This document shows, piece by piece, positions 1 through 64,000 of a stretch of DNA of 64,000 bases. Both the position numbers and the translations under genes were made by a program. The notes beneath the pieces were generated by a model. The model had not been told where the DNA came from, did no database searches, and saw nothing but the letters and a program-made list of their open reading frames with translations. The stretch comes from an uncultured Pseudomonadales bacterium (GTDB taxonomy: Bacteria > Patescibacteriota > Microgenomatia > UBA1400 > UBA1396), in contig CAZRWP010000001.1 of the NCBI GenBank assembly GCA_964603945.1, positions 184,547-248,546 on the forward strand. The letters run 5' to 3'. Numbering within the stretch: the stretch's first letter is position 1; the number at the start of each line of letters is the position of its first letter.

Positions 1-117
1 TATAGTTATTATCCAATTACCTTTTTTGTATTTTTTTAAATAAATTTTTTGGTTTTTTTATCAAAAAGATCCTTAAAATTCTTATGTGGGGGTGAACTAT
101 GATCAAGTGCTAAGCCA

Positions 118-915
118 TCACTTGATCATTATGGAACTAAGATATTCCGCTACCCCGTCCTCATCGCAGTCACCAATTACCTCTTTAGCCACCCGCTTAA
201 CCGCCGATGGGCTATTGCCCATCGCCACCGGCCAACCAACCAGGCTCAAAAATTCCAAATCGTTTTCACTGTCGCCAAAACCGGCGACTTGAGCCAAAGG
301 AATTCCGGTCAGCTCTGACCATCGCTTAATACCGCTCCCTTTATTTACCCCCTGAACCGTGATATCAAAATAAGGCCCGTTGATTTCGCTAAGCATTTCC
401 TTGACCTCAATCCCGTCATAGCCCTGAACTAATCGGCGAACATCTTCATTAATCCACTGAATACATAAAAGTGAGGTCGACCAATCATCAAGCTGGCTGG
501 CGTCTGAATATTTGCCTGGTAAAGAATTTGTCAGTTTGCGCGGACTAACGGCCACCAGGCCGTCATGCTCAAACTCAAACTCCGCTCTCAATTCCTCACT
601 GGCCAAGCTAATTTCCCTAACCAAATCAGAGGGCAATAATTCTTCCGCTAAAATCTGGCCATTTTGCCAAATTACGCCGCCGCCATTAAAAACGTGGATG
701 CTGTCCTGAGGAAAAACGGTAATTATCTCACGCGCCTGAACCGGCGCGCGGCCAGTACACAAAGCCAAAGTAAATTTTTTATTTTGGGCAAGTTTAGTAA
801 TTGTTTGGCGGGTGCGATCAGTAAATTCCTTGCGTCTGGTGGTAATAGTCCGGTCAATATCAAAAACTAGAGCCGTGATGTGGCTTGGGAGTGTGGGGCG
901 ATTTGAATTAGTCAT
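118..915 (-). CDS. HAD-superfamily hydrolase, Cof-like (HAD-IIB) phosphatase
   Basis: Motif I FDIDRT (DxDxT) near N-terminus; C-terminal GDSENDLEFL (GDxxND) motif; ~265 aa typical of Cof/YidA family. Confidence 0.75.
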   Translation of the reverse strand: MTNSNRPTLPSHITALVFDIDRTITTRRKEFTDRTRQTITKLAQNKKFTLALCTGRAPVQAREIITVFPQDSIHVFNGGGVIWQNGQILAEELLPSDLVREISLASEELRAEFEFEHDGLVAVSPRKLTNSLPGKYSDASQLDDWSTSLLCIQWINEDVRRLVQGYDGIEVKEMLSEINGPYFDITVQGVNKGSGIKRWSELTGIPLAQVAGFGDSENDLEFLSLVGWPVAMGNSPSAVKRVAKEVIGDCDEDGVAEYLSSIMIK

Positions 916-989
916 ATTTTGCTTATTTGCTTAACTTTTACTTTTTAAGGTACTTTTATTACTGATATTCTGGTTTTTTTAGCTGAGAA

Positions 990-2237
990 CTAACCCACTA
1001 TCAGGCCAAGATTATCAAACATGGCTTTTAGGGCTGGCAGAATGGCCGGTTTGTTGAATTTGACTAGCTTCCACATCAGCGCCACCGCCTGGGCGGTTTT
1101 GAGGTCATCCTCTAATTTAGCCTTAAATTCAGTGTAAATGGCGGCGATTTCCGGTGGCGCGTCCAGCTGGTTGTAGTCTGGGACCTCGGCCGCGCTGTAC
1201 CAGTTGCTCTCGGTCAGCAGATTATTCCACCGGCGCGCCAGCTTGCCCAGCCCCGCCTGAGCCGACTGCAAAGCCGCCCACGTAAAGTTCATTTCATCGC
1301 GGTAGTAAGTCGTCAGACATAATAGTCTATAGGCCATTGGCGTAAATTCGCGCTCCTCCAGATCAGCCAAAGTATAAAAGTTTTTCAAGGATTTGCTCAT
1401 TTTTTGGCCGTCCACCAGCAAAAAGTTATGGTGAACCCAGATCTGGACAAATGGACGAAGGCCAGTTGCGCCTTCAGCTTGGGCAATTTCATTGGTGTGA
1501 TGCACTGGAATATGATCGATACCGCCACTGTGAATTTCAAACTGCTCACCCAAATATTTCATGCTCATGGCGGAACACTCAATGTGCCAGCCAGGAAAAC
1601 CGATTCCCCAGGGAGAATCCCATTCCATCTGGCGCTTTTCATTAGCCGGCGAAAACTTCCACAAGGCAAAATCGCTAGGCTGGCGTTTGCCGGCAACCGA
1701 GCCAATTCGTGCGCCCTCTTGCAATTTGTCTAATTTCAGCCTGGCCAACTCGCCATAATGCGGATCCTTAGAAGTGTCAAAATACACGCCGTCATCAGGA
1801 ATAATGTATGTCAGGCCTTTGGCCTCTAACTTTTTTACCAGCTCGATCTGCTCACCAATATGCTCCGTGGCGCGGCAAATAATATCCGGTTGTTTGACAT
1901 TGACTTTCTCAAGTTTGGCCCAAAAATCAGCTTCATAATAGGCGGCCAATTCCGAAGCGGTCATTTGTTTTTCCCGCGCGGCTTTTTCCACTTTGTCCTC
2001 ACCGGTATCTTCATCCGACACCAAATGACCGACATCAGTGACATTCATGACGTGTTTAACGTCAAAATCAGCCTGTCGGAGCGTCCTAATCAGGACATCA
2101 TCCATAATGTAACGGCGCATATGACCAAGGTGGGCATAATCGTAAACGGTCGGGCCACAAGCGTAAAAGCCAATGTTATCTTTTGTGCTATTGCTAACGG
2201 TATCGACACTATGCGATAAGGTGTTGTAGAGTTTCAT
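990..2237 (-). CDS. cysS: cysteinyl-tRNA synthetase
   Basis: Class I aaRS HIGH-type motif (AHLGHMRRY), KMSKS motif (GQKMSKSLKNF), Zn-binding Cys/His pattern typical of CysRS; 415 aa (short C-terminus). Confidence 0.85.
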   Translation of the reverse strand: MKLYNTLSHSVDTVSNSTKDNIGFYACGPTVYDYAHLGHMRRYIMDDVLIRTLRQADFDVKHVMNVTDVGHLVSDEDTGEDKVEKAAREKQMTASELAAYYEADFWAKLEKVNVKQPDIICRATEHIGEQIELVKKLEAKGLTYIIPDDGVYFDTSKDPHYGELARLKLDKLQEGARIGSVAGKRQPSDFALWKFSPANEKRQMEWDSPWGIGFPGWHIECSAMSMKYLGEQFEIHSGGIDHIPVHHTNEIAQAEGATGLRPFVQIWVHHNFLLVDGQKMSKSLKNFYTLADLEEREFTPMAYRLLCLTTYYRDEMNFTWAALQSAQAGLGKLARRWNNLLTESNWYSAAEVPDYNQLDAPPEIAAIYTEFKAKLEDDLKTAQAVALMWKLVKFNKPAILPALKAMFDNLGLIVG

Positions 2238-2253
2238 ATATTGAGATCACTTG

Positions 2254-3363
2254 TTACGTTGTTTGCTGTACTTTATCATGTTCGAGCTGATGGATGGCTA
2301 AGGTTTCATCTCGAACGTCAGGGGTTTGTTCACTGACTTTGCCCCGCGCCGTCAAATCTTCCTGAACCTGATCGCGCAGTTGTTTGGCCGATTCCAAATC
2401 CAACTTGGTTTTTTCCATCTGAACGGAGGCCTCCTGCCGATAAGCCGCCTCCTTGGCCGCCAATTCGGCTTTGAATTTAGCTTCCTCTTGCTCTTTTTGT
2501 AGTTTTTGCTGTTCCTCTTCGGTTTGCTTGGTTTTCTCGCTGTTGGCCTCGGCTAAAATCTCTTCCAAAATTTCTAGGGGTGATTTTTCACCGTCTGAGC
2601 TAGCTTCTGAGTTAGCTGATGAGGGTGCGGGAGAGGCGGTGTCTTGAGGGGCTTCCGATGGTTCAGAGGGTTCAGGCTGTGGTGGGTCGCTGTTGGCCGT
2701 TGGTTGATCTGGGGGCTGAATAGTTTCTAGTTGAGGAGTAGGTTCTGACTGAGGTGAATGCTCCAATTGAGGTGCAGGTTCTGGCTGAAGTTGTGTCTGC
2801 GGTTGAGGTGGAGCTTCCATTTGAGGCTGGCCTTGAGTTGCCGGCTCTTCAATTTTAGTTGCCGATTCTTCAACCTGGTCAAAACCCACCGTTTCCTTGG
2901 GAATCACCGAAGTATCTTGCTCGTCTGTCACAACCGGCGAGGCATAAGTTGGCGCGACATTGCGAGGAAAAGCATTGAAGAAATCCGGTGGCGCAGCCAC
3001 TGACGCGGCGTCTGGCGCACCCGCAGTCATGGCGGCATCCATTTCACCAGAGGGCAAAAAATTCGAATTGGCTGCCGGAGCAGAGTCGTGCGCCGCCTGG
3101 GCAGTTTCATTCGCAAATTGAGTATCAGAAATTAAGGGTGGTGTGGCGTTAGCCGGATTAGTCGTGGTGTTAGCTGGGGTCGGCGTGCCAGCTGATGAAT
3201 TATCAGCCGCGCCCGCGGAATTGTCAGCAGTAGCCGAGCCAGTTGTTAAATCACCAGACCCCGTATCTGCTGGCGGAACATATCCTGGCGGCGTGGTCGG
3301 ATCATCACTGGCTGTCACCACCGATGATTTGGCAAAATTCGTAATCCCCTGCGACTGGTCCAT
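2254..3363 (-). CDS. hypothetical low-complexity protein (Pro/Thr/Ala/Gln-rich N-terminal half, C-terminal coiled-coil)
   Basis: Long uninterrupted ORF co-oriented with cysS; PxxP/Q-rich repeats then EEQQKLQKEQEEAKFKAELAAKE heptad-like coiled coil; no signal peptide seen. Confidence 0.45.
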   Translation of the reverse strand: MDQSQGITNFAKSSVVTASDDPTTPPGYVPPADTGSGDLTTGSATADNSAGAADNSSAGTPTPANTTTNPANATPPLISDTQFANETAQAAHDSAPAANSNFLPSGEMDAAMTAGAPDAASVAAPPDFFNAFPRNVAPTYASPVVTDEQDTSVIPKETVGFDQVEESATKIEEPATQGQPQMEAPPQPQTQLQPEPAPQLEHSPQSEPTPQLETIQPPDQPTANSDPPQPEPSEPSEAPQDTASPAPSSANSEASSDGEKSPLEILEEILAEANSEKTKQTEEEQQKLQKEQEEAKFKAELAAKEAAYRQEASVQMEKTKLDLESAKQLRDQVQEDLTARGKVSEQTPDVRDETLAIHQLEHDKVQQTT

Positions 3364-3452
3364 GAGTTTAGCGTACGTAGCCAGCGATTAAAGGTCAAGT
3401 TATTGAGGTGCTTCTAAGCAAAATCATTGGCAATCTTTAACGTATTTTCAAA

Positions 3453-4292
3453 CTACATGCCAATGTATTTTGTCGCCCTGGGTTCAACTCTAAAAAAGAG
3501 CTGATAATTTGTAATAAATGACATGCTTGAAGACTCGGGTTTGGTAGTTACCACGTAGGAAAATTCTTCCTCAGTATTGCTATATTTATGTATATATTCC
3601 AATAAAGCCAAAGAGGCAGAATTAATCTCCATTCCGCCTTCATCCGCCTCAATTTGGTATAAATTTTCTCCAAATTTTACTTGATTTTTTGGCAAATTAC
3701 CTAAGCTATTAAGACCTTGGTATTTGTCAATCAGTTGCCTTAACTCTGAAAATGTCGCTTCAAGTTGCTCTTGCTCGGTTGGTTCAGGTCGATTAAGAAT
3801 TGGAAAACTATCACTTAGCTCAGAATCATTGAATTTTCCGGTCTGAATTTCAATTAAAGTGAGTACAACCAGTGGATTAATGTCATAAGTTTGACCTAAT
3901 TCCAATAAATATTCAGGCAAATTTTGTTCGCCCACTTTTACATTTTCCAATAAATAGCTTTCATTGTATTGAAAATAGAAGTCATAGGATTCCATTAACT
4001 TAATTTTGGCGGCACTACTTATATCGTCATCATTTTCTTGATGACAACGGCTAAAACTAATCATGCAATCAGAAATGATTGGTTTTAAAACATATGGACT
4101 ATTCGTTGATGTATCTAAATTCTGGTCTGTTAGGGCAGAAAACTCATCATCAGCTATTTTAACTGTTTCATTTACATTGGCAAAAATTCCAAGCCTGTCC
4201 AGGCCAAGTAGCAACTTGTCCTTAAACAAAAACAGCCCTGAAACAAAAACTACAGTAATAATGAAAACAACAAAAAACTTTTTGTAGCTCAT
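3453..4292 (-). CDS. hypothetical membrane-anchored protein (N-terminal signal anchor)
   Basis: N-terminus MSYKKFFVVFIITVVFVSGLFLF hydrophobic helix; AT-rich promoter-like region upstream (4293-4512). Confidence 0.5.
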   Translation of the reverse strand: MSYKKFFVVFIITVVFVSGLFLFKDKLLLGLDRLGIFANVNETVKIADDEFSALTDQNLDTSTNSPYVLKPIISDCMISFSRCHQENDDDISSAAKIKLMESYDFYFQYNESYLLENVKVGEQNLPEYLLELGQTYDINPLVVLTLIEIQTGKFNDSELSDSFPILNRPEPTEQEQLEATFSELRQLIDKYQGLNSLGNLPKNQVKFGENLYQIEADEGGMEINSASLALLEYIHKYSNTEEEFSYVVTTKPESSSMSFITNYQLFFRVEPRATKYIGM

Positions 4293-4512
4293 GTAGTAAG
4301 TATACTCAATTCAATTATTACAATTCCAATGAGATTTTGTCTATATTTTTTAACTACAGACATTTTAAACTGCTTTGTGCTATTTTGTGTTAAAATTGAC
4401 TAGATGATGTTTGGGCATTTTGAATTAATATCAAGAGATGTTTTGCCAAGCAAAGTATTGGTTGTTGATAGTTATCCGTTGAAATTAAATTTCACAAAGA
4501 AAGAGAGTTGAT

Positions 4513-6639
4513 ATGGCTAGTATGAAAGAACTAATTGCATCCGCGTTAGCTGTCACCGGCTTAGTGGCCGGCCCTGTCGCTGAAGTTACCGCTGAATCTC
4601 CACAAGACACCACGCCTCCAGATAGTGAAAAACGTATGGCAGATCTGCTTGATGCGGAAGAACTTGGAAAAATGGATAATATTGACTACCAGAATGCGAA
4701 TAGAAATTTAGAACAACCATCTTCCGTCGAGCGCCAACAAGCATCCAAATTGTATGAAATTCCCCAAACGCCAGTAGATGAGGCAACCTGGACTGCTTTA
4801 TTTAGCTTTGCGCCAGCTGGCAAAGAGGCTCAACTTAATCAGCCAGTGGCGTCATTTAACTTTAATTTTGAGATGGGTCCAGGTATTCAACCAATGCAAG
4901 CTAGCGACATTTTGCCTGGCGGCGGCAGTCTAGCCCAAGAAATTCAGCGAGTATTAAACGCCTTGCAATCACAAAACGCCCAAGGCAAGTTTCAACTCGA
5001 CATTTCACTAAACACCCAAACCCGCAACGCTGGCGTAACTATCCACACTCTGGAACAAGGATTAATCGGTCAAATTGAACTAAACGGTGGTTCGGCTTTA
5101 TCAGTTGACCAACTACAACAGCCCCATTACCTGGAAACCGGCAAGATCTTTAATCAAAACGGCGAGCAAATCGCCGAGGTCGCCAGTGTTGAAGTCGTCC
5201 TTTACAGCTCAGTAGCAATGTTTTTACCAGCCTTTAACCACGACCCCAACGCCCTAGTTATGGTTGGACTAGACCAGCAAGGCAATGTGGCTGTAGTCAT
5301 TACTGATGAAATTCCCTTGTTAGTCGCACCGCTGAGCAAGATGACGCTTGCTCAAAATACCAATGTTAGAGCTTTGCCCGACACCAGTTCTAATATTTTC
5401 ACCACTCTGCAAGCTGGAGAGACTGTTAATTTAGCCACTTATGATCAAGTTATTGCCATCTTGGGGGCAATTCAATTGCCCAACGGAAAAATCATTACTA
5501 ATAACCAAGCCATAAATGCGGCGGAAGTTTATGACGGAGCAAATGTTTGGCGAGCCATTATTAGCCCAGATGCTGGAGAAATCCGGTGGTTAGCTATTTT
5601 GGGAACTCCTGGCTTAGAGTCGACCCCTACCCCTAAACCAGCCAATAGTGACATTGTGATGGCGAATTTTAGCCAGGGAGAGGTTAGTGTAGAGGTGCCA
5701 GTGGAAACCTCTCCAATTGAAACCCAAACCTTTTCGCGCGAACAAGTGCTTGAGCTAAACGAAAGTTATGCTGAAGCGCTGGCTGAACTTGGTCAAGATT
5801 GGCCAGTTTACCAAGATGGCGTTATCAATATGGTTAATTTCTCTCCGGAAGAGTTTTATATCGTAGCCGATGAGCTACGCTTTATACAAAACGGACGAGA
5901 GTTTATCTGGACACCCAAAACTGGTTGGCTTATGGAACAGTTTCGAACGGATAATGGTTTAGCATTTTATTTGTCGATGCAATTTCTCGACTCTAAGTCC
6001 AGAGAAGCAATCGGCGTTAGAGGCACTGGTCTGGAAGATTTAACCTATCCGGTTGCCGTTATTCCCGGCGATGGGATTGATATGCATAACCATCCTGAGG
6101 AACCAGAATATGATGTCAGAAATTGGGAACAGATCATAAATATTTACGGCAATCACGAAGTTTCTTCTGTGCCCGGCATTCCGGCGATAGCCAAGGCGGT
6201 TGATTACACCTGGTATACAATTTACACGTATCAAACTAATCAACCTGCATTAAGTTTTGATGAATTTATAGCTAAGTTTAGATCAGGACAAGCTAATTTT
6301 AATATTAGTTTTAACGGGCAAGAATTACTAATCACGCCTGAAACTAAACTGCAATTCAGAGCCGCTCCCAATTCTCGTGATGTAACGTCGAATGAGTATG
6401 TCAACTCAGCAGGAGAAATAGTAAATCTTACTGAAAGTACCGGTTACCGAGATTGGTTTGTTAATCAAGACATTGTTGGTTTATTGTGGGATATATATAA
6501 AAATAATGTTCCTAGTCAAGATGAGATGCTGTTTGCTTATGAGCTCATGCAGGTCATAATGCCCGTAACTGAGGATGGCTTACATCACCAGGCGCCAGCA
6601 GCCTTGATTGATGCCAATGGGAATATTATTAATAGGTAG
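4513..6639 (+). CDS. hypothetical secreted protein (708 aa, N-terminal signal peptide)
   Basis: Hydrophobic N-terminus ELIASALAVTGLVAGPVAEVTA; RBS-like GAAAGAGAG upstream; no recognizable catalytic motifs. Confidence 0.55.
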   Translation: MASMKELIASALAVTGLVAGPVAEVTAESPQDTTPPDSEKRMADLLDAEELGKMDNIDYQNANRNLEQPSSVERQQASKLYEIPQTPVDEATWTALFSFAPAGKEAQLNQPVASFNFNFEMGPGIQPMQASDILPGGGSLAQEIQRVLNALQSQNAQGKFQLDISLNTQTRNAGVTIHTLEQGLIGQIELNGGSALSVDQLQQPHYLETGKIFNQNGEQIAEVASVEVVLYSSVAMFLPAFNHDPNALVMVGLDQQGNVAVVITDEIPLLVAPLSKMTLAQNTNVRALPDTSSNIFTTLQAGETVNLATYDQVIAILGAIQLPNGKIITNNQAINAAEVYDGANVWRAIISPDAGEIRWLAILGTPGLESTPTPKPANSDIVMANFSQGEVSVEVPVETSPIETQTFSREQVLELNESYAEALAELGQDWPVYQDGVINMVNFSPEEFYIVADELRFIQNGREFIWTPKTGWLMEQFRTDNGLAFYLSMQFLDSKSREAIGVRGTGLEDLTYPVAVIPGDGIDMHNHPEEPEYDVRNWEQIINIYGNHEVSSVPGIPAIAKAVDYTWYTIYTYQTNQPALSFDEFIAKFRSGQANFNISFNGQELLITPETKLQFRAAPNSRDVTSNEYVNSAGEIVNLTESTGYRDWFVNQDIVGLLWDIYKNNVPSQDEMLFAYELMQVIMPVTEDGLHHQAPAALIDANGNIINR

Positions 6640-6732
6640 TTATTTAAAAGCTATTTTTTGGGTTAATTTCTTTTCATAATTAATGTTCACTGCCCTGTTG
6701 TATCGAATCAACATATTAGGTAGACTTTAATT

Positions 6733-9195
6733 GTGAATGCTCTAAGCACCAGAATAATTTTTATATTCACGCTTATCCTAAGTTTTTTTGTATTCACGAA
6801 ACAAACATTAGCCCAAACTTGCCAAGGCTTTATAACTTGCGAGGAATGGCATCAAGTCTATAAGTGTTCTAACTCAGGTGATAATTGCACTCCGACAGCT
6901 CCTTTGCCCTGCGGATTCACCGGTGGCTCATGCCAAGTTACAAACATCTCTGATCGCTGGAATGAACCATGTAATAAAAATCCGGGATTTTGCCAATTAG
7001 CTTGCCCGCCCGGAACTACCAAGCTATCTGATACCTGCAATTGGTATACCCCGCCGACTCCACCCACTCCCCCTACACCAGCCTGTGGCGATGGCTACTG
7101 CAACGCCAGCATCGGTGAAAACTGCGCCACTTGCGCAGGAGACTGTGGTTCCTGTCCCATTGACGATGGTAATAGTGGTGGCAGCGGTGGCGGTAATTGT
7201 GTTAGCGACTACTGCGCTGGGGCTGACCAATGTTACTCTCAAGGTGGAACGACAGGTGGCGCGGGGCCACGTCCTTCAGGAGGCAATTGCTCAACGGGAA
7301 CCGTAATGTGCTGTGTGCCATCCGGAGGTGGGGGTCCTACTATGCCTAATTGTGCCGCGCCTCAAAATCTAACTGGTAGGTGTGAAGTGTATGACACTTA
7401 CATGCGACTCCTTTGGGAATGGACCTCACCTTATGCAGATCTATACAACGAGGTTCAGTTTACCAATGACCCAACTTTTAGTTCCACAATTTACCAAGGG
7501 GTGAGAAACCACGGCGTTACTTCTTTCCCTAGCCAGTACCATGACTACCGTGGCTTACCACCTACATATCCAGACGGTCATTTCCCAGTAGACACATATT
7601 ATCTACGAGTCAGGACCTCATCTGGAAATTGGTGTGTGCCCACCACCTGGGGCAATCCTTACGCTCTGCGCCCAGAAAACTGTACAGATTTCCGCACCCC
7701 AAACGCTACCCCAACCGTGAGTATTACCGCTCCCCCTAGCGGCTCCACCTATCTACAAGGAGACACCGTCACCATCTCCGCTTCAGCCAACGACAGCGAT
7801 GGCACCATTACCTCCATAAGTTTGTACCGCGGTAGCACGCTCTTTTGGGGAATGTCTAACCCGTCTTCTACAGCCAATTACTCCATTAGCTTCCCTTGGT
7901 ATAACATCCCTGCCGGTAGCTACTCCATTACCGCTAGAGCCACAGATGATGACGGCGCGATTGGTGTCTCGACCCCGGTCAGTTTCACCGTCAACGCTTT
8001 CCAAAACATCTCTGGCAATGTCTACATTGACCCTAACGCCACCGTTAACTTAACTACTGGTATCTGCACCGGTAACGCTGGGGCTTTAACCGGCGCTGAG
8101 GGCAGTTTGGGAGTGCGAGTAACCAATACTATTGGCGGTGGCACGTACAACTCTACTGTTAGTAGCGGCAATTGGTCAGTTACTACCCCGCCCGCTTCAG
8201 ACGGACGATTCCGGGCGGCACTACTAGGCCTAGACCCTAACTTTGTCTGTGCTTGTCCAGCGGGGTGTAGTTACTCCGCGGGCATTGACTCTCCTCAATC
8301 TAATGTCAACTTCTACTTAACCCCCACCGCTGACGCCTGGTGGCAGGTCGAAGGCGGGCCCATTGCCGCCTTTGCCAGTACCGGGCAAAGAGCCTTTAGC
8401 ACTCTTATTCCCGAGTTTTGCTCTCTGCCTACCTGTAACCCCTACTTAATTGTCAACCAGAATGGCGGTGACAGTGAGGGCTACGTGTTGACTGGCGGCA
8501 GTTACGTTTCTGGCACGGATCAAATTGACGAAAGTGGCCACAACTGGGTGGCGCAAATGAGTAGTCCTCCTGACAAGCGCCAGGACTACCACTACTTTAA
8601 GGTTTTGGCTCTTTTGCCCACTTCGCCAGAAAGTGACTTCATTCCCTTTGATCCACTTGAAGGCACCACGACGAGCTTGGACAAGCCAGACAAGGACCAG
8701 GAGTTTGTCAATGGCGATCAGGCGCGAGCTTACTTCCACGCTGGGGAAGCGGTCATTGACTCACCCTGGAGCGTTGAGTCGGATGAAAAACTGGTCGTAC
8801 TAATTGATGGTGACATTTCCATTGAAGAGCCCATCACGGTCGAGACGGGTGGCTTTTTTATGCTGGTTGCCTCTGGCGACATTACCTTTGATGCCTCCTT
8901 GGGGCACGACGACCTCAACAATCTTGAGGCCGTCGCCGAAGGCGTGTATGTCGCCGATGGCGTCTTAACCGTTGAAAGCGCTGAAACAGGCGGGGACAAA
9001 CGCTTCGTTGGTGAAGGCACCTTTGTGGGCTGGAGCGGGGTGAAATTGGAGCGCGATTATGATGACGGGGCAGGCCGGCGCGCCCTAAACAATGTTTCAG
9101 CAGTGGAGTACTTTAGATACCGGCCCGACTTTTTGACCGCCGCTCCGGAAGAATTCATGCGCTCGCGTTACAGCTGGCAGCAAGTGAATCCTTAG
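6733..9195 (+). CDS. secreted cysteine-rich surface protein with PT-linker and bacterial Ig-like (Big) domain
   Basis: GTG start; signal peptide IIFIFTLILSFFVFTKQTLAQ; about 35 Cys in first 250 aa; PTPPTPPTPPTP linker; segment PTVSITAPPSGSTYLQGDTVTISASANDSDGTITSISLY...SYSITARATDDDG matches Big/Ig-like fold pattern. Confidence 0.6.
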   Translation: MNALSTRIIFIFTLILSFFVFTKQTLAQTCQGFITCEEWHQVYKCSNSGDNCTPTAPLPCGFTGGSCQVTNISDRWNEPCNKNPGFCQLACPPGTTKLSDTCNWYTPPTPPTPPTPACGDGYCNASIGENCATCAGDCGSCPIDDGNSGGSGGGNCVSDYCAGADQCYSQGGTTGGAGPRPSGGNCSTGTVMCCVPSGGGGPTMPNCAAPQNLTGRCEVYDTYMRLLWEWTSPYADLYNEVQFTNDPTFSSTIYQGVRNHGVTSFPSQYHDYRGLPPTYPDGHFPVDTYYLRVRTSSGNWCVPTTWGNPYALRPENCTDFRTPNATPTVSITAPPSGSTYLQGDTVTISASANDSDGTITSISLYRGSTLFWGMSNPSSTANYSISFPWYNIPAGSYSITARATDDDGAIGVSTPVSFTVNAFQNISGNVYIDPNATVNLTTGICTGNAGALTGAEGSLGVRVTNTIGGGTYNSTVSSGNWSVTTPPASDGRFRAALLGLDPNFVCACPAGCSYSAGIDSPQSNVNFYLTPTADAWWQVEGGPIAAFASTGQRAFSTLIPEFCSLPTCNPYLIVNQNGGDSEGYVLTGGSYVSGTDQIDESGHNWVAQMSSPPDKRQDYHYFKVLALLPTSPESDFIPFDPLEGTTTSLDKPDKDQEFVNGDQARAYFHAGEAVIDSPWSVESDEKLVVLIDGDISIEEPITVETGGFFMLVASGDITFDASLGHDDLNNLEAVAEGVYVADGVLTVESAETGGDKRFVGEGTFVGWSGVKLERDYDDGAGRRALNNVSAVEYFRYRPDFLTAAPEEFMRSRYSWQQVNP

Positions 9196-9231
9196 TTACG
9201 GTTCCACAAACTGAAGCTTGCATCCCCTGAT

Positions 9232-9448
9232 TACACTCTACCCTCAATCTGGAGATACCTGTTTGAGTACACTCTCCCCCTCAATCTGGAGATACCTGTT
9301 ATTCCTTGAGTACACTCTTGTTATTTTACTGTTTTTGTTAGTTTTGGAGACATATAAGGCAGGTAAAGTGGGTAAAAAACCTTAAAAATTCACCAAAATG
9401 GACAAGGGTGTGATCTGGTGATAAACGTTATCTCCAGATTGAGGGGAA
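9232..9448. repeat. repeat cluster: two direct copies (+ partial third) of a ~36-43 bp unit containing CCCTCAATCTGGAGATACCTGTT, plus an inverted copy 160 bp downstream (MITE-like)
   Basis: Direct units at 9232-9267, 9268-9310, partial 9311-9320; reverse-complement copy GTTATCTCCAGATTGAGGGGAAC at 9426-9448; AT-rich interior; sits between convergent genes. Confidence 0.6.
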
Positions 9449-9452
9449 CTTA

Positions 9453-10058
9453 TTAAATCTCTCTTCTTCCATCCAGCGCCCGAGCCAGGGTCACATTGTC
9501 CGCGTACTCAATGTCAGCGCCGATTGGCAGACCGTGCCCAATCCGAGTCACCTTGATATCTTCTTGGCTGTGGCCGGCGTCGCGAATAAGTTTCTCAATA
9601 TATAAAGCAGTGGCTTCGCCTTCCATGGTGGGGTTGGTCGCCAGAATCACTTCCTCAACTGAACCCAACCTCTGCAAAATATCCCGCAGATACAGCTGGT
9701 CTGGACCGATATTCTCCAAGGGACTAATAACGCCATGTAAAACGTGGTAAACGCCTTTGTAAGTGTCGGTTTGCTCAATCGCCAAAACGTCCAAAGGATT
9801 TTCCACCACGCAAAGCTTGGTCGTATCGCGCCGTGGATCGGCACAGACAAAGCAGGGAGACTCTTCGTCAATATTGTGACAAATTTCGCAAAATTTGGTG
9901 TTAGCTTTGAGCTGAGTCAGTGACTGGGCAAAATCCTCAATTACGTGATCCGGCACATGCAGAAGATAGAACGCCAGGCGCTGGGCAGATTTTGGCCCTA
10001 TACCGGGCAATTTCTCAAACTGTTCCACTACAGATCGTACCGGTCGAGGAAGTTTCAT
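9453..10058 (-). CDS. recR: recombination protein RecR
   Basis: N-terminal HhH (LPGIGPKSAQRLAFYLL), C4 zinc finger (CEICHNIDEESPCFVCAD), Toprim region; dnaX-ybaB-recR synteny. Confidence 0.9.
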   Translation of the reverse strand: MKLPRPVRSVVEQFEKLPGIGPKSAQRLAFYLLHVPDHVIEDFAQSLTQLKANTKFCEICHNIDEESPCFVCADPRRDTTKLCVVENPLDVLAIEQTDTYKGVYHVLHGVISPLENIGPDQLYLRDILQRLGSVEEVILATNPTMEGEATALYIEKLIRDAGHSQEDIKVTRIGHGLPIGADIEYADNVTLARALDGRREI

Positions 10059-10184
10059 GTCTTATAAATTTATTAACTGAGTTTGTGGTGCGCTGTCAGC
10101 ACGGCGTCTTGAGGCGTCCCAACCCTCCAATTTTGCTTTTTGTATTGGGAAAATCTTTATGTTCTCAACGCCAAAAGCAATTGC

Positions 10185-10472
10185 TTAGCGACCCATACCG
10201 CCCATCATACCGCCCAAACCGCCAGTCATTTCCTGGAGCTTTTTCGCGGCTAATTCCTGTGATTGTTTAATAGCTTTGTTAAGCGCCGTCACGGCTACGT
10301 CAGAAGTAATACCCTGAACACTGAACTCCTTGATGCGCTGATCACCGCTGATCACCACGCGGACATCGCCTTCTTCAATCACGATTTCCTCTTGAGCCAG
10401 TGCTTTCTGCATCTGCATTGCCTGCTGACGCAGTTTGTTCATGTCACCGAGAGCTTGTAATGGATTAGCCAT
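10185..10472 (-). CDS. ybaB: nucleoid-associated protein YbaB/EbfC
   Basis: 95 aa, typical YbaB sequence (MQMQKALAQEE...GDQRIKEF...), between dnaX and recR. Confidence 0.85.
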   Translation of the reverse strand: MANPLQALGDMNKLRQQAMQMQKALAQEEIVIEEGDVRVVISGDQRIKEFSVQGITSDVAVTALNKAIKQSQELAAKKLQEMTGGLGGMMGGMGR

Positions 10473-10587
10473 ATTCTCCTTCTGTTAAATGTTTCTTGTT
10501 TTATACGCGCGAACACGTGTTTTCTATTGTACCTTGTCTGCTGATAAATTCCTGATTGGATTGTTTCCAAGAAGAAACATTCTCCCA

Positions 10588-10680
10588 AGAAGGATCATCC
10601 TTGCCCTTAGTTTCCTCAAGAAGGATCATCCTAGGATGATCCTTCCAGGCAAGCGGATGGGCAAGGATGATCCTTCCAGG
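10588..10680. repeat. ~90-bp nested palindromic intergenic repeat element, copy 1 (inverted orientation relative to copies 2 and 3)
   Basis: Four copies of 12-mer GAAGGATCATCC in alternating orientation with central perfect palindrome GGATCATCCTAGGATGATCC; near-identical to 13102-13190 and 61848-61935. Confidence 0.85.
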
Positions 10681-10789
10681 CTAAACATTCTCAAATATCA
10701 CAAAAAATGCCCTAGAATCAGCACATTTCAAAGATGTTCAAATATGTTCAAAGCTGTTTGAGCCGCTTAAGAACTAGCTTAAAACCAAT

Positions 10790-12490
10790 CTAAACCCCAT
10801 CTTCCAAATTCATCACCGCGGATTCCACCGCCTGGATCAGCTGATCTTCGCTTTCTTTAGCCGCCTCTGCTGAGACATCTTTGACCGGCTTGACCAAGGA
10901 ACAACGGAAATCGACTTCAGCTTGAAAACACTCAGTCAAGGCACGCTTAAACATGTCCTTGTATTTGGGTGATTCTAATTTTTCCTGATGAAAGCCCATA
11001 TCAAAACACACCTCAATTTCCTGATTTGCTACCTGGCCTAAACTGGCATTTCTAAGCAGAGATTCCAAAATCGGACTTTGTGTACGAGAAGTTAGCAGAA
11101 GTTTATTCCAAGCAGATTCAACCTGCTGACGAGATAAGGGATTATTTAATTTTTGTTTTGCAGACGAACCATTTTTTGCTGAAATCGCCTCATTTGCCGA
11201 CGAATCCATCGCCACCGCTTCAACGGCCTCAACCTCTGCAATCGCCTCCACATCTGTAATCGCTTCAACCTCTGCCACCACGCTGACATCATCCTTAACT
11301 AGCGGGATGGCCGGTTTTTGATCATTTTTTTTTACGCGGTTGGCGCTGGATTCAGTTTTTTGAGAAGAGTTTGGTTTATCAGGCTTTTTTTTTGTTTTTG
11401 ACGAACTTGCTTGATCAGTGTTTATTTTGTTTTCACCGCCATTTGCTCCAGACTCGCCATTTTCCGCCAAACACCAATCCAGACAAGCCAGTTCAAGCTT
11501 CAGGCCATCAATCGGCTCATAACCGCCAACCCGATCCGCCAAATGCCCAAGTAATCTGGCAATGTGGGAAATGGTCGCGGCCGGTTCCGGCCGTTCAATT
11601 GCCCGGTGCAAGCGCTCCTGCAACTGGTAAAACACCGCTTGTTCTAGGACGGCACTATCTAGGCCGCGCTGGCGATATTCTTGAAAAAACCCAGAAACAG
11701 CCGCCACATCTTTTTTGGCCAAATGCTTGAGCAGGGCAAGACTATCATCTGGACTGCCGGCAATTCGCTTGAGTTGCTCTTCATCAACCGCCTGCTCCTG
11801 TACTACCGCTTCAAAATACTTAACGGCGTCACGGAAACTGCCCTGAGCGGCAACAATAAGTTTCTGCCGAGCCTCTGCCGATAATTTGATTTTTTCTTGT
11901 TTAGCAATTACGTCTAAAACAGCCGTAATCTCATCTGGAGTTGCCTGCCGGAAACGAACCACCTCACACCTGGATTGCACCGTCGCCGGTATCTTGTGAG
12001 GCTCAGTGGTGGCTAAGACGAAAACGACCCGTTCTGGCGGCTCCTCGAGCATCTTTAGCAAGGCATTGAAGGCCTCAGTCGTCAACATGTGGACTTCATC
12101 CAAAATGACTACTCTAATCAAGCCTTCGCTGGGCACCACCGAAATTTGCTCCTGTAGCAAGCGAATATCATCAATTCCGCGGTGGCTGGCGGCGTCCTGC
12201 TCCAGTACCACCTGGGAACGTCCCAAGGCAATCTTCTGCAAAATCGGATCATCGCTGTCGGGTTCTTTAAGCGGACCGGACTGTTTTAAAACTTTTTTAC
12301 TATTGGCAGGATCATTTAGAATTCTGGCCAAAATGCGCGCAGCCGAGGTTTTGCCCGTACCCTTGGGACCAGCAAAAATGTAAGCGTGGGCATAGCGCCC
12401 TGATTTCAAAACACCCTGCAGATACTCTCTAACCGGAGCTAGAGCTAGCTCAGAAACCTTCTGCGGGCGATAAAGTCGATACCATGCCAT
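10790..12490 (-). CDS. dnaX: DNA polymerase III subunit tau/gamma
   Basis: Walker A GPKGTGKTSAARILA, clamp-loader AAA+ domains, Lys/Ser-rich linker then C-terminal tau domains; see finding on A9 tracts. Confidence 0.9.
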   Translation of the reverse strand: MAWYRLYRPQKVSELALAPVREYLQGVLKSGRYAHAYIFAGPKGTGKTSAARILARILNDPANSKKVLKQSGPLKEPDSDDPILQKIALGRSQVVLEQDAASHRGIDDIRLLQEQISVVPSEGLIRVVILDEVHMLTTEAFNALLKMLEEPPERVVFVLATTEPHKIPATVQSRCEVVRFRQATPDEITAVLDVIAKQEKIKLSAEARQKLIVAAQGSFRDAVKYFEAVVQEQAVDEEQLKRIAGSPDDSLALLKHLAKKDVAAVSGFFQEYRQRGLDSAVLEQAVFYQLQERLHRAIERPEPAATISHIARLLGHLADRVGGYEPIDGLKLELACLDWCLAENGESGANGGENKINTDQASSSKTKKKPDKPNSSQKTESSANRVKKNDQKPAIPLVKDDVSVVAEVEAITDVEAIAEVEAVEAVAMDSSANEAISAKNGSSAKQKLNNPLSRQQVESAWNKLLLTSRTQSPILESLLRNASLGQVANQEIEVCFDMGFHQEKLESPKYKDMFKRALTECFQAEVDFRCSLVKPVKDVSAEAAKESEDQLIQAVESAVMNLEDGV

Positions 12491-12595
12491 GTCTAATTGG
12501 AGTTATACCGTTATGTGAGTCGCGGGGCAAGCTGAATGTGTTCCAAATCTCCTGCCCGTTCACCTCTATAACTGTTCCCCTATAATAGCGATAGC

Positions 12596-13087
12596 ATGAG
12601 ACGAACGCAAATCAGTGTCACCGTATTTTTAAAATGCCAATCAAAGTATTTATTTTTACTGAGATCCCCAGAGCGAACCGTTGACGCCAACCGGCTAAAC
12701 GGCATCGGCGGCAAGGTGGAATCCGGCGAAAATTTCCTTGATACTGCCCTGCGCGAAACTCAGGAAGAAACCGGTTATTTGGTAACGGCTGAGCAAACCA
12801 GGTGGGCTGGAATGGCCAACTTGGAAGGCGGTTATCCAGTCGATTGGATTACTGTCTTTTTTGTAATTGAAGTAGATTCACTTGAAATTCCCGTCGGCCA
12901 CGATACCCGTGAAGGCCAGCTGATGTGGCTCAAACCAGACGAAGTTTTGAGCTCAAAGCATGAATTGGTTGATGATCTATATTTGATCTGGCCTCTCGTG
13001 ATTAAACAACAACCATTTTTCTTGCAAGCAACCTTAAACGACCAAGAAAAAATAGCTAAGCATTCTTTAACGATTTTGCCTAAGTAG
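12596..13087 (+). CDS. NUDIX hydrolase
   Basis: Nudix box GGKVESGENFLDTALRETQEETG (GX5EX7REUXEEXGU). Confidence 0.75.
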   Translation: MRRTQISVTVFLKCQSKYLFLLRSPERTVDANRLNGIGGKVESGENFLDTALRETQEETGYLVTAEQTRWAGMANLEGGYPVDWITVFFVIEVDSLEIPVGHDTREGQLMWLKPDEVLSSKHELVDDLYLIWPLVIKQQPFFLQATLNDQEKIAKHSLTILPK

Positions 13088-13101
13088 TTTTTTATTAAAC
13101 T

Positions 13102-13190
13102 GAAGGATCATCCTTGCCCCTCCGCTTGCCTGGAAGGATCATCCTAGGATGATCCTTCTTGAGGAAACTACGGGCAAGGATGATCCTTTC
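13102..13190. repeat. ~90-bp nested palindromic intergenic repeat element, copy 2
   Basis: Same element as 10588-10680 and 61848-61935. Confidence 0.85.
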
Positions 13191-13250
13191 TTACAAACAA
13201 GCTTCATTCGCCATCAAACGACTAACAATTAAAAATATTCTTTAAACTCC

Positions 13251-13415
13251 AATGAAAATTTTGATCTTTCCGACGAGACATATGGCTTTAGCCATCGTCC
13301 TAACCAACGCGAGACTTATTCCGACGAAACTTAGAGCTTTAGCTCTCGTAGAAAGATCATTACTCAAATGAAAATTTTGACCTTTGCGACGAGACACATG
13401 GCTTTAGCCATCGTC
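13251..13415. repeat. two ~49-bp direct repeats plus a related middle unit, each forming a bulged hairpin (GACGA..ATGGC-TTTA-GCCAT..TCGTC); likely terminator/structured 3' region of rplM-rpsI operon
   Basis: 13251-13299 and 13367-13415 near-identical (AATGAAAATTTTGA(T/C)CTTT(C/G)CGACGAGACA(T/C)ATGGCTTTAGCCATCGTC); variant hairpin AGAGC-TTTA-GCTCT at 13321-13349. Confidence 0.55.
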
Positions 13416-13436
13416 GAGGAGAAAAGTGTCAAAATT

Positions 13437-13961
13437 TTAACGCTTCGGACTCTGTCTCTTGGAGCGAGCTTTACCACCTCGACCTGGCTTACGGCTTTCC
13501 TTCATCCGTGGGTCACGGGTGAGGAAACCGGCATCACGCAGAGGCTTCTTGTAGTCAGCGTCAACTTTAACTAAAGCGCGGGAAATACCCATGATGACAG
13601 CTTCTAGTTGAGCCGCTGAGCCTGAGCCGCTAGTCTTAACCGAAACGGCATATTTGCCCAAAGTATTGGTAACACGAAAAGGAGCTGTAAATAGCTTTTC
13701 CGGATCAATCACTGAGTTGAAATGTTCAACCATGGTTCGGTCATTAATAATGTAATCACCAGGCTGCATGTACAAACGAACTCTGGCGGTAGCATTCTTG
13801 CGACGGCCAATAGCGACCAAATACTCACCCTGAGGCAAGCTCATCGCCTGGCGGTTAGAACTAGCACTGGCTCGTGCCGACTTCTTAGCCGATACGCGAG
13901 GTTGTTGCTTTTTAACTACCCTTTGGACTTTGCTTGCTGATTTCTTGAACTGTTTTGCCAT
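13437..13961 (-). CDS. rpsI: 30S ribosomal protein S9 with ~40-aa Lys-rich N-terminal extension
   Basis: C-terminal S9 signature GGGxSAQ..AxxMGISRAL...GFLTRDPRMKESRKPGRGGKARSKRQSPKR. Confidence 0.9.
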   Translation of the reverse strand: MAKQFKKSASKVQRVVKKQQPRVSAKKSARASASSNRQAMSLPQGEYLVAIGRRKNATARVRLYMQPGDYIINDRTMVEHFNSVIDPEKLFTAPFRVTNTLGKYAVSVKTSGSGSAAQLEAVIMGISRALVKVDADYKKPLRDAGFLTRDPRMKESRKPGRGGKARSKRQSPKR

Positions 13962-13969
13962 ATAAACCT

Positions 13970-14392
13970 TTATGCCTTTAGTTTGTCAGCGTAAGGGTGC
14001 TGATCATCCGACAATATCTTTAATCTTAGTAAGCGTGGTTGCTGTAATTTGTTTTTAGGGAGCATGCCTTTAACGGCTGACTCAATAATCTGTTCTGGAG
14101 CGCGTTGGCGCAGAGTGGCTAAGTTTTCTTGTTTAAATCCGCCCGGCTGACCGCTGTGGCGATAGTACATTTTATTAGCTTCTTTATTGCCGGTAACGGC
14201 TACTTCTTTAGCGTTAATAACCACGACGTAATCACCGCTATCAATGTGAGGTGTATAGGTTGGCTTGTGCTTGCCAATCAACCAATTAGCCGCTTGGGTG
14301 GCAACCTGACCCAAAACCTTGCCCTTGGCATCAATTAAGTGCCACTCGCGTTGAATTTCGGCTGTTTTTTGCATGTAAGTTTTCATAAACAC
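13970..14392 (-). CDS. rplM: 50S ribosomal protein L13 (start probably at MKTYM, 14386)
   Basis: L13 core (REWHLIDAKGKVLGQVAT...), rplM-rpsI pairing. Confidence 0.9.
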   Translation of the reverse strand: MFMKTYMQKTAEIQREWHLIDAKGKVLGQVATQAANWLIGKHKPTYTPHIDSGDYVVVINAKEVAVTGNKEANKMYYRHSGQPGGFKQENLATLRQRAPEQIIESAVKGMLPKNKLQQPRLLRLKILSDDQHPYADKLKA

Positions 14393-14397
14393 CTTAA

Positions 14398-14997
14398 TTA
14401 TTTAGCAGTCTCTGTCTTAGCTTTGGTTTTGGCTGAAGCAGACTTGCTGGTTGGCTTTTTAGCCACTTTTTTTGCTGACTTTTCCTCAGTTTTAGCTGAA
14501 GATTTTTTACTTGTTTTGTCAGATTTTTCACTAACCTTAGCTGTTTTTTCGCTTTTCTTAGCGTTGTCTTTGCCTGCTTTAGTTTCAGCTTTTTTGGCTG
14601 AGTCAACTTTTTTAGCAGTTTCTGCAACTTCTTTTTCAATTGGCTGACTAACTAACTCAAGCTTAACCATTGAGGAATCATCACCGCGGCGGCGACCTAA
14701 ACGGGTCAAGGTTGTAAAACCAGACTTCCGATCTTTTAAGGCTGGTGCCACACCATCAACAATTCGGTTAACGATTTGTTTAGAGCCGAAGAAGTGCTCC
14801 AAAGTGCGACGAGCATTTAAAGTCCCAGGTTTGGCCTTGGAAATAACTTTGTCAGCTAAACGACGAATAACTTTGGCTTTGGCTTCGGTGGTCTCAATGG
14901 CGCCTTCTTCAAACAGCGATTTCAGCATGCCTTTAAACAAAGCTTGACGCTGTTTGGTATTTCGGCTGAGAGCTTTACCTTTTACACGATGACGCAT
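14398..14997 (-). CDS. rplQ: 50S ribosomal protein L17 with ~80-aa Lys/Ala/Ser-rich C-terminal extension
   Basis: L17 core MRHRVKGKALSRNTKQRQALFKGM...TLTRLGRRRGD; position after rpoA. Confidence 0.9.
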   Translation of the reverse strand: MRHRVKGKALSRNTKQRQALFKGMLKSLFEEGAIETTEAKAKVIRRLADKVISKAKPGTLNARRTLEHFFGSKQIVNRIVDGVAPALKDRKSGFTTLTRLGRRRGDDSSMVKLELVSQPIEKEVAETAKKVDSAKKAETKAGKDNAKKSEKTAKVSEKSDKTSKKSSAKTEEKSAKKVAKKPTSKSASAKTKAKTETAK

Positions 14998-15010
14998 AAT
15001 TTCCTATTTC

Positions 15011-15946
15011 TTATTCTTCCGTTTCTGCCTGCAGTGATTTAAAACCAGCGCCAACCTTTTCTAGAGCTTCTTCAACCATATCTACTGACTTGTCACCCAG
15101 GTTTTTAACCAGAGAGGCTTGAGTCTTGGTTACATTGGCCATATCACCAACAGTGCTGTAGCCAGCTTTACGCAGGGCATTGGCGATCCGGGTTGGCAGT
15201 TCCAGCTCTTCAATGGTGAGACGGTTGGTCTCATTTTGAGGTTGGCTGGCAACTTCGACACTCTTTTGAACTACGTCGGTCGGATTAATCACTTGCTGGA
15301 AGTGGCCAATCAGGATTTCGGCTGACTGGTCCAGAACCTGGCGGGCGTCAACGGTGCCATCAGTCCAGACCTTTAAGATCAGTTTATCAAAGTCGGTGCG
15401 GCGGCCAACACGAGTTTCTTCAACTGTGTAGGCAACCTTGGTTACTGGCGAATAAATCGCATCAACCATTAATTCACCGGAAAGATCTTCTGATTCGCGC
15501 TCATTAGCTGGGCTGAAACCAATGCCGTATTCAACTGTTAATTCTAAATCCAAGGTCGAATCAGCTGACATAGTAGCCAAGTGATGTTGTTTGTTAACAA
15601 TCTCTACATTACCTGGACATTTAATATCACCGGCAGTAATTTCGCCGCCTTTTTTCTGGAGAGTTAAGTGAGTTGGATCGGTTAAATCAGATTTAATCCG
15701 GACTTCTTTGAGGTTAAGCATCAGCTCGACCACATCTTCGGTCATACCTTTGACGGTCTGGAATTCGTGATCTACGCCTTTAATCTTAACGGCGGTAATA
15801 GCGTGACCGGCAATTGAAGACAAAAGCACTCGGCGCAGGGCATTACCTACAGTGTGGCCATAGCCACGCTCCAAAGGTTCTAAGACAAATTCGGTATAGT
15901 CATCAGCCTGTTGGGCAATGAGTACGTTAAATACGGGTTTTATCAT
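15011..15946 (-). CDS. rpoA: DNA-directed RNA polymerase subunit alpha
   Basis: alpha NTD and CTD (…LELPTRIANALRKAGYSTVGD…), operon position rpsD-rpoA-rplQ. Confidence 0.9.
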   Translation of the reverse strand: MIKPVFNVLIAQQADDYTEFVLEPLERGYGHTVGNALRRVLLSSIAGHAITAVKIKGVDHEFQTVKGMTEDVVELMLNLKEVRIKSDLTDPTHLTLQKKGGEITAGDIKCPGNVEIVNKQHHLATMSADSTLDLELTVEYGIGFSPANERESEDLSGELMVDAIYSPVTKVAYTVEETRVGRRTDFDKLILKVWTDGTVDARQVLDQSAEILIGHFQQVINPTDVVQKSVEVASQPQNETNRLTIEELELPTRIANALRKAGYSTVGDMANVTKTQASLVKNLGDKSVDMVEEALEKVGAGFKSLQAETEE

Positions 15947-15954
15947 AGGGCTCC

Positions 15955-16566
15955 TTATCTTGAGTAGTATTCCACCACGAGCTGTTCTTCAATTCCTTCG
16001 GTAATGTCTTCGCGCTCGGGCAACGCAGTGACTTTACCAATAGTGGCTTTTCGCTCCAGCCACTTGGGAGTATTAATAACTGATTTTTCTCCAAGAAGTT
16101 CAGCAACATAAGGGATCTTGGCCGCTTTGGATGAGATCTCAATCACATCACCAATCTGAACTCGGAATGAGGCAATATCTAGTCTCTTGCCATTAACCTT
16201 GACGTGGCCGTGAGTAACCATCTGACGGGCGGCGGCTCTGGTAGGGGCAAACCCCAATCTAAAGACGACACTGTCCAGGCGGCGCTCCAAGAGCTTTAAC
16301 AGCTCCTGACCGGTACCTAAGGTTGATTTCATAGCTTCAGCGTAAGTGCGGCGCAGATATTTTTCCTGAACGCCATAAATATAACGAACTTTCTGCTTCT
16401 CCTGCAGTTGAACGCCATATTCGGACAGCTTGCGGCGCATATTGCGGCCGTGCTGGCCAGGACGAATGTTCAAGCGGCGAGCCACTTTTAAAGCATTCGT
16501 CTTTAAGCCGAGGTCTTGCCCGACTTTTCTTGATAGTTTGATTTTAGGACCGGTATATCTAGCCAT
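15955..16566 (-). CDS. rpsD: 30S ribosomal protein S4
   Basis: MARYTGPKIKLSRKVGQDL…, S4 domain; operon position. Confidence 0.92.
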   Translation of the reverse strand: MARYTGPKIKLSRKVGQDLGLKTNALKVARRLNIRPGQHGRNMRRKLSEYGVQLQEKQKVRYIYGVQEKYLRRTYAEAMKSTLGTGQELLKLLERRLDSVVFRLGFAPTRAAARQMVTHGHVKVNGKRLDIASFRVQIGDVIEISSKAAKIPYVAELLGEKSVINTPKWLERKATIGKVTALPEREDITEGIEEQLVVEYYSR

Positions 16567-16951
16567 GTTTCATCTTCCGTGCTTTAGTTCCGTTGTGAGG
16601 GATCGGGGTTACATCCGCGATCATCCCTAATGAAATTCCTGAGTTTCGAATTACGCGCAAGACGGCGTCGCGTCCTGGACCGGCACCTTTAATGTATAAA
16701 TCGGCTGAGCGCATGCCCATTTCCCTGGCACGGTCCAAACCTGTTTCAATCGCCACCGTGGCGGCGTAAGGAGTGGATTTGCGAGAGCCGGTAAAACCGA
16801 CTGCTCCAGTTGAGCTTGAGGAAATTGTGTTGCCGTGATCATCCGTTACTGTTACTAAAGTATTATTAAAAGTCGCATTAATGTAAATGCGGCCTTTTTG
16901 TACCACTTTGGCGTTTTTCTTGCGGGATGAGCTTGATCTTGGATTAGCCAT
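16559..16951 (-). CDS. rpsK: 30S ribosomal protein S11
   Basis: S11 core …IYINATFNNTLVTVTDDHGNTISSSSTGAVGFTGSRKSTPYAA…. Confidence 0.92.
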   Translation of the reverse strand: MANPRSSSSRKKNAKVVQKGRIYINATFNNTLVTVTDDHGNTISSSSTGAVGFTGSRKSTPYAATVAIETGLDRAREMGMRSADLYIKGAGPGRDAVLRVIRNSGISLGMIADVTPIPHNGTKARKMKHG

Positions 16952-16969
16952 ATATAAATACCTTGGAGA

Positions 16970-17374
16970 TTAACCTCTTTTAGCTTCTTCCATTTTGGCG
17001 GCCATTTCTTTTGTCATGGCTCCGACAGTGCGGCGCTTGCCGCGGCGGGTACGGGCGTTAGTCCGAGTTCGCTGACCGCGTGACGGTAGCATTTGAACGT
17101 GCCGATAACCACGATAACTGCTGATTCTTTTGAGTCGCTCAATTGAATCACGGATTTTCTGTCTTAAATTACCTTCAACTTCAAATGAGGCTTCAATAAC
17201 TTTCTGCAAACGATTGACTTCATCAGGAGTAAGCTCACTGACTCGTTTGTCACCATCTACTTTAGACTGGCTGAGAACTGTCTGAACATTAGACCGGCCA
17301 ACGCCATAAATATAAGTTAAAGCGATGAACACTTTTTTGTTATTTGGTAGATCAATTCCTGCTATACGTGGCAT
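16970..17374 (-). CDS. rpsM: 30S ribosomal protein S13
   Basis: MPRIAGIDLPNNKKVFIALTYIYGVGRSN… S13 signature. Confidence 0.92.
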   Translation of the reverse strand: MPRIAGIDLPNNKKVFIALTYIYGVGRSNVQTVLSQSKVDGDKRVSELTPDEVNRLQKVIEASFEVEGNLRQKIRDSIERLKRISSYRGYRHVQMLPSRGQRTRTNARTRRGKRRTVGAMTKEMAAKMEEAKRG

Positions 17375-17376
17375 AT

Positions 17377-17490
17377 TTATCCTTGAGTCTGGTTGTGGCG
17401 GCGGTTAACACACCGGATCATAAGTTTACCCTTACGGCGAATAAACTTGCATTGACGACAGCGTGGTTTAACACTTGTTTTGTATTTCAT
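17377..17490 (-). CDS. rpmJ: 50S ribosomal protein L36 (37 aa; not in ORF track because <60 aa)
   Basis: Hand translation of minus strand: MKYKTSVKPRCRQCKFIRRKGKLMIRCVNRRHNQTQG* (C-x2-C…C…H zinc ribbon, matches L36 pattern); between infA and rpsM. Confidence 0.88.
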   Translation of the reverse strand: MKYKTSVKPRCRQCKFIRRKGKLMIRCVNRRHNQTQG

Positions 17491-17492
17491 GT

Positions 17493-17888
17493 TTATTTTT
17501 CTATTTTTTCTTCAACTTTGGCTTTAGCCTTTACAGTTTCCACCTCTTTTGAGTTGGATTCGGCTTCGCCTGATTCTACTTTTTCAGCTGGCTGAACAGC
17601 CTGCTCTTCGGGAGTGTTAACACCCGATAATTCATGATCCCGCAGACGTCTTGTAATCCGGCCACGGTTTAGATCATAAACACTTAGTTCGGCCGTGACT
17701 TTATCGCCAGGCAGAACTCTAATGCGAAAGCGACGCATCTTACCGTTTAAGGTGCAGAGTACGGACTTTCCAATAATTTCTTCAGGTCCTTCGAGAACTG
17801 TTACTCGGAACATGGTATTTGGTAGGGATTCTGTCACCTCACCTGTGAGGATCAGAATATCTTTGCGTTGTTGACTACTTATTGCCAT
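17493..17888 (-). CDS. infA: translation initiation factor IF-1 with ~50-aa acidic/Lys C-terminal extension
   Basis: S1-like core …[57 protein letters not shown]…. Confidence 0.9.
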
Positions 17889-17928
17889 GTAATGTTCCTG
17901 GTTTCACAGAGCCTGGATTGTACCAGAT

Positions 17929-18483
17929 TCACTGCCTGGTATCAAGACGTTTAATGATTTCGTTAAAAATCATCTGAACATCCTGCTCTCCGTCGATTTC
18001 TTCTAGCAAACCTTTCTGACGATAATACTCAATTACCGGCTCGGTGTGCTCATGGAATTGCTGGATACGCTTGCGAATAGCGGGTAAAGTTTCATCTTCT
18101 CTTAGTTCGGAACCATCCATAATCCGACCCGCAATGCGCCACAGCGCTTCTTTGTCTGAAATATTGAGATAAATTACGGCCGCTACCCCATTTTTAAAGG
18201 CTTCAGCCTGGGGAACGGTGCGTGGGAAGCCATCTAGGATGTAGCCACCTTCATATTCCGGCCGTTCCAGATATCCTTGTACAATTTCTGTGGTCCGGTC
18301 GTCCGGAATCAGCATACCGGCATTCATAACTTCTTTAATATAACGGCCAAGAGGTGTTTTTTCTCTGGCGATATTCCGGAAAATATGGCCTGAAGACAGA
18401 TAAGGAATATTGTAATAATCCTTGAGCAGATTTCCTTGTGTCGATTTACCTGCTCCCTGAATGCCAACAATAACTACTTTCAT
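17929..18483 (-). CDS. adk: adenylate kinase
   Basis: P-loop GIQGAGKSTQG, LID/NMP-binding regions; after secY. Confidence 0.9.
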   Translation of the reverse strand: MKVVIVGIQGAGKSTQGNLLKDYYNIPYLSSGHIFRNIAREKTPLGRYIKEVMNAGMLIPDDRTTEIVQGYLERPEYEGGYILDGFPRTVPQAEAFKNGVAAVIYLNISDKEALWRIAGRIMDGSELREDETLPAIRKRIQQFHEHTEPVIEYYRQKGLLEEIDGEQDVQMIFNEIIKRLDTRQ

Positions 18484-18498
18484 AGAGATCTCCTATTT

Positions 18499-19785
18499 TT
18501 AGACGTATTCCTCGTAACGATCATGAACCAGCTGAGATTGAACCTGCTGTAAGGTATCTAGAACCACCGAAACGACAATTAAAAGTCCCGTTCCGCCCAA
18601 AGTTAAAGTTGAAGAACCGGTGTACTGCTGAGCGAGTAACGGCAGAACCGCCACTACTGCTAGGTAAAGTCCACCAATAAAGGAAATCCTCAGCAAAACT
18701 CGAAGTAACAACTTTGAGGTAGGTTTGCCTGGTCTGACACCTGGTACAAAAGCACCGGATTTTTTAAGATCCTCGGCAAATTCTTTAGGATTAAAGTAGA
18801 CAAAAATGGCAAAGAAGGTAAAGGCAAAGACAAAAATAAAGTAGAGCGTGGTGTAGAACGAACTGCCTGGCGTAAATAATGTCTGCGCCTGACGAGCAAC
18901 ATTAGCCAGCCAGCCTGGAACATCGACGTTCAAGATTAAGGAAGCTAAAGTCGAAGGCAAAGTTAAAACCGGCAAAGCGAAAATGATCGGCATCACGCCA
19001 AATTGAGTAACCCGGATCGGAACATGTGACATGGAACCGCCGTACATGGCTGAACCGCGCTGGCGCTTGGCTTGCTGAATCGGAATTCGTCGCACCGCCT
19101 GCTGCATAAACACCACCGAAGCCATCAAGGCTAACAAAGCCGCACCGAGTCCCAGCACAATACCAAGACCAAGGAAATCACGCAGAGCAAATGTCTGAGC
19201 TATTGATTGCGGAATACTACTGATAATTCCGACAAAGATAATCCAAGAAGTGCCATTGCCAACGCCATGCTTGGTTAAGAGTTCACCAATCCACATGACC
19301 ACTAAAGAACCTGCCACCAGCGATAAAATAATGGCAACAAAATCCATGGGTGAAGTGGCCGTCAGCAAATTTTGCGATCTCAAGAGGAACAACAGTGATA
19401 ACGACTGAACCACACCAATCGGCACGGACAAAAATCGCGTCCACTGCTGAATTTGCGCCCGGGAAGCTTCGCTTTCCTTCTGCATCTCCTTTAAGCGGGA
19501 AATAAATAAGCCCGCCACCTGAAGCATAATGGACGAAGTAATATACGGACTAATACCCACAGCCGCGATTGAAAAGTTGGTCAAAGTTCCACCAGAGAAA
19601 ATATTTAAAATTCCCAGGAACTGATTGTTTTCGAGAATGGTGCGTAGTTGTTCAACGTTAACGCCAAATAAAGGTACAAAAGCAATTAAACGGAAAAATG
19701 CCGTTAATCCCAGAGTAGCTAGTAGCTTCTGCCGCAGGTCTTTGGACCACCATAAACCCCGCAGTATTTGTAGTACTTTTTTCAC
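18499..19785 (-). CDS. secY: preprotein translocase subunit SecY
   Basis: 10-TM protein, conserved SecY order after rplO. Confidence 0.92.
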   Translation of the reverse strand: MKKVLQILRGLWWSKDLRQKLLATLGLTAFFRLIAFVPLFGVNVEQLRTILENNQFLGILNIFSGGTLTNFSIAAVGISPYITSSIMLQVAGLFISRLKEMQKESEASRAQIQQWTRFLSVPIGVVQSLSLLFLLRSQNLLTATSPMDFVAIILSLVAGSLVVMWIGELLTKHGVGNGTSWIIFVGIISSIPQSIAQTFALRDFLGLGIVLGLGAALLALMASVVFMQQAVRRIPIQQAKRQRGSAMYGGSMSHVPIRVTQFGVMPIIFALPVLTLPSTLASLILNVDVPGWLANVARQAQTLFTPGSSFYTTLYFIFVFAFTFFAIFVYFNPKEFAEDLKKSGAFVPGVRPGKPTSKLLLRVLLRISFIGGLYLAVVAVLPLLAQQYTGSSTLTLGGTGLLIVVSVVLDTLQQVQSQLVHDRYEEYV

Positions 19786-20222
19786 GCTTGCACTGAACCG
19801 CCAGCTTTTTCAATTGCTTTGAGTACAGGCTGAGAAGTTTCCACTCCCTCAACCTTGATGGCAGTTTCCAATGTAGTTGCCCCAATGAGGCGGATCGGAT
19901 CACGTAGGTTTGAGACTAAGCCAGCCGCTAATAAAGCTGATGGTGTCACAACTTCTAACTTGTGTTTACTGAGATCAGCTAATTGAACTTCCTGACGATT
20001 ATGCAAAGGTTTCAAACGGCCTTTACCACGTTGCCAAGGCAAACGTCGGATTAAAGGTAGTTGACCACCTTCAAACCACAAAGGCACAATTCCACCACTG
20101 CGGGATCGCTGACCTTTTTGACCACTGCCGGAGGTGTGACCACCACGCTTACTGCCATAGCCACGACCAGCTCGGCGCTGAGGCATTTGTTTGATGGCTT
20201 GTAATTTATTCAGCAAACTCAT
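19782..20222 (-). CDS. rplO: 50S ribosomal protein L15
   Basis: …RRAGRGYGSKRGGHTSGSGQKGQRSRSGG… Gly/Arg-rich L15 signature; 4-nt overlap with secY start. Confidence 0.92.
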   Translation of the reverse strand: MSLLNKLQAIKQMPQRRAGRGYGSKRGGHTSGSGQKGQRSRSGGIVPLWFEGGQLPLIRRLPWQRGKGRLKPLHNRQEVQLADLSKHKLEVVTPSALLAAGLVSNLRDPIRLIGATTLETAIKVEGVETSQPVLKAIEKAGGSVQA

Positions 20223-20230
20223 GTTGTACC

Positions 20231-21022
20231 TTACTTTGTTTCTTCCGCTTTGGCTGGTTTGTCAGCTTTCTCAGCTGGCTTGTCAGCTTTCTTGGCCGGT
20301 TTAGCTGTTGATTTAGCTGGCTTGGCGGGTTCAGCTTTTTTGTCAGCAGGTTTGGCGGCTGGTTTATCAGCCTTCTTGTCAGATTTTTTAGCTGGTTTAT
20401 TAGCTGGTTTGTCAGCTTTCTTAGCAGTTTGGGCGCTTTCATCGGCGGCGGCTTTATCGGCGGCGGCCTTCTGCTGAGCTTCGCGCTGGAGCTCGCGCTC
20501 TTTCTGGCGCTCTTCTTCCTCTTCTTGAGCAATTGATTTAAGCTGAATGCCTTTTACATCAACAATCTGACGAATTTTTTGCAAGGCAATAAAAGTAGTA
20601 TAAACATTTGAAGCTTTATTATCTGTACCCAGAATTTTGCTTGAGATATCACGAATGCCGGCCGCTTCAACTACAGCTCTGACCGGTCCGCCAGCAATAA
20701 CTCCTGATCCTGATGGCGCAGGCTTGAGCATAATGCGAGAAGCACCACTCTTCACTTCAATCGGGAAAGGAATTGTTGAACCATCCATCGGCACCATTAA
20801 CATGCGTTTTTTGGCTTTGCGAGCACCCTTGCGAATTGCACTCAAAACATCAGGTGCTTTACCTAGACCAACGCCGACTTTTCCTTGTCGGTCACCGACC
20901 ACCATCAACACGGCGAAACCCATTTTGTTTCCACCTTTAGTTTTTTTGGATACGCGGTTAACTTGGACGACTTTCTCGTCAAAGTTGCTGTCACTGCCGC
21001 GGCGATCATTTCCTCTGGCCAT
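20231..21022 (-). CDS. rpsE: 30S ribosomal protein S5 with ~95-aa Lys/Ala-rich C-terminal extension; no L30 gene between S5 and L15
   Basis: S5 dsRBD and C-domain (…VVQVNRVSKKTKGGNKMGFAVLMVVGD…); only 8 nt to rplO. Confidence 0.9.
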   Translation of the reverse strand: MARGNDRRGSDSNFDEKVVQVNRVSKKTKGGNKMGFAVLMVVGDRQGKVGVGLGKAPDVLSAIRKGARKAKKRMLMVPMDGSTIPFPIEVKSGASRIMLKPAPSGSGVIAGGPVRAVVEAAGIRDISSKILGTDNKASNVYTTFIALQKIRQIVDVKGIQLKSIAQEEEEERQKERELQREAQQKAAADKAAADESAQTAKKADKPANKPAKKSDKKADKPAAKPADKKAEPAKPAKSTAKPAKKADKPAEKADKPAKAEETK

Positions 21023-21027
21023 ATTGG

Positions 21028-21387
21028 TTATACCTCAATTCCTTCTTCACGAAGCGTCTCTGCCACCGCTTTAACGCGGCCATGATACTTGTTGGCACCA
21101 CGATCAAAAGCGGCTTTAGTAATTTTGGCTTTTTTCATAGCTTTCGCTAGATCTTTAGCCACTACAACTGTACGCTCTGTTTTTGTACCGGCAATTGACT
21201 TGGATTTACCGAGATCACTCACGGCTGTTAAAGTCTTGCCCTGCTCATCATCAATTACTTGAATCTGAATATGCTTGTTTGAACGATAAACACTAATCCT
21301 AGGCTGAGCAGAAGTTCCGGACATTTTTGACCGGACTCGTCGTGCTCTTTTAACCTGGCGTAGTTTTTGTTTTTGAACGTAATTCAT
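21028..21387 (-). CDS. rplR: 50S ribosomal protein L18
   Basis: L18 family sequence, operon position. Confidence 0.9.
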   Translation of the reverse strand: MNYVQKQKLRQVKRARRVRSKMSGTSAQPRISVYRSNKHIQIQVIDDEQGKTLTAVSDLGKSKSIAGTKTERTVVVAKDLAKAMKKAKITKAAFDRGANKYHGRVKAVAETLREEGIEV

Positions 21388-21396
21388 GTTTTCCTT

Positions 21397-21936
21397 TTAG
21401 GCGGCAGTGGCCTTACCTTGCTTACGGCGAACCTGCTCACCTTCGTAACGAATACCTTTGCCCCTGTAAGGCTCCGGTGGTCGGAACTTGCGAATATCAG
21501 CGGCTACTTGGCCTACCAGTTGTTTATCAATACCTTGAACAATCACAATATTATTACCTTCAAGACTTAAAGTTATTCCTGGCACGGCTGGAATTTCAAC
21601 CGGATGAGAAAAACCTAAGGTCATACTAATTCCGGCGCCTTTCATCGAAGCGCGATAACCAGTTCCGACTAATTCTAATCGTTTGGTGAATCCTTCTGAG
21701 ACACCTTCAACTAAATTCTGGATCAGACTGCGGGCCAGACCATGATTGGCTCTGGCTTGACGTGAATTATTAGTTCGAGCAACGTTAACTTCGCCCTCAG
21801 CTATATCAAGACTGGTGAAAGTTGGCAGATCCAGCTTAAGCTCACCTTTTGATCCGCGAACTACCACGGTTTTGTCCTGGAGTTCAACGGTTACGCCGCT
21901 AGGAATAGTGATGGGTGTGCGTCCAATTCGTGACAT
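21397..21936 (-). CDS. rplF: 50S ribosomal protein L6 (start at MSRIGR; ORF-track start 21978 is upstream in-frame extension)
   Basis: MSRIGRTPITIPSGVTVELQDKTVVVRGSKGELKLD… matches L6 N-terminus. Confidence 0.9.
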   Translation of the reverse strand: MSRIGRTPITIPSGVTVELQDKTVVVRGSKGELKLDLPTFTSLDIAEGEVNVARTNNSRQARANHGLARSLIQNLVEGVSEGFTKRLELVGTGYRASMKGAGISMTLGFSHPVEIPAVPGITLSLEGNNIVIVQGIDKQLVGQVAADIRKFRPPEPYRGKGIRYEGEQVRRKQGKATAA

Positions 21937-21943
21937 ATAATCC

Positions 21944-22333
21944 TTACCAAATACTGAACAGTACCTCTCCGCCAACATTGACTTTCTTGGCTTGTGTAAC
22001 AGTCATTATTCCTTTAGAAGTTGAGATGATTGAAGTTCCGTAGCCAGATAGCACCCGAGGCAGTTTGTCGGCTGTCCGGTAAATACGCTGACCAGATTTA
22101 GACACGCGCTTAACGTTAGTTAAAGCAGAACGTCCGTCAATGTAGCGCATTTTCAGCACCAGTACATCTTGAGGCGGAATTGGCTCACGGGTAACATCAG
22201 CTAAATATCCTTCCTGAACCAGTAATTCGGCGATTTGTTCACGCAGTTTCGAAGCTGGTAAACGCACCTCATCCTTGTGGGCCAGGTAGGCATTTTTAAT
22301 TTGAATAATCATGTCGGCTATAGTGTCTGTCAT
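21944..22333 (-). CDS. rpsH: 30S ribosomal protein S8
   Basis: MTDTIADMIIQIKNAYLA… S8 signature. Confidence 0.92.
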   Translation of the reverse strand: MTDTIADMIIQIKNAYLAHKDEVRLPASKLREQIAELLVQEGYLADVTREPIPPQDVLVLKMRYIDGRSALTNVKRVSKSGQRIYRTADKLPRVLSGYGTSIISTSKGIMTVTQAKKVNVGGEVLFSIW

Positions 22334-22340
22334 ATTAATC

Positions 22341-22526
22341 TTAGAAGCTGGATTTTACTAAACCAGGCAGTTCTCCTTTATGAGCTAAATCACGCATGCA
22401 TAAGCGGCAAAGGCCAAAGTGGCGGTAGTAGCCGCGGGAACGGCCGCACAATTGACAGCGATTAACGCTCCGGGTAGAGTGGTCTCGCAGTTTTAGTGCT
22501 TTAGCGATTCTTGATTTCTTAGCCAT
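22341..22526 (-). CDS. rpsN: 30S ribosomal protein S14, type Z (zinc-binding, 61 aa)
   Basis: CxxC…CxxC ([20 protein letters not shown]), 61 aa. Confidence 0.9.
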
Positions 22527-22530
22527 GCTT

Positions 22531-23079
22531 TTACTCCTCTTTCCTGAAGGGCATTCCGAGTTTTTCTAATAATTCAAATGATTCTTCACGAGAGTCGGCA
22601 TTTTGAACGGTCATGACGACTTGTAAGCCGCGCACTCGGTCGATTTCATCGTAAACAATCTCTGGGAAGATAATTTGTTCAGTTAAACCAAGGGTGTAGT
22701 TTCCGGCTTGATCAAAAGCGGTTCTTGAAACACCACTAAAATCCTTAACCTGAGGCAGAGCCAGTGATACCAACTTGTCAAAGAAGTCCCACATGCGGTC
22801 GCCGCGCAAAGTAACAGCCACACCAACGGGATCGCCTTCACGAAGCTTGAAACTAGCAATCGACATCCGAGCTGAGGTGACGTGTGAACGCTGACCAGTC
22901 ATTTTAGTAAGCTGAGTCATAACGGCATCAGCTGACTGCTGACGGTTAGATTCACTTCCCACACCCACATTCACGGTAATCTTGACCAACTTGGCCACCG
23001 CGAAAGGATTTTCTTTGCCGAACTTAGCCATTAAGGCTGGGACGACTTCCTGCTGATAGAGTTGTTTTTTACGGTTCAT
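22531..23079 (-). CDS. rplE: 50S ribosomal protein L5
   Basis: L5 family, operon position. Confidence 0.92.
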
Positions 23080-23378
23080 ATTGTTTTACCTGTTTTTGCA
23101 AAGACACGGACTTTGTCGCCATCTTTGACTTCATAGCGGACGCGATCGCGCGCCTGAGCTGAGTCGTTCCAAATAGCAATTTTAGCGGTCGACATTGGGC
23201 GCTCCAGTCGGACTCGTTCGCCTGTTTGACCACCCATCGGCTTGCGATGGCGGGTGTACATGTTTGCACCCTGAACCACAACCTTGTTCTGGTCAGGTAG
23301 TACACGGATAATTTTGGCACGTGTGCCCTTATCCTTGCCGGCGGTTACGATGACTTCGTCACCAACTTTAAATTTCAT
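23076..23378 (-). CDS. rplX: 50S ribosomal protein L24
   Basis: KOW motif MKFKVGDEVIVTAGKDKG. Confidence 0.92.
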   Translation of the reverse strand: MKFKVGDEVIVTAGKDKGTRAKIIRVLPDQNKVVVQGANMYTRHRKPMGGQTGERVRLERPMSTAKIAIWNDSAQARDRVRYEVKDGDKVRVFAKTGKTI

Positions 23379-23380
23379 AA

Positions 23381-23755
23381 CTATAAGACCTCTGGAGCGA
23401 GAGACGCTATTTTAGCATAACCCGCATCTTTTACCTCACGCGCTATCGGACCAAATACCCGAGTTCCGCGTGGCACTTTATTATCGATCGCTTCAATTAG
23501 GACAGCCGCATTATCATCAAAGCGAATGTAACTGCCATCAGAACGACGTACTTCTTTTTTAGTACGCACTACCACAGCTTTTACTTTTTCACCTTTTTTA
23601 ATGGCGGCATTAGGCTGAGCGGAAATAACTGAAGCAGTAACTACATCAGCCACTGAACCAAATGGATGCTTAGATTTTCCATGGACCAAGATTACCCGCA
23701 AGCGCTTTGCGCCAGAGTTATCGGCTACCCGTAGGACTGACAGAAGTTGAATCAT
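23381..23755 (-). CDS. rplN: 50S ribosomal protein L14
   Basis: [17 protein letters not shown]… L14 signature. Confidence 0.93.
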
Positions 23756-23764
23756 ATTTCCTCT

Positions 23765-24001
23765 TTAGGCTTCCTTTTTCTCAGTAATCATAAAGTTCTT
23801 GCGCTTGCTGACTGGTGGGCAACTGGTTAAAGTTACTTCATCACCAACCGCGACCGTAATTTCGGCCGGCACATGCGCCAGATAGTTTTTAGTACGTTTT
23901 ACGAATTTCTTATACACCGGGTGCTTCCAGCGGCGCGCCACTTCAACTTTGGCGGTTCGCTCATCATTCACGCGGATTACAATTCCTTGTAGTTGTTTCA
24001 T
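23765..24001 (-). CDS. rpsQ: 30S ribosomal protein S17
   Basis: S17 OB fold sequence, position. Confidence 0.9.
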   Translation of the reverse strand: MKQLQGIVIRVNDERTAKVEVARRWKHPVYKKFVKRTKNYLAHVPAEITVAVGDEVTLTSCPPVSKRKNFMITEKKEA

Positions 24002-24005
24002 AGTT

Positions 24006-24224
24006 TTACTCCGACTTCTCCACTAATTCGCGGCGGCGAAGTTCTGCCTTAATCAGCTTGATTTGTTTACGGGCTTTATATGCTTTCTTAATATCGACTT
24101 TAGTGCGATCCTGCAAAAGTCTCTCTTGGCGGGCTCGAATGAGTTCCACTTGCAGTTCGCGCAGTTTTTTATTCATCTCGTCCTGAGACAAAGCTAAGAG
24201 TGCTTGCCGATCATTCTTTTTCAT
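24006..24224 (-). CDS. rpmC: 50S ribosomal protein L29
   Basis: 72-aa helical protein …ELRELQVELIRARQE…. Confidence 0.88.
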   Translation of the reverse strand: MKKNDRQALLALSQDEMNKKLRELQVELIRARQERLLQDRTKVDIKKAYKARKQIKLIKAELRRRELVEKSE

Positions 24225-24226
24225 AT

Positions 24227-24640
24227 TTAGTTTTCTTCCTTCATGATGAATTGAGTCTTCATCGGAATCTTATGACCGGCTTTGCGGAAAGCTTCGCGGG
24301 CAATTTCTTCAGGTACACCAGTTAATTCAAAAATTATCCGTCCTGGCTTAATCTTGACGACATATTCATGAATATCGCCTTTGCCGGAGCCCATTTTAAC
24401 GCCAACCGCTTTTTTGGTTACCGGATGATCAGGGAAGACGCGAATCCACATCTTACCGATACGTTTGGTCGACTGAGAAATCACTTTACGAGCGGCTTCA
24501 ATCTGGCGGGCAGTCAGCTCACCACGAGTGGTAGCCTGAATGCCAAACTTACCAAAATCAATGTTCTGGCCACGAGTGGCATTGCCACGGTTCTTGCCTC
24601 TAAACTGCTTGCGGTATTTTGATTTCTTAGGTTGTAACAT
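24227..24640 (-). CDS. rplP: 50S ribosomal protein L16
   Basis: MLQPKKSKYRKQFRGKNRG… L16 signature. Confidence 0.93.
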   Translation of the reverse strand: MLQPKKSKYRKQFRGKNRGNATRGQNIDFGKFGIQATTRGELTARQIEAARKVISQSTKRIGKMWIRVFPDHPVTKKAVGVKMGSGKGDIHEYVVKIKPGRIIFELTGVPEEIAREAFRKAGHKIPMKTQFIMKEEN

Positions 24641-24642
24641 AT

Positions 24643-25317
24643 TTATTTCTCGTTATTTTTAGCTTGATTAACCTCACCTTTGTTGATCCAAACTTTAATT
24701 CCAACCAAACCTGATTTAGTTAAAGCTGGTGATTCGTAATAATCAATTTCAGCACGCAGAGTTTGAGTTGGCACAGTGCCTTCGGAATGCTTTTCCTGAC
24801 GGGCAATTTCGCCGCCACCCAAACGACCGGAAAGCTGGATTTTAACACCTTTGGCTCCGGCATTCATGACTCTTTCCAGAGCTTGTGAAACAGCGCGGCG
24901 GAAGGGGTATCGCTTTACTAATTGATCAGCAATCCGCTCAGCCACAAATTTAGATGACAAATCAGGCTGTTTGACTTCCACAATTTCATCAATGGACACT
25001 CTGATTCCTTTAGGATCACGGGGATTAATCTTTAAGAGCCGGGCTAATTGATTCTTCAATTCTTCCAGGTTTGATCCGCCGCGGCCGATAACCACACCAG
25101 GGCGGCTAACGTGCAAACGAATCTTAATGGCATTGATCGAACGCTCAATTTCAATGCGGTCTAAGCCGGCATTGCTGAGCTTTTTCTCAAAAAAGTCACG
25201 AATCAACTTATCCTCAAGCACCCGTTGTGAATAGGTCTTGGAATTGGCGTACCAGGTGGATTTCCAGTTAAAGGTGTTGCCGATACGGAAGCCGGTTGGA
25301 TGTACTTTTTGTCCCAT
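24643..25317 (-). CDS. rpsC: 30S ribosomal protein S3
   Basis: MGQKVHPTGFRIGNTFNWKSTWYA… KH domain. Confidence 0.93.
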   Translation of the reverse strand: MGQKVHPTGFRIGNTFNWKSTWYANSKTYSQRVLEDKLIRDFFEKKLSNAGLDRIEIERSINAIKIRLHVSRPGVVIGRGGSNLEELKNQLARLLKINPRDPKGIRVSIDEIVEVKQPDLSSKFVAERIADQLVKRYPFRRAVSQALERVMNAGAKGVKIQLSGRLGGGEIARQEKHSEGTVPTQTLRAEIDYYESPALTKSGLVGIKVWINKGEVNQAKNNEK

Positions 25318-25320
25318 AGG

Positions 25321-25875
25321 TTATTTCTTTGTCTCTTTTTTACTGGCCGATTTAGCGGCTGTAGATGATTTTGCGTTTTTTGTTTTAGCAGTTGTTTTAG
25401 CTTTTGGTTTAGCTTTAGAGTCAACTTCTGTCTTAGGGTCTGATTTAGGTAAAGATTTTTCTTTGGTTGACTCTGCTTTAGTGGCAGACTTAGCCTCTGG
25501 CTTGGTGGCTGGCTCAGCTTTGGACTCAGTTTTAACCTCAGTTTCTGGTGACTCCAGCTCAACTACTACGTGAGAGGTTCGTAAAACGTAGGGTTTGGCC
25601 TGGCCACGAGCACCAGCACGGAAGCGACGGAACTTTGGTCCTTCATTAATCATCAAAGTCTTAAGAACTAAAGTGTCCTCTGGTAAGCCAAGGTTATTAA
25701 CAGCGTTAGCAACGGCTTGACGAATAGTCTCGTTAATTACCTGAGCGCCACGCTTATTTAAGCTAGACAAAATCAGATTGGTCTCAGCTAGATCCTTGCC
25801 ACGAACTGTATCGGCAACTAACCGTAACTTACGGGGAGTAATCCAACTGGTAGATTGTTTGGCTTTAATAATCAT
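25321..25875 (-). CDS. rplV: 50S ribosomal protein L22 with ~70-aa Lys/Ala-rich C-terminal extension
   Basis: L22 core followed by KTESKAEPATKPEAK… tail. Confidence 0.9.
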   Translation of the reverse strand: MIIKAKQSTSWITPRKLRLVADTVRGKDLAETNLILSSLNKRGAQVINETIRQAVANAVNNLGLPEDTLVLKTLMINEGPKFRRFRAGARGQAKPYVLRTSHVVVELESPETEVKTESKAEPATKPEAKSATKAESTKEKSLPKSDPKTEVDSKAKPKAKTTAKTKNAKSSTAAKSASKKETKK

Positions 25876-25883
25876 ATTTATCC

Positions 25884-26168
25884 TTATGTCTTGGCTAAGA
25901 TCCGTTTCACCATCTTTCCATGACCATGGAAGGTTCGAGTTGGGGCGAACTCGCCCAAACGGTGACCAACCATTTCTTCAGAGATATAAACTTCAATAAA
26001 TTTACGTCCGTTATGAACCAAAAAAGTAAATCCGACAAATTCAGGCGAAATCTGAGAAGCTCTAGCCCAAGTTTTGATTGGCTGTTTTTTAGTCGCGCCA
26101 GCTTGAGCCGTTACTTTTTTCTGCAACTTCTCGTCAACGTATGGTCCTTTTTTAAGTGATCGTGACAT
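25884..26168 (-). CDS. rpsS: 30S ribosomal protein S19
   Basis: [15 protein letters not shown]…[10 protein letters not shown]… S19 signature. Confidence 0.93.
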
Positions 26169-26170
26169 GT

Positions 26171-27001
26171 TTACTTGACCCTTCGATCTTTAATGATCCA
26201 TTTGTTTGAATATTTCTTCTTTTTTCGAGTTTTCTTGCCGAGTGCTGGCATACCCCAAGGTGTCTTAGGATGCTTCAAACCAACACCACTTTTACCTTCA
26301 CCACCACCATGTGGGTGGGCGGCTGGGTGCATAGCTAAACCACGAACCGTTGGTCGAATACCCAAGTGGCGTTTGCGGCCAGCTTTGCCGAGTTTTCGGT
26401 TTTTGTGATCTGGGTTACCGACTTCACCAATGGTGGCTTGACAGTCAACCGGAATCAAACGGATTTCCTTTGAGGGAAGCAGAATTGTAGCATATTTATC
26501 GTCACGGCTTTGGATAACAGCGGCCACGCCAGCGCCACGGACTAATTGCGCTCCTTTGCCTGGCTTTAATTCAAGACCGTGAATTGGCATACCAACCGGA
26601 ATATTTTTAAGTGGCAAAGTGTTGCCGACTTCGAGTTCCGCTTCCGGACCAGACATCAATTGAGTACCTTCTTTAAGATTTCGAGGTGCAATTATGTACC
26701 GCTTGTCGCCATCGGCGTAATTTAACAGAGCAATATTAGCACTGCGGTTAGGATCGTACTCAATCTGGACAACTTTAGCTGGAACGCCAATCTTTTCCCG
26801 TCGCCAATCGATCATTCGATACTTGCGTCGGGCGCCGCCGCCGCGATGGCGGACAGTAATTTTACCCTGGGCATTGCGACCGTTGCGGCGGCGAGCGCCT
26901 TTGCCGGTCAATGCCTTGGTTGGCTGGTTGGCCACCAGGCTTTGCTTGTTGTCAATGCGATTTCGCTGACCTGGTGTAACTGATTTTCTTTTTACTAACA
27001 T
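26171..27001 (-). CDS. rplB: 50S ribosomal protein L2
   Basis: L2 C-domain …[11 protein letters not shown]… signature. Confidence 0.93.
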
Positions 27002-27012
27002 AAGGGTCCTTA

Positions 27013-27300
27013 TTATAAGTCAAACAATTCAATCTTTTGGCCGGCTGGTAAGACGGCGATAGCTTTTTTGCGAGCTGGCACGTTGCGAGTAATGCGACGA
27101 CGGCCAGTTCGTTTCTTCTCACCAGGCAAGCTGATGGTTTTTAAATCCAGCACTTTTACTTCAAAAGCGGCTTCAATCGCCTGCTTAATGGCGCGTTTGT
27201 CGGCGCTTGGGTCAACGTAAAAGGTAAAAGAATTCTCTTCTTTTGCCATTTGCAGAGACTTTTCAGTAATGACTGGTTTAATTAATACGTAAGGGTTCAT
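27013..27300 (-). CDS. rplW: 50S ribosomal protein L23
   Basis: MNPYVLIKPVITEKS… L23. Confidence 0.9.
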   Translation of the reverse strand: MNPYVLIKPVITEKSLQMAKEENSFTFYVDPSADKRAIKQAIEAAFEVKVLDLKTISLPGEKKRTGRRRITRNVPARKKAIAVLPAGQKIELFDL

Positions 27301-28169
27301 GCTGATACCTCTTTCTCGGTCTTGACCGATTTTTTGGCACTGGCAGAAGCCTTACTCTTGGTTGTTTTCTTAACAGCCCTAGTGGCTGGTTTGGCAGACT
27401 TCTTGGTCTCTTCAGATTTATCAGCTGTCTTAGTGGCTGATTTAGCGGCTGGCTTAGCTGAAGTTTTGGCGGCTGGTTTCTCAGCGGTTTTTTTAGCAGT
27501 AGGCTCAACAGCAGTTGTTTTAGCTGATTTATCAGTAGAATTCAATAATCGCTGTTCAAGTACTTCTAGGGCTTCCTTAAAGATAACCACTTTATCAGCA
27601 CTGGCAACTTCATAGGCATTTACCCTGTCAGCTCTGGTAAGTTCAACTTCTGGCAAATTAGCCGCGGCTAAACGGAACTGAGCATAATCACCAGCAATGA
27701 TGAAAAGTACGCGGTCGGTTCGGTCTTCACTAATACGCACATAAGCGTCTTGAGCTTCCTTGGTCTTACCGGTAAAACCTTTTAGACCATCAGCCAACAT
27801 AACGTTGTCGTATGAGGCAGTTATGCCAAGCGCACTACGCAGGGCGGCCGACTTCATTTTTTGTGATAGTTTCTTAGTAAAGTTTTCCTGACCAGTTGGA
27901 CCAAACACCACACCACCACCAATAAAAATGTTGCTCGTGCGGGCACCGTGACGGGCGCGGCCGGTACCTTTTTGCTTGTACCACTTGGTTTTGGTTCGGC
28001 TAACTTCACTGCGGGTTTGGACTTTAGCCCCACCCTGACGTTGATTACTGCGATAAATATAAACTGCCTGAGACAATAATTCGGGGTTAATTGGTCCAAA
28101 TAAGGCCTCATTAACCTCAACGGAAGTTGTCCGCTTAGCGCCGGTTAGGTTTACTTGTGATAATTTCAT
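27297..28169 (-). CDS. rplD: 50S ribosomal protein L4 with ~90-aa Lys/Ala-rich C-terminal extension
   Basis: L4 core; tail AKTTAVEPTAKKTAEKPAAK…. Confidence 0.9.
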   Translation of the reverse strand: MKLSQVNLTGAKRTTSVEVNEALFGPINPELLSQAVYIYRSNQRQGGAKVQTRSEVSRTKTKWYKQKGTGRARHGARTSNIFIGGGVVFGPTGQENFTKKLSQKMKSAALRSALGITASYDNVMLADGLKGFTGKTKEAQDAYVRISEDRTDRVLFIIAGDYAQFRLAAANLPEVELTRADRVNAYEVASADKVVIFKEALEVLEQRLLNSTDKSAKTTAVEPTAKKTAEKPAAKTSAKPAAKSATKTADKSEETKKSAKPATRAVKKTTKSKASASAKKSVKTEKEVSA

Positions 28170-28999
28170 GCTTGAGCCTCCTCAGCCTTAGCCGGGGCAT
28201 CCTCTTTAGGGGTTGATTCGGTTGCTTCTTCTACAATCTCCGCTGGAGCTTCTTCTACATTCTCTGCTGGAGCTTCTTCTGCGTTTTCCTCTTCAGCTGG
28301 AACTGACTGAGGTTTGATGTCTAACAACTGTGAGAGACTGGTTTCGTTAAGTTCAATTAAATTCTGGTCTGTGCCCTTGTAGAGGGTTAAGAAACCGTTG
28401 TATGAGCCCGGAAGTGAGCCCTTGATCCAGATAGTCTGTTTTTCGGGATCAATAGCCAATATAACGGCTGTCAGTAAAGTCTTGCTTTGGACACCCATGT
28501 GACCTGGCATCTTTTTGTTTTTGTAAACACGACCTGGCGTAGTACCTTGGCCAATTGATCCAGGTGCCCGTTGACGGTCTGATTGACCATGTGTACGTGG
28601 ACCACCCTTAAAACCCCAGCGCTTAACCACACCGGCAAAACCTTTACCTTTGCTAGTGCCAGTGACCTTAATCACGTCGCCGACTTCAAAAACGTCTTCG
28701 ACCTTGATTTCTTGGCCTGGCTTGAGTTCAACTTGAGTTTCAACTTCTTTGAAAATTCGCTTACCTGGTAAAATTCCGGCCTGCTCCAGCTGTTTAGCGG
28801 TTGGCTGAGGAACATTCTTAATCTTTTTATCGCCAAAAGCGATTTGGAAGCGCTTAGTGTCATTTGTGTCATCAGCCTGACCAATTGAGCGCACCACCAC
28901 ATTACCCTTCATTACCACTTCGGTAACGGGATAACGAACGCCAAGTTTGGTCCAAACTTGACGCATACCTTTTTTCTGACCGATTACTGCATTTACCAT
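28166..28999 (-). CDS. rplC: 50S ribosomal protein L3 with acidic C-terminal extension
   Basis: L3 core …FKGGPRTHGQSDRQRAPGSIG…; tail EEENAEEAPAENVEE…. Confidence 0.9.
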   Translation of the reverse strand: MVNAVIGQKKGMRQVWTKLGVRYPVTEVVMKGNVVVRSIGQADDTNDTKRFQIAFGDKKIKNVPQPTAKQLEQAGILPGKRIFKEVETQVELKPGQEIKVEDVFEVGDVIKVTGTSKGKGFAGVVKRWGFKGGPRTHGQSDRQRAPGSIGQGTTPGRVYKNKKMPGHMGVQSKTLLTAVILAIDPEKQTIWIKGSLPGSYNGFLTLYKGTDQNLIELNETSLSQLLDIKPQSVPAEEENAEEAPAENVEEAPAEIVEEATESTPKEDAPAKAEEAQA

Positions 29000-29010
29000 G
29001 ATTACCTTAA

Positions 29011-29340
29011 TTAGTGCTTGATCTGAATTCCTACGCCTGCAGGCAGTTCAAGATGCATCAATGAGTCGATGGTCTTACCTGAGGGGTTAACAATATCGAG
29101 CACCCTAATGTGGGTGCGCATTTCAAAGTGTTCTCGTGAGTCTTCATCAGTATGAGGGGAACGAAGAACGGTAAAGTGCTTAAACTTAGTTGGCATGGGG
29201 ATCGGTCCAATTACGGAAGCTCCTGAAGCCAAAACGCTCTGCATAATTTTCCGCACCGCTTCATCCAAAATACGATGATCAAACGCCTTTAGGCGGATGC
29301 GAATTTTATTTACTGGTTGTTTCGATTGTTGTAGAGCCAT
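29011..29340 (-). CDS. rpsJ: 30S ribosomal protein S10
   Basis: S10 family; first gene of S10 operon after 250-nt leader. Confidence 0.92.
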
Positions 29341-29525
29341 AATAGTTAATTAGACAGAGTGCGATTATACCCAATACCTGGCGTTCTGCCAAGGGGAAAG
29401 AATACCAAATCCTGGCTCAAAGGTAAAGTTAACTGATAGTAGGGCTAGAGACAGCCGAACGTAAACTAAATTATAGCGCAAATGTAAGCGGAAAGTTAAG
29501 AGGAGATCAAGCTTAAATAAACGAC

Positions 29526-29556
29526 CAGCCCCAGGCTTTCGCCCGGGGCTGGCTGG
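29526..29556 (-). terminator. rho-independent terminator after tuf (hairpin CCAGCCCCGGGCGAAAGCCTGGGGCTGG + U-run on minus strand)
   Basis: Perfect 11-bp GC-rich stem, followed on the minus strand by TCGTTTATTT. Confidence 0.7.
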
Positions 29557-29593
29557 ATTTTTCACCTTTTGAGGCGAGAATTCTTAGGTAGTT

Positions 29594-30772
29594 TTAATTA
29601 AGAATCTCGGTCACGGCACCGGCTCCAACGGTCAGACCGCCTTCGCGAATAGCGAAGCGGAGACCCTGCTCGATGGCAATTGGAGTAATTAACTCGACTG
29701 ACATCTGAGCGTTATCACCAGGCATAACCATTTCGACACCTTCAGGGAGTTTGATCTCACCTGTTACGTCCGTAGTCCGGAGGTAAAATTGGGGTCGGTA
29801 TCCGGAGAAGAATGGTTTGTGACGACCACCCTCTTCCTTGGTCAAAATGAGCACCTCAGCCTTGAATTTGGTCTGAGGAGTCACGCTACCAGGCTTACAA
29901 AGCACCATACCGCGCTCAACTTCGTCCTTTTCAACACCGCGGAGTAATACGCCCACGTTGTCACCGGCTTGGCCTTCTTCCAGCTGCTTGCGGAACATTT
30001 CTACTCCGGTAACAGCGGTTTTCTTGTCAGCGCCCATACCCAAAATCTGGATTTCGTCGCCAACTTTGACTACACCGCGATCAATCCGGCCGGTAACAAC
30101 TGTACCACGACCCTTGATTGAAAAAACGTCTTCGATAGACATGAGGAATGGTTTGTCGGTCTCACGAATTGGATCTTCAATGTATTCGTCAACTGCCTTC
30201 ATAAGGTCAAGAACACCCTGCTCATATTTGGCATCGCCTTCCAGAGCCTTAAGAGCGGAAACGCGAACCACTGGAGTGTTGTCGCCATCGAAACCGTATT
30301 TGCTTAACAGCTCACGGACTTCCATCTCGACTAAATCTAACAGTTCTTCGTCATCCACCATATCAACCTTGTTTAAAGCGACAACCAAGCGAGGTACATT
30401 AACCTGCTTGGCCAGCAGAATGTGCTCACGAGTCTGAGGCATCGGACCATCACTAGCCGCGACCACCAAAATAGCACCGTCCATCTGGGCAGCACCGGTA
30501 ATCATGTTCTTGATGTAGTCAGCGTGACCTGGGGCATCAATGTGAGCGTAGTGTCTCTTTTCAGTCTCGTACTCGAGGTGAGAAATATTAATTGTCACAC
30601 CGCGAGCGGCTTCTTCTGGAGCATTATCAATGTCCAGATATCCTCTGGCATCAGCCAGACCTTGTTTTGCCAAGACGGTGGTGATGGCAGCCGTCAAAGT
30701 CGTTTTACCATGGTCGACGTGACCGATAGTGCCGATATTGACGTGTGGCTTTGTTCGTTGGTATGTTGCCAT
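29594..30772 (-). CDS. tuf: elongation factor Tu
   Basis: [19 protein letters not shown]-motifs. Confidence 0.97.
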
Positions 30773-30803
30773 ACGTAATCTCCTTTGTTTTTATCCTTTT
30801 TTC

Positions 30804-32939
30804 TTACTTTTGATTGCTTTCAACGATTGTTTGCGCAATATTAGTTGGGACAACTTCGTAATGCGCTGGCTCCATATAATAAGAAGCCCGACCTTGAGTC
30901 ATGCTCCGGATGATTGTAGCATACTTAGACATCTCAGCCAGAGGAACCAAAGCGATAATTATGACGGCTGCACCGCTCTCTTTGGTTGCTTGAACTGCGC
31001 CGCGGCGGCCTGATAAATCGCCAATGATGTCACCCATATATTCTTTAGGCGTGGTCACCTCAACCCGCATGATTGGTTCAAGTAACTGCATGCCAGCTTG
31101 TTTAACACCGTCCTGCAAGGCAATTGAACCTGCGATCTTGAAAGCGGCTTCCGAAGAGTCGACGTCATGGTAACTTCCGTCATAAACGGTAACTTTCATG
31201 TCAACCAGAGGGTAACCGGCCATCACGCCATTTCCCATGGCTTCTTTAACACCTTTTTCAATGGCAGGAATGAATTCACGCGGAATTACACCACCAGTGA
31301 TTTCATTGATGAACTCATAACCGGTTCCCCGATCCTTGGGCTCAAGTTTTAACCAACAATGACCATACTGACCGCGACCACCAGACTGGCGAATAAATTT
31401 ACCTTCTGATTCAACCGCTTTAGAAATGGTTTCGCGGTAAGCTACCTGAGGCGCACCCACATCAGCGTCAACTTTAAATTCACGCTTCATGCGGTCAACT
31501 AGAATTTCCAAATGCAGTTCGCCCATACCGGCAATGACTGTCTGGTTGGTTTCAGGATTATTCTTGATTTGGAAAGTTGGATCTTCTTCAGATAACTTGT
31601 TTAAAGCTAAAGCCATCTTTTCTTGGTCCGATTTGGTCCGAGGCTCAATGGCCAAGGAAATAACTGGTTCAGCAAATGAAATACCTTCCAGAATGATCGG
31701 TTTGCTCTCTTCACAGAGAGTATCTCCGGTCTTGGTGTCTTTCAAGCCAACTACCGCCACAATTTCACCAGCGTAAGCTTCATTAATTTCTTCACGCTGA
31801 TTGGCGTGCATCAACAGCAAACGGCCAATGCGCTCACGGGTATCGCGGGTGGCATTGTACAGATAACTACCTGACTCGAGTTTACCTGAGTAAATTCGAC
31901 AGTAAGTAATTCGACCGACATGTGGATCAGTCTGAATCTTAAAAGCCAACATCGATAAAGGCTCGCTGACCTTGAGCTCGCGAGTAACTTCTTCTTCAGT
32001 TCGAGGATTGGTGCCAGTAATTGAATCGATATCAACCGGTGAAGGCAGATATTCAACAATCGCGTCTAACAAAGGTTGAATGCCCATGTTGCGCAGGGAT
32101 GAACCACCGTACATCGGCACTAATTCGTAATTAATAACGGCTTTTCTCAAAGCTGTCTTGAGTTCATTAACCGAAATTTCTTCGCCATTAATAAATTTTT
32201 CCAGTAGAACCTCGTCAGTTTCGCAAATTAACTCAACTAACTGAGCCCGCAGTTCTTCTGCCTGAGCTTTGTACTCTTCTGGAATATCGATAATATCGTA
32301 AGGAGTTTCTGGTTCCTGGTCAGCCCACCATAAGGCGTTACGGTCAAGTAATTGGATCACGCCATGGAACTCATTTTCGGCGCCCATAGGCAGAACCATT
32401 ACAGCTGGCTTAACACCGAATTTTTGGCGGACATCTTCGACTACATTAAGAAAATTAGCGCCAACTTTGTCCATTTTGTTTACAAAACATAAACGAGGAA
32501 CATTGTATTTATCAGCTTGACGCCAGACAGTTTCTGATTGAGACTGCACGCCTTTGTCAGCGTCCAGAACCGTAATTCCACCATCTAGTACGCGCAGTGA
32601 GCGCTCCACTTCGGCGGTAAAGTCGACGTGGCCTGGGGTATCGATAATGTTAATTCGGTAGTTAGAATGAGGCAAAGCCGTATCTAAAACTGGCGTCCAG
32701 AAAGTAGTGGTCGCGGCTGACATAATCGTAATACCACGCTCACGCTCCTGGTCCATCCAGTCCATAATCGCTTCGCCTTCATGGACTTCACCAATCTTGT
32801 AGGATTTACCGGTGAAGTAAAGAATGCGCTCGGTTGTGGTGGTCTTGCCAGCATCAATGTGCGCGATAATGCCGATATTTCTAATTTGTTCCAGAGGAAC
32901 ATTACGGTCTTGAGTTTTAACAATTTGCGGAGTAGCCAT
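30804..32939 (-). CDS. fusA: elongation factor G
   Basis: [18 protein letters not shown] motifs; 711 aa. Confidence 0.97.
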
Positions 32940-32961
32940 ACGCTTATCTTTCTAAAAAATA

Positions 32962-33438
32962 TTACCAGCGGAAGTGAGCAAACGCTTTATTCGCATCTGC
33001 CATTTTATGAGTTACAACTCGCTTCTGTACAGCCCCACCTTCTTCGTTCAAAGCGTCAAGCATTTCTGCGGACAGCTTATTGGCATAAGAATTGTAAACT
33101 TTATTGGGTCGTTTATTAGCTTCGTTAATGAGCCAGCGAATGGCTAATGAGGTCGCCCGGTGTTGACTGACCGGCATTGGTACCTGATAAGAAGCACCGC
33201 CGACACGGCGGGAACGGACTTCCATTGATGGAGCAACTTTGCGGAGTACTTCCTCCAAAACTTCAACCGGATCTCGGTTCAAAGTCTGGCGGATGATTTC
33301 CAAAGCCTGGTAAACCTGCTTTTGAGCGACGGTTTTTTTGCCGTCCTTCATGGAACGATTGATAAGTTTGGTGACCGCTACTGAGTTATAGCGCGGATCT
33401 GGATTTAGCTGACGTTTTACTGCCTTATTAGTACGCAT
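32962..33438 (-). CDS. rpsG: 30S ribosomal protein S7
   Basis: S7 family; str operon order rpsL-rpsG-fusA-tuf. Confidence 0.93.
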   Translation of the reverse strand: MRTNKAVKRQLNPDPRYNSVAVTKLINRSMKDGKKTVAQKQVYQALEIIRQTLNRDPVEVLEEVLRKVAPSMEVRSRRVGGASYQVPMPVSQHRATSLAIRWLINEANKRPNKVYNSYANKLSAEMLDALNEEGGAVQKRVVTHKMADANKAFAHFRW

Positions 33439-33471
33439 GTTATTCCTTTATCTTCTAAAATTTCTAAAATA

Positions 33472-33888
33472 TTATGCTTTTGATTTCTTGGCGCCATATT
33501 TGGAGCGAGAGGTCTTGCGGCCTTCCACGCCAGCGCAGTCATAAACACCGCGGACAATGTGATATTTCACACCTGGCAAGTCTTTAACGCGGCCACCGCG
33601 AACCAACACAATTGAGTGCTCAGCCAGATTGTGGCCTTCACCCTGAATGTAAGCGGTAACTTCCATTTTGTTAGACAAACGGACACGAGCGACTTTACGT
33701 AAAGCGGAGTTAGGTTTCTTAGGTGTCATGGTCTTAACCAAAGTACAAACACCGCGCTTTTGTGGGTTAGTAGTATGAATACTGCCGGTTTTGAGCGCAT
33801 TAAAAGAACGGCGTAAAGCCTGGGCTTTCACCTTTCTTGGTTTGTCTTTGCGTCCGCCCTTGCGGATTAATTGGTTAATTGTAGGCAC
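33472..33888 (-). CDS. rpsL: 30S ribosomal protein S12
   Basis: [13 protein letters not shown]… and [11 protein letters not shown] signature. Confidence 0.95.
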
Positions 33889-34130
33889 GTAACTCTCCTT
33901 TTTGCTTTAGTAGCGTCGTTTTTACTTATTAAATGAGGGGAACTAGAGTTTTTAAGTGTTACTCAATGACCTTTGGCCACTGTCCCTTCACACGTTCTCA
34001 GGGGTTGCCTGAGAATTGAAAGTATACCATAGGACAGGGAAAACTCTAGTAGTGTAATTGTCTATTTTGATTTTTGGAAAGGATGATGGTGAGGTGACGT
34101 TGGCACTATCCAAAAATCAATGTTGTTGGG

Positions 34131-34228
34131 GGGGTAATGGTTAACGACTTTTGCGCTATCCATTCGCCATGTCCATGGCGAGCGCAACAAGCCATATCTC
34201 TATGGCGTGTCGTTAAACCATTATCCCC
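34131..34228 (-). other. large structured element immediately 3' of rpoC: ~18-bp stem (GGGGTAATGGTTAACGAC / GTCGTTAAACCATTATCCCC, two 1-nt bulges) enclosing an inner GC hairpin (GCGCT…CGCCATG TC CATGGCG AGCGC)
   Basis: Inverted repeats read directly; located 11 nt after rpoC stop within 350-nt rpoC-rpsL spacer. Confidence 0.6.
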
Positions 34229-34238
34229 TGCCAACAAC

Positions 34239-37200
34239 CTACATTTCAATCTGCGCGCGTTCCGGCGAGGTCGGGATTAAACGTCCAATAATGACGTTTT
34301 CCTTTAGACCAAGCAAGCGATCGTACTTGCCCTGAGAGGCGGCCTGCGTCAACACGTTAGTGGTGTGCTGGAAGGAAGCCGCTGACAACCAACTCTCGGT
34401 GTAGAGAGCGGCGCGGGTAATACCTAGAATCAGAACCTGAGCGGTAGAAGGCTCTCCGCCTTCGGCCATCACAGCTTCATTTTCTTCTCTAAAGCGCATA
34501 CGGTCAACAATTTCGCCCGGTAAGAGCGAAGTGTCACCGGCTGTCTCAATCATGACTTTGTCACTCATCTTGGAGATAGTCACCTCAAAGTGCTTGTCAT
34601 GAATCGAGATGCCCTGTGACTCATAAACTCGTTGGATTTCATCCAGCAAGTATTGCTGAGCCGCCCGCATGCCACGCAGTTTCAAAATATCGCGAATATC
34701 CAGAACACCGCTGGCTAGTTGAGAGCCGGCGTGAACTAGTTCATCGTCAGATACCATAATCTTGGTGGTCTTAGGTACGGTGTAAGTCTTAACTTCTTCA
34801 GGTTTGCCATTACCAGTAATGGTGATTTCGTTTACGTCGTCCTTTTCTACCACGGTTACTTTACCGGTGATTTCCGCAATAGGGGCCAAACCCTTAGGAT
34901 TGCGAATTTCAAACAGCTCTTCCACACGAGGTAGGCCCTGGGTAACATCGAGACCGACAATACCACCAGAGTGCTTCACCCGCATAGTTAGTTGAGTTCC
35001 TGGCTCACCAATTGACTGAGCCGAGACAACACCAACTGGTGTTCCGATATCAACCACTTTTTTGGTGGAGAAATCCCAGCCGTAACACTTGGCACACATA
35101 CCAACCGGCAGTTGACAGGTTAGAGGTGAGCGAACCCACACACTAGCCACATCACTGGCGTCGATCTTAGCTGACAACTCATCATCGATAATCTCGTTAC
35201 GAGCAACCAATACTTCACCAGCTGAATTGACCACATCCCTGGCGGCGAACCGGCCATGAATGCGCTTGGCAAACACCTTAGAGCGCTCGCCTGCGCGGAC
35301 AATCTCGAGTCCTTCTTCGGTTTCACAATCGTGAGCGCGAATGATGGAGTCATGAGCCACATCACAAAGACGGCGAGTTAGGTAACCGGCGTCAGCCGTT
35401 TTAAGGGCGGAGTCAGTCAGACCTTTACGAGATCCGCGAGATGAGGTCACATATTCAAAAATGGTGAGACCTTCACGGAAATTAGACTTGGTAGGCATTT
35501 CCACAATCCGACCCATCGGGTCAACCACGAGTCCACGCATAGCGGATAGCTGTTTAACCTGATCTTTTGAGGCACGAGTTCCACCTGAATTGATAATGAC
35601 CTTAATAGCGTTATTAACCGCCATGTTGTCCCAGGTCTTATCGGCCACCTCGTCAGTTGTCTTCATCCAGATTTCAAAAGTTAAACGGCGCTTCTCTTCC
35701 TGAGTAATTAAACCCTGAAGATAACTTTCCTGAACTTCTTCAGCCTTTTTGTTGGCAACTAAGACAATATCTTCCTTTTCTGGAATCATCGTACAGTCAG
35801 ACACTGCCACAGACAAACCAGAGTTAGTAGCCGTCTCAAAACCGATGTCTTTGATGGCGTCGATCATCTCAGCTGTTTTATCGCTGTCTAAACGGTCAAT
35901 GGCATTGCGGACCAGATCTTTAATCTTGCCGGCGTTAACTTCTTCGTTCATGTACTCGATTTCTTCTGGCAAGACGTTGTTGAACTTGATGCGACCCACG
36001 GTAGTTTCAATTCGCTCCGTTGTGCCATCAGCTCGTTCAATCCGAACCTCAATTGGTTGGCGTAAGGTAATTAACCCCAGTTGAAGTGCCTGTTCGGCTT
36101 CCAAGGTAGAAGCAAACACAATCTTAGATTTTTCAGCGAAAGAATCAATCGAGGTCAGATAATACACACCTAAAGCCATTTCCTTGTTAGGAATGGTAAT
36201 CGGAGTCATATCAGCTGGCTTGAGCAAATTATGCTGAGGCATCATCTGTTCAACCGCTTCCTTAATTGATTGTTTGCTTAAAGGTACATGTACAGCCATT
36301 TGGTCACCATCAAAGTCAGCGTTGTAACCAGCACAGACACAAGGGTGCAAACGAATAGCACTTCCCTCAACCAAAACCGGATAGAAAGCTTGAATTCCAA
36401 GCTTATGCAAAGTTGGAGCACGGTTTAGCAAGACTGGATGGTTTTTGGTAATAGATTCCAAAATGTCATACACCACATCCTGGCGGCGTTCCAGCATGAA
36501 CTTAGCACTGCGGATATTTGGGGCGTAACCCAATTTGATCAGTTCGCGCAAGACAAAAGGCTTGAACATTTCCAAGGCCATTTCCTTAGGCAAACCGCAC
36601 TGATTAAGCTTGAGTTCTGGACCAACCACAATCACTGAACGACCGGAATAGTCAACCCGTTTACCCAAGAGGTTCTGGCGGAAACGTCCTTGCTTACCGC
36701 GTAGCATCTCAGATAAAGACTTAAGCGGGCGGCGGCGGACGCGGCGCGAACTGCGGGCATGGGCACTATCAATTAAAGCGTCGACAGCTTCCTGAAGCAT
36801 CCGTTTTTCATTACGCAAAATGATTTCCGGCGCACCCAAGTTAATTAAGTGGCGCAAACGGTTGTTGCGGTTAATTACTCGGCGGTACAGATCATTTAGG
36901 TCCGAGGCCGCAAAACGGCCGCCGGACAATTGGACCATTGGGCGCAAATCTGGTGGTAGAACCGGCAGAGCTTTCTGGAACATCCACTCTGGTTTTTGAC
37001 CACTGCGGCGAAAGCCTTCAACAATACGCAGACGCTTGGTTGCCTTAACGCGGCGCTGGCCGGTAGCGGTCAGAACTTCTTCTTTGAGCTGTTCAGCCAA
37101 TTGGTTAAGGTCAATTTCCTTAATGACTTCCAGCAAGGCTTCGGCACCCATGCCTAAACGCAGGTGATCGACAGCATTATATTCAGCTAGCTTAAGGTAT

Positions 37201-37994
37201 TCGTCTTCAAACAGGATTGAGTGCTTGGAAATCTTCTTAACCATCTCCATGATGGTGTCGTAAATCTCATCCGAGTTCTCTTTATCCTGTTCCAGCTGAT
37301 CCTTAATGGAGGCCATTCGTTGTTTAGTCTTTAGCTTAATTTCATCAGTTTTTAAAGCTAGATTTTCTTTATCCTTGATCTGTTGTTTAGCTACTTCCAA
37401 ATCAGAAAGCAACTTCTCTCTAACTTCTTCAACTGTATTCTTAGCTTCTTCTTCCAGCTGTTCCTTGGCGGCTTCGCGGTCTGATTCCAGTTGTTCCAAA
37501 ATGACTTGCTTAGCAGAGCTATCTACACCCAGCACAATGTACTTACTAAAGTAAATAATTGAACTCAGGTTGCGGGGACTGATGTCCAGTAAGAGTGACA
37601 AAGCAGACGGAGCACCCTTGAAATACCAAATGTGGACTGCCGGCACGGCTAGTTCAATATGGCCTAAGCGCTCGCGGCGGACACGGCTTTGGGTAATTTC
37701 AGTACCACATTTATCACAAACAATCCCTTTATAGCGATAACCTTTGTACTTGCCACAGAAACACTGCCAGTCGCGGGTTGGTCCGAAGATTTCTTCGGCA
37801 AATAACCCACCTTTTTCGGTTTTCTGAGTTCGGTAGTTGATGGTTTCAGCTTTAACCACTTCACCATATGACCATTCACGAATTTCCTCTGGAGAAGCTA
37901 GACTTATACGCAAGGATTCAAAGTCCAGAATTCGCTCTTCCGTTTTGCGACTATTGGATTGAAAACCGGTTTGAGTGTCGGTGTTTGGTGTCAT
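34239..37994 (-). CDS. rpoC: DNA-directed RNA polymerase subunit beta' (start at MTPNT with SD GGGAGAGGAG; ORF-track start 38039 would overlap rpoB)
   Basis: Zn-finger [30 protein letters not shown] catalytic motif. Confidence 0.95.
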
Positions 37995-37995
37995 A

Positions 37996-40900
37996 TTAGT
38001 TCTCCTCTCCCTCAGCCGACGTAGTGCGAATGGCGGCATTTTCCTCGTCAGTCATTTCTTCATCAATTTCGGTAGGATCTTCAACTTCAGAATCCTCTGG
38101 TAAAGATTCATCTAACTCAGATTCTTCATCAGCTAAAATTTCAGATGTTTCGTCGGCATCTTCAAGCGCCAACTCAGTCTCAGCGTCATCAGCCAGATCA
38201 ACCGCTGGAGTTTCTTCTTCCTCTTGGACCGTGGCTTCGACCATGTCAATCTTCAAACCTAAAGCGTTAAGTTCTCTAACTAACACGCGGAATGATTCAG
38301 GCACGGAAGCGCCTGGAATAACATCATCGGAAACAATAGCTTCAAAAGCTTTAGCACGACCAACCACGTCATCAGACTTAATAGTTAACATTTCCTGAAG
38401 AGTATGAGCCGCTTTGTGAGCTTGGAGAGCCCAGACTTCCATTTCTCCCAAACGCTGACCACCCATTTGAGCTCGGCCGCCAAGTGGCTGCTGAGTCACT
38501 AAGGAGTAAGGCCCAGTCGAACGGGCATGAGTTTTATCCTCAACCATGTGAACCAACTTAAGAATGTAAGCTACACCAACGGTTGTTTTCTCGGTATAGG
38601 GATCACCGGTGCGGCCATCAAATAATTGAGCTTTTCCAGAATTTGGCAAGCCAGCTCGTTCGAGCTCTTTCCAAATCCGCTCTTCTTTACTCTCTTCAAA
38701 GACAGGCACGGCCACTCGATAACCAAGTGTTTGAGCCGCCCAGCCCAGATGAGCCTCCAAAAGCTGTCCCATGTTCATGCGGGCCAGCACGGAAAGTGGC
38801 GAAATAATGATGTCCACCGGAGTTCCATCTTCCAGATACGGCATATCCTCGACTGGCACGACTTTGGAGATAACACCTTTGTTACCATGACGGCCAGCCA
38901 ATTTATCACCGATCATAATTTTGCGAAGTTGTGCAACTCGGACAATCACGCGTTTGTTAACGCCGGTTTCCAGTTCGTCACCGCGATCGCGATCTAAAAC
39001 AATTACGTCAATAACGGTTCCGCTTTCACCATTAGGCATGCGGAGTGAGGTGTCTTTGACTTCGCGAGCTTTTTCACCAAAAATGGCGCGCAGTAAACGC
39101 TCTTCCGAGCTGAGTTCAGTTTCACCCTTAGGAGCAATCTTACCGACTAAAATATCTCCAGCCTGGACTTGACTGCCCACGGCCACAATACCTTCTTCAT
39201 CCAGATTGCGTAGCTCAACTTCACTAACATTTGGAATATCGCGAGTTAATTCTTCCGGACCCAATTTAGTATCCATAACTTCAGTCTCGTATTCGCTGAT
39301 ATAGATCGAGCTAAGACTGTCGTCTTTAACTAATCGGTCAGAAATAATGATGGCATCTTCATAATCCAATCCATCAAAGGAAGTGTAAGCGATCACCAAG
39401 TTCTGACCAAGAGCCAGCTCACCATTATCAGTGGAAGGACCATCAATCAGTAAATCGTTGACCTTAACTTTATCGCCTTGCTTAACCACTGGACGCTGGG
39501 TGTAACAGGTACTTTGAGAAGTGCGAATAAATTTGCGTAGGTGATAAGTCAAGACATCTCCCTTGAGATCCATGTTCTCACCTTGCTTTAATTCAGCATC
39601 TTTTTTGGCTCTGTCCAAGTCCTTGCCAGAAAGTTTTAACTTAATAATGTTAGCGTCAACATCTTCAACGGTACCAGCGTACTTGGCATAAATGGTGTGA
39701 CCCATCGCTCTGGAAATTTCTGATTCCATGCCAGTACCAATAGTTGGCGCAGTTGGGCGAACCAAAGGCACAGCCTGACATTGCATGTGAGAGCCCATCA
39801 AAGCACGGTTAGCTTCGTCATGAGAAATAAACGGAATTAAAGAAGCGGAAGAACCCACCACCTGGCGCGGAATAACATCAATATACTGAACATTTTCCAC
39901 CGGACCTTCGATGAATTCATTATTGTGGCGCATTGGAATCCATTCCTGAGTAATGTAGCCATCTTTGTCGACTTCAATTTCTGAATGGGTAATGTACAGA
40001 TCCTGCTCGTCATCTGCCTGCAGATAATCAATTTCCGGCTGAACACGCATCTTAATACCATTTTTGGTCTCTTCTTTAACCACCTTGTGATAAGGCGCTT
40101 CCAAAAATCCATAGTTATTTACGCGGGTATATAAAGCCAAATAGGTCACCAAACCAATGTTTGGACCTTCAGGCGAACGGACCGGGTCGATACGGGAATA
40201 CTGAGAAGCGTTAATATCACGCATCGAGAATGAAGCGCGTTCGCGCGTCACACCGCCAGTTCCCATCACCGATAAACGGCGCAGGTTATCAACTTCAGCT
40301 AACGGATTTGTCTGATCCAAAATGGTCGACAAACGGTTACGGCGGAAGAATTCCGAAATCGTGGCGATTAACGGTCGGGCATTAATTAAAGATGAAGGCG
40401 AAAGCTCTTCACCAGTTTTAGTCAGAGACATTTTTTCACGAATTGAGCGTTCAAGTCTGAGCAAACCAACCCGAAAAGCCACGGTTTCTACCAGTTCACC
40501 CACACGACGGACACGGCGGTTACTTAAATGGTCGATATCATCCACGTATCCATGGCCGTTTTGTAGATTAATTAAGTATTTAAAGGCCGACACAATATCG
40601 TCTTTAGTCAGGACATTGGCTCGAGTATCATCATCAGACTTAACCTCTAAACCTAAACGGCGGTTAAGCTTGTAACGGCCAACTCGACTGAGGTCATAGC
40701 GGCGCGGATTAAAAAATAAATCCTGCAGTAATTCCTGGGCGCCTTCTAAAGTTGCAGGCTCACCAGGGCGCAGTTTTTCATAAAGCTCAATTAATGCTTC
40801 ACTTTGTGTTTTGGTGGGATCCTTGTCAATGGTGTTTTGGACATAGCGCACATCTTCATCAACATCTACATCACTAAATAAGTCCAAAATCTGCTCATCA

Positions 40901-41502
40901 GCCTCAAAACCCAAAGCACGCAATAATACCGTACCAGCAAACTTCCGGTTACGGTCAATTTTTACGGTCAAAACATCGCGGCGGCCAACCGAAACTTCCA
41001 GCCAAGAACCACGCATTGGGCGCAGTTCAGCTCGGTAAAGCATTCGACCAGTGCGGGGATCTTCCTCACCGGCAAAGAAAATACCAGGGGAGCGAACCAA
41101 TTGGTTCACCACTGCGCGATCAACACCATTGATTACAAAAGTACCGGCTTCAGTCATTAAAGGAATGTCGCCCATGAAAACTTCTTGGATGACGGTGTCG
41201 CTAGTGCGCAGATTAGTCAGGGTAACTTCAACCCGCAGAGGGGCATCATAAGTTAAGCCTTTAAGGCGAGCTTCATCAGGGGTAAGTTTGGGTTCATCAA
41301 AATAGTGTTTACCGAAAACCAGTTTCCAGTTTTTGCCGGTAAAATCAACAATGCCGCCGTTTTCATTAATTTCGGCAAAAGCATCTTGAATTCCTTGTCT
41401 CAAAAACGCGTCGTAAGATTCTTTTTGAACTTCGGTAAGATCGATATTAGGGAGAGTGATACCGGTCTTTCCCCAATATTGACGAGGGCTATTAGTCGCC
41501 AT
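37996..41502 (-). CDS. rpoB: DNA-directed RNA polymerase subunit beta, with ~80-aa poly-acidic C-terminal tail
   Basis: Conserved beta regions throughout; C-terminus [40 protein letters not shown]…. Confidence 0.95.
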
Positions 41503-41726
41503 AGATGGTGCTTCCTTTTTTACTCTTTTCCTTGACTGTCACCTGGAATGAGCTTCCTCCGTTAGCACCAAGAGTTTAATAAATATTTTGCTCCGCCCAG
41601 TCTGGACAAGAGTATTTTTTAAACTTATTTGTGTTTCACCAGAAACATCCTCACAGCGATGAACGGGAATTATAGCGAATTGAGCTTGGGAATGCAAGAA
41701 GATGAAATGAGCTAAAACTCGAAATG

Positions 41727-41752
41727 AAAAGGAGGTCGAGAGACCTCCTTTT
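41727..41752 (-). terminator. rho-independent terminator downstream of groEL (AAAAGGAGGTC-GAGA-GACCTCCTTTT)
   Basis: Perfect 9-bp stem flanked by A/T runs, 24 nt after groEL stop. Confidence 0.7.
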
Positions 41753-41775
41753 CACTCATTTCTTAATCTTAATCT

Positions 41776-43413
41776 TTACATCATGCCCATGCCGCCCATG
41801 TCAGGCATGCCGCCGCCGGCTCCGCCGGCTGGCTTGTCTTCCTTGACATCGGTAATCAGCACTCGGGTGGTTAAAATCCCACCGGCCACAGAGGCCGCAT
41901 TAATTAAGGCGTGTTTAGCCACCTTCTTAGGATCGATCACTCCCATGGCAATCATGTCGCCAAACTCCAGAGTCAATGAGTTAAAACCATAGTTGGTCTT
42001 TTTAGACTCGGCAATCTTGCCGGCTACCCAACCGCCATCTTCACCAGAGTTGTCAGCCAAAACGCGAACCGGCATTTCCAGGGCGTCCTTGACTAAACGG
42101 ATGCCGGCTTTTTCGTCCGGGTCATCAGCGGTAACTTTAGCCAAAACCTGGCTGGCGTGCAGATAAGCAATACCGCCACCTGGGATTACACCCTCTTCAA
42201 TAGCCGCTCGCGTGGCTTCCTTGGCGTCCTTGACGCGTTCTTGAAGTTCCTTCAGTTCAACTTCCGTGGCGGCACCGACTTTAATCACGGCCACACCGGA
42301 GCTGAGTTTAGCCTTGCGTTCCTGCAGTTTCTCGATATCGAATTCAGAAGTTGAGCTCTTAATCTGAGCTTCCAGCTGAGCCACACGGCCATCAATATCA
42401 GTTTTACTACCCTTTCCGCCGATTAAACGGGTACTGTCTTTGGTTGAGTGAACACTGTCAGCGCGGCCAAGATCCTCAACTTCGACACTAGCTAATGTGC
42501 GTCCAGCCTCAGAGCTGATAACCGTACCGCCGGTTAAAACGGCGATATCTTCCAACATGGCCTTACGGCGATCGCCAAAACCTGGGGCTTTGACCGCTAA
42601 GACATTAAATACACCTCGAAGCTTGTTAACCACCAGGGTCGCCATGGCTTCGCCATCAATATCATCGGCAATTATGACTAAATTCTTGCTAACCTTCATG
42701 AATTTCTCCAGGAAAGGCAGTAGCTCTTGCATATTAGTGATTTTTTGATCGGTAATCAGAAGGTAAGCATCCTCAATGACAGCTTCCATGTGCTCCGTAT
42801 CGGTAACAAAGTAAGGTGAGGCGTAACCCTTGTCAAACTCCATCCCTTCGGTGTGCTCAATGGTGATGTCCATGGTGCGGCCTTCTTCGACCTCAACAAT
42901 ACCATCAGAACCAACCAGTTTGATAGCTTCAGCAATTTTCTGACCAATCCGTTCATCCTGAGCGGAAATCGTGGCCACTTTAACCCAATCCTCTTCCTTA
43001 ACCGGAGTGGCCATCTTGTCGAGCTCAGTCAATACAGCCTGAACAGCTTTGTCGACACCCTTGCGCAACATGATGGGATTAGCCCCAGCGGTAATATTTC
43101 GCATTCCCTTAACTACCAACTGCTGTGCGAGCAGAGTGGCCGTCGTGGTGCCGTCACCGGCAATATCATTAGTCTTGGAAGCGGCTTCCTTAACCAGCTG
43201 AGCACCCATGTTTTCTAATGAATCTTCTAAAGTAACTTCTTTGGCGACCGAGACACCGTCATGCAAAACCACGGGCGGTCCAAAAGATTTGTCGACCGCG
43301 ACATTACTGGCGCGCGGACCATAGGTTGCGACTACCGCCGCGGCAAGTTTGTTTACACCCTCTTGTAGTTTTTCTCGGGCAATGTGATCGAATACGATTT
43401 GTTTAGCTGGCAT
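41776..43413 (-). CDS. groL: chaperonin GroEL
   Basis: 545 aa, Gly/Met-rich GGM-type C-terminus, typical GroEL sequence. Confidence 0.97.
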   Translation of the reverse strand: MPAKQIVFDHIAREKLQEGVNKLAAAVVATYGPRASNVAVDKSFGPPVVLHDGVSVAKEVTLEDSLENMGAQLVKEAASKTNDIAGDGTTTATLLAQQLVVKGMRNITAGANPIMLRKGVDKAVQAVLTELDKMATPVKEEDWVKVATISAQDERIGQKIAEAIKLVGSDGIVEVEEGRTMDITIEHTEGMEFDKGYASPYFVTDTEHMEAVIEDAYLLITDQKITNMQELLPFLEKFMKVSKNLVIIADDIDGEAMATLVVNKLRGVFNVLAVKAPGFGDRRKAMLEDIAVLTGGTVISSEAGRTLASVEVEDLGRADSVHSTKDSTRLIGGKGSKTDIDGRVAQLEAQIKSSTSEFDIEKLQERKAKLSSGVAVIKVGAATEVELKELQERVKDAKEATRAAIEEGVIPGGGIAYLHASQVLAKVTADDPDEKAGIRLVKDALEMPVRVLADNSGEDGGWVAGKIAESKKTNYGFNSLTLEFGDMIAMGVIDPKKVAKHALINAASVAGGILTTRVLITDVKEDKPAGGAGGGMPDMGGMGMM

Positions 43414-43489
43414 ATTTCTCCTCTATTATTGGTTACTTTTATTTTTTGTTTCTTTTATTTTCATTTTATTTTCAGAAATTAATAAATTT

Positions 43490-43795
43490 TTACTTAAGTG
43501 TCGCCATCAGATCCTCATATTTGAGAATTTTGATTTCTTTATCGCCCACTTTGATTTCGTTACCGCCCCATTTGCTGTGGAGGACTTTGTCACCGACTTT
43601 GACCGGACATTTAACCTCAACGCCTTTTTCATTAACGTAACTGGCTGAAATTGCCACAACCGTACCCATTTGCGGTTTTTCTTCGTTAGTTTGGGGGAGG
43701 AAGATACCGGACTCGGTTTGGTGCTGAACTTCAACTGGCTCAACTACCACATAACCAGCTAACGGTTTAATATCGCTTACCTTAAGCGTTGCCAT
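43490..43795 (-). CDS. groS: co-chaperonin GroES
   Basis: 101 aa, …KPLAGYVVVEPVE…; precedes groEL. Confidence 0.95.
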   Translation of the reverse strand: MATLKVSDIKPLAGYVVVEPVEVQHQTESGIFLPQTNEEKPQMGTVVAISASYVNEKGVEVKCPVKVGDKVLHSKWGGNEIKVGDKEIKILKYEDLMATLK

Positions 43796-43837
43796 ATCTG
43801 ACTCCTTCTTTGTGAATTTTTTAACACTCAGTTAGGT

Positions 43838-43864
43838 TTAGCGCTAATATAGCGAGACTGCTAA
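43838..43864. promoter_or_regulatory. degenerate CIRCE-like inverted repeat (TTAGCGCTA-N9-GACTGCTAA) upstream of groES; contains perfect palindrome TTAGCGCTAA
   Basis: 27-nt element 45-70 nt upstream of groES start; compare CIRCE TTAGCACTC-N9-GAGTGCTAA. Confidence 0.4.
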
Positions 43865-43991
43865 TTTTTTGCAAGGGCTGATTGCGTCCCAGAGTAAAAG
43901 TTATGGGATGGATGACTGGTTTCGGAATCTGGCAAGCTAATAAATAGTCATGACTTGGCCAGTAAAAATGGTTATTTTAAATCAATTAATT

Positions 43992-44333
43992 TTATCGGAA
44001 ATTACGAACTCTATTCAAAAACAACTCGTTATTTAAATCGATACCGGCTAGAAAAGCTATTAGCTCACCATAAAAAGAATCCATTAACTTGAGATAATCC
44101 TTGTCCTCAGAGCTATAATTGACAACTTGATCTTTAACTAACTCCGCCAACACTCTAAGATTTGCAATCATTTGTAATGCCTCTTCTTCTTTTAAGGACT
44201 TCATTTCGTTTGAAATTAAATAGAAACTACTTATATTTAAATCTTTCCACTCTCTTTGTCTACCTGTGACAATTCTATACGCATCATTAATATCAGTATT
44301 CTCACTAATAGTAGCTTCCACTTTTCTAGTCAT
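43992..44333 (-). CDS. hypothetical protein (113 aa)
   Basis: ORF only; no recognizable motifs. Confidence 0.35.
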   Translation of the reverse strand: MTRKVEATISENTDINDAYRIVTGRQREWKDLNISSFYLISNEMKSLKEEEALQMIANLRVLAELVKDQVVNYSSEDKDYLKLMDSFYGELIAFLAGIDLNNELFLNRVRNFR

Positions 44334-44432
44334 TTTGTCTCCTTTGATCTGAATTGTAGCAGTTATATTATTTGATAAAGGCTTACAAAATCTTACCCAA
44401 ATTTAATAAACATTATTTAAGCTTGAATTTTT

Positions 44433-44828
44433 ATGAAGGAAGACGAGCCAATTTCAGTGAAAAATATAGCTGAGACCGAAACGCCTCAACCATTAAGCGC
44501 GGAACAAGTCTCCTTACTGGAATCAGTCCGCCATTTAATATCTGAGAGATATCGAAGGCTTTCTCCGGAAAGGCAATATGTCTTTAGCGCGATCGCTTTG
44601 TGGATGTACCTCAGCATCTGGCTTCAACCCGAGAATTTGCCCGATGATGTTCAACCAATGATCTCCACGCTTAACCAAATGCCTACGGCTAAATTATCTT
44701 GGTTGATGGGAAGTTTGATCTCTTTTGCCGGCACAGCTGACGGCGCCAGACGAATCGTCATAGATCAACTGCCTTTTTATAAGGCATACATCAACGCGTT
44801 TGTGTTCAGAAGAAGATTTCTGGAATGA
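44433..44828 (+). CDS. hypothetical protein (131 aa)
   Basis: ORF divergent from 43992-44333; no recognizable motifs. Confidence 0.35.
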   Translation: MKEDEPISVKNIAETETPQPLSAEQVSLLESVRHLISERYRRLSPERQYVFSAIALWMYLSIWLQPENLPDDVQPMISTLNQMPTAKLSWLMGSLISFAGTADGARRIVIDQLPFYKAYINAFVFRRRFLE

Positions 44829-45030
44829 AACAACCTCATTATAGGCATTTCATATTTTGAATTTATTTTTATGAGTTGCCAATTCACGGGCGGGATTCGC
44901 ACTGCTGAGGCGTGAACGCCTCGCAGTATTAACCAGGTGCGCCTACGGCGTGCACCAGGTAGCAAACCAGACAGGCTCTTATCATTACCCGATTCATATT
45001 GTTAAATCTGCGATGCAGATTTAATAATAT

Positions 45031-45106
45031 GAGCCACGGGCGGGATTCGAACCCGCGAATCCGAGGTTTTGCAGACCTGGCCGTTAGACCGCTTCGGTAC
45101 CGTGGC
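45031..45106 (-). tRNA. tRNA-Cys (anticodon GCA), CCA not encoded; irregular anticodon stem (bulge/mismatch)
   Basis: Minus-strand read GCCACGG..CCGTGGC acceptor (7 bp), T-arm GCGGG-TTCGAAT-CCCGC, anticodon loop CUGCAAA, 3-bp D-stem and U73 discriminator typical of tRNA-Cys. Confidence 0.7.
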
Positions 45107-45322
45107 AAAAAAGCTTGTTTGCGTGGCTGGATTATAACGGAGTTTTACCTTAAAAAGAAATTAGAAAGCGGTGTTAAACTGAAAGGAAACTTTTTGACGG
45201 GTGACATTTTCCAGAAACTCGGTACAGTCATGACTATTAGCATTTTTCTTCTCGCCATCGTCACCTTGCTTTTCCTGATTTACTTCAAACTAGATAATAA
45301 AAAGTAGTGATTAAATTTACGG

Positions 45323-46549
45323 CTATTTCTGCTTTAAAATATTGCTCTCAATACTGGCGAATAAGCTAGCGCGCTGGGAGTGGTGCGTTTGAGCAATTTC
45401 TACCAGTCGATCAATTAGATTTTCATAGGGTAAACCGCTAGCTTCCCAAAGATAATAAGCCATTGAGCCAGGCGGAGAATTCACCTCTCCGACCCAAAAT
45501 TCTTCCGTACTGGGATTGGCGAAGAAATCAATTCGGGCAACGCCAAAACCATCTATGAGCTTCCAGATAAAGCAGGCGGCGTCCTGCAGGGCAGACTGCA
45601 AATCAGGCGAAATTGGAGCCGGAATGCGACGCAACAAACCCGCCATGCCTTGACTGCCTTTGCCTCCGGATTCATCTGCATTGTCTAAATCACCCGATTT
45701 ACTCTTGCCAATGCCGCGTTCATATTTGTCGGCGTAACTTAGAAATTCGTCCAATTGGATTGGCTGTTCGCTGATCGAGGCCTCACAATCATCAGCTGTG
45801 CCCAGCACCGCAATATTAACCTCAATGGCATCTGGAGGAGCCGCCTCTTCAACCACGATCCGGGTATCAAATTGCGCGGCCGAAGCTACGGCGCCGGCCA
45901 GTTTGTCAGGCGTAGTAATCCTGGTAATGCCGACACTGGAACCCAAACTAGCTGGTTTTACAAATAATGGATACTCTAAGTGGCTGATGTGGTGCTCGAC
46001 TTCTGCCTGGCCTTTCTCCCAATCAGCAGTAGTAAACCAACCGTAGTTAGTAACATTCAGTCCGGCCGCTTCCATAACTTGCTTGGTGATTATCTTATCG
46101 ATGCCGACGGCCGCGGCGACCACCCCTGGCCCCACGTAGGGAATGTTTAGCAGTTCAAATAAGCCAGCCAGCGTACCGTCCTCGCCGCGGCCGCCATGCA
46201 CACAAAAAATCGCAGTGTCAATTAAAGAGTGAAGCTGTAGAGCGTCAGATTGACCAGGCGAGACTTGTTTAGACAGGGCTTGTTCGGACAGGGCTTGAGC
46301 AGGATAAGGTGTGGCCGTGACCAACTGACGATCTTCACCAGCCGGATCTTGCAGATCTAAATTCTGAAAAGTTTTAATATTTGTTAAGGACTCACCAGTC
46401 CACCAGCGCCCTTGCTTATCGATATATAGTGGTACAACTTGATATTGATTGCTGACGCGATTCATTAGCTGAGTTGCCGTAATAATTGACACCTCATGCT
46501 CGACTGATTGAGAGCCAAAAACGACTCCGATTTTAGTAGGTTTAGCCAT
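45323..46549 (-). CDS. ddl: D-alanine--D-alanine ligase (ATG at 46549; ORF-track start 46582 is TTG)
   Basis: N-terminus MAKPTKIGVVFGSQSVEHEVSI…, ATP-grasp motifs; longer than typical due to internal insertions. Confidence 0.8.
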   Translation of the reverse strand: MAKPTKIGVVFGSQSVEHEVSIITATQLMNRVSNQYQVVPLYIDKQGRWWTGESLTNIKTFQNLDLQDPAGEDRQLVTATPYPAQALSEQALSKQVSPGQSDALQLHSLIDTAIFCVHGGRGEDGTLAGLFELLNIPYVGPGVVAAAVGIDKIITKQVMEAAGLNVTNYGWFTTADWEKGQAEVEHHISHLEYPLFVKPASLGSSVGITRITTPDKLAGAVASAAQFDTRIVVEEAAPPDAIEVNIAVLGTADDCEASISEQPIQLDEFLSYADKYERGIGKSKSGDLDNADESGGKGSQGMAGLLRRIPAPISPDLQSALQDAACFIWKLIDGFGVARIDFFANPSTEEFWVGEVNSPPGSMAYYLWEASGLPYENLIDRLVEIAQTHHSQRASLFASIESNILKQK

Positions 46550-46600
46550 GTGGATAAAGTATAGCAGAGGGTGATGCTTCAAAAAGGATCAACAATTGTA

Positions 46601-46700
46601 AGCCTCACTTACACTGAGTGCACCTCAAGGAAGCCTCACCCAGGTGAGGCTTCCTTGAGGAAGAGTGCGTGTAAGTAAGGCTTACAATTGCCAATTCCAA
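46601..46700. repeat. 100-bp nested perfect palindrome (outer ~20-bp stem CAATTGTAAGCCTCACTTACAC / GTGTAAGTAAGGCTTACAATTG; inner 18-bp stem CCTCAAGGAAGCCTCACC-CAG-GTGAGGCTTCCTTGAGG) at left boundary of GC-rich island
   Basis: Read directly; followed by two ~33-bp imperfect direct repeats at 46728-46797. Confidence 0.8.
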
Positions 46701-46814
46701 TCTTCCAGGTAGAAGATCTTTGATTGAGTCAGCTACGAGTGGTTTCTGGAAATCCTGTTTGACCGCGTCAGCCACGAACGGTTCCTGCAACTCCTGAGTG
46801 ACCCCCAAACCCAG

Positions 46815-47207
46815 GTGCACGCGCTGGAAGAATCCCATAACAACTACGGCGAATATCTGTTTGTGACACTCAGCCGTCCGAGCGGCAAGCAGCGTGTGTT
46901 TCTGACTTTTTACGGCCTGGGGTACCACGAGTATCGCGAGCGCTGGGTCTATGAGGACTGGTACTGGTACGAATCAGTGCGGGGCGCGGGTATGGAGCAT
47001 CGGCGCGTGCCGCGCAACGCCGCCAGACAGCAGATTGACGAGCGGTACCGGGAGTGCCAGGCAAGCGCTGACCGCGATACCCAGACCAACCGGGGACGCA
47101 TCTTCGAGCTCCTGGCCGACCTGACAGATGAAGACGGCGCCTACACGGAGATGGAAGACTTGCCTTATTGGTTGCTGGATGACGATGAGGAAGGCGACGT
47201 GAGATAA
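46815..47207 (+). CDS. hypothetical acidic protein (130 aa, GTG start), island-encoded
   Basis: ORF in GC-rich segment; competing antisense ORF 46870-47562 judged artefactual. Confidence 0.35.
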   Translation: MHALEESHNNYGEYLFVTLSRPSGKQRVFLTFYGLGYHEYRERWVYEDWYWYESVRGAGMEHRRVPRNAARQQIDERYRECQASADRDTQTNRGRIFELLADLTDEDGAYTEMEDLPYWLLDDDEEGDVR

Positions 47208-47209
47208 GT

Positions 47210-47629
47210 ATGAGCAAGGAAGACACGCCGCTCCAGATGGATATGTTCTCCGGGAAGCTGGTGGACAACCGGACGCGCCAGCAAAAGCGGCAAGACAAGA
47301 CGCGGGAGCAGCCCAAGCAAATCGAGATGTTTTCCCAGCGGGAGATTGCCCAGTTTGGGGTCAATCCAAATCCACTCATGCCGCTCTCACCCAACACCAA
47401 GCTGCTGCTGATTCCCGAAGACCCGCGCACCGAGGAGGAAATCGAGCAGGACAGGCAGCAAGAGGCCGAAAAACGGACGGCGCGGATGTTTGCTGAGCCG
47501 CCGCCCGCACAGGAGACCAAGTCACCGGAGACTATTAATGCCAAACTCGTGCCGGACACCACCGCGCTCGCCCTTGTGCCCAGGGGCGTTGTCGCGGTCG
47601 TCGTTTACGGCTTTTTCTCGCAGATTTAG
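47210..47629 (+). CDS. hypothetical disordered protein (139 aa), island-encoded
   Basis: ATG 3 nt after previous stop; Q/E/R/K-rich. Confidence 0.35.
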   Translation: MSKEDTPLQMDMFSGKLVDNRTRQQKRQDKTREQPKQIEMFSQREIAQFGVNPNPLMPLSPNTKLLLIPEDPRTEEEIEQDRQQEAEKRTARMFAEPPPAQETKSPETINAKLVPDTTALALVPRGVVAVVVYGFFSQI

Positions 47630-47720
47630 CCGTTATAATGGCCTTAGCGTGCTTGCTCCACTACCGGTCATCAGCGTTTCTCATCGAAACCGAAGGTACA
47701 GACTCCCACAAAGCTGGACA

Positions 47721-50700
47721 ATGAACCGGCGGGGCAAGTACGCCAGATTGCCGCTTCTCATTGGCGCGTTACTCCTTCTGACGCTCATTCCGTTTGCTCT
47801 CTTTCGCGGCTCCCAAGCTCCGGAAGCGGAAGCGGCGTGGTGGGACAACTCCTGGCGCTATCGCAAACCCATCCAGGTCACCAACAACACGACTCAGCAA
47901 ACCAACGTCTACATCACCCTCACTCTAGACACCTCAGATACCACCAAGTTCCAGGACGATTGCGGTGACCTGCGCTTCACCAAGCAAAATGGGCAAGTGT
48001 TGCCGTACTACATCGCTAGTGGCTGCGGTACAGCGTCCACTAGCGTACATGTTCAGCTTGATACGTTCCCGGCTGGAGCGCAGACGCTTTATGCCTACTA
48101 CGGGAATCCGTCAGCGCCAAATGGATTTGCTAATAACGACTTCCTGATGGAAGCCACCAACTACACCGTAGGTGGAACCGGAAGTGAGGAAATCGCTCCT
48201 GGTCCAGTTGCTTACTGGAAGTTTGATGAGGGAAGCGGGAGTACCGCGCATGATTCGGCGGGGAGTAATAACGGTAACATCAACGGCGCAACGTGGGTGA
48301 GTGAAGATCAATGTATAGATGGCAAGTGCTTAAATTTTGATGGATTGGACGACTCTGTATCGGCAACCAATCCTTCAAACTTTTGCACACTTCCTTCAAT
48401 AAGCTACGTTGCTTGGGTAAACAGCGACCTTGCTACCCAAAACAACTCTTCTGGAATCATCGTGAATCGACAGTTCAAGCTGACAGCGGGATCGGATTAT
48501 TCCTCTCGTATCTACCTTGAAGACGGTAGCGATGCCACTGTCTTAAAGCAAGTCTCAACGGGGATTCCACTCAATCAAAATGAATGGGATTTTGTGGCAA
48601 CCACTTTTGATCTCGCCGAGGGAAAAATCCACATCTATCTCAACGGCAACTTGATGGCATCAGAATCATTTGATTCCGCCGGACTGACTCTCAATGATGA
48701 TTACTGCACAGCATTGGTCTTGGGAAATGATTACGATAGTAGTAATCGTAAATTTGACGGATACCTTGACGAAGTCAAAATCTTCCCCTACGCCCTGACC
48801 GAAGATGAAATCAAAGCCGAGTACAACCTTGGGGCAGCCGCGGTGATCGGTACCGGGCCAGCGGCTCCGCCGCCATTGGGTGGCAACCTCGATGACTCGC
48901 TGGTGGCTCACTGGGCATTTGACGAACAATCAGGCCAGACCGCGCACGACAAGGTAGGCACCAATCACGGCACCTTGGGCGCGGACACCAATCCGGGGAG
49001 CGATGACCCGACCTGGAAGTCTGTGAGTGAGTGTAAGGTGAATGGGTGTTTGGGGTTTGATGGTACGAACAACTTTATCACCAACTCAAGTCCCGAGAAC
49101 TTGCCAACTGGATCTCAAGCCACTTGGACGTGGTGGTCAAAATCAAGTGCAACGGGATGGAGTGCAAACGCGCTTCTTGGAGACAATAGGTCTCTATGGT
49201 CGATTAGGCAATCGAGTAATTATCTTTATCTAGGGCTAGGAGGAGAAGAGTCTGGCGCAACAGCATCTTTCTCGACGGATGTTAACTGGAGTCATTATGC
49301 TATCACCTTTAATTCTGGTAGCGCTTCTTTCTTCAAGAATGGTGAGATGATCGGCAATTACAGCTTCGCCAACACAACAGTACCAGCGCTTAGCACTCTA
49401 TATGTTGGGAGACGATCGACTGTTGCAGCCCCTTATTTCTTTAACGGCCTCATCGACGAAGTCAAAATCTACAACACCGCCCTCACCCCTGAGCAAGTCC
49501 TCCAGGACATGAACGCCGGCGCCAGTCTCACGGTGGGCGTGGGCGCCGACGAGGCCGACGAGATCATCGACGGCGCGGGCGCTCCGCCGATTGCCGAGTG
49601 GAAGTTTGACGAGAACCAGGGCACGACCGCCTACGACACCAGCGGCAACGGTAACGACGGCACGGTTAATGGAGCGACCTGGAAATCGGGTTGTCAGCAG
49701 GGAGCGTGCTTGGAGTTTGATGGGAATAACCGTATATCTATATCAAATGATCCAATTCTATCCCCTAATCAAGTTACAGTAGGCGTATGGGCAAGACTAT
49801 CTCCTTCATTCAATAGTTGGGGTTATTTAGTTGCCAAAGAATGGGGTTATTCAGGATATGCACTTTATGTGGCTGCGGATAGAAGACCTGTATTCATAAC
49901 TAACGATGGTTCATCTCCGCAAAATATTAATTACGGAAGTACCAATTTGGAGAAAGGCAAATGGTACTATTTGGTTGGAACCTATGACGGAACCAAATCA
50001 ACGATCTACGTTGATGGAGTTTCTGAAAACGTTCAGAGTTTTGACATGGTTCAAAGCTCTTCGACGCTTTTCTTAGGTAATCATGGGGATAATACACGAG
50101 GTTTCAACGGCCAAATCGACCACATCAAAATCTACGACTACGCCCGCACGCCAGCTCAAATTGCCTACGACTACAATCGCGGTGCGCCCGTTGCTCACTG
50201 GAGGTTTGACGAGTGTGAAGGCACCGTCGCCCACGACTCATCTGGCAACGGCAATCACGGCACGATCAACATCGGCCCGTCTGGGAGCCAGAGTACGGCA
50301 GGAACGTGCCAGACTTCCGGCGCGTGGGCCAATGGGAAAGATGGGAAGTTTAATGGGAGCTTGAATTTTGATGGGACGGATGATGTGGTTAACCTTGGCA
50401 ATCCTTCGCGCATAGCAAACTTGAGCACCAATATTACTGCGGCTGTTTGGATTAAACCGACATCTGGCGGTGGAGTATTGTACCGAGGAGCAGGTTCAAA
50501 TTATAATTATTTATTGCAGATTGAGTCTAGCTCACAAATAAGACTAAGGCTTTGGGAAACATTGGGAGATGCTGGATCTGGCATCAATTATCTGGTGCCT
50601 GGACTTAACCTATTTAATTCATGGAATCACATAGCTTTTACTTATGACGGTAATAGTGTGAAAATTTTCGTTAATGCGGAATTGAAAAGCAACACACCCC

Positions 50701-50879
50701 GTTCCGCACCTATCGCAACTGGTGAAACTACCCAGCTGGGTGAATATCCAGGTGGAGGACCTCGCTATTTAACTGGCCAAATCGACGACGTGCGCATCTA
50801 CAACTACGCCCTGTCACCAGCCCAAATCTTGAAGGTCTATAACCAGGGCCAAGCCGTTAACTTCACCCGCGCGAACTGA
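47721..50879 (+). CDS. large membrane-anchored surface protein: N-terminal signal anchor, DUF2341-like domain, four LamG_3 (concanavalin A-like lectin) domains
   Basis: Start chosen at ATG 47721 (MNRRGKYARLPLLIGALLLLTLIPFALF); AWWDNSWRYRKPIQV…DCGDLRF motif (DUF2341-like); four repeats each beginning W(K/A/R)FDE..G.TA.D.SGNGN.GT.NGATW and ending DEV(K/R)I(F/Y).YAL(T/S)..(E/Q)I. Confidence 0.75.
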   Translation: MNRRGKYARLPLLIGALLLLTLIPFALFRGSQAPEAEAAWWDNSWRYRKPIQVTNNTTQQTNVYITLTLDTSDTTKFQDDCGDLRFTKQNGQVLPYYIASGCGTASTSVHVQLDTFPAGAQTLYAYYGNPSAPNGFANNDFLMEATNYTVGGTGSEEIAPGPVAYWKFDEGSGSTAHDSAGSNNGNINGATWVSEDQCIDGKCLNFDGLDDSVSATNPSNFCTLPSISYVAWVNSDLATQNNSSGIIVNRQFKLTAGSDYSSRIYLEDGSDATVLKQVSTGIPLNQNEWDFVATTFDLAEGKIHIYLNGNLMASESFDSAGLTLNDDYCTALVLGNDYDSSNRKFDGYLDEVKIFPYALTEDEIKAEYNLGAAAVIGTGPAAPPPLGGNLDDSLVAHWAFDEQSGQTAHDKVGTNHGTLGADTNPGSDDPTWKSVSECKVNGCLGFDGTNNFITNSSPENLPTGSQATWTWWSKSSATGWSANALLGDNRSLWSIRQSSNYLYLGLGGEESGATASFSTDVNWSHYAITFNSGSASFFKNGEMIGNYSFANTTVPALSTLYVGRRSTVAAPYFFNGLIDEVKIYNTALTPEQVLQDMNAGASLTVGVGADEADEIIDGAGAPPIAEWKFDENQGTTAYDTSGNGNDGTVNGATWKSGCQQGACLEFDGNNRISISNDPILSPNQVTVGVWARLSPSFNSWGYLVAKEWGYSGYALYVAADRRPVFITNDGSSPQNINYGSTNLEKGKWYYLVGTYDGTKSTIYVDGVSENVQSFDMVQSSSTLFLGNHGDNTRGFNGQIDHIKIYDYARTPAQIAYDYNRGAPVAHWRFDECEGTVAHDSSGNGNHGTINIGPSGSQSTAGTCQTSGAWANGKDGKFNGSLNFDGTDDVVNLGNPSRIANLSTNITAAVWIKPTSGGGVLYRGAGSNYNYLLQIESSSQIRLRLWETLGDAGSGINYLVPGLNLFNSWNHIAFTYDGNSVKIFVNAELKSNTPRSAPIATGETTQLGEYPGGGPRYLTGQIDDVRIYNYALSPAQILKVYNQGQAVNFTRAN

Positions 50880-50898
50880 GTTCCGCTCCTTTCCTCGT

Positions 50899-51282
50899 AT
50901 GAGATCGCTACAAATGGCTCTTGAACCATCGCGCAGACATCTGCTACTGTCATCCTTGCCCGTGCGCAAGGAGTGGAAACAACGTCCGGCGCCCATCACT
51001 TTTGAGCAAGTCACACGTCTTGCTCAGGAATCGCTGTTGCGCCAGGGCTCCCACCCACCGACCCTGATCGTTGATGGTTTCAAAAACCCCATTGTTATCC
51101 AAATGGATAGGCTTGCGCCTACGTATGAGGCAAGACTGCAACAGATGTACTTTACTGGTCAGGCGCTATCCCACGAAGGAACTGCCGGTCGGGTGCGATC
51201 CGTCTACTTCGTCACAGAAGCGTGGCTGAGCCAGGCGCGGGAGGGAAAATTGTCTGGTATGCGACCCTCGCAAGACCCGTAG
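50899..51282 (+). CDS. hypothetical protein (127 aa), island-encoded
   Basis: ORF with ATG; no motifs. Confidence 0.35.
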   Translation: MRSLQMALEPSRRHLLLSSLPVRKEWKQRPAPITFEQVTRLAQESLLRQGSHPPTLIVDGFKNPIVIQMDRLAPTYEARLQQMYFTGQALSHEGTAGRVRSVYFVTEAWLSQAREGKLSGMRPSQDP

Positions 51283-51297
51283 CGCAAAGAGGTCCTG

Positions 51298-51495
51298 ATG
51301 GTCAATGGACTGGATCGGTTAATCGGTAAGTCACGCCGAGTCCATCTGGCGATTTTCGAAATGGTGCGTGACGAGCAAGGCACTTTGCGGGAGATTCGCG
51401 ACTATACCTTTCCGGATGATCCGGAGTTGGTTGCCGACACGCCGCTGCTGGAAGCGTTTTTGACCGGGTTTTGGACAAAAGGCGGGTTGCGGTAA
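51298..51495 (+). CDS. hypothetical small protein (65 aa), island-encoded
   Basis: ORF only. Confidence 0.25.
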   Translation: MVNGLDRLIGKSRRVHLAIFEMVRDEQGTLREIRDYTFPDDPELVADTPLLEAFLTGFWTKGGLR

Positions 51496-51547
51496 TCGAG
51501 GGAAAACAGTAAGGATCGTGGTGATTTTGCGATTTTCATAGCCGTAG

Positions 51548-51814
51548 CTAGCGGGTGTCTTTTCGTTTCTTCTGCTTCGCTTTATTGCTTGCCGGTTCAG
51601 TGCGCACTATTAGATCAAGGGTAGCAATTCCCAAAACTGCGGCCAGCCTGTCGAGAGTGTCGAGATCTGGACGGACGACTGGTTCAGTTTTTAGACGGTG
51701 TAAAGTGCTTAATGAAATACCCGCTTTCTTGGCTAGTTCAGTGTAAGTTAGCCGGCGTTGATTCTCGACTTCCCATCTAAATATGTGTTTGTCAATATCC
51801 AGCCAATACGGCAT
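51548..51814 (-). CDS. XRE-family helix-turn-helix transcriptional regulator (88 aa)
   Basis: HTH segment LTYTELAKKAGISLSTLHRLKT typical of XRE/Cro-C1. Confidence 0.7.
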   Translation of the reverse strand: MPYWLDIDKHIFRWEVENQRRLTYTELAKKAGISLSTLHRLKTEPVVRPDLDTLDRLAAVLGIATLDLIVRTEPASNKAKQKKRKDTR

Positions 51815-51874
51815 ATAGCTCCTTGGTTTTTCTACTTGTTTTGTAATATTTCTTTGAAATTATATCAAACCAGG

Positions 51875-52504
51875 TCATAGGTTCAACCGCTTCACCACCT
51901 CCTCAAGCTCATCGTCGGTAACTCCCAAGTACCGCTTGGTGTACGCTAGGCTGGCGTGGTTGAGCTTGTACATGATGAGCGCCAGATCCACCCCACTCAT
52001 GCGGGCGTGATAGCCCCAGGTCTTGCGTAAACTGTGTGTGCCGAAGTTGCCACGCAAGCCAATATCCGCGCAGATTCTGGTAATAAACTTCCAGGCTTGC
52101 CCGCGCTTGATTGGCTCGCGAAAGTTGTTCACCCTGACGTTGAAAAAGACGTAGTTGTCCGGATCGCTCGCAACAGCCGGATAGGCAACCAGATACTCGC
52201 CGAGTGCCTCCCGAATGCTGTCGTTAATGACAACCTCCTGCCTCTTGCCCCGCTTCTCTTCATTGATAGCAAAGCGGCGGCGGATAAGGCCCCGTTCATC
52301 TAAGAAGTGATGAATGCGCAGATTGAGTAAGTCCGAAATGCGCAGCGCGGAGTTGATCCCTACGGTAAACAGCAGCAGGTCGCGGTAACGACCTTGTCCG
52401 CGCAGTTGGTTCTTAATCTGCGCGATGCGCTTGCGGTCGCGGATGGGTTCAACAAAGTTCATATTTTCTTCGGGTGTTTGTGTGGCGTGGTTTGTAGTGA
52501 ACAC
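51875..52504 (-). CDS. small tyrosine site-specific recombinase/integrase (catalytic domain only, ~196-209 aa; ATG at 52462, upstream GTG at 52504)
   Basis: Catalytic residues R (NSALRISDL), HxxR (THSLRKTW), C-terminal Tyr region (LAYTKRYLG). Confidence 0.75.
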   Translation of the reverse strand: MFTTNHATQTPEENMNFVEPIRDRKRIAQIKNQLRGQGRYRDLLLFTVGINSALRISDLLNLRIHHFLDERGLIRRRFAINEEKRGKRQEVVINDSIREALGEYLVAYPAVASDPDNYVFFNVRVNNFREPIKRGQAWKFITRICADIGLRGNFGTHSLRKTWGYHARMSGVDLALIMYKLNHASLAYTKRYLGVTDDELEEVVKRLNL

Positions 52505-52532
52505 AACCGCTGTATAGAGCCAATGTGTTCAC
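52497..52532. promoter_or_regulatory. inverted repeat GTGAACACA-N18-TGTGTTCAC overlapping the recombinase 5' end; candidate operator or recombination core site
   Basis: 9-bp perfect arms read directly. Confidence 0.4.
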
Positions 52533-52710
52533 TAAGAACAGCCTATCAAACGCAGCTGGCCGTTACAAGCACCGATTTACCGGGGATTTTCAGTAATAGT
52601 AGACTTAATAGATATCGTGTTTACTTGGGTGTTTGAGTGCAGTGATTGGGGTGGTCGCTGTGGTTAGGTGATTGATTGTGGTCGCACCAGCCGCTACACT
52701 GACCTCAGTT

Positions 52711-52953
52711 ATGACAGACGCAACAGCCACGGCAGATACGCCACCTAACACAATCACCCCGATCACTATAACCGCCACGGAGCTTCGCAAAAGTCCTGGT
52801 CAGTTCTTGGATCGCGTGTTTTATCGCGGCGAGAGCTTTGTCGTGGAGAGGGCAGGGAAGCCAATGGCGGTAATTGGGCCGATCAACGATATGGAGGCTT
52901 ACGAATCAGGAGTTCGAGAGATGAAAAAAGACACACCAAGTCTCCATTTATAA
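52711..52953 (+). CDS. Phd/YefM-family antitoxin-like protein (ATG at 52711; TTG at 52672 possible)
   Basis: …ITATELRKSPGQFLDRVFYRGESFVVERAGKPMAVIGPINDMEAYE… resembles YefM N-terminal fold pattern. Confidence 0.55.
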   Translation: MTDATATADTPPNTITPITITATELRKSPGQFLDRVFYRGESFVVERAGKPMAVIGPINDMEAYESGVREMKKDTPSLHL

Positions 52954-52960
52954 AGGTCAT

Positions 52961-53299
52961 ATGACATACACCGAGTTAGCAAAAATCGCGATGGATACGA
53001 GAAAGCTGTTTGAGAGTTATGAGAAACAGAGTACTGGAAAAACCTGGGGCACTGAGGAGCTGTTGATTGGCTTGGTCACTGACGTTGGTGATTTAGCACG
53101 ATTGATTCTTGCTAAAGAAGGTTTTCGAGCGGCGGATAAAGACATTGATAAGGCCATGAGGCACGAGTTGGCAGACTGCTTCTGGGCAATTATCGTGCTA
53201 TCAGAAAAATACGATATCAATCTCGAAGATGCGTTGGTAGAAATGAGTAAGGATATCAGAGAAAAACTAAAGTCTTTTAGTGAACAAAGAATTACGTGA
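52961..53299 (+). CDS. MazG-like (all-alpha NTP pyrophosphohydrolase, YpjD-type) protein
   Basis: EELLIGLVTDVGDLARLI…MRHELADCFWAIIVLSEKYDINLEDAL matches EExGEL…E(E/L)(G/A)D.LW..LCLAN MazG-domain pattern; RBS AAAGG; 8 nt after Phd-like gene. Confidence 0.6.
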   Translation: MTYTELAKIAMDTRKLFESYEKQSTGKTWGTEELLIGLVTDVGDLARLILAKEGFRAADKDIDKAMRHELADCFWAIIVLSEKYDINLEDALVEMSKDIREKLKSFSEQRIT

Positions 53300-53323
53300 G
53301 GGTCCTTTCATCAAGCGGTGCAA

Positions 53324-53710
53324 CTACCGCTCACAATTCTCATGGACTTTCACAGGTAACTTCTTATACTGCTTGGCCGCGGTCAGGCTCAACCCAAACT
53401 TGCGCGCTTCGGAGAACACCACCGGCAAGGCGGTCGTCACGAACTGCTGCACTTCCTCGACAAACAGGTAAAACGGCGCAATCGCCGCGTTCTCGTCGGC
53501 GCGCCGCGTCATAGCCGCCATCTGGAAATCGGTGATCAGCATCGCGCCGAGGTTGGCCTGCTCGCTGCGCGTCTCGTCGCTGTTGAGGTTCGCCAGAAAA
53601 ATCTTGCCCTCGTCCAGAATGGCTTTGAAGTCCAGGCGGTGCGGGTGGCAGACCATGTTGCGCACCGCGCTGTTGCGGTAGAAGATGCGGATGAGGGCTT
53701 CCCCTCTTGG
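53324..53710 (-). pseudogene. C-terminal fragment of a TraG/VirD4/HerA-type (DUF87-like) conjugative ATPase; 5' end truncated at island/ldh junction
   Basis: Open frame extends to stop at 53711 without a credible start; FYLFVEEVQQF (Walker-B-like hhhhDE) and SEARKFGLSLTAAKQ (…RKyGv.l.laTQ) motifs typical of the C-terminal part of these ATPases. Confidence 0.5.
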
Positions 53711-53742
53711 CTAAAAGCTAATGCTTATGCTACGCTGACCTC

Positions 53743-54693
53743 ATGCAAAGAGAAAATTTTAAGGTTGGAATAATAGGTTGCGGCAAGGTCGGCATGACCA
53801 CGGCATATGCCCTACTTTTAAAAGGTTTGCCCACGGAGCTCGTTTTGGTTGACCGCAAAAAGGAGTATGTCGAGGGCGAAGACCTCGACCTCGAGCACGG
53901 GATGCCTTTCATGCAAAAGGCCATCATTACCGGCACCGAGAATTACGAAGACTTGCGCGAGGCTGACGTGGTGATTTTCACAGCCGGCGCCGCACAAAAA
54001 CCGGGCGAATCGCGTCTGGATCTGACCGCCAAAAACAAGGCGATTGTTGAAGAAATCATCCCAAAAATTCTGCAATACGCACCCTCAGCCCTCATCATTA
54101 TGGTGACAAATCCGGTCGATGTCTTGACCTTTCACGCCAATCAAGTTGCACAGGCAATCAGTCAAGCCGGCACAGCCAACGTCCGGCCAGGCCAAATTTT
54201 TGGTTCAGGTACTTTGCTGGACACTTCGCGTTTCCGCTTCCACTTGTCGGAAATGCTCAATCTGCATCCGCGTAGTATTCACGCCTATATTTTGGGCGAG
54301 CATGGCGACAGTTCCTTCCCGACTTTGCATTCCGCCACTGTGGGTGGTCAGCGCCTAACCACTCTGCCGGATTTTTCCATGGAAATGGCTGAGTCAGCTT
54401 ACGAGCAAGCCAAGAACGCCGCCTACAAAATTATTGAGGGCAAAGGCGCGACTTATTACGCCATCGCCACCGTTCTAACCCACATAGTAGAAGCAATTCA
54501 TCATGACAACCGTTCGGTTTTACCACTTTCAACACCCATCAATGATTATCATGGTCACAGCGGAGTTTCTTTGAGCGTGCCTTGTGTCATCAGTCGGCAG
54601 GGAATTGAGCGTACATTGGTAATTGATTTATCTGATGAAGAAAAGGGTAAGCTCGCCCACTCCGTCGACACCATTCGGCAATATCAAGGATAA
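53743..54693 (+). CDS. ldh: L-lactate dehydrogenase
   Basis: GIIGCGKVG Rossmann motif, LDH active-site signature ILGEHGDSS, 316 aa. Confidence 0.9.
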   Translation: MQRENFKVGIIGCGKVGMTTAYALLLKGLPTELVLVDRKKEYVEGEDLDLEHGMPFMQKAIITGTENYEDLREADVVIFTAGAAQKPGESRLDLTAKNKAIVEEIIPKILQYAPSALIIMVTNPVDVLTFHANQVAQAISQAGTANVRPGQIFGSGTLLDTSRFRFHLSEMLNLHPRSIHAYILGEHGDSSFPTLHSATVGGQRLTTLPDFSMEMAESAYEQAKNAAYKIIEGKGATYYAIATVLTHIVEAIHHDNRSVLPLSTPINDYHGHSGVSLSVPCVISRQGIERTLVIDLSDEEKGKLAHSVDTIRQYQG

Positions 54694-54760
54694 ATCGACC
54701 CCATTCGGCAGTATCAAGGTTAAGCTAACACCATTCGGCAGTATCAAGGATGATCAGATA
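54671..54760. repeat. three tandem 30-bp units (19-bp conserved CCATTCGGCARTATCAAGG + 11-bp variable) starting in the last 7 codons of ldh
   Basis: Units at 54671, 54701, 54731. Confidence 0.75.
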
Positions 54761-54850
54761 TTAATTCTGTAAAAATCAGACTTTTCAAAGCCATGACAAT
54801 CCAGCTATACTGGATTAGAGGTTCTGCCCAACGTAAAAAAAGGAGAAAAT

Positions 54851-55168
54851 ATGAACTCACCATTAATATTACCTGTAACTCTGGCCATTGCCGGCGTTTT
54901 GGCCTTCATGGCTACCACCGGTTTATTACCACCAACGCTATTCCGACTCTGGCCGATCGTGTTTGTAATTCTGGGTATTGTTGGTCTCTTGTCACTTAGC
55001 AGTGAAGAGTTAGAGATGTCCGATTCCAAGCCAACTAAGAAGAAGTCATCGGCCAAGCAGGCTAAGACATCAGCCAAGAAAACCAGTAAAGCCTCCACCA
55101 AATCCAAGGCAACAAAATCAGCTAAAAAAAGCAAAACAACTACCAGAAAAACTGCCAAAAAGAAGTAG
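54851..55168 (+). CDS. small membrane protein with two TM helices and Lys/Ser/Thr-rich basic tail (105 aa)
   Basis: Strong RBS AAAGGAGAAAATATG; hydrophobic N-half then KKKSSAKQAKTSAKKTSK… tail. Confidence 0.55.
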   Translation: MNSPLILPVTLAIAGVLAFMATTGLLPPTLFRLWPIVFVILGIVGLLSLSSEELEMSDSKPTKKKSSAKQAKTSAKKTSKASTKSKATKSAKKSKTTTRKTAKKK

Positions 55169-55170
55169 GC

Positions 55171-55884
55171 ATGACACCACTCGCTCAACCTTTTCAGGTC
55201 GCAATTGATGGGCCAGTTTCAGTCGGTAAAAGTACAATCGCCAGATTGCTGGCTCAGCGATTAGGTTTTTTGTATGTCGATACCGGTGCTATGTACCGCG
55301 CCACTGGCTTACTGGCTATTCGCGAAGGTGTTGATCCAAATGATGAGGAAGAGGTCTCAGCTTTACTGAGAAGCCATCACATTACCCTCGCTTCTCCCCA
55401 AGGTCAAAAGGATGACGGTCGAAAAATAACAGTTTACTTGGATGATGAGGACGTTTCCTGGTCAATTCGCACCGAAGAAGTCAGCAAAGCTTCTTCTCAG
55501 GTGGCTCAGCATAAAAAAGTCCGGGAACAATTAGTTCATCAGCAACAGGAGATTGCCGCCAAAAATAACGTGGTCATGGAAGGCCGCGATATTACTTATC
55601 GGGTTCTGCCCAAGGCTCAGTTAAAAATTTATTTGGATGCCAATGATCTCAAACGCGCCGAGTGGCGACATACCGAACTGCTTTTACTCGCACAAGATGT
55701 TACGCTAGATGAAGTCGTCGCTGAACTTCGGGAACGGGATGATCGCGACAAGAACCGCGCTGTCGACCCGCTTCAAGTAGTTGATGATGCCTGGTATTTT
55801 GACCGATCAGATTTAGAACTTGAAGAGGCTCTGGATCTGATAGAAAAGCGAGCGAAAGAGTTATGGCTACAAAGCGCAACCTAA
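55171..55884 (+). CDS. cmk: cytidylate kinase
   Basis: P-loop IDGPVSVGKSTIARLLAQRLGFLYVDTGAMYRA. Confidence 0.88.
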   Translation: MTPLAQPFQVAIDGPVSVGKSTIARLLAQRLGFLYVDTGAMYRATGLLAIREGVDPNDEEEVSALLRSHHITLASPQGQKDDGRKITVYLDDEDVSWSIRTEEVSKASSQVAQHKKVREQLVHQQQEIAAKNNVVMEGRDITYRVLPKAQLKIYLDANDLKRAEWRHTELLLLAQDVTLDEVVAELRERDDRDKNRAVDPLQVVDDAWYFDRSDLELEEALDLIEKRAKELWLQSAT

Positions 55885-56043
55885 AACCAGCTGAGGAAAG
55901 ATACAAAAAAGCCCGCTGGGTGATGCCAGTTCTCTTGGCGTTAAGCGTGCTTTTATCTTTATATTTCTGGACCCAAGGCTAAGATTAGCCAATATTATCC
56001 AAGATTAGCCAAGATTTAGCCAAAATAATCCAATACTAGCCAA

Positions 56044-58473
56044 CTATATGCCGGCAGTTTTTGAGTCAGGTTCTGGCGTGGGCGAAAACATTGAGGCCGT
56101 ACAGTGGTGAGTCGGCGCCATACCTTGAGGGAATATCTCCTCTATTACTTTAGGACATTCAGCGCATGGAAGCGTATTCGTGGGCAGGCAAATTTTGACC
56201 TTTTCAAAACCGTCTGGTGTCTGAAAAGCGTGCAATTGCTGTCGGTCAGTCAACAGACTATCCATAATGTGTCGCCAAATAGGTGAAGCACCGGTAATGC
56301 CAGAGGCAACTGAGCTCATGGGCGTGTTATCGTTATTGCCCACCCAACTAACTACGACCCTATCCGATGTGTAGCCAATCGTCCAGTTGTCTCGCAAGTT
56401 ATTGGTGGTGCCGGTTTTTACAGCGACTTCATGTTCAGCTACATTGAGAATTGAGTTTTGGCCAAAAGCCGGCGCCCTAGCTTGTTTGTCACTTAAAATG
56501 CTGGTTACCTGATAAGCCGCTAACGGATTAACTGTTTGTCTAGCCAGACATGGCTGTTCTTGCTCCTGACATGGATTGTGGTAAAGAGTTTTGCCTTCCG
56601 GGGTCTGCACCTGCAAAATGGGATTCAATTCAACCGTATAACCGGTATTAGCTAGAGTTCCATAGACTTCAGCCATGTCATACATAGTGACATCACCACC
56701 ACCCAGCGTTAAAGCAAAACCAAAGCGGGACGAATCTTCCCAAGTATCAATTCCCATATCTTGACCTTTTGTTACCACATTGTTCACACCCAACTGAGCA
56801 ATCAACCGCACTGCCGGAATATTGTAAGAGCTGGCTAGAGCCTCGCGCAAAGACACGCGACCATGGAACCGGCCATCATAATTTTTTGGCGCCCAAGGCT
56901 GAGAGCCGGGGATTTTATACACCACTGGCGTGTCGTCAATTATGGTTGAGGGAGTGAAGCCGTGCTCGAAAGCCACCGCGTACGTGACCGGCTTAATCGA
57001 ACTTCCAGGCTGGCGCGGCCTCAAGGTGACATTCACCTGGCCGTCATTAGAACTGTCAAAATAATCCTTACTGCCCACCATGGCTAGAATTTCTCCCGAG
57101 CGGGGGTCGGTCACCAAGGCCGCGCCGTTACGCACGTCCAATCTGGCTAGGCGGTCCAGTTCCTGGCGAACGGACGCTTCCGCCGATGCCTGAACTGTTA
57201 AATCCAAAGAGGTCCATACTTCTAAACCGCCGCGGCTGACCATTTCTTCGCCATACTCTTTTTCCAATAAATCTCGCACATACATCACAAAATGTGGCGC
57301 TTGTATCTCGTAACGGTTATGCCGAAAATCAAGCTCCTCTTGCGTAGCCATGGCCACTTCTTCAGCCGAAATGTAGCCTAAATATTCCATGCGTTTAAGC
57401 ACATCCAACTGACGCAGGCTTGACCGCTCTGGCGTTGGACCAAACGGTGAATAGGCAGTGGGCGCTACTGGCAAACCGGCCAAAAACGCACTTTCCGCTA
57501 GACTCAGTTCTTTAGCCGACTTGCCAAAATACCATTGGCTAGCCTGTTCAATCCCATAAACAGATCCGCCATAATTAACCTCATTGAGATACCGCTCCAG
57601 AATCTCTTCTTTGGAATAAAGTGCATCAACTGCTACAGCCAGAACAGCCTCTCTGACTTTACGCTGGATTGTTTTTTCTGGTGATAAAAGTGTGTTTTTA
57701 ACTAATTGTTGTGTAATCGTAGAGCCGCCGTGAACACCTGGCTCACTGGAAAGATTATGTTCCAATGCCCTAACTATACCTTTTAGCGAGATTCCCCAGT
57801 GCTCATAAAATTTGTCATCTTCAATGGCTAAAGTTGCTTTAACTAAATGAGGAGAAATATCTTCCAACTTTACCGGCACACGATCTTCTTCATCAAATAA
57901 GGTATAAAGAAGTTGGCCATTGCGGTCATATATCTTTGTTGTCATGGCCGGACGGCGTTCTCGTAACGAATATGGAGAAGGCAGTTCTCTAAAAACAAAG
58001 TCATAAACTAGGTAACCAGCCAAAATAAAAGTTGTTAAAAATAAAAGACTGGAAATTAGTGGAATTACTAAAGTTGATGGCGGTGGTTCAATACGTCGGA
58101 CATGTTCCCAAATCTCTCGCCGCATTTTTTTGAGCCATGCTTGAATTAGCTGACGCAACCACCACCACTCAAAATTTATACTCCACCAAATCTGCTGTCC
58201 GAGTGAGTCAAATGTCAGCCAGTCATAATAAAATGGATCTTTCCTTAATTTGGATAATGAGATGGTTGAAACTGTGGTTTTCTCTTGCCAATTACGAATT
58301 GCTTTACTTAATGAAAGTGTCAAATTGCCTATAATTGAAGGGATTGACCAAATAAATTCAAAAAAAATTAGAAAGGGTAAACCGAACCAATACAAGGCCT
58401 TCAAAATCAAGCCGAAATTTCTGCTAATCCTACCCACAACTTCATTAAACCAGGCTACCCCACCTGACGACAA
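56044..58473 (-). CDS. class A penicillin-binding protein (bifunctional GT51 transglycosylase/transpeptidase) with ~150-aa Trp-rich N-terminal membrane extension
   Basis: GT51 motifs ATLAIEDDKFYEHWGIS and GGSTITQQLVKN; transpeptidase SSIK (SxxK), SYN (SxN), KTGTT. Confidence 0.88.
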   Translation of the reverse strand: MSSGGVAWFNEVVGRISRNFGLILKALYWFGLPFLIFFEFIWSIPSIIGNLTLSLSKAIRNWQEKTTVSTISLSKLRKDPFYYDWLTFDSLGQQIWWSINFEWWWLRQLIQAWLKKMRREIWEHVRRIEPPPSTLVIPLISSLLFLTTFILAGYLVYDFVFRELPSPYSLRERRPAMTTKIYDRNGQLLYTLFDEEDRVPVKLEDISPHLVKATLAIEDDKFYEHWGISLKGIVRALEHNLSSEPGVHGGSTITQQLVKNTLLSPEKTIQRKVREAVLAVAVDALYSKEEILERYLNEVNYGGSVYGIEQASQWYFGKSAKELSLAESAFLAGLPVAPTAYSPFGPTPERSSLRQLDVLKRMEYLGYISAEEVAMATQEELDFRHNRYEIQAPHFVMYVRDLLEKEYGEEMVSRGGLEVWTSLDLTVQASAEASVRQELDRLARLDVRNGAALVTDPRSGEILAMVGSKDYFDSSNDGQVNVTLRPRQPGSSIKPVTYAVAFEHGFTPSTIIDDTPVVYKIPGSQPWAPKNYDGRFHGRVSLREALASSYNIPAVRLIAQLGVNNVVTKGQDMGIDTWEDSSRFGFALTLGGGDVTMYDMAEVYGTLANTGYTVELNPILQVQTPEGKTLYHNPCQEQEQPCLARQTVNPLAAYQVTSILSDKQARAPAFGQNSILNVAEHEVAVKTGTTNNLRDNWTIGYTSDRVVVSWVGNNDNTPMSSVASGITGASPIWRHIMDSLLTDRQQLHAFQTPDGFEKVKICLPTNTLPCAECPKVIEEIFPQGMAPTHHCTASMFSPTPEPDSKTAGI

Positions 58474-58529
58474 TGGGGAAATTAAGCGTTTTTGCTTGAT
58501 GTTCTTGGATACAATCGAATTATTTCAGC

Positions 58530-59792
58530 TTAAAGTTTTTGTTCTATCACTTCCCAAAGCTCTGTTTGTTCACCTTCATAACCTAAAGCCCAAATCGCAA
58601 TCCCTCTTAATCCAAGCTGGCTGACAAGATCTAACTTGTAAGACAATGAGCGAGGATTGTCATAGTAGATAATCTTCTTCTGACCGCCATCGTTGTACAC
58701 TACAAATGGTGAAAGTGCCGCCGAATCCCAGCCTTCCTCTACTTCCACTTCATCATCACTGAGTAACTCCTGAACTCTTTTATAAGTGGCCGTAACACCA
58801 GAATCCGGATAGGTCGTGGCCCCTGGTTCACCTTGAGTGACCTGCCATTCATAACCATAGAACGGAACGCCTAACAAGATTTTTTCCGGTGGCACGTAGG
58901 AAAGAAAGTCGCGGATGTTGCTCGTAATGTCATCTTGGTAGCGGCCGGTTTCTTTGCCAAACAGCGGCGCCACCGGCCCCGCCATCTGCGACGACCGGAC
59001 ATGATAGTCATAACTCATTATTATTAAGCGGTCTAGGTGCGGAGCGAGCTGGGCAATATCCCAGAAATCAGTATCTTTGCTGGCTGCCGTGCCAAAAACC
59101 GCCACACTTAACAGAATGTTTGGATCAATGGCGTCCAGTTCTTCGCGCAATCCCTTAACTAGCTCTACATAACCAGCCTGTACTGACGGCGAGGTTGCAC
59201 CAGCCAGTTCAAAATCTAGCTGCAAACCATCAAATGGATAACTAATTAGCAGTTGGCTGATATTGGCTCTAAACTGCTGACGCGAATTCGGATTGGTAAC
59301 TAAAGACGCAATATCATCATTGCTGGTACCCACGATTGTAATATGGACTTTGCGACCGGCGGCTTTCTGGGTAACAAGCCAATCGGTAAACTCCGTGGAC
59401 TGCATTCGGGCGTAACCTGTTTCCAACACTCCGGACTGTCTTTCAACTAATTTACCCTGCTCATCAAATAAGACGGAAAAATAAGCGACATCAGTTGCGC
59501 CGTCCGGAATGACCGCGTCTTTCATGGTCCAATATGGCAAAAAACCAAAAACTTCCGCGTTGGCGATTGGTTTGGGTGAGGAAAATATTTGCAGATAACT
59601 AAAACCTGTTAAGCCTGAAAAAAGTTTATCCTGGCTTAACGGCTCCCAATAAAAACGCAAAAAGGCCAGGTAACTGCCACCAATGACAATAAATAGCAAA
59701 AAGCCGAAAAATAACCATTTGAACAGGCGCCACATAAGCCTATTGTACGTTCTTAATGAAGAAATCCGAAAGAAAACAAGGTAATATCCCAA
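58530..59792 (-). CDS. membrane-anchored glycoside hydrolase family 18-like protein
   Basis: DGLQLDFE (DxxDxDxE GH18 catalytic motif) and MSYDYH (MxYD); N-terminal TM helix. Confidence 0.55.
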   Translation of the reverse strand: MGYYLVFFRISSLRTYNRLMWRLFKWLFFGFLLFIVIGGSYLAFLRFYWEPLSQDKLFSGLTGFSYLQIFSSPKPIANAEVFGFLPYWTMKDAVIPDGATDVAYFSVLFDEQGKLVERQSGVLETGYARMQSTEFTDWLVTQKAAGRKVHITIVGTSNDDIASLVTNPNSRQQFRANISQLLISYPFDGLQLDFELAGATSPSVQAGYVELVKGLREELDAIDPNILLSVAVFGTAASKDTDFWDIAQLAPHLDRLIIMSYDYHVRSSQMAGPVAPLFGKETGRYQDDITSNIRDFLSYVPPEKILLGVPFYGYEWQVTQGEPGATTYPDSGVTATYKRVQELLSDDEVEVEEGWDSAALSPFVVYNDGGQKKIIYYDNPRSLSYKLDLVSQLGLRGIAIWALGYEGEQTELWEVIEQKL

Positions 59793-59835
59793 AATCAGGT
59801 CAAATTAATTAAGCATTAGAAACACTAAATGGCAA

Positions 59836-60084
59836 TTACTTGGCTGAAGCAGCTTCGAGCGCTTTAGTCAGGTTGGACTTGCGGCGAGCAGCGGTTCGGG
59901 CGTGAATAATGTTACCCTTGGCAGCCCGGTCAATCCGGCTGAAAGCCTTGGCTAAATTTTCTGGCGTTGGGCTTTCCTGAAAGCGCTTGATAGCAGTTTT
60001 CATCTGGGAGCGCACGCGCTGATTAGCCTCGAAATGGCTTTGTGAGGTTCTTAGAGCTTTTTTAGCTGAAGATGTGATTGGCAT
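59836..60084 (-). CDS. rpsT: 30S ribosomal protein S20
   Basis: MPITSSAKKALRTSQSHFEANQRVRSQMKTAIKRF… S20. Confidence 0.9.
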   Translation of the reverse strand: MPITSSAKKALRTSQSHFEANQRVRSQMKTAIKRFQESPTPENLAKAFSRIDRAAKGNIIHARTAARRKSNLTKALEAASAK

Positions 60085-60163
60085 AGAGACACGAATTATA
60101 ACACAACTTTGCTTTAGTCTCGATCTGGACGTTAGGCATTAGTTGAGCCATACTACCTGACAG

Positions 60164-61834
60164 ATGCAAGCAATTACACGGTGGTTTCGCAAACAGAGTG
60201 GCTGGCTGGAATCTCAGCAAGCTTCGATTTTGTCAGCCGCCTTCATTATTTTTATCGCCAATATTGCTTCCGCCGGTTTTGGCCTGATAAAAAACCGCGT
60301 TATATCGGCGTATTACGTAAATCCTGACTACGGAAATCTACTGGACGCTTACTGGGTGGCATTTAGATTGCCTGAGTTTGTCTATCAACTGATCATTTTG
60401 GGCACCTTGTCGGCGGCATTTGTTCCAATTTTTACCAAGATGTATCAAAAAGATGACGAAGAAGCTTATAGCTTAACGCGTCAAGTAATGCTGATTCTGC
60501 TGATGTTGTTTTTAGCTGGCGGTTTGATAATTTTCCTGTTTGCTCCGCAATTTATTCAGCTTTTAACCGGGCCGGAATTTACTTTGGCGCAAATGGAAAT
60601 GGCTGTCTCCATGACCAGAATTATGCTTTTGGCTCAGTTTTTCTTTGCTGTATCTGGATTTTTCTCGGCGATGCTCCAAAGCTTGAAGCGTTTTATTCTG
60701 CCTGCTTTTAGTCCCATTTTCTATAATATCGGCATAATTTTATCGATCGTATTTTTCTCTGAAGAACTTGGCTTATATGCCGCCGCTTGGGGAACCGTTA
60801 TGGGAGCGGCCATGCACATGCTAATTCAAGTTCCACTAATTAAAAAAGTCGGCTTTAATTTATTTGGCTCTTTAGATTGGAGCAAAAAGCGTTTAAAAGA
60901 AGTCCTGCTGTTGGCCGGTCCCAGAACCGCCACCATCGGTATCGAACAAATGTCCGGCTTTGCCATTACTTTTTTTGCTACCGCCATTGGCGGCATCAGC
61001 TTGACTCTGATAACTTTTGCTCAATCTTTAATGACACTGCCAATTCGATTTTTCGGCGTGTCCATTGGGCAAGCCTCACTTCCATTTTTATCGGCATCAC
61101 AAGATGACATAACTGGCTTCCGCCGTATGGTCTTCCGCTCCCTGCGCCAAATCACCTTTTTTGCCGCGCCAGGGGCGGTCATGCTGTTGGTGCTCCGCGT
61201 TGCCCTCACTCGCCTGGCTTTTGGCGTAGGTGAGTTCCCCTGGCGCGCTACCTTAGTCACCGCCGAAGCGCTAGGAATCCTGGCTTTGTCGATTCCGGCT
61301 CAAGCGGCCACTCATTTACTGGTCCGCGCTTTTTACGCGCTTAACAATACCGTTATTCCGTTTTTGTCGTCACTCTTTTACTTCATAATTAATATCCTGT
61401 TTGGTTGGTACTTTGTTATTCAACTAGATTTGGGCGTTAAAGGTTTGGCGATTGCCCTGACTCTTGCTTCTGTCTCCGAGGTAATTGTGGTCTTTATTTT
61501 GCTTTTGCACCGGATCGGCTTGGAAAGCATTTGGAGTTTAGTTTCTTCCTTACTGAGAATTGCTATGGCCGCTTTTCTTATGTCGATCACCTTGTTTGTC
61601 CTTCAGCGATTGTTTGACTTATACGTCTTTGAGACCTCCCTTGTTTGGGAACTGATCAAACTGACGCTGGTCGTCGGCACCGCTGGCACCGCCGTTTACC
61701 TTGGCTTTTGCTGGCTCCTTAAGATTGAAGAGTTAACTATTCTCAAACAGATTTATAAGAAGTTAGCCTCGCAGTGGACCAAGTCTGTTAGCTCCACACC
61801 TGAATTTGTTGAGAGCGTCAGCCAGCAGGATTAA
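60164..61834 (+). CDS. murJ: lipid II flippase MurJ/MviN
   Basis: 556 aa, ~14 TM, N-terminus …NRVISAYYVNPDYGNLLDAYWVAFRLPEFVYQLIILGTLSAAFVPIF… typical MurJ. Confidence 0.85.
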   Translation: MQAITRWFRKQSGWLESQQASILSAAFIIFIANIASAGFGLIKNRVISAYYVNPDYGNLLDAYWVAFRLPEFVYQLIILGTLSAAFVPIFTKMYQKDDEEAYSLTRQVMLILLMLFLAGGLIIFLFAPQFIQLLTGPEFTLAQMEMAVSMTRIMLLAQFFFAVSGFFSAMLQSLKRFILPAFSPIFYNIGIILSIVFFSEELGLYAAAWGTVMGAAMHMLIQVPLIKKVGFNLFGSLDWSKKRLKEVLLLAGPRTATIGIEQMSGFAITFFATAIGGISLTLITFAQSLMTLPIRFFGVSIGQASLPFLSASQDDITGFRRMVFRSLRQITFFAAPGAVMLLVLRVALTRLAFGVGEFPWRATLVTAEALGILALSIPAQAATHLLVRAFYALNNTVIPFLSSLFYFIINILFGWYFVIQLDLGVKGLAIALTLASVSEVIVVFILLLHRIGLESIWSLVSSLLRIAMAAFLMSITLFVLQRLFDLYVFETSLVWELIKLTLVVGTAGTAVYLGFCWLLKIEELTILKQIYKKLASQWTKSVSSTPEFVESVSQQD

Positions 61835-61847
61835 TTTTTTACTTGCT

Positions 61848-61935
61848 GAAGGATCATCCTTGCCCCACCTCTTGCCTGGAAGGATCATCCTAGGATGATC
61901 CTTCTTGAGGAAACTGCGGGCAAGGATGATCCTTC
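61848..61935. repeat. ~90-bp nested palindromic intergenic repeat element, copy 3
   Basis: Same element as 10588-10680 and 13102-13190. Confidence 0.85.
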
Positions 61936-61950
61936 ATTTTGCACCACGAA

Positions 61951-61979
61951 AAAGCCCCCGACTAGCGAGGGCTTTTTAG
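61951..61979. terminator. bidirectional rho-independent terminator (AAAGCCCCCG…GAGGGCTTTTT) between murJ and pilin array
   Basis: GC stem followed by T5 on + strand and A-run on − strand. Confidence 0.65.
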
Positions 61980-61993
61980 ATTCTAAATTTAGG

Positions 61994-62386
61994 TTAGCGC
62001 TCGAGACCGATACCGCCAGCCACTTCTTCAAGATTAATACCGAAGAATTGGAGAATCAGGTTGAAGATAGCCCATGAGGCAATCACAATCAGCAAACCAA
62101 TTAAGGCAGAAGTAATCTTGTTGCGGGCACTTTCGGTTTTACCCTTATCGCCACCTGAGGTCAGCCATTGGAAGCCACCCAGAATTAGATAAAGCAAAAC
62201 AGCCAGAGCGGAAAGCAAGATAGCACCATTAATTAATGAGGCAATTAAGCCAGCCATTGTTAAGTTGCCACCAGCCTGAATTTCGTCTGGATCTGGCAGA
62301 ATGTCATAAGTTTGGGCTCGAACTTCGCCAACTGCCAAAGACAGTGCCGTGACAGCTGAGGCTAAACCAACAGTCAATTTTTTCAT
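61994..62386 (-). CDS. T4SS-pilin-like (TrbC/VirB2-like, CPR-type) protein, paralog 1, with Sec signal peptide
   Basis: Signal peptide MKKLTVGLASAVTALSLAVGEVRAQ; two TM helices flanking conserved WLTSGGDKGKTESARNKI motif. Confidence 0.65.
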   Translation of the reverse strand: MKKLTVGLASAVTALSLAVGEVRAQTYDILPDPDEIQAGGNLTMAGLIASLINGAILLSALAVLLYLILGGFQWLTSGGDKGKTESARNKITSALIGLLIVIASWAIFNLILQFFGINLEEVAGGIGLER

Positions 62387-62473
62387 TATTAGCTCCTTTT
62401 CTTTTTTCCTTCACTATTATATCATTTTTGCCCAGGCAGAGTTGAATTGCAAGCGGTATTCCATTTCCTCAGT

Positions 62474-63037
62474 TTAACAACTGCTAAAATCATACTGAGG
62501 CAGTTCTTCTCCAGATATACATTCACAAGGCTCCCAGTGGTTATAATTAAACCCTGAAACCCCTTCGCCTGGTCCAAAGCATTTCATTTTTGCCGCCCCG
62601 CCATTGGAGCAATAACCTCCACGGCCGCCATCAGATCCAGTCTGATAAGGTGTGCAAACCGCACCACCGCCCCCACTTCCGCTGCCACCGCTGCCTCCAC
62701 CACCTCCGCTGCTGCCCTGGCCCAAGTTTACATCCAGTAAATTCAGCACAAAGGTGTACAGGGTATAAATAAAGACTAAGATCACAAAGCCAATCAAGGC
62801 TTGAACAATTTTATTTCGAGCGGACTCGAGTTTTCCCTTGTCGCCGCCGGAAGTTATCCAGTTAATCGCACCCAGAATTAGGTATACGAGTAAAATCAGA
62901 GCCCCGACTAGAATTGCCCCTTCAATCAACGTGATAATCAGCTGAGTCATGCTGGAACCAGCTAAGCTTTCACCTTGAGGTATATTTTCCAAGTTGCCCT
63001 GGATATCAATTGTTGTTGTTCCTTGAAGTAACCACAT
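62474..63037 (-). CDS. T4SS-pilin-like protein, paralog 2, with Gly-rich linker and 6-Cys C-terminal module
   Basis: WITSGGDKGKLESARNKI motif; C-terminus GGGGGSGGSGSGGGG…C..C..C..CEC…C. Confidence 0.65.
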   Translation of the reverse strand: MWLLQGTTTIDIQGNLENIPQGESLAGSSMTQLIITLIEGAILVGALILLVYLILGAINWITSGGDKGKLESARNKIVQALIGFVILVFIYTLYTFVLNLLDVNLGQGSSGGGGGSGGSGSGGGGAVCTPYQTGSDGGRGGYCSNGGAAKMKCFGPGEGVSGFNYNHWEPCECISGEELPQYDFSSC

Positions 63038-63052
63038 AGTTATCTTTTCTCA

Positions 63053-63559
63053 TTAATTCCAAAATTCTTCTGCTTCTTTAATTTTCTGTTGTTGCTGCTT
63101 AATTTTTTCCTCTGCGTCCTTTTCTGCATTCTTTTGAGCATTCTTCATAAATTGAGAATACCAACTTGGCTTGCCGGTGCTTGATTCTTCACTTAACTGA
63201 TTAATAAACTCGACCTTCAGCAGATCAATTCCAAACAAAGTTGGCCCAATCCATTGCAAGATGGTTACGGAGAATACTAGTAAAGCAAAGCCAATAAAAG
63301 CCTGAATTATGCGTTGCTGGGCTTTTTCGATTTTACCCTTGTCGCCGCCAGCAGTAATCCAGTTGATCGCGCCCAGAATAAAATAGATTAGTACCGCTAA
63401 GCCACCTAAGGCAACAGCTGAGGTTATGGCAATCGCAATGTATTTGCCTAAGATTTCAGCACCGACTTGGCCACTATCACCATTGGCCTCCGGCAGACCT
63501 TTAACGGCCGGATTCGTCAACCCTGGCTGACTGACTGCTTGAGCAATTAGATTAAGCAT
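63053..63559 (-). CDS. T4SS-pilin-like protein, paralog 3, with charged coiled-coil C-terminus
   Basis: WITAGGDKGKIEKAQQRI motif between two TM helices. Confidence 0.65.
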   Translation of the reverse strand: MLNLIAQAVSQPGLTNPAVKGLPEANGDSGQVGAEILGKYIAIAITSAVALGGLAVLIYFILGAINWITAGGDKGKIEKAQQRIIQAFIGFALLVFSVTILQWIGPTLFGIDLLKVEFINQLSEESSTGKPSWYSQFMKNAQKNAEKDAEEKIKQQQQKIKEAEEFWN

Positions 63560-63560
63560 A

Positions 63561-63953
63561 TTAATTTGCCCCTCGGTTACTTAAAATTTCCAGGAATGGC
63601 TCAGCAGGATTTAACAGCTCAATGCCAAACACGCCGCCTACAATTCCGACAATACCAATCGTCACGATCATGATCAGCAAACCAATGGCCGCGTTGATCA
63701 TGCGGTTTTGGGCTTTTTCCACGCCACCCTTGTCCGTACCAGCACGTAGCCAGTCAAATGCGGCAATAAGAAAGTAAATCACAAAAAAGAGACCACCTAG
63801 GACGGTTAAAAAACCGATAATCAAAGATATTTCAGAGGTTAAAAGGGCAACGGCATTTTCTTCTGACTCGGCGTAAAGTTCAGTCTGCTGACCAATCACG
63901 CCAGCGCCTTTGATTGGGCCTTCGCCTAACTGTAATTCTTCAGCTATCAACAT
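63561..63953 (-). CDS. T4SS-pilin-like protein, paralog 4
   Basis: WLRAGTDKGGVEKAQNRM motif between two TM helices; 1-nt spacing to paralog 3. Confidence 0.6.
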   Translation of the reverse strand: MLIAEELQLGEGPIKGAGVIGQQTELYAESEENAVALLTSEISLIIGFLTVLGGLFFVIYFLIAAFDWLRAGTDKGGVEKAQNRMINAAIGLLIMIVTIGIVGIVGGVFGIELLNPAEPFLEILSNRGAN

Positions 63954-64000
63954 ATTTAATTCCCCGGTCCTACAATGGTTGGTCGCAGTAAGGACATAGT

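Follow-up and report, generated by a model that had tools for sequence, protein, structure and literature searches.

Within the window, by which we mean the whole 64,000-nt stretch of DNA analysed here, three intergenic sites carry nearly the same nested palindrome, and this raised the question of what kind of element is repeated and what may have spread it. The evidence presented here makes it likely that these copies belong to a REPIN-type family served by a RAYT-like Y1 transposase. REPINs have been defined as extragenic elements of about 100 bp in which conserved inverted ends enclose a less conserved spacer (PMC3116915; 10.1101/2021.07.10.451892).

All three copies share one layout (Table 1). 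A perfect palindrome of 26 bp occupies the centre, 18-nt arms in inverted orientation form the ends, and the two 13-nt spacers that separate them are mutually non-complementary in each copy. The copies measure 87-88 nt, with 70 nt from the start of one arm to the start of the other. The first-pass annotation had reported three copies more than 90% identical, the first one inverted with respect to the others. Positions and inversion were confirmed; in a repeat finder, copies 2 and 3 were 97% identical and copy 1 showed 98% complementarity to copy 2 and 94% to copy 3, giving 94-98% identity overall. The central palindrome had been given as 24 bp and measures 26 bp. The same annotation described four 12-mers in the pattern → … → ← … ←; the four units are there, and their orientation rests solely on the central base, because every 12-mer is part of a 13-nt unit, AAGGAT[C/G]ATCCTT, that is itself palindromic. 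The last unit of copy 2, AAAGGATCATCC, carries one mismatch. When up to 2 mismatches were allowed, the 12-mer matched 20 times in the window compared with 4.4 ± 2.3 times in shuffled sequences, a count of 20 or more being reached in 0 of 100 shuffles, and 18 of these 20 matches fall inside the three elements. The unit centres are spaced by 31/11/31 bp, corresponding to about 3, 1 and 3 helical turns.

Table 1. Coordinates of the elements, their parts and the genes discussed in the text (window positions unless a contig is named).
Feature	Position	Strand	Remarks
Element copy 1	10589-10676	-	dnaX-ybaB intergenic region; interior opposite to copies 2 and 3
Copy 1 left arm, GAAGGATCATCCTTGCCC	10589-10606	+	REP-like end; pairs with 10659-10676
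Copy 1 spacer, TTAGTTTCCTCAA	10607-10619	+	Reverse complement of spacer s2; unpaired
Copy 1 central palindrome, GAAGGATCATCCTAGGATGATCCTTC	10620-10645	no strand	Perfect, 26 bp; CCTAGG and two GATC inside
Copy 1 spacer, CAGGCAAGCGGAT	10646-10658	+	Reverse complement of spacer s1
Copy 1 right arm, GGGCAAGGATGATCCTTC	10659-10676	+	
Element copy 2	13102-13189	+	Arms 13102-13119 and 13172-13189; centre 13133-13158
Element copy 3	61848-61935	+	Arms 61848-61865 and 61918-61935; centre 61879-61904
NUDIX gene	12596-13087	+	Neighbour of copy 2, convergent with S9
Ribosomal protein S9 gene	13437-13961	-	Neighbour of copy 2, convergent with NUDIX
MurJ gene	60164-61834	+	Neighbour of copy 3, convergent with T4SS-pilin-like gene
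T4SS-pilin-like gene	61994-62386	-	Neighbour of copy 3, convergent with MurJ
Tyrosine recombinase gene, 209 aa	51875-52504		Adjoins tRNA gene and Xre-type gene
144-aa Y1/HUH protein gene	L042:4104-4538		Start codon 42 nt past element copy at L042:3975-4061

Folding of the elements, which had been put forward as a check, predicted a two-tier hairpin on both strands. As RNA, either strand reached -54 to -62 kcal/mol (z -7.4 to -9.7), and as single-stranded DNA the energy was about -29.5 kcal/mol (z -8.3 to -9.5). A link to methylation had been suggested from the density of GATC. The elements do hold 12 GATC sites in the window, because the 12-mer is repeated; over the whole window we counted 229 GATC sites against about 247 expected, and since GATC occurs at the expected frequency this idea was dropped. 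As for CCTAGG, three of its five sites in the window are those of the elements.

Copy 1 sits between a dnaX-like gene, whose 566-aa product matches DNA_pol3_delta2/AAA in Pfam, and ybaB, whose 95-aa product matches YbaB_DNA_bd, in agreement with the earlier placement. This position is within an apparent dnaX-ybaB-recR operon. Likewise, copies 2 and 3 lie between convergent genes as described (NUDIX/S9 and MurJ/pilin-like), and they begin 14 and 13 nt past the stop codons of the upstream genes. A separate GC-rich hairpin with a T run is found after copy 3, at about positions 61949-61977. The tyrosine recombinase encoded in the window looks like part of an integrated element.

To look beyond the window, metagenomes were searched with the central 20-mer of the element, which was found on 34 JGI metagenome contigs from four samples, and further JGI, ENA and Logan contigs were fetched through exact matches to the YbaB, NUDIX and pilin-like proteins. 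The window, the 20-mer-found contigs and the protein-anchored contigs yielded 48 copies in 28 flank classes, a number pooled over contigs from the same organism or close relatives, possibly several strains or species, and not a count per genome. Because two of the classes represent the dnaX-ybaB locus in both orientations, these correspond to 27 loci. The first-pass annotation had stated that confinement to the three sites, along with absence from related genomes and no structural or expression signal, would make a functional role unlikely; the family was found at no fewer than 27. All 27 loci are intergenic, their neighbouring genes are convergent, tandem or divergent, and no class of neighbouring gene was common to them. 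Many contigs begin or stop within the element, as expected for a multicopy repeat in assembly.

The central 20-mer gave 0 matches in 185,579 GTDB species representatives (one genome per species), and the family is therefore in no representative genome; it also gave 0 matches in the viral contigs of IMG/VR. The nearest sequenced relative is L045, whose DnaX is 57% identical and whose ribosomal protein genes are about 75% identical at the nucleotide level, and it keeps the gene order S9-NUDIX-dnaX-ybaB-recR. Its intergenic regions measure 83 nt (copy 2 locus), 48 nt (copy 1 locus) and 18 nt, and the element is absent from them. After L045, the next-best full-length DnaX matches were MAGs labelled Patescibacteria. 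Within the species, the YbaB, NUDIX and pilin-like look-ups revealed no empty site, every window locus being occupied in all assemblies examined.

Proteins encoded on the element-bearing contigs were screened for a partner gene, and a candidate was located on related contigs, outside the window. A search for a REP-associated tyrosine transposase had been recommended with the first description of the repeat, and what we found on contig L042 is a RAYT-like Y1/HUH gene next to a copy of the element (Table 1), with homologues that are flanked by palindromes. The 144-aa product matched Pfam Y1_Tnp with an E value of 1.4e-3 (19 bits, cut-off 23), and its sole NCBIfam match was REP_Tyr_transpos, NF047646 ('REP-associated tyrosine transposase'), with an E value of 1.4e-6 (28 bits, cut-off 80). 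A profile built from this protein and four word-index homologues had as its best PDB sequence 4er8, the E. coli TnpA-REP, followed by ISDra2 TnpA. The profile recovered 30,926 cluster representatives at E ≤ 1e-3, and 62 of 63 sampled relatives matched the RAYT model (REP_Tyr_transpos) and no other NCBIfam family. The AlphaFold model (pLDDT 80, pTM 0.78) gave the same picture: all 30 PDB structure matches with E ≤ 0.001 were Y1 transposases, and 4er8 superposed best among them, with the highest TM (0.65) and the lowest rmsd (3.0 Å). The conserved motifs comprise the HUH motif (NHFHF), the catalytic Tyr in K-Y-I-L-S-N-P (Y-x3-NP) and an N-terminal YHVYNRG. The Asn of the Y-x3-NP motif is the TnpA-REP counterpart of the Gln of IS608 (PMC6006769). 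Judged from its sequence and its predicted structure, the protein probably belongs to the RAYTs among the Y1 transposases as a divergent form that scores below the curated thresholds.

On all contigs recovered for near-identical proteins the neighbours of this gene are constant: a 23S rRNA gene, read from the other strand, comes first, followed by the element, the Y1 gene and PfkB, and the Logan contigs that carry the gene begin within its upstream element. The constant neighbours, together with the syntenic related contigs, fit a single-copy, vertically inherited gene. In both L042 and L141, the element is found on one side only of the Y1 gene. One gene could adjoin one copy by chance, which we estimate at roughly 5-10%, though the adjacency recurs in other lineages. 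Another candidate for the true partner of the element is a paralogue, the Y1 gene on L022, which lies between inverted repeats about 30 nt long.

The association between the Y1 gene and a palindrome was observed in three lineages. On L141/L142, a 78%-identical homologue is syntenic and a variant element lies 44 nt upstream. The L141 element is made of the same 13-nt units, with CCTAAG as its centre, and the arm foot is changed from GCCC/GGGC to GGGGG/CCCCC on both sides, so that pairing is kept. A 49%-identical homologue on L143 (GCA_964385325.1) has nested palindromes with different stems on both sides (centre GAGAAGTTCTTAAGAACTTCTC, outer arms GGAATATCTTT/AAAGATATTCC), and the spacers of the downstream copy contain AGTTTCCTCAAG and CCAGG, as in the window element. 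Finally, a 31%-identical homologue on L145 forms a classical REPtron with four REPs, CATAGGAC[G/C]GTCCTATG, two of them upstream, one within the gene and one at its end. No such palindrome was found at the L144 homologue or at its 68%-identical relative on L022, each of which adjoins a tRNA gene. REP/RAYT systems are defined by a gene that stays constant while the palindrome next to it is particular to each lineage (PMC3116915, PMC5581495, PMC6006769).

Conservation was then quantified as differences from the consensus per position over 24 distinct complete loci. The left and right arms showed 1.0% and 2.3% differences, respectively, and the centre showed 0, a value partly built in because most contigs were found via its 20-mer; the protein-found copies likewise have a perfect centre. 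The spacer bases beside the arm feet differed at 17-20%. The spacer bases beside the central stem, TTGCCTG and TTGAGGAAA, differed at 4.8% and 3.2%, so that some unpaired bases are conserved almost like the stems, which points to sequence-specific recognition, beyond hairpin stability.

Such a pattern might also be expected of an array of binding sites for a dimeric protein, either nucleoid-associated or a regulator, with the repeat selected by the host and kept for binding; the first-pass annotation had also proposed a reiterated site for a dimeric protein. The four AAGGAT[C/G]ATCCTT units hardly vary, unlike parts of the spacers, which drift; the spacing of the units by whole helical turns would place them on one face of the helix, and the REPs of E. 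coli are known to be bound by proteins, namely IHF, gyrase and DNA polymerase I (PMC6006769). However, no candidate binding protein was found, copies occur in every gene context with no common class of neighbour, and the nearest relative L045 lacks the element at the same loci. In addition, the stems of L143 and L141 have changed with pairing retained, which points to structure and not to a fixed duplex motif. We consider this explanation improbable, and it is compatible with the REPIN reading.

The flanks of the copies bear on a second explanation, in which the element would be a classical MITE that arose by deletion from a DDE-type insertion sequence and depends on its 18-nt ends for cut-and-paste movement. 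These ends are perfect terminal inverted repeats, and a DDE transposase of the IS1595 family is present in the community, on L021. However, no target-site duplication was found across the sites examined, the longest direct repeat in the flanks being 3-7 nt (raw lengths) at no fixed position; the sole 10-nt direct repeat, at the dnaX-ybaB locus, does not abut the element ends. The IS1595 copy on L021 does not share the ends of the element and interrupts one, leaving a half element, and it was ruled out as the parent because it interrupts a copy. Moreover, about 300 kb of related sequence contained neither a longer element with the same ends nor a matching DDE transposase. A classical MITE is thus very unlikely. 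Of the earlier proposal of a MITE/REP-like mobile palindrome, the REP-like part gained support from the RAYT-like gene near a copy, and the MITE part gained none, given the missing target-site duplication and matching DDE transposase.

It is still less probable that the element acts at the RNA level, as a transcript terminator, attenuator, mRNA stabiliser or small RNA. The predicted RNA hairpins are very stable on both strands, copies 2 and 3 lie just 3' of genes, and copy 1 is in an apparent operon. Against this, several copies are flanked by divergent genes, a setting in which transcripts would not be expected to end, the orientation flips without loss, and the elements have no U-tract. Consensus scans for promoters and terminators found nothing at the elements, and Rfam 15 gave no match over the whole window at the gathering score and none at E ≤ 1 for window positions 9200-13500. 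An RNA-level role would be at most a side effect of a dispersed repeat. Both protein binding and hairpins in mRNA are known side functions of REPs, though the present observations call for neither.

The comparison of assemblies revealed that the interior of the element is inverted in place. At the dnaX-ybaB locus, L001, L003, L005 and L006 have exactly the same flanks as the window, L004 being a diverged strain, and the 52 bp between the arms of the window copy are the exact reverse complement of those in L001 and L003-L006. The contigs L002, L007 and L019 share the interior orientation of the latter, and the window is the odd one out, as at least eight other assemblies have the opposite interior. 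At the NUDIX/S9 locus, the window and seven contigs have one orientation and L138 (Logan, SRR36368337) has the other, again with identical flanks. Exact inversions with identical flanks are therefore present at two of the three window loci. By spacer similarity, the orthologous copies next to the RAYT-like gene on L141 and L042 also seem to be oppositely oriented. A third possible flip, L027 versus L038, in which the same intergenic region holds opposite orientations, was set aside as ambiguous since the immediate flanks differ. At the MurJ locus, L131 and L127 differ in a spacer and the adjacent flank on one side only, suggesting exchange between copies.

An assembly artefact was judged an unlikely cause of the flips, because the 18-nt arms are shorter than the assumed k-mers, and k-mers spanning flank, arm and spacer should therefore be present among the reads. 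Logan contigs were presumably built with k = 31, and contig names with 'k141' point to a larger k elsewhere. Inversion of this kind can mislead assembly, strain typing and variant calling at such loci.

A programmed inverton, in which a site-specific recombinase would turn the segment round and thereby control adjacent genes, would account for the two orientations between identical flanks at two loci, and the window does encode a tyrosine recombinase; nevertheless, this is the least credible of the explanations, as the invertible segment is just 52 bp without a convincing promoter inside, the sole recombinase of the window is 40 kb off and seemingly in an integrated element, and a dedicated switch would hardly be scattered over 27 or more loci in unrelated contexts. 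The same distance and apparent membership of an integrated element leave that recombinase unsupported as the flipping enzyme. The flip is probably most simply explained by recombination, or by template switching during replication, between the two arms. The Y1 enzyme might also invert the interior itself, though this is speculative.

Returning to the REPIN reading, the element would be a non-autonomous, extragenic REP doublet of about 88 nt, in which near-invariant 18-nt inverted ends and a central palindrome of the same 13-nt unit may form a long two-tier hairpin in single-stranded DNA. The family would most likely be mobile and have been spread and maintained in trans by the chromosomal RAYT-like Y1 (HUH/tyrosine) transposase. 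By analogy with TnpA-REP and the TnpA of IS200/IS605, this enzyme may read single-stranded hairpins together with the conserved unpaired bases by the central stem. Cutting and rejoining at hairpins would leave no target-site duplication, and exchange or template switching involving the inverted arms would probably account for the in-place flip of the interior.

A bolder version of this model is a self-inverting REPIN, in which the enzyme would read the unpaired CTTGCCTGG and CTTGAGGAAA, cut both arms symmetrically and rejoin them, thereby copying and flipping the interior. These two motifs beside the central hairpin are common to elements with different stems, and we regard this version as a rather unlikely one. 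If it were true, a REPIN-RAYT partnership in a streamlined candidate-phyla-radiation genome would generate a reversible, site-by-site DNA polymorphism.

The system is of a kind already known, and what varies are its four-unit nesting, the conserved loop motifs, the in-place inversion and a probably non-proteobacterial host. With the REPIN-RAYT systems of Pseudomonas and Enterobacteria (BIMEs and the REPtron in E. coli), it shares many copies of an extragenic repeat some 90-100 nt long, a pair of inverted ends that are strongly conserved around less conserved sequence, ends on opposite strands less than 130 bp apart, a long hairpin in single-stranded DNA (here predicted), a Y1/HUH gene with constant neighbours adjoining a copy, a palindrome family of its own for each gene homologue, and no target-site duplication. 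Unlike those systems, the window element has no conserved GT[AG]G or CGTC tag: across loci, GTAG was found at the copy 2 locus only, the consensus being TTAG, and no flank motif is conserved beyond G...C at the ends. Non-canonical REPs have been described for some subclasses (PMC6006769). The spacer of the window element holds a second perfect palindrome of 26 bp, giving four 13-nt units and not two, and its centre is itself conserved, in contrast to typical REPINs. The unpaired bases by the central stem are also conserved here, even across elements with different stems. The protein differs in being short (144 aa), on a divergent branch and under the curated score thresholds, and the host is probably not a proteobacterium. 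Both interior orientations occur at one and the same locus, and interior flipping was not mentioned in the REPIN literature searched.

The IS200/IS605 elements and their palindrome-associated miniature derivatives have in common with this system the fold of the enzyme and the lack of target-site duplication; their hairpin ends are recognised on single-stranded DNA, and the same is presumed for the window element. In those elements the left end differs from the right one and insertion takes place 3' of a fixed tetra- or pentanucleotide, whereas the ends of the window element are symmetric and its flank has no conserved motif. The catalytic helix carries an N here (Y-x3-N-P), as in TnpA-REP, and not a Q, and the gene on L042 and L141 is not bracketed as a transposable unit. 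Correia (NEMIS), ERIC, BOX and RUP elements share the size class, terminal inverted repeats, intergenic location and hairpins in transcripts. Insertion of Correia elements duplicates a TA target, and they contain IHF sites or promoters; a link to a Y1 gene is not known for any of these families. The window element showed no similarity in sequence to these types (no Rfam match). The L022 paralogue resembles the TIRYTs (subclass 2.1, PMC6006769) in its bracketing inverted repeats but does not adjoin a window-type element, and published TIRYTs carry an HTH domain, which is missing from the 144-145-aa proteins found here.

In Proteobacteria, REPIN-RAYT systems have been argued to be long-lived, vertically inherited replicators and not ordinary selfish DNA, and to our knowledge they have been studied almost only there. 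Genomes of the candidate phyla radiation are small and poor in repeats, and in the literature searched we found no paper tying REPINs or RAYTs to this group. A clear case in an uncultured bacterium that probably belongs to it would widen the host range of these systems. The short and very regular element and a partner protein of only 144 aa are useful traits, and the sister lineages, in which stems have changed and loop motifs have been kept, provide a natural experiment on what the enzyme reads. As a further observation, the S5 gene is directly followed by that of L15, without L30, an order typical of the candidate phyla radiation.

A second Y1/RAYT-like gene was found on contig L022, 1.15 kb from a copy of the nested-palindrome element, and its product shares 40% identity with the element-adjacent Y1 protein of L042 (P0001) and 68% with P0004, the homologue of that protein on L144. 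On both L022 and L144 this second gene adjoins a tRNA gene. The L022 paralogue is enclosed by roughly 30-nt inverted repeats, GCCCGTCAC(TT/CA)GATTATAGTCTCTCC, an arrangement resembling the published TIRYT. All five RAYT-like genes (on L042, L141, L143, L144 and L022) carry the motif TTTTGTAAG(T/A) 20-35 nt before the ATG, with the form TGTAAGA on L141. Three element copies (sites 1, 13 and 25) end in CCTTTCTTACAAA, the reverse complement of which is TTTGTAAGAAAGG. Possible readings of the motif are a -10 promoter region or the relic of a recognition site.

A 10-nt direct repeat, AAACATTCTC, brackets copy 1, 4-6 nt beyond each end, and was considered as a general target-site duplication; as no such repeat is present at any other element locus, this candidate was rejected. 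The intergenic region of copy 2, 3' of both the NUDIX and S9 genes, measures 349 nt in the window versus 83 nt in the relative L045, and also contains a direct repeat of 54 nt, whose two units are separated by 116 nt and share 93% identity. At site 4 (L012/L023 versus L016) and at the copy 3 locus (L131/L127 versus the window), the contigs have one element flank in common, while the other flank or one spacer differs; these comparisons suggest breakpoints within the repeat, by rearrangement or gene conversion. On L021, an insertion sequence looks to have landed within an element copy, of which a half remains beside an IS1595-family transposase gene.

Features in the window and on related contigs
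Feature	Location	Strand	Remarks
10-nt direct repeat	window 10575-10584, 10683-10692		copy 1
54-nt direct repeat	window 13246-13299, 13362-13415		copy 2
IS1595-family transposase	L021:2299-3000	-	Pfam E 1.9e-34
Half element	L021:3125-3181		without left arm
Y1/RAYT-like paralogue	L022:988-1425	+	flanks ~905-940, 1413-1445; also L144:502-939
Upstream motif	L042:4075-4085		
S5-L15 genes	window 19782-21022		
Further coordinates, S5-L15 and Lys/Ala-rich tails	window 20237-20451, 25335-25499, 27369-27496		
tRNA gene	window 45032-45106	-	
48-nt inverted repeat	window 46593-46690		85% complementary
LamG-repeat protein	window 47490-50879		1129 aa
Tyrosine recombinase, Xre-type HTH gene	window 51548-52504	-	short recombinase, 209 aa; genes adjoining
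45-nt inverted repeat	window 9277-9321, 9402-9446		78% complementary, 80 nt apart
Tandem repeats	window 54665-54754, 55981-56020		three 30-nt units; three to four 10-nt units

In the window, the ribosomal protein S5 gene is directly followed by L15, with no L30 gene, and several ribosomal protein genes have Lys/Ala-rich repeat tails (repeat families D1, D2, D4 and D7), both of which fit a candidate-phyla-radiation host. The tyrosine recombinase lies about 6 kb from the tRNA gene and 48-nt inverted repeat, with the LamG-repeat gene in between, and this region could be what is left of an integrated element.

Among the other repeats of the window, the 45-nt inverted repeat is placed between a convergent 820-aa gene and recR; its palindromic structure differs from that of the element, and the sequences are unrelated. 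The tandem repeats, the shorter with units AAGATTAGCC/AATATTATCC, are located close to where genes end, at about 54.7 and 56.0 kb.

Follow-up and report, generated by a model that had tools for sequence, protein, structure and literature searches.

The dnaX locus and the domain organization of its product

The window, by which we denote the whole 64-kb stretch of DNA analysed, is numbered from its first letter (position 1), and all positions given here refer to it. On its minus strand lies a single open reading frame (ORF) for a 566-aa protein. This protein shows the DnaX signatures DNA_pol3_delta2 and AAA and matches E. coli gamma/tau with an E value of ~1e-39. The genes ybaB and then recR come next after it, in the window as in all relatives fetched; the gene order dnaX-ybaB-recR is usual in most bacteria. 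Named relatives, Woesebacteria-labelled MAGs included, place this dnaX among the Patescibacteria. The gene is divided as follows:

10790..12490, minus strand: dnaX coding sequence with its stop codon, a single ORF for a 566-aa tau-like protein
11459..12490, minus strand: clamp-loader domains I-III, residues 1-344, which tau would share with any gamma-like product
11132..11458, minus strand: hypervariable disordered linker, residues 345-453, which holds both A9 tracts
10793..11131, minus strand: tau-specific C-terminal domain, residues 454-566, missing from every predicted shifted product

An AlphaFold2 model of DnaX built with 34 clade sequences reaches pLDDT values above 90 up to the helix formed by residues 330-344, which ends domains I-III, falls below 50 for residues 347-448, a disordered Lys/Ser-rich linker that includes both tracts, and rises above 90 again for residues 454-565, which form a folded C-terminal domain. 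Because Pfam returned no match on this C-terminal domain, a fold comparison of the model was needed, and it revealed the KH-like fold of tau domain V. The invariant Trp339 marks the end of the conserved N-terminal part, and no conserved columns are found between Trp339 and Trp461. Lysine-rich linkers are common among other Patescibacteria DnaX proteins. Taken together, the gene is dnaX, and its product consists of AAA+ domains I-III and a domain V-like C-terminus that follows a flexible linker. The tracts described below are located, as the original prediction had proposed, between domain III and the tau C-terminus.

A dnaX split into two ORFs was considered and rejected: the window contains the single 566-aa ORF, and neither gamma-length ORFs nor a split dnaX occurred among the best 120 homologs. 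One relative, P0038, is an N-terminal truncation.

Two A9 tracts and the stop codons of the shifted frames

The linker-coding segment contains two sense-strand runs of nine adenines, separated by 60 nt and located 22 and 42 residues, respectively, past the last helix of domain III. The tracts and the stop codons that surround them in the shifted frames are, in the order of transcription:

11385..11393, minus strand: tract 1, sense-strand A9, codons 366-369 (T K K K)
11376..11381, minus strand: TGA TAA double stop in the -1 frame, one codon (GCC) past tract 1; would end a 370-aa product
11332..11334, minus strand: TAA in the +1 frame, from G-TAA-AAA at the head of tract 2; would end a 385/386-aa product of tract 1
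11325..11333, minus strand: tract 2, sense-strand A9, codons 386-389 (V K K N), with the rare valine codon GTA
11322..11324, minus strand: TGA in the -1 frame, directly past tract 2; would end a 389-aa product (...RVKKK)
11299..11301, minus strand: TAG in the +1 frame, seven codons past tract 2; would end a 396/397-aa product

On the coding strand, tract 1 reads ACA AAA AAA AAG CCT GAT AAA and tract 2 reads GTA AAA AAA AAT GAT. Re-reading of this strand found both tracts at the positions and with the sequences originally claimed. It likewise upheld the claims that tract 1 includes the exact slippery heptamer of E. coli dnaX, A AAA AAG, which lies in phase at 11384-11390, and that a UGA in the -1 frame comes straight after each tract, preceded by the single codon GCC at tract 1, where it forms the double stop TGA TAA, and following directly at tract 2. 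The stops of the +1 frame (TAA at 11332-11334, reached after 16 codons from tract 1, and TAG at 11299-11301) are additional to the original prediction, which gave the -1 stops only.

Simulated transcripts with A10 or A8 in place of A9 encode products of 370 or 385 aa at tract 1 and of 389 or 396 aa at tract 2, as compared with 566 aa for tau; A11 transcripts share the +1-frame stops with A8 (385/386 aa for tract 1 and 396/397 aa for tract 2). Ribosomes shifting by -1 on the in-phase A_AAA_AAG would make the same 370-aa protein as is encoded by the A10 transcript. The predicted C-termini of the short products are ...KTKKKA (370 aa), ...KKSLINQTLLKKLNPAPTA, ...RVKKK (389 aa) and ...KKMIKNRPSR. 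These products would comprise 65-70% of full-length DnaX, as compared with 67% in E. coli, in agreement with the relative position that had been proposed for a gamma-like product.

Frequency of A-runs in the window

Long A-runs as such are not in excess. The window contains two A9 matches, as compared with a mean of 6.5 in dinucleotide-preserving shuffles, so that the A9 count is not above chance and long runs are, if anything, depleted. The two dnaX tracts are, however, the sole homopolymer runs of at least nine of any base in the 64 kb, and what is unusual is their placement, not their number. In-frame AAA-AAA sites occur 34 times in the ORFs of the window; the 30 outside dnaX consist of 25 A6 and 5 A7 runs, whereas both sites in the dnaX linker are A9 (maximum of A7 outside dnaX; Fisher P 0.011). 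In a resampling of the synonymous codons of DnaX with the codon usage of the window, one or more A9 runs arose with P 0.27 and two or more with P 0.014. When the other genes of the window were resampled in the same way, about two runs of A8 or longer were expected and none was found. Long A-runs therefore seem to be selected against in the window, with the dnaX linker as a local exception. Several of the tests behind these P values and those of the clade comparison below were picked after the data had been seen, and the lineages compared are not fully independent.

By itself the heptamer AAAAAAG is nothing unusual: it is present in 44 copies in the window and lies in the slippery phase in three ORFs. 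Of these three, the copy in dnaX is alone in having a -1 stop no more than one codon away; the other two are located in ordinary genes. Avoidance of the in-phase A_AAA_AAG is not apparent, three being observed in the ORFs of the window versus ~3.6 expected by a rough estimate from codon usage and Lys-Lys counts. Two further explanations for the tracts were rejected. An origin of tract 1 as a duplicate of the tract-2 segment was not supported by local alignment (P 0.08), and candidate sites for an intrinsic terminator on the opposite strand that uses the T9 runs were no more numerous than in shuffles, none of them being located at the tracts.

Conservation of the tracts among relatives

Two close variants, L172 (99% amino-acid identity) and L083 (91%), keep both A9 runs and both UGAs; the genotype is present in the samples SRR34317617 (L172) and JGI Ga0123335 (L082/L083). 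The nucleotide differences among these two and the window number 13-16 (13 between the window and L172) and all lie within the linker; the UGA of tract 2 is kept in L083 and L172 despite a change of the Asp codon from GAT to GAC. By our estimate, only ~1.5-2.5 of these differences would be expected to fall within the tracts and their stops. Since so few substitutions are expected within the tracts, their retention in L083 and L172 is not statistically informative on constraint.

To extend the comparison, the DNA of 14 distinct clade members (50-99% identity, window included) was considered. Runs of A8-A10 are found at codons ~353-390 in six of them (the window, P0002, P0014, P0015, P0016 and L001) and in none of the other eight, four of which make up a subclade with the sequence LEKKK; there the KKK is kept as protein but is always interrupted by an AAG codon. 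Given the proteins and their codon usage, the clade contains 10 runs versus 5.4 expected (P 0.007), and at 8 of the 10 a shifted frame reaches a stop within one codon, versus 5.1 expected (P 0.004); the number of genes with at least one run, six versus 4.2 expected, is not significant.

The sequence GTA AAA AAA AA[T/A] is common to four lineages (the window, P0002, P0014 and P0016), among which four-fold sites are near saturation. GTA precedes the run in all four of the VKK[N/K] motifs and is rare in these genes, with a frequency of 0.09-0.33. In P0016 lysine is always encoded by AAA, and in such relatives an A-run follows automatically from KKK. At the protein level, the Lys-Lys motif is conserved beside the conserved peptide KPAIPLVKD and could be under protein-level selection.

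Similar arrangements recur at a greater distance. In the distant, AT-richer Patescibacteria pair L073 and L086, an A9 is followed by TTA AAT GA, which supplies stops in both shifted frames. Among all loci fetched that are not of high GC content, every run of A9 or longer within dnaX is located 312-373 codons past the P-loop. In the window, P0014, P0016, L001 and L073 the tracts come in pairs spaced 21-74 nt apart, and the linker of L001 contains, at another place, an in-phase A_AAA_AAG with GGA UGA after it.

The conservation on which the original prediction had been made to depend is therefore found in part: close variants retain the tracts, and several lineages have such runs at the same place in the gene, but 8 of the 14 clade members lack them, and the excess over codon usage is modest (P 0.004-0.014). 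Judged from these sequences, the conservation appears patchy, and the comparative tests provide moderate, not strong, support.

Search for an E. coli-type frameshift cassette

The E. coli cassette comprises an SD-like element ~10 nt upstream of the heptamer and a downstream stem-loop (PMC3711429, PMC5009743). Of this arrangement, the dnaX gene of the window has the in-phase A_AAA_AAG with a -1 stop after one codon. The 25 nt upstream of tract 1 (GATCAAGCAAGTTCGTCAAAAAC) contain no GGAG, GAGG or AGGA, and the same is true of the 25 nt upstream of tract 2. Predicted folds 3' of the two tracts are not significant (z -0.33 and -0.87), and the change of codon 394 from GCC to GCG in L083, as we read it, breaks one pair of the sole candidate hairpin. 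A fold 5' of tract 1 is mildly unusual (z -2.2) and has no known role. An Rfam scan of the dnaX region with E values up to 10 yielded no DnaX element and three chance-level matches only. As to decoding, the slipperiness of AAG in E. coli rests on its tRNA-Lys repertoire, in which one tRNA-Lys(UUU) serves both AAA and AAG; the only tRNA gene in the window is one for tRNA-Cys.

The original prediction had allowed for either an E. coli-type or a Thermus-type mechanism and had proposed a search for both stimulators. As neither the SD-like element 5' of the heptamer nor a significant structure 3' of it was found, and the Rfam element is likewise absent, the E. coli-type half is not borne out, and the dnaX gene of the window does not belong to the E. 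coli cassette family.

A candidate switch by transcriptional slippage

Larsen et al. 2000 reportedly described programmed transcriptional slippage in Thermus thermophilus dnaX. According to PMC1088944 and PMC5009743, this gene needs just an A9 run and close stops in both shifted frames. Slippage by -1 leads to a UGA two codons on and slippage by -2 to a stop sixteen codons on, and the two Thermus gamma forms come from these two stops (PMC4320859). Nine A or T is the reported threshold length for slippage of the enterobacterial RNA polymerase (PMC6260861), and the Thermus dnaX tract slips in E. coli too (PMC6260861, PMC5009743, PMC1088944). In the window, both A9 runs are located within a single tau ORF past domain III and have close stops in both shifted frames, the geometry at tract 1, with stops at 2 and 16 codons, being nearly identical to that in Thermus. 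The Thermus-type half of the original prediction hence fits the locus. The absence of the E. coli stimulators, together with the presence of all that the Thermus gene needs, favours transcriptional slippage, and we think it somewhat probable, from the sequence and by analogy, that this Patescibacteria-like dnaX contains a Thermus-type tau/gamma switch.

According to this proposal, RNA polymerase transcribing either T9 template run would realign the nascent A-run and so produce mRNAs with A8, A10, A11 and other run lengths in addition to A9. Whenever the run length departs from nine by a number that is not a multiple of three, normal translation would stop almost immediately, with products of 370 or 385/386 aa for tract 1 and 389 or 396/397 aa for tract 2; unslipped transcripts would encode the 566-aa tau. 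The resulting gamma-like proteins would keep domains I-III and lose the polymerase-binding C-terminal domain. We infer both a useful rate of slippage in this organism and a use of the short product. Ribosomal -1 slippage on the A_AAA_AAG of tract 1 could add the same 370-aa protein without dedicated stimulators; such a minor ribosomal contribution to gamma is possible because the bare heptamer gives 14-16% frameshifting in vitro, and proteolysis is a possible additional route to gamma. Two serial tracts would multiply the chance of a transcript encoding gamma and make tau output the product of two no-slip probabilities, which could offset a lower slippage of the polymerase than in Thermus.

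A further step would be to regard serial double slippage, with two stop-boxed A9 tracts in sequence, as a recurrent design of Patescibacteria dnaX genes. We put this forward tentatively and consider it rather unlikely. Here, the +1 products of tract 1 would terminate at the G-TAA that leads into tract 2. If true, even a polymerase that slips only moderately could arrive at a balanced tau:gamma ratio, with as many as four defined gamma isoforms.

Alternative explanations

The runs may instead be incidental: a linker that is rich in lysine for protein-level reasons or through low-complexity drift, combined with a preference for AAA, would create them, and truncated DnaX would be tolerated noise. 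We hold this to be possible, though doubtful. One A9 is expected with P 0.27 given the DnaX protein; clade genes with a run do not significantly exceed expectation (6 versus 4.2); the -1 UGA of tract 2 is forced once Asn-Asp is encoded by AAT GAx; Lys-rich linkers are frequent in other Patescibacteria DnaX proteins; and about half of the clade (8 of 14) has no run, the LEKKK group retaining the KKK protein yet breaking the run. Against this, Lys-Lys A-runs elsewhere in the window do not exceed A7 and A9 is depleted there, two A9 runs in the one gene have P 0.014, both the run count (P 0.007) and the stop proximity (P 0.004) in the clade exceed their nulls, and the rare GTA recurs in four of four motifs. 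An A9 that is mere noise would, moreover, cost tau output in an essential gene.

A programmed -1 ribosomal frameshift of the E. coli type as the main mechanism, on the A_AAA_AAG of tract 1 or the A_AAA_AAA of tract 2 with termination at the adjacent UGA, appears unlikely to us, even though the phase of the heptamer and the single codon before UGA are exactly as in E. coli (PMC5009743), E. coli ribosomes shift frame on the bare dnaX heptamer in 14-16% of cases in vitro (bioRxiv 10.1101/2025.10.02.679949), and the L001 linker contains another in-phase A_AAA_AAG before GGA UGA. The lack of an SD-like sequence within 25 nt upstream, the non-significant downstream structure, whose candidate hairpin loses a pair through the GCC to GCG change in L083, the absence of the Rfam DnaX element and the presence of the in-phase heptamer in two ordinary genes of the window all argue against it. 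Homopolymers are mutation and sequencing hot spots (general knowledge; PMC1088944), and the runs might accordingly be hypermutable tracts at the DNA level (contingency loci) or reflect a homopolymer assembly error, the real gene being different. This is very improbable: three independent assemblies from different samples (window, L172 and L083) agree on A9 at both tracts and on an intact ORF, which makes a run-length error unlikely, the best 120 homologs include no gamma-length ORF calls, and a loss of tau, the product of an essential gene, would presumably kill the cell rather than act as a useful switch.

Significance and comparison with known systems

The routes by which bacteria are known to reach gamma, namely ribosomal frameshifting, transcriptional slippage and proteolysis, are unrelated, and their convergence is the main argument that gamma matters. 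Patescibacteria have very small genomes and a pared-down replication machinery. If the Thermus-type switch proposed here is true, the convergence on gamma would reach into a deep and uncultured region of the bacterial tree, and gamma would seem to be retained even under strong genome reduction. Annotation pipelines would then miss a second dnaX product, and metatranscriptomes of uncultured bacteria would offer, in dnaX, a good site at which to measure slippage by RNA polymerase.

That dnaX can be recoded at the tau/gamma junction is well established, from E. coli and its relatives, from Thermus and from the two-ORF A10 type (PMC3711429), and no new kind of mechanism is opened here; our search of the literature on dnaX recoding in Patescibacteria found no relevant report. 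As far as the sequence indicates, the present case is probably a new Thermus-type example of a known solution in a deep uncultured lineage, and the tandem arrangement of candidate tracts is a minor variation, found again in several relatives.

The E. coli dnaX gene shares with the present one the identical heptamer in the same phase, followed by one codon and then UGA in the -1 frame. It differs in that both stimulators and the Rfam match are absent here, and in that the heptamer here forms part of a longer A9 run that would also be expected to slip RNA polymerase. In the two-ORF type, reported from 12 genera (Antonov et al. 2013, PMC3711429), an A10 tract (A7-A9 in Chlorobi) is found and recoding is needed for tau. 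A poly-A tract at the tau/gamma junction and a proposed transcriptional realignment are common to both; the zero frame there, however, encodes gamma and slippage makes tau, whereas the zero frame here encodes tau. DnaX of Caulobacter crescentus is reported to be processed by ClpXP (cited in PMC5009743 and bioRxiv 10.1101/2022.11.10.516041). The outcome is the same, a shortened DnaX that lacks the C-terminal region and is derived from a single tau ORF, but the route is post-translational proteolysis, which needs no slippery nucleotide sequence.

The closest counterpart is the Thermus dnaX gene. Both genes have a single tau ORF with a sense-strand A9 past the clamp-loader core, stops 2 and 16 codons on (at tract 1 in the present case), and a short form, predicted here, that lacks the C-terminal domain. 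Thermus has one A9 tract, whereas two, 60 nt apart, are found here; its tract is far more conspicuous, standing in the genome of a high-GC thermophile, than the tracts in this uncultured Patescibacteria-like bacterium of ~47% GC; and slippage in the latter is a prediction from sequence for a tract that is not kept clade-wide.

Variation within the dnaX linker

Differences between the window dnaX and its closest variant, L172 (99% amino-acid identity), are confined to the segment that encodes part of the disordered, Lys/Ser-rich linker of the protein. Three features of this minus-strand gene are considered here:

~11228-11420 (dnaX nt 1071-1263): 193-nt stretch containing all differences between the window and L172
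11226-11275, minus strand: 18-nt tandem repeat in the linker, 2.8 copies, 78% matches
~11290-11320 (residues ~392-401): KPAIPL[V/A]KD[D/E] peptide, directly downstream of tract 2, the A9 run at 11325-11333

All 13 nucleotide differences between the two genes fall within the 193-nt stretch of the 1701-nt dnaX, and seven of them form a single 16-nt patch that is common to L083, a more distant variant (91% amino-acid identity). The stretch nt 1071-1263 thus appears either to be hypervariable or to have undergone recombination. The acidic EVEA[I/V] repeats of the linker are the product of the 18-nt tandem repeat; additional copies are present in L083, so that the linker is variable in repeat copy number too.

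The short KPAIPL[V/A]KD[D/E] peptide is conserved in the window, L161, L162, L163 and L001, and the rest of the linker is unalignable. In its place, the LEKKK subclade (four members without a long A-run) carries VLEKKK..[V/I]KH[D/N]LAI. The conserved peptide may represent a linear binding motif.

dnaX loci of relatives

L001 (CAZRAG010000025.1) and L002 (CAZOWX010000003.1) are labelled 'uncultured Pseudomonadales', but their DnaX proteins cluster with Patescibacteria/Woesebacteria proteins; this label is probably wrong. The DnaX P-loop ORFs of the high-GC, Rubrobacter-type loci L022, L038, L053 and L158 comprise just ~246-303 residues. Frameshifts, another gene organisation or errors in assembly might account for this short length.

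Coding sequence outside dnaX

One further ORF of the window has the appearance of a candidate secreted or surface protein:

6733-9195, plus strand: 820-aa ORF whose N-terminal region is rich in Cys and which contains the run PPTPPTPPTP

Across the whole window, the A-run at in-frame AAA-AAA (Lys-Lys) sites outside dnaX is exactly A6 in 25 of 30 cases and never exceeds A7. This ceiling suggests that extended A-runs are avoided genome-wide in coding sequence.

Follow-up and report, generated by a model that had tools for sequence, protein, structure and literature searches.

Between ddl and ldh, two housekeeping genes of a CPR bacterium, lies a block of about 7 kb that the original prediction took for a decayed integrative element, and this leads us to ask what kind of mobile DNA it is, where it came from and whether it can still move. 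We studied it within a contig stretch of 64,000 nucleotides (hereafter the window). All named RpoB relatives of this genome are Patescibacteria, the best being Woesebacteria at 79%, in agreement with the CPR host that had been proposed; among the matches listed for a GroEL query against genome contigs there was only a Patescibacteria match at 65%, without synteny, and an ldh query against the same contigs returned no match. The block was predicted to be GC-rich and compositionally distinct, and both hold. Positions 46601-53742 have a GC content of 51.6%, versus 46.0% for the rest of the window, and are its highest-GC 7.1-kb stretch; their tetranucleotide distance of 0.0218, compared with 0.0104 +/- 0.0012 (maximum 0.0136) in equal-sized windows elsewhere, lies about 9 SD out and makes them its most deviant 7 kb. 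The composition is thus foreign, although the GC shift is uneven, reaching 55-60% only at 46.75-48.2 kb. GC3 is host-like (0.45) in the XRE and MazG-like genes and 0.71-0.77 in orf130 (the orf175-family remnant, at 0.73), orf139 and the recombinase gene.

The flanks are ordinary host genes. On the left, ddl (D-Ala-D-Ala ligase; 45323..46549, minus strand) has its true start at the ATG at 46549 and encodes 408 aa, a product already in the record in exactly this form with its Dala_Dala_lig_N/C domains; an extended -10 box (TGnTATACT) upstream of it is conserved in the window and in the related contigs L093 and L116. On the right, ldh (L-lactate dehydrogenase; 53743..54693, plus strand; Ldh_1_N and Ldh_1_C domains) is preceded by 46 bp of host DNA (53697..53742), presumably its promoter, in a context identical in L001, L002 and L003. 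In L093, whose ddl is 63% identical to that of the window, and in L116/L117, labelled Woesebacteria (RpoB 79%), the gene order is PBP, cmk, small membrane protein, ldh (minus), ddl (plus), and the two genes stand adjacent and divergent with a spacer of 89-100 bp. Since ldh and ddl are back to back in these two CPR relatives, the sequence between them in the window, approximately 46593-53696, is a true insertion, as had been predicted and as the alignment to relatives was meant to decide.

It may be asked whether the insert was joined to the CPR contig only by the assembler or in binning, as misplaced Chloroflexota mobile DNA. In the co-occurring Anaerolineae related elements abound and are present in multiple copies, several short contigs stop at the island edges, one sibling ddl contig is labelled 'Chloroflexi bacterium', and the window contig is the only one that spans both junctions. 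Each junction is nevertheless reproduced in assemblies from other samples, the left one in L092 at 97% and the right one in L001, L003 and L118 at 98%, and the Logan contigs that flank the palindrome at the left edge overlap as expected, which makes such an artefact hardly credible. The island interior was also recovered in L112 and L113. The block has the marks of a genomic island in being absent from the syntenic site of relatives, deviant in composition and equipped with mobility genes (a tyrosine recombinase and a coupling-ATPase fragment); flanking att direct repeats and a tRNA target are missing. No repeat is common to the two island edges, no tRNA, flanking direct repeat or serine recombinase occurs at the window insertion, and a tRNA-Cys lies 1.4 kb off, beyond ddl. 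When the spacers of the empty sites in L093 and L116 were compared with the window junctions, they had only a 7-mer in common, GGAAGCC, which is at chance level.

The closest relatives of the insert are found in another phylum, the Chloroflexota. Its backbone genes (orf175, orf139, orf177, the small tyrosine recombinase, Phd and the coupling ATPase) are 65-96% identical to those of elements in Anaerolineae, where the complete form reads tRNA-Glu, large serine recombinase, toxin-antitoxin, DUF2958, orf175, orf139, a slot for a large secreted protein, orf177, a cargo slot, small tyrosine recombinase, Phd, ParE pair, a second cargo slot, MOBC relaxase and coupling ATPase. Complete relatives (L087, L114 and the sibling-strain island L118/L119) carry Replic_Relax, a TrwB/TraD-like ATPase, an end-located large serine recombinase, toxin-antitoxin pairs and accessory cargo. 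The serine recombinase, of 598-685 aa, lies at the element end in L087, L114 and L119, and a Replic_Relax gene is present in L118, L087 and L089; the window island has neither. One of these copies (L087) sits on the chromosome of Aggregatilinea lenta, in a 2.9-Mb contig of the deposited assembly. Another, L114, is Aggregatilinea-like in its flank, with a PyrF at least 90% identical to that of A. lenta, and there the 3' end of a tRNA-Glu(CUC) adjoins the serine recombinase gene; in A. lenta this tRNA site carries no element. Members of the recombinase, TatC and ParA clusters bear Bellilinea or Anaerolineaceae labels, those of Bellilinea coming from metagenome bins in which mis-binned mobile DNA is possible. 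T4SS genes were not seen in the element copies examined, and going by these copies the family looks mobilizable rather than self-transmissible.

We therefore favour, with a probability of about 80%, the reading that the island is an internal piece, now immobile, of a larger integrative mobilizable or conjugative element whose family has its natural hosts in the Anaerolineae (Aggregatilinea, Bellilinea), and that it is lodged in the divergent ldh-ddl promoter region of a CPR bacterium related to Woesebacteria. In the window, the element is cut within orf175 on the left and within the ATPase gene on the right, and has a nonsense codon in orf177. A relaxase, an intact coupling protein and an end integrase with att sites, which a functional MOBC-type IME or ICE would have, are all missing. 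Of the decayed integrative element first proposed, the mobile origin and the decay stand, while the notion of a whole element gives way to that of an internal piece whose two ends both lie within genes.

At the left end, the orf175-family gene (46728..47207, plus strand; listed as an ORF of 130 aa at 46815-47207) has no normal start. By alignment some 27-45 N-terminal codons are gone, and residue 1 of the listed ORF aligns to residues 40-47 of the 175-aa homologues. Its product is 88% identical to that of L089 and 65% to that of A. lenta (L087); an AF2 model (pLDDT 92.8) found no significant match among solved structures. The next gene, orf139 (47210..47629, plus strand), is apparently intact, 86% identical to its counterpart in L089 and 71% to that in L087, and 139-aa homologues likewise come after orf175 in L114 and L118. 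It has no Pfam, NCBIfam or PADLOC match, and its single-sequence model was too poor for use (pLDDT 62). Beyond the large secreted protein gene, orf177 (50899..51495, plus strand) is a pseudogene that reads as orf127 and orf65 owing to an in-frame TAG at 51280-51282; it is split in the same way in L112 and L113, and it is one uninterrupted gene of 177-193 aa in L001, L088 and L089.

Two features of the left edge had been described as a 100-bp perfect nested palindrome and two direct repeats of about 33 bp. The latter are in fact a tandem repeat with a 39-nt unit (TRF; 1.9 copies, 78% matches; 46728..46803, plus strand), in frame within the 5' remnant of the truncated orf175-family gene: it encodes VSYEWFLEILFDR / VSHERFLQLLSDP, and its second copy is conserved coding sequence. 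The nested palindrome exists and is far outside chance (DNA fold -40.2 kcal/mol, z = -11.4), although it is not perfect. It covers 98 nt at the ddl-side junction (46593..46690), with 48-nt arms around a 2-nt centre that are 85% complementary, a mismatched block separating perfect outer (13 nt) and inner (17 nt) blocks. There is no second copy in the window, and the right edge holds no partner. Elsewhere it was found only in L092, a sibling contig, and at contig ends in L004-6 and L112-113; apart from these sibling-strain contigs, no counterpart turned up in the related elements at the loci compared, nor does any similar long palindrome lie beside the serine recombinases of L087, L114 and L119. 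We have thus discarded the left-edge features as att sites, the tandem repeat being a coding remnant and the palindrome having neither a right-edge partner nor a counterpart in related elements. Reading the island as an internal fragment leaves this palindrome unaccounted for.

The palindrome also has a part in a different view, implicit in the original prediction, in which the island is a functional small integrative element, inserted and excised by its 195-aa tyrosine recombinase with the palindrome as attachment site. The enzyme is intact with a complete catalytic domain, the 17-nt perfect arms around a 2-nt core resemble a recombinase site in a highly non-random structure, and assemblies break at this point. 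These contig breaks are, however, all in Logan assemblies, where an artefact induced by the palindrome is a possible cause. The ldh edge holds neither the palindrome repeat nor any att-like sequence, element genes are cut at both edges, the palindrome is missing from all related elements, and complete relatives carry the recombinase in mid-element, with ends set by the serine recombinase and tRNA-Glu. Such an element is very unlikely.

The recombinase itself (51875..52462, minus strand; listed ORF 51875-52504) had been predicted to be a small tyrosine recombinase, and its homology is clear: Phage_integrase (PF00589) matches at 3e-22 with 79.6 bits, above the cut-off of 27.1, over model positions 14-170 of 172. 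The catalytic R...HxxR...H/W...Y residues are present (ALRISD, HSLRKT, NHASLAYTKRY), as read by eye from the translation without a structure-based alignment. The protein is intact and consists of the catalytic domain only, beginning at about residue 16-30, and it lacks the N-terminal core-binding/arm-binding domain of classical phage and ICE integrases. XerA and XerD matches cover their C-terminal domains only and lie far under the family cut-offs. Its 2288 homologues at 75-96% identity include many labelled Anaerolineae or Bellilinea, and its closest annotated relatives are genes of about 190 aa on 2171 Firmicutes plasmids, about 42% identical over full length. Relatives in viral contigs reach at most 39% identity, and those in the phage collection at most 38%. 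Since it lies in mid-element in all complete relatives and the element end has the serine recombinase, the role of integrase of the island, implied by the prediction, is unlikely for it. It probably did not make the insertion in the window, and, by its position and distant plasmid homologues, it is more likely a resolution or rearrangement enzyme. We also considered and rejected a phase-variation invertase of the FimB/FimE type: PRK09871, with a cut-off of 222 bits, scores 29, there is no convincing inverted repeat pair, and L112 and L113 are collinear with the window.

The predicted XRE regulator (51548..51814, minus strand) matches HTH_26 (3.8e-12) and HTH_3, as expected, and has its own promoter-like site, TTGAAC-16-TG-TATAAT, at 51886-51859. 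It sits in the cargo slot downstream of the recombinase gene, a position that is empty in L089, occupied by CBASS in L001 and L088, and filled by other genes in L087 and L114. An integron-like cassette slot was rejected, as no conserved repeats flank the interval between the recombinase stop and the orf177 stop. PADLOC gave weak capH and HTH_VI matches for the XRE gene and, beyond weak HTH matches, no defence model for the genes of the island itself. On the other side of the recombinase gene, alignment of six elements reveals a conserved non-coding block (52463..52671) between it and Phd, with an inverted repeat, GTGAACA...TGTTCAC, at 52494-52531; this block is a candidate operator or recombination site.

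The predicted Phd-like/MazG-like pair was correct in its first member and borderline in its second. The Phd/YefM-type antitoxin-like gene (52672..52953, plus strand) matches PhdYeFM at 1e-7 with 32.0 bits, above the cut-off of 29.8. Over residues 1-73 it shares 61-79% identity with the Phd copy that lies divergently to the recombinase gene in L001, L087, L088 and L089, and the backbone homology stops at about residue 73 (nt 52883). The MazG-like gene (52961..53299, plus strand) encodes 112 aa, a candidate all-alpha NTP pyrophosphohydrolase that falls just under the Pfam cut-off (3e-4; 21.4 bits versus 22) and matches YpjD (2gta) at E = 0.002. It is missing at the same position in L001 and L118, and is a strain-specific module in place of the ParE pair, Ymh and relaxase.

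At the ldh edge lies the internal fragment of a VirD4/TrwB-like coupling ATPase (53324..53696, minus strand), of about 110 codons. The ORF at 53324-53665 has no Pfam match and is 79% identical to residues 660-758 of the 886-aa TrwB/VirD4-like ATPase of A. lenta (L087), itself a weak match to TrwB_AAD_bind (2.4e-4) and TraD. Nucleotide homology reaches 53696, 46 bp short of the ldh start codon, so the 5'-truncated conjugative ATPase described at this edge is real. About 650 N-terminal and 125 C-terminal codons are gone, leaving residues ~650-760 of 886; the siblings L001 and L003 retain the full 225-aa C-terminal piece and part from the window at 53367. At its far end the sibling island encodes an ATPase of 710 aa, which was considered as the missing N-terminus, displaced by circular permutation, and rejected: it is a full-length paralogue of another type, 41% identical to CPR ATPases of the L007 type and 31% to that of the element.

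The ATPase gene is cut at the same nucleotide in all sampled strains. This, with both ends lying inside genes and no att site or tRNA, would also be expected if a naked DNA fragment, for instance from lysed Anaerolineae and taken up by CPR competence machinery, had arrived already truncated and been fixed by illegitimate recombination. The sibling strain L118/L119, however, has at this very ldh junction an island that spans at least 22 kb, with the serine recombinase end, a relaxase and many cargo genes. We take this to mean that the ancestral insert was large and nearly complete on one side, so that the window form is best read as the product of later loss and replacement, and entry as a naked fragment is unlikely.

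Under the favoured reading of an internal fragment, a single ancestral copy of the element would have reached the CPR lineage, through conjugation or uptake of DNA, and inserted at a non-canonical place where no tRNA marks the junction. Before the sampled strains diverged, the ATPase gene would have lost its 5' two-thirds; afterwards the island would have been reshaped in each strain by deletions and by homologous exchange with related elements. The case for a single ancestral insertion is drawn only from the breakpoint on the ldh side that the strains have in common. Between the window and L001 the flank is 98% identical, recombinase and Phd 87%, orf177 84% and the rest unrelated; compared with L088, the 3' end of the LamG gene and orf177 are 95% identical and recombinase and Phd only 84%. 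The window island could presumably no longer move alone. Its intact genes may still act, namely those for the secreted LamG protein, orf139, the XRE regulator with its own promoter, the small recombinase and the Phd and MazG-like pair.

The largest of these genes (47721..50879, plus strand) encodes the predicted 1052-aa surface protein, and Pfam finds the expected DUF2341 followed by four Laminin_G_3 domains. The protein is intact, has a single hydrophobic segment near the N-terminus (residues 7-31) and lacks an LPXTG motif, and its DUF2341, Laminin_G_3 repeats and N-terminal signal or anchor place it among secreted DUF2341/LamG proteins. Over its C-terminal 258 aa it is 98.8% identical to the product of a truncated gene in L088, a contig labelled Bellilinea. 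Full-length homologues come next, at 41-50% identity, one of them (P0123) lying in the Aggregatilinea element L114, and the named homologues, about 30% identical, are for the most part from CPR bacteria. The gene occupies the variable slot for a large secreted protein, and at least four other copies of the element family carry such a protein. That it is cargo, as predicted, is therefore well founded, and it is evidently a recurrent passenger of the family and not a native CPR gene. Given that it is cargo and that two further large secreted proteins are encoded in the same window, its proposed role as an adhesin and the main host-attachment determinant is speculation. In the sibling island a diversity-generating retroelement (DGR), with an RT, bAvd and a TR/VR pair in which 15/15 mismatches fall at template adenines, targets the C-terminal end of a secreted LamG-type protein encoded in the matching slot. 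Such diversification would fit a ligand-binding surface role for this slot. The window island itself contains no RT, Avd or TR/VR pair.

The sibling island also carries CBASS and other defence genes, and CBASS, PD-Lambda-3-like, ApeA, McrBC, a DGR and large secreted LamG proteins are seen here to circulate between phyla on a single element backbone. To our knowledge, the hosts of CPR bacteria outside the oral Saccharibacteria are nearly all unknown, and a mobile element that two organisms have recently shared is among the few clues to neighbours that sequence alone can give. Module identities to the Bellilinea/Aggregatilinea copies of at least 90% in amino acids and up to 95% in nucleotides raise the tentative and rather doubtful idea that the CPR population keeps re-supplying a strain-variable surface-protein and defence platform by recombination with Anaerolineae-resident elements, the palindrome being a scar or site of non-canonical recombination. 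If this were true, DNA would be flowing continually between an epibiont and its physical host, and the host prediction would be a Woesebacteria-like CPR bacterium living on Bellilinea-type filaments. The locus shows in any case that foreign DNA, from 7 to more than 22 kb of it, is tolerated in a streamlined CPR genome within a promoter region common to two core genes.

Among known systems, the small recombinase resembles the plasmid 'site-specific integrases' of Bacillus, Enterococcus and Lactobacillales (~185-200 aa) and the FimB/FimE-type invertases in its length class and in lacking an N-terminal core-binding domain; like the plasmid genes, to which it has the full-length similarity given above, it is internal in its replicon and not terminal. 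It differs from FimB/FimE in matching the NCBIfam invertase models at 6.8e-7 only, far under their cut-offs and less well than Xer models, and in an island that has no invertible segment or flanking inverted repeats. The Phd gene recalls Phd/YefM type II modules in its domain and in the small same-strand gene 8 bp downstream, but this partner is MazG-like and not Doc, YoeB or ParE, hence not a known Phd partner, and in related elements the Phd gene stands by itself, divergent to the recombinase gene. Surface proteins of CPR bacteria that are diversified by DGRs were reportedly described by Paul et al. in 2017. They have also been the subject of a survey (PMC8144416), and the sibling island, with its RT, bAvd and TR/VR aimed at a LamG-type protein, is of this kind; the window LamG protein differs in having no CLec/FGE-sulfatase-like C-terminal domain.

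As a whole, the element family is most like the IMEs and ICEs described for Firmicutes, which combine a relaxase of the MOBC class (Replic_Relax, PF13814), a VirD4-type coupling protein and a serine recombinase (PMC5357655). The complete relatives carry all three and one copy adjoins a tRNA gene, whereas the window copy has lost relaxase and serine recombinase and keeps some 110 ATPase codons. MOBC relaxases beside t4cp genes are already on record in Patescibacteria genomes (PMC12102498), as are hundreds of genomic islands in 125 genomes, amounting to up to 13% of genome length (PMC12455944), so a single further island is not surprising. Like those, the present one is deviant and strain-variable and brings defence and surface genes into a streamlined CPR genome. 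It differs in that a donor lineage can be named, the Anaerolineae, with modules up to 95% identical in nucleotides, and in that it can be recognised as a fragment of a defined larger element.

Between ddl (left) and ldh (right, Pfam Ldh_1_N/C) lies a genuine genomic island with clear boundaries, left over from an integrative mobilizable element. The original prediction of a compositionally distinct stretch of about 7 kb was upheld by both measures: island GC (46601-53742) is 51.6% against 46.0% in the rest of the window, no other 7-kb stretch of which is higher, and the tetranucleotide distance between island and remainder is 0.0218, compared with 0.0104 ± 0.0012 (maximum 0.0136) for equal-sized windows elsewhere. 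The rise in GC is uneven, reaching 55-60% only at 46.75-48.2 kb, and GC3 is 0.71-0.77 in the element backbone genes orf130, orf139 and the recombinase, 0.45 in the XRE and MazG-like genes, and 0.41-0.54 in host genes. Pfam agreed with the proposed tyrosine recombinase (Phage_integrase, 3e-22), XRE regulator (HTH_26/HTH_3) and 1052-aa surface protein (DUF2341 plus four Laminin_G_3 domains); of the proposed Phd-like/MazG-like pair, the first member matched PhdYeFM, while the MazG match of its neighbour fell below threshold.

Alignment to two CPR relatives, a check proposed at the outset, shows ddl and ldh adjacent without the insert. Both relatives retain the neighbourhood (PBP, cmk, a small Lys-rich membrane protein and ldh on one side; ddl, GroES/EL and rpoBC on the other), with ldh and ddl divergent and back to back; the gap between them is 89 bp in L093 (ddl 63% identical) and 100 bp in L116/L117 (RpoB 79% identical, labelled Candidatus Woesebacteria), whereas 7193 bp separate the two start codons in the window. 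The host is a CPR bacterium, as first proposed, since all RpoB relatives bearing a name are Patescibacteria. An assembly accident at the junctions is ruled out by their recurrence in sibling contigs: the stretch from ddl through the palindrome at the left edge to 150 bp into the island is repeated at 97% in L092, and the ldh-side junction at 98% in L001/L118 and L003, while the interior is found again in L112 and L113. A ddl protein at least 90% identical to that of the window (45323-46549), NLW72118.1, lies on a 2.6-kb contig deposited as 'Chloroflexi bacterium'; this contig is probably mis-binned, since RpoB puts the lineage in Patescibacteria, possibly because both organisms co-vary in abundance. 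At the 3' end of ldh (54665-54751) there are three tandem 30-nt copies with 84% matches, such that the last eight codons and the stop codon recur twice more downstream and every copy is stop-terminated; the same repeat occurs in sibling contigs L001-L003.

The left edge differs from its first description. The palindrome (46593-46690), taken to be perfect over 100 bp, has arms that are 85% complementary; it is strongly structured (z = -11.4), unique to this lineage, and centred on perfect 17-nt arms flanking the dinucleotide CA, a layout that presumably resembles that of serine-recombinase att sites. The two supposed direct repeats of about 33 bp are a coding 39-nt tandem repeat that shares its reading frame with the orf175 remnant; the conserved sequence is that of copy 2, and the lost N-terminus has been replaced by copy 1.

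Homologues of the 195-aa recombinase number 2288, many at 75-96% identity, and those with names are from Anaerolineae (Aggregatilinea lenta at 89%, Bellilinea sp., Anaerolineales). The contexts of these homologues, together with tblastn and blastn of the window genes against them, defined a backbone order: a large serine recombinase (598-685 aa), two small genes, a variable slot (PIN-Phd, or ApeA plus an ATPase), a gene of 128-132 aa, DUF2958, orf175, orf139, a slot for a large secreted protein (LamG, Kelch-like or WD40), orf177, a cargo slot (empty, CBASS, OLD nuclease or others), the small tyrosine recombinase, Phd, a ParE-like pair, a second cargo slot (Gabija-like AAA_15/OLD-TOPRIM plus UvrD-type helicase genes, Ymh/PD-Lambda-3_B, or methyltransferase genes), Replic_Relax, and an 886-aa ATPase. 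Replic_Relax denotes relaxases of class MOBC (PMC5357655), and the ATPase matches TrwB_AAD_bind at the cut-off (2.4e-4) and TraD models weakly. L114 lies in an Aggregatilinea-like chromosome, judging by a PyrF no less than 90% identical to that of A. lenta. The element there abuts tRNA-Glu(CUC), beginning precisely at its 3' end, with the serine recombinase gene adjoining; this tRNA is at L114 4227-4299 and L121 12975-13048, and the corresponding site in A. lenta is empty. A backbone with a relaxase and a TrwB/TraD-like ATPase, and a serine recombinase at the tRNA-Glu end, therefore define an integrative mobilizable element family of Anaerolineae, possibly a conjugative one. Full-length ATPases of 710-816 aa and DUF87/TrwB_AAD_bind type, one of them C-terminally extended, also occur in a contig labelled Patescibacteria (L007 819-3269, chromosomal, near groES/EL) and within the island of the sibling strain (L119 6575-8707); they are 41% identical to each other and just 31-33% to the element ATPase.

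Both ends of the window copy are truncated. The predicted conjugative-type ATPase remnant at the ldh edge was borne out: 53324-53696 codes for residues ~650-760 only, and homology ends 46 bp ahead of the ldh ATG. At the left end, the orf175 homologue is missing its start together with about 27-45 codons at the N-terminus. No serine recombinase, DUF2958, relaxase or ParE pair was found in the window island. With both end genes truncated and these others absent, what remains is an internal fragment, immobile by its own genes; the proposed decayed integrative element holds as to mobile origin and decay, but not as a whole element. Within the fragment, orf139, the LamG protein, XRE (with a promoter-like site TTGAAC-16-TG-TATAAT), the recombinase, Phd and the MazG-like gene are intact, and orf177 is split by an in-frame TAG at 51280, as in L112 and L113.

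A sibling-strain contig (variously L001, L118 and L119) has an ldh flank 98% identical to that of the window and the same ATPase breakpoint on the ldh side, followed by an island of at least 22 kb. This reads, in order, 225-aa ATPase C-terminus, relaxase, PD-Lambda-3_B-like gene, ParE pair, Phd, small recombinase, CBASS (SMODS, SAVED), DUF2188, orf177, a 773-aa LamG protein with a CLec/FGE-sulfatase-like C-terminus, a diversity-generating retroelement (DGR; RT, bAvd), two small genes, orf139, full-length orf175, DUF2958, a 710-aa ATPase, ApeA (PDC-S58), serine recombinase and McrBC. The DGR is complete (L118 10919-14855), comprising the 773-aa LamG plus CLec-like target, RT (357 aa), bAvd (117 aa), VR (13109-13204) and TR (14760-14855), and 15/15 mismatches lie at template adenines. 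Beyond the serine recombinase, a near-perfect 40-bp palindrome (L119 937-976) occupies the interval between McrBC and a 111-aa gene. The backbone blocks in common are just 84-87% identical between window and sibling, in contrast to 98% in the host flank, while the 3' end of the window LamG gene with orf177 is 95% identical to the Bellilinea-labelled contig L088; the island is therefore mosaic. This pattern probably reflects a single ancestral insertion that was later reshaped by deletions and by homologous exchange, the partners being related elements.

The small recombinase consists of the catalytic domain alone, in which R, HxxR and H...Y residues can be read from the sequence, and lies mid-element in every case. 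All elements (equivalents in L087, L088, L089, L114 and L118) share a non-coding block of about 150 nt upstream of it (52463-52671), even those with a different neighbouring gene; the block includes an inverted repeat, GTGAACA...TGTTCAC, whose spacer is variable. The closest annotated relatives of the recombinase are ~190-aa genes on 2171 Firmicutes plasmids, ~42% identical over their full length, and some phages carry relatives at about 35-38% identity. Its position and distant plasmid relatives suggest a role in resolution or rearrangement and not in chromosomal integration.

The LamG protein has a single N-terminal hydrophobic segment, and no sortase motif was found in its 1052 aa; the start of the operon upstream of its gene (47721-50879) is deleted. 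No identical copy occurs outside the source genome and the contigs of siblings, and the best remaining homologues are 41-50% identical; one (P0123) lies within the Aggregatilinea element L114, and another (P0126) is on a 663,760-bp contig that is likewise recorded for orf175 and ParA cluster members. The protein is therefore a recurrent passenger of the secreted-protein slot. Its relatives with names, at ~30% identity, are CPR proteins, and given its GC3 of 0.53 the gene may originally derive from a CPR-like gene pool. A role in binding is plausible for the protein, and the sibling's DGR-targeted protein supports one for this slot. Its proposed standing as the main host-attachment determinant is not supported, as the same window also encodes secreted proteins of 708 aa and 820 aa, the latter Cys- and Gly-rich. 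These neighbour each other at 4513-9195, a second GC-rich patch (about 53%), and are further surface-protein candidates, native or acquired.

Added interest comes from a donor lineage that can be named and is cross-phylum, from cargo turnover at strain level, and from the junction palindrome. MOBC relaxases beside t4cp genes have already been recorded in Patescibacteria, where they were interpreted as acquired elements (PMC12102498).

Follow-up and report, generated by a model that had tools for sequence, protein, structure and literature searches.

The gene at positions 47721-50879 (+ strand) of a 64,000-nucleotide stretch of patescibacterial DNA (hereafter the window) codes for a protein with a DUF2341 region and four LamG domains. 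It probably consists of a fixed scaffold and four slots for exchangeable LamG cores that are swapped by homologous recombination in the joints, and the integrative element that carries it is a copy truncated on the left. The striped base composition of the gene would then arise because of the scaffold-and-slot structure. Among the surface proteins predicted for Patescibacteria, those of the multi-LamG/DUF2341 type rank with the largest and commonest, and they are the ones usually proposed to attach the cell to a host; how their specificity evolves is, to our knowledge, not known. Four swappable cores in a constant scaffold would supply a concrete, testable mechanism for the evolution of specificity, and the conserved joints could serve as primer or probe sites with which core diversity is read straight from communities. 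A literature search returned no paper describing either a scaffold-and-slot organization or stripes in third-position GC content (GC3).

The LamG protein and its blocks

The gene is a single intact ORF of 1052 amino acids. Residues 80-134 match DUF2341 (Pfam PF10102) with 39.7 bits (cut-off 23.4), and Laminin_G_3 (PF13385) scores 306 bits across four stretches of the protein, confirming the domain composition given in an earlier model-made description of this DNA (the sequence-only reading). In an AlphaFold model with a mean pLDDT of 80, a helix (aa 9-30) and a β-sandwich (aa 47-153) are followed by four more β-sandwiches, in keeping with the jelly-roll folds that the same description had anticipated. 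The helix (47745-47810, + strand) is hydrophobic and is followed by AEA|AWW; model and sequence suggest that it is either a signal peptide, with cleavage presumably following AEA, or a membrane anchor. The DUF2341 sandwich (47859-48179, + strand, GC3 ~0.65) is placed by the Pfam match together with the modelled strands. The product is predicted to be exported or membrane-anchored and to comprise the helix, the DUF2341 β-sandwich and four tandem LamG jelly rolls. Its fold and topology are those of a putative adhesin, and it may act as a specificity-determining binding or recognition protein. In Foldseek the top-scoring structures (E 3e-22) are neurexin LNS1-6 and laminin LG arrays, likewise strings of LamG jelly rolls, but these are eukaryotic and 8-14% identical, a resemblance in fold only.

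Proteins of the multi-LamG/DUF2341 type have been considered candidate cell attachment proteins of CPR bacteria (PMC11310336, PMC11809585), and DUF2341 has been connected to PilY-type pilus-tip adhesins (PMC4858521). The DUF2341 plus multi-LamG proteins of Patescibacteria/CPR have the same architecture and position-specific joint motifs as the window protein at 29-37% overall identity, and multi-LamG paralogues in this group show conserved joints and unalignable cores as well. The window gene differs from them in belonging to a compact four-LamG branch and in residing on an integrative element whose backbone has a high GC3.

Column identities computed across 16 family members divide the LamG region (all on the + strand) into conserved joints, 70-95% conserved in relatives, and hypervariable cores of ~125-138 amino acids, with a sharp switch in identity from joint to core within 2-5 codons. 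The conserved start of LamG1 (J0, aa 156-209, 48186-48347) has a mean column identity of 0.72 and a GC3 of 0.46 and is followed by the LamG1 core (C1, aa 210-347, 48348-48761; identity 0.21, GC3 0.45). Joint J1 (aa 348-448, 48762-49064; 0.71 and 0.67, respectively) includes the end of LamG1, a linker and the start of LamG2; its limits by blastn (48768-49063) match those of the block, and it is 80-89% identical in nucleotides to the related genes L006, L003/L004, L007 and L069. The LamG2 core (C2, aa 449-576, 49065-49448; 0.21 and 0.44) leads to J2 (aa 577-670, 49449-49730; 0.74-0.75 and 0.80), which has 83-90% nucleotide identity to L003, L005, L006 and L007, and the LamG3 core (C3, aa 671-795, 49731-50105; 0.22 and 0.29) leads to J3 (aa 796-888, 50106-50384; 0.79 and 0.67), a joint without a flexible linker and the stretch richest in DNA-level matches to distant family genes (mean of 27 blastn HSPs). 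The array ends with the LamG4 core (C4, aa 889-1017, 50385-50771; 0.21 and 0.33) and a conserved C-terminal LamG4 end (aa 1018-1046, 50772-50858; 0.70 and 0.72). The start and end motifs that the sequence-only reading had drawn up for the repeats fit loosely, repeat 2 starting with HWAFDEQSGQTAHDKVGTNHGTLG and repeats 3 and 4 ending with IDHIKIY and IDDVRIY.

Exchange of cores in the gene family

In the mechanism that we propose, the scaffold would comprise the N-terminal region, J0, J1-J3 and the C-terminal block, position-specific and conserved in DNA across the family, with each joint contributing the last strands of one LamG domain, a linker and the opening strands of the domain that follows. 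The four LamG cores would occupy the slots, and whole cores would be replaced by homologous recombination, with crossovers within the flanking joints, from a large pool common to the chromosomal multi-LamG genes of Patescibacteria. Joints would keep the codon usage of the element backbone, recombination-associated repair possibly raising their GC further, and cores, lacking a homologous partner, would turn over as accessory DNA and have lower GC3.

Between the window and L006, dS is 0.50-0.65 for backbone genes and joints, and dN in the cores is about 1.05-1.14. The elements L155, L157 and L158 are 90-91% identical in nucleotides over 5-8.6 kb, joints included, and their cores are 19-27% identical, with one exceptional pair at 48%; between elements whose backbones have ~90% DNA identity, cores can differ about as much as unrelated LamG domains do. 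The median core identity is 0.27 for pairs at the same position and likewise 0.27 for pairs at different positions. A single phylogenetic affinity for all four repeats, which the sequence-only reading had named, together with even GC3, as what would count against it, was not seen, the closest relative changing block by block along the gene.

Single cores are 87-100% identical in genes whose remaining cores are unrelated. L006 and L068 have core 4 in common and cores 1-3 that cannot be aligned; a tract of 559 nt with 0 mismatches begins 191 nt inside J3 and stops within the C-terminal block, and its flanks are about 89% identical. Because both ends lie in conserved flanks, this tract is a signature of homologous recombination in the joints. 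L003 and L069 provide another such case, with core 1 and its flanks the only common part. Related cores also occur at non-equivalent positions, as with C2 of the window and core 4 of the Patescibacteria-type gene P0014 (54-55% identity) and with L035 and L049 (472 nt at 94%). All of these relatives come from metagenome assemblies, in which switching of the assembler between co-occurring variants at the joints could produce false mosaics, a concern that is countered by the recovery of identical full-length proteins from independent samples. The window's own gene has an identical sequence in three assemblies, with no variant among them, and we infer from its relatives that the window copy itself exchanges cores. 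The recombination of LamG cassettes suggested at the outset therefore holds for the gene family, given its shared cores and the 559-nt tract, with the core and not the whole repeat as the unit.

The earlier suggestion that the cassettes differ in origin is borne out in part. The P0014 core is the sole relative of C2, and for cores 1, 3 and 4 no relative exceeds about 32%, so that donor taxa cannot be named; for C3, phmmer run exhaustively against 1.84 billion representatives ranked first a protein whose repeats are ~32% identical, with 25-43% among the matches listed. Cores of element-borne genes have relatives at 50-70% in Patescibacteria-type genes, and DNA similarity between these two kinds of gene is limited to the joints. 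The 64-kb window holds no LamG donor outside the gene, tblastn returning only the gene itself, and no second copy of any core is present in the gene or the window.

The organization resembles that of HsdS, the subunit of type I restriction-modification systems in which target-recognition domains are swapped between conserved regions. In both, variable recognition modules lie between conserved spacers, with new specificities arising by homologous recombination in the conserved parts. The folds and cellular locations are unrelated, however, and there are four slots here as opposed to two, making this an analogy of mechanism and not membership in the HsdS family.

The integrative island

The gene lies on a left-truncated integrative island of ~6.7 kb (46691-53366), delimited by backbone homology to L006, L003, L005 and L007, which spans 46755 to about 52886, and by the return of the host flank, homology to the sister-strain contigs L159 and L161 starting again at 53367. 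GC3 in the island is mostly 0.69-0.77 (0.44 in the HTH gene and 0.57 in the 127-aa ORF), versus about 0.45 in the host. The left edge is marked by a near-perfect palindrome of 98 nt (46593-46690) with 48-nt arms that are 85% complementary, predicted as DNA to form a hairpin of -40 kcal/mol (z=-11.4); no flanking direct repeat (att) was found at the island edges. Both Logan contigs begin within the palindrome, at 46662, and differ from the window at 46677 only.

A 130-aa ORF upstream of the LamG gene (46815-47207, + strand) is homologous to the element's 175/177-aa ORF and truncated at its 5' end; it is 90% identical in amino acids to that of L006 (6956-7480; dS 0.53), with homology starting only at L006 position 7031. 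It is followed by a 139-aa ORF (47210-47629, + strand; dS 0.63 to L006) that is always directly upstream of the LamG gene, ORFs of 137-139 aa occupying the equivalent place in L003, L004, L005, L155, L156, L157 and L158. The intergenic leader (47630-47720, + strand) has a TATAAT box at 47634-47639 and is conserved, with the in-frame translation upstream of the ATG kept in L003, L005, L006 and L007. Downstream are a conserved element gene of 127 aa (50899-51282, + strand), in a region 80-84% identical in nucleotides to L006 and L159 (dS 0.65 to L006), a Cro/C1-type HTH regulator of 88 aa (51548-51814, - strand; Pfam HTH_26, E 4e-12, and PHROG repressor families) and a short tyrosine recombinase/integrase of 209 aa (51875-52504, - strand; Phage_integrase E 3e-22, phrog_216 integrase E 1e-46), whose region is 85-86% identical in nucleotides to L006 and L159 and which is kept at the element end in L005, L156, L157 and L159. 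The 130-, 139- and 127-aa ORFs match no Pfam or PHROG family. At the right end (52672-53299, + strand) lie a Phd/YefM-type antitoxin ORF (PhdYeFM_antitox, E 1e-7) and a MazG-like ORF (E 3e-4, slightly under the Pfam family cut-off); the antitoxin is common to the island and L159, and its partner gene differs.

Replic_Relax/relaxase and coupling ATPase genes are missing from the window island, where homology begins inside the 175/177-aa ORF at 46755. They are found in L156, L157 and L158, the ATPase being an 896-aa TrwB/TraG/HerA-like protein; the window copy, lacking them, is a truncated derivative and may be a decaying remnant. These fuller relatives, which also carry DUF2958 and defence cargo, are in Anaerolineae/Chloroflexota contigs. 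The window host is probably a member of the Patescibacteria, judging by GroEL, and at the chromosomal site of the island its sister strain carries another variant of the element. A contig titled Thermoflexus holds an element to which the backbone has 86% DNA identity, and in the flank of L004 there is a pyrF gene belonging to a 90%-identity cluster named Anaerolineae/Chloroflexota. Conceivably, though this is rather doubtful, the island belongs to a family of integrative elements, capable of transfer, that pass between Anaerolineae (Chloroflexota) and Patescibacteria, with the LamG array a partner-recognition 'lock' whose cores come from the Patescibacteria adhesin pool. The two could then be host and epibiont, and an element found in a Patescibacteria genome and in Anaerolineae-type contigs could link symbiont and host. 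As a partner-recognition protein the array could be a combinatorial four-slot device of the element or of the cell, with recombination at universally conserved joints.

Two kinds of known system are instructive here. Mosaic phage tail-fibre and receptor-binding proteins have modular binding domains that are swapped at conserved junctions, and the LamG gene is like them in its carriage by a mobile element, its modular, putative binding domains with conserved junctions and its large allele pool; the island, however, has no virion genes, its backbone ORFs are without PHROG matches, and no close relative is present in IMG/VR or among GenBank phages. The PilV shufflon adhesins of IncI plasmids and the polymorphic TraA recognition receptor of Myxococcus belong to mobile-element or cell-contact systems in which partner specificity is set by a variable, lectin-like part, and fuller relatives of our element carry transfer-type genes. 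They differ from the LamG gene, which has no invertible segments or recombination-site repeats and for which variation is between element copies, with none seen within one cell line.

Base-composition stripes and competing explanations

GC3 along the gene ranges from 0.17 to 0.90 in 40-codon windows, with an SD (0.164) that is the highest of the 39 ORFs in the 64-kb window; in 5000 synonymous-codon shuffles the SD is 0.076 ± 0.009 (maximum 0.111), so that GC is uneven at synonymous sites with z=10, as the earlier proposal of a mosaic composition implied. J1-J3 and the C-terminal block have a GC3 of 0.67-0.80 (J0 only 0.46), versus 0.29-0.45 for the cores (Fisher p=2e-18). Stripes were found in all five family genes initially compared (p 1e-9 to 1e-23) and, in a set of 11 genes, in most further relatives, with L070 and P0014 lacking them. 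Among the intervals that the sequence-only reading had listed, those near 60% GC (48780-49050, 0.605; 49480-49700, 0.656) and two of those near 40% (49700-50100 and 50400-50700, both 0.40) are real, and 49080-49460 has 47%, not ~40%. Its statement that different repeats have different GC does not stand, each repeat being itself split into GC-rich joints and GC-poor cores. In the window and L006 the GC3 of the joints about equals that of the element backbone, itself variable from gene to gene, and in L003, L005 and L007 it exceeds that of the upstream backbone by only 0.03-0.13, so that no special joint-specific force raising GC is needed in the element family. The contrast might stem from biased conversion, from a foreign origin of the cores, or from both. 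Occurring four times in one reading frame, it offers a clean natural test of the causes of codon usage, for which recombination-associated GC bias (Lassalle et al. 2015, PMC4450053) and the AT-richness of accessory DNA are alternatives in bacteria.

A disfavoured and quite unlikely explanation is that cores diverged in place, under diversifying selection or relaxed constraint, with AT-biased mutation lowering their GC3 and purifying selection freezing the joints. In LamG domains generally constraint is weakest in the core, the GC3 of cores lies under that of neighbouring genes in 111 genes, and the window gene shares no cassette above 55%, all as would be expected from divergence in place. It does not, however, account for core identities that are all-or-none (100, 90, 67 and 64% in few pairs and ~27% elsewhere) and independent of backbone divergence, for unrelated cores in elements with 90% identical backbones, for an identical 559-nt tract bounded within conserved flanks, for related cores at different positions or for a core dN (~1.1) twice the backbone dS, and exchange of cores by recombination is the reading that we prefer. 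Hypervariability of the family and a tyrosine recombinase 1 kb downstream might instead bring to mind a dedicated variation machine, be it a diversity-generating retroelement, a shufflon-type inversion or conversion from nearby silent cassettes. A machine of any of these kinds is extremely unlikely: a Pfam scan of the island ORFs gave no reverse-transcriptase family, neither gene nor window has a template-like second core copy, the cores vary in length and are ~20-27% identical, unlike the products of adenine-targeted mutagenesis, only weak inverted repeats (14-22 nt at <=88%) are found and none brackets a core, there are no LamG fragments within 64 kb that could be silent cassettes, and the recombinase is the integrase of the element and keeps its place at the element end in relatives. 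Very unlikely, too, is an artefact of linker composition or of chimeric assembly. The linkers are indeed rich in Ala, Pro and Gly, with GC1 peaking there, and Logan contigs break at the island edge, but the third-position contrast survives amino-acid stratification (Mantel-Haenszel odds ratio 3.7, p=8e-19), from which it follows that the stripes are not an Ala/Gly/Pro linker artefact; stratification and synonymous shuffling together refute amino-acid composition as their cause. Further, the three assemblies agree on the gene, a related element occupies this chromosomal site in the sister strain, and homologues show the same stripes.

Unlikely as well is selection on codon choice, for translational accuracy or for paced folding of β-sandwiches, which would bear on the cause of the composition and not on cassette exchange. 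Per-column GC3 does correlate with amino-acid conservation (Spearman 0.39, p=2e-37), and an excess of edge over core GC3 occurs in many multi-LamG genes across genome GC, with a median of +0.08 and values above 0.1 in 65 of 172. Yet an effect of 0.2-0.3 in GC3 far exceeds known accuracy effects, and the joints of the element family largely match the backbone genes. Moreover, codons ending in C and in G are both more frequent in the joints, those for Lys, Glu and Gln included, which points to a general GC pressure and not to a set of preferred codons.

Domain architecture and predicted fold

The LamG gene, an intact open reading frame at 47721-50879 (+), encodes a product of 1052 amino acids in which Pfam finds DUF2341 at residues 80-134 and four Laminin_G_3 stretches, the architecture proposed in the sequence-only reading. 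An AlphaFold model of the protein (mean pLDDT 80) comprises a helix and five β-sandwiches with flexible linkers behind LamG1 and LamG2, and the proteins closest to it in structure are neurexin LNS1-6 and laminin LG arrays, in keeping with the fold that had been expected. On the basis of this model we infer an exported or anchored protein with predicted lectin-type folds.

Block limits within the protein were taken from an alignment of 16 family members. The N-terminal region (residues 1-155), made up of a hydrophobic helix at 9-30 and the DUF2341 sandwich, is followed by joint J0 (156-209), core 1 (210-347), J1 (348-448), core 2 (449-576), J2 (577-670), core 3 (671-795), J3 (796-888), core 4 (889-1017) and a C-terminal block (1018-1046). 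In a joint, the closing strands and short helix of a LamG domain lead through a linker into the opening strands of its successor. Mean column identity over the 16 members is 0.71-0.79 in joints vs 0.21 in cores, and the switch between them takes place within 2-5 codons, directly after FDGxDDYV and directly before FxGxIDEVKI. Upstream of the start codon a 91-nt leader (47630-47720) that includes a TATAAT box at 47634-47639 is kept in four related metagenome loci (L003, L005, L006 and L007); no clear Shine-Dalgarno sequence is visible in the leader and Rfam gives no match to it.

The mobile element and its integration site

The LamG gene is the third gene of a ∼6.7 kb island (∼46691-53366), preceded by ORFs of 130 and 139 amino acids, the latter always found ahead of the LamG gene in relatives, and followed by a 127-aa ORF, an HTH regulator, a tyrosine integrase of 209 aa (51875-52504) and, last, a Phd-type antitoxin with a MazG-like partner. 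Most island genes have GC3 values of 0.69-0.77 (0.44 for the HTH gene and 0.57 for the 127-aa ORF) vs ∼0.45 in the rest of the window. The 130-, 139- and 127-aa ORFs and their longer homologues have no match in Pfam or PHROGs, only a tRNA-Cys was found by Rfam near the island, and no att-like direct repeats were found flanking it. Homology with related elements begins abruptly at 46755, within the homologue of a 175/177-aa ORF, and fuller relatives carry upstream two Replic_Relax genes, an 896-aa TrwB/TraG/HerA-like ATPase, DUF2958 and small ORFs. The copy in the window is thus truncated and belongs to an integrative element family that is probably capable of transfer. Comparisons with IMG/VR, GenBank phages and PLSDB plasmids gave only generic LamG similarity (22-32%), and a phage origin was rejected; no phage signal was found.

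In fuller relatives the space from the LamG gene to the integrase is filled by defence cargo that varies (CBASS, Qat or an OLD-family nuclease). This slot lies at 13323-17928 in L003, 15930-17954 in L005, 8542-9849 in L155 and 14012-18431 in L156 and L157, and its systems consist of QatB/QueC/TatD with a KAP NTPase, an OLD-family nuclease, or CBASS with SAVED, E2/ThiF and a DncV-like NTase, an Acb5-like gene being present as well in L157. The tyrosine recombinase of these elements is unusually short, 195-219 aa (window 51875-52504; L005 18093-18680; L156 18803-19390), and is essentially a catalytic domain alone, with no recognisable N-terminal DNA-binding domain. A large serine recombinase (∼600 aa) adjoins pyrF in some related elements (L004 1310-3121; L005 2262-4058 and 18849-19204), either added to the short tyrosine integrase or replacing it, which suggests alternative integration modules.

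The window GroEL (41776-43413) has best named relatives that are all Patescibacteria (67-71%), and from these matches the host looks like a member of that group. Sister-strain contigs share the ldh flank at 98% and carry at the same site a different element variant, with shared genes 84-86% identical and CBASS cargo, so that this is a genuine site of integration in the lineage; the position beside ldh looks like a hot spot. The closest elements reside in contigs that their submitters labelled Thermoflexus sp. and Anaerolineae. The closest copies of the island (L006, L007 and L004; 86% nucleotide identity) are found in contigs so labelled or beside an Anaerolineae-type pyrF, and the pyrF flanking L004 belongs to a 90%-identity cluster named Anaerolineae/Chloroflexota. 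With a Patescibacteria host indicated by GroEL, the element family therefore seems to span two phyla, a conclusion that rests partly on the submitters' MAG labels.

Several smaller observations concern this region. Relative to window 50940-56376, the 84-86% identity of the sister-strain locus L159 lies in the 127-aa ORF and integrase regions; its element carries CBASS-like SAVED/SMODS cargo, Replic_Relax and a ParE-like toxin, and in place of the four-LamG gene it has, on the opposite strand, an unrelated LamG gene. Between the start of ddl and the island is a 98-nt near-perfect palindrome (46593-46690) with 48-nt arms (DNA hairpin -40 kcal/mol, z = -11.4). Two independent Logan contigs start within it at 46662 and differ from the window solely at 46677; the palindrome could be a recombination site, a termination site or a mere assembly breaker. 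Just inside the host-conserved flank beside ldh, a 113-aa ORF at 53324-53665 (-) has a GC3 of 0.83, a composition unlike that of the host, and matches no Pfam family.

Codon composition of joints and cores

The sequence-only reading had described LamG repeats of strikingly different GC content. Its interval figures are essentially right, with GC fractions of 0.605 (48780-49050) and 0.656 (49480-49700) vs 0.47 (49080-49460), 0.40 (49700-50100) and 0.40 (50400-50700), and the contrast is real and sits at synonymous positions; the geometry was misdescribed, however, as the stripes separate joint from core and not repeat from repeat. GC3 values are 0.67, 0.80 and 0.67 for J1, J2 and J3 and 0.72 for the C-terminal block, vs 0.45, 0.44, 0.29 and 0.33 for cores 1-4. 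In 40-codon windows GC3 ranges from 0.17 to 0.90, a spread (SD 0.164) that is the largest among the 39 ORFs of the window and lies ten standard deviations over 5000 within-gene synonymous-codon shuffles. Marked intragenic GC3 heterogeneity is also observed at 990-2237, 10790-12490 and 56044-58473, with windows reaching 0.88 and SDs of 0.106-0.125, below that of the LamG gene.

The same stripes are found in all five of the family genes compared (window, L003, L005, L006, L007), with joint GC3 of 0.68-0.75 vs 0.38-0.48 in cores (p from 1e-9 to 1e-23), and in most further relatives; they are absent from the more distant gene L070/P0014 (0.41 vs 0.40). Per alignment column, GC3 climbs with amino-acid conservation (Spearman 0.39). 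Among 172 multi-LamG genes the median GC3 excess of domain edges over cores is 0.08, the difference being greater than 0.1 in 65 genes and greater than 0.2 in 15, the latter including a Patescibacteria locus of 39% GC (edges 0.56 vs cores 0.23). Measured against neighbouring genes, the medians are +0.04 for edges and -0.04 for cores (both p<1e-8); edge excess and core deficit are thus both present, and their relative shares are not separable from these GC3 data.

An origin of the stripes in the amino-acid composition of the linkers is excluded, since the contrast survives both the synonymous shuffles and stratification by amino acid (odds ratio 3.7, p=8e-19). Selection on codons may contribute, although the effect is very large and not codon-specific, with C- and G-ending codons both enriched in the GC-rich parts. 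A special synonymous constraint on the joints was also considered and, for the closest pair, rejected: there joint dS (0.50-0.58) equals backbone dS (0.53-0.65).

Replacement of cores and the shared core pool

Compared with L006, the closest relative, the window shows the same range of dS (0.50-0.65) in element backbone genes and in joints, and the cores have dN of ∼1.05-1.14, that is, saturation. The elements of L155, L157 and L158 have 90-91% DNA identity across 5-8.6 kb, a stretch that takes in the LamG gene's 5' part and every joint (91-95%), yet their cores cannot be aligned (19-27% amino-acid identity, one pair at 48%). Over all pairs, median core identity is 0.27 for same-position and different-position comparisons alike, and identities above 40% occur in 7/420 and 5/1260 pairs, respectively. 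L006 and L068 have core 4 in common, their cores 1-3 being unrelated and their other joints 72-87% identical. The first 191 nt of J3 contain 20 mismatches between the two, the next 559 nt, which take in the remainder of J3, core 4 in full and some of the C-terminal block, contain none, and mismatches then resume; both tract ends thus lie inside conserved flanks, as homologous recombination predicts. In L003 and L069 the common stretch runs only from the N-terminal region as far as J1, core 1 included. Core 2 of the window gene matches core 4 of P0014, a protein of a Patescibacteria-type relative, at 55% identity, and in one Levybacteria MAG two paralogues share 472 nt at 94% in non-equivalent positions. 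The suggestion that the gene is diversified by recombination of LamG cassettes is accordingly supported at the family level, by the L006/L068 tract and by unrelated cores on 90-91% identical elements, with the amendment that the unit is the core rather than the whole repeat.

All comparisons are of metagenome assemblies. The window's own LamG gene showed no variation, and its cores 1, 3 and 4 lack any relative above ∼32%. An exhaustive phmmer search with core 3 (1.84 billion representatives) found distant LamG domains only, the top match scoring high solely via eight repeats that are each ∼32% identical, and allowed no donor taxon to be assigned.

Diversifying evolution of the cores in place is contradicted both by core identities that are all-or-none and by the bounded identical tract of L006 and L068. 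Assembly chimeras are unlikely to account for the whole pattern, which is present in long contigs and in identical proteins recovered from independent samples, although they are a caveat for individual mosaics. Neither the island nor the window lends support to variation by a retroelement, a shufflon or silent cassettes. That the repeats were homogenised by recent gene conversion within the gene was rejected, joints at different positions being only 65-75% identical in DNA.

The best-supported reading is of a scaffold-and-slot gene, in which position-specific joints would let element copies and related genes recombine through their homology, and cores would be swapped whole. The composition stripes would then arise because joints have had the same history as the element backbone and keep its codon usage, while cores behave as accessory DNA. 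GC-biased repair in recombining joints, of the kind associated with recombination (Lassalle et al. 2015, PMC4450053), might add to the contrast, as might AT drift or a lower-GC origin of the cores. So read, the family is akin to surface or recognition proteins that are modular and diversify through recombination in conserved junctions. Published work connects DUF2341 with PilY-type pilus-tip adhesins (PMC4858521) and proposes LamG proteins as attachment factors of CPR cells (PMC11310336, PMC11809585); the likeliest role is that of a putative specificity-determining binding protein, acting on behalf of either the cell or the element (in mating contact, exclusion or recognition).

The same position-specific joint motifs are carried by hundreds of DUF2341/multi-LamG proteins, mainly of Patescibacteria. 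DNA similarity of the window gene to distant genes is limited to the joints, with blastn matches averaging 27 over J3 and ∼0.1-0.6 over cores, and a metagenome scan yielded mostly distant Patescibacteria-type genes and a single close relative, the partial L075. Several element-borne cores have relatives at 50-70% in Patescibacteria-type chromosomal genes, far closer than any core of their own subfamily, and the core pool is therefore shared. Paralogues in Patescibacteria genomes, often in tandem, display islands of joint similarity split by unalignable cores. Patescibacteria-type loci (L024, L033, L017, L098, L077 and L083) often hold two or three tandem multi-LamG/DUF2341 genes, an arrangement that would put potential recombination partners side by side.
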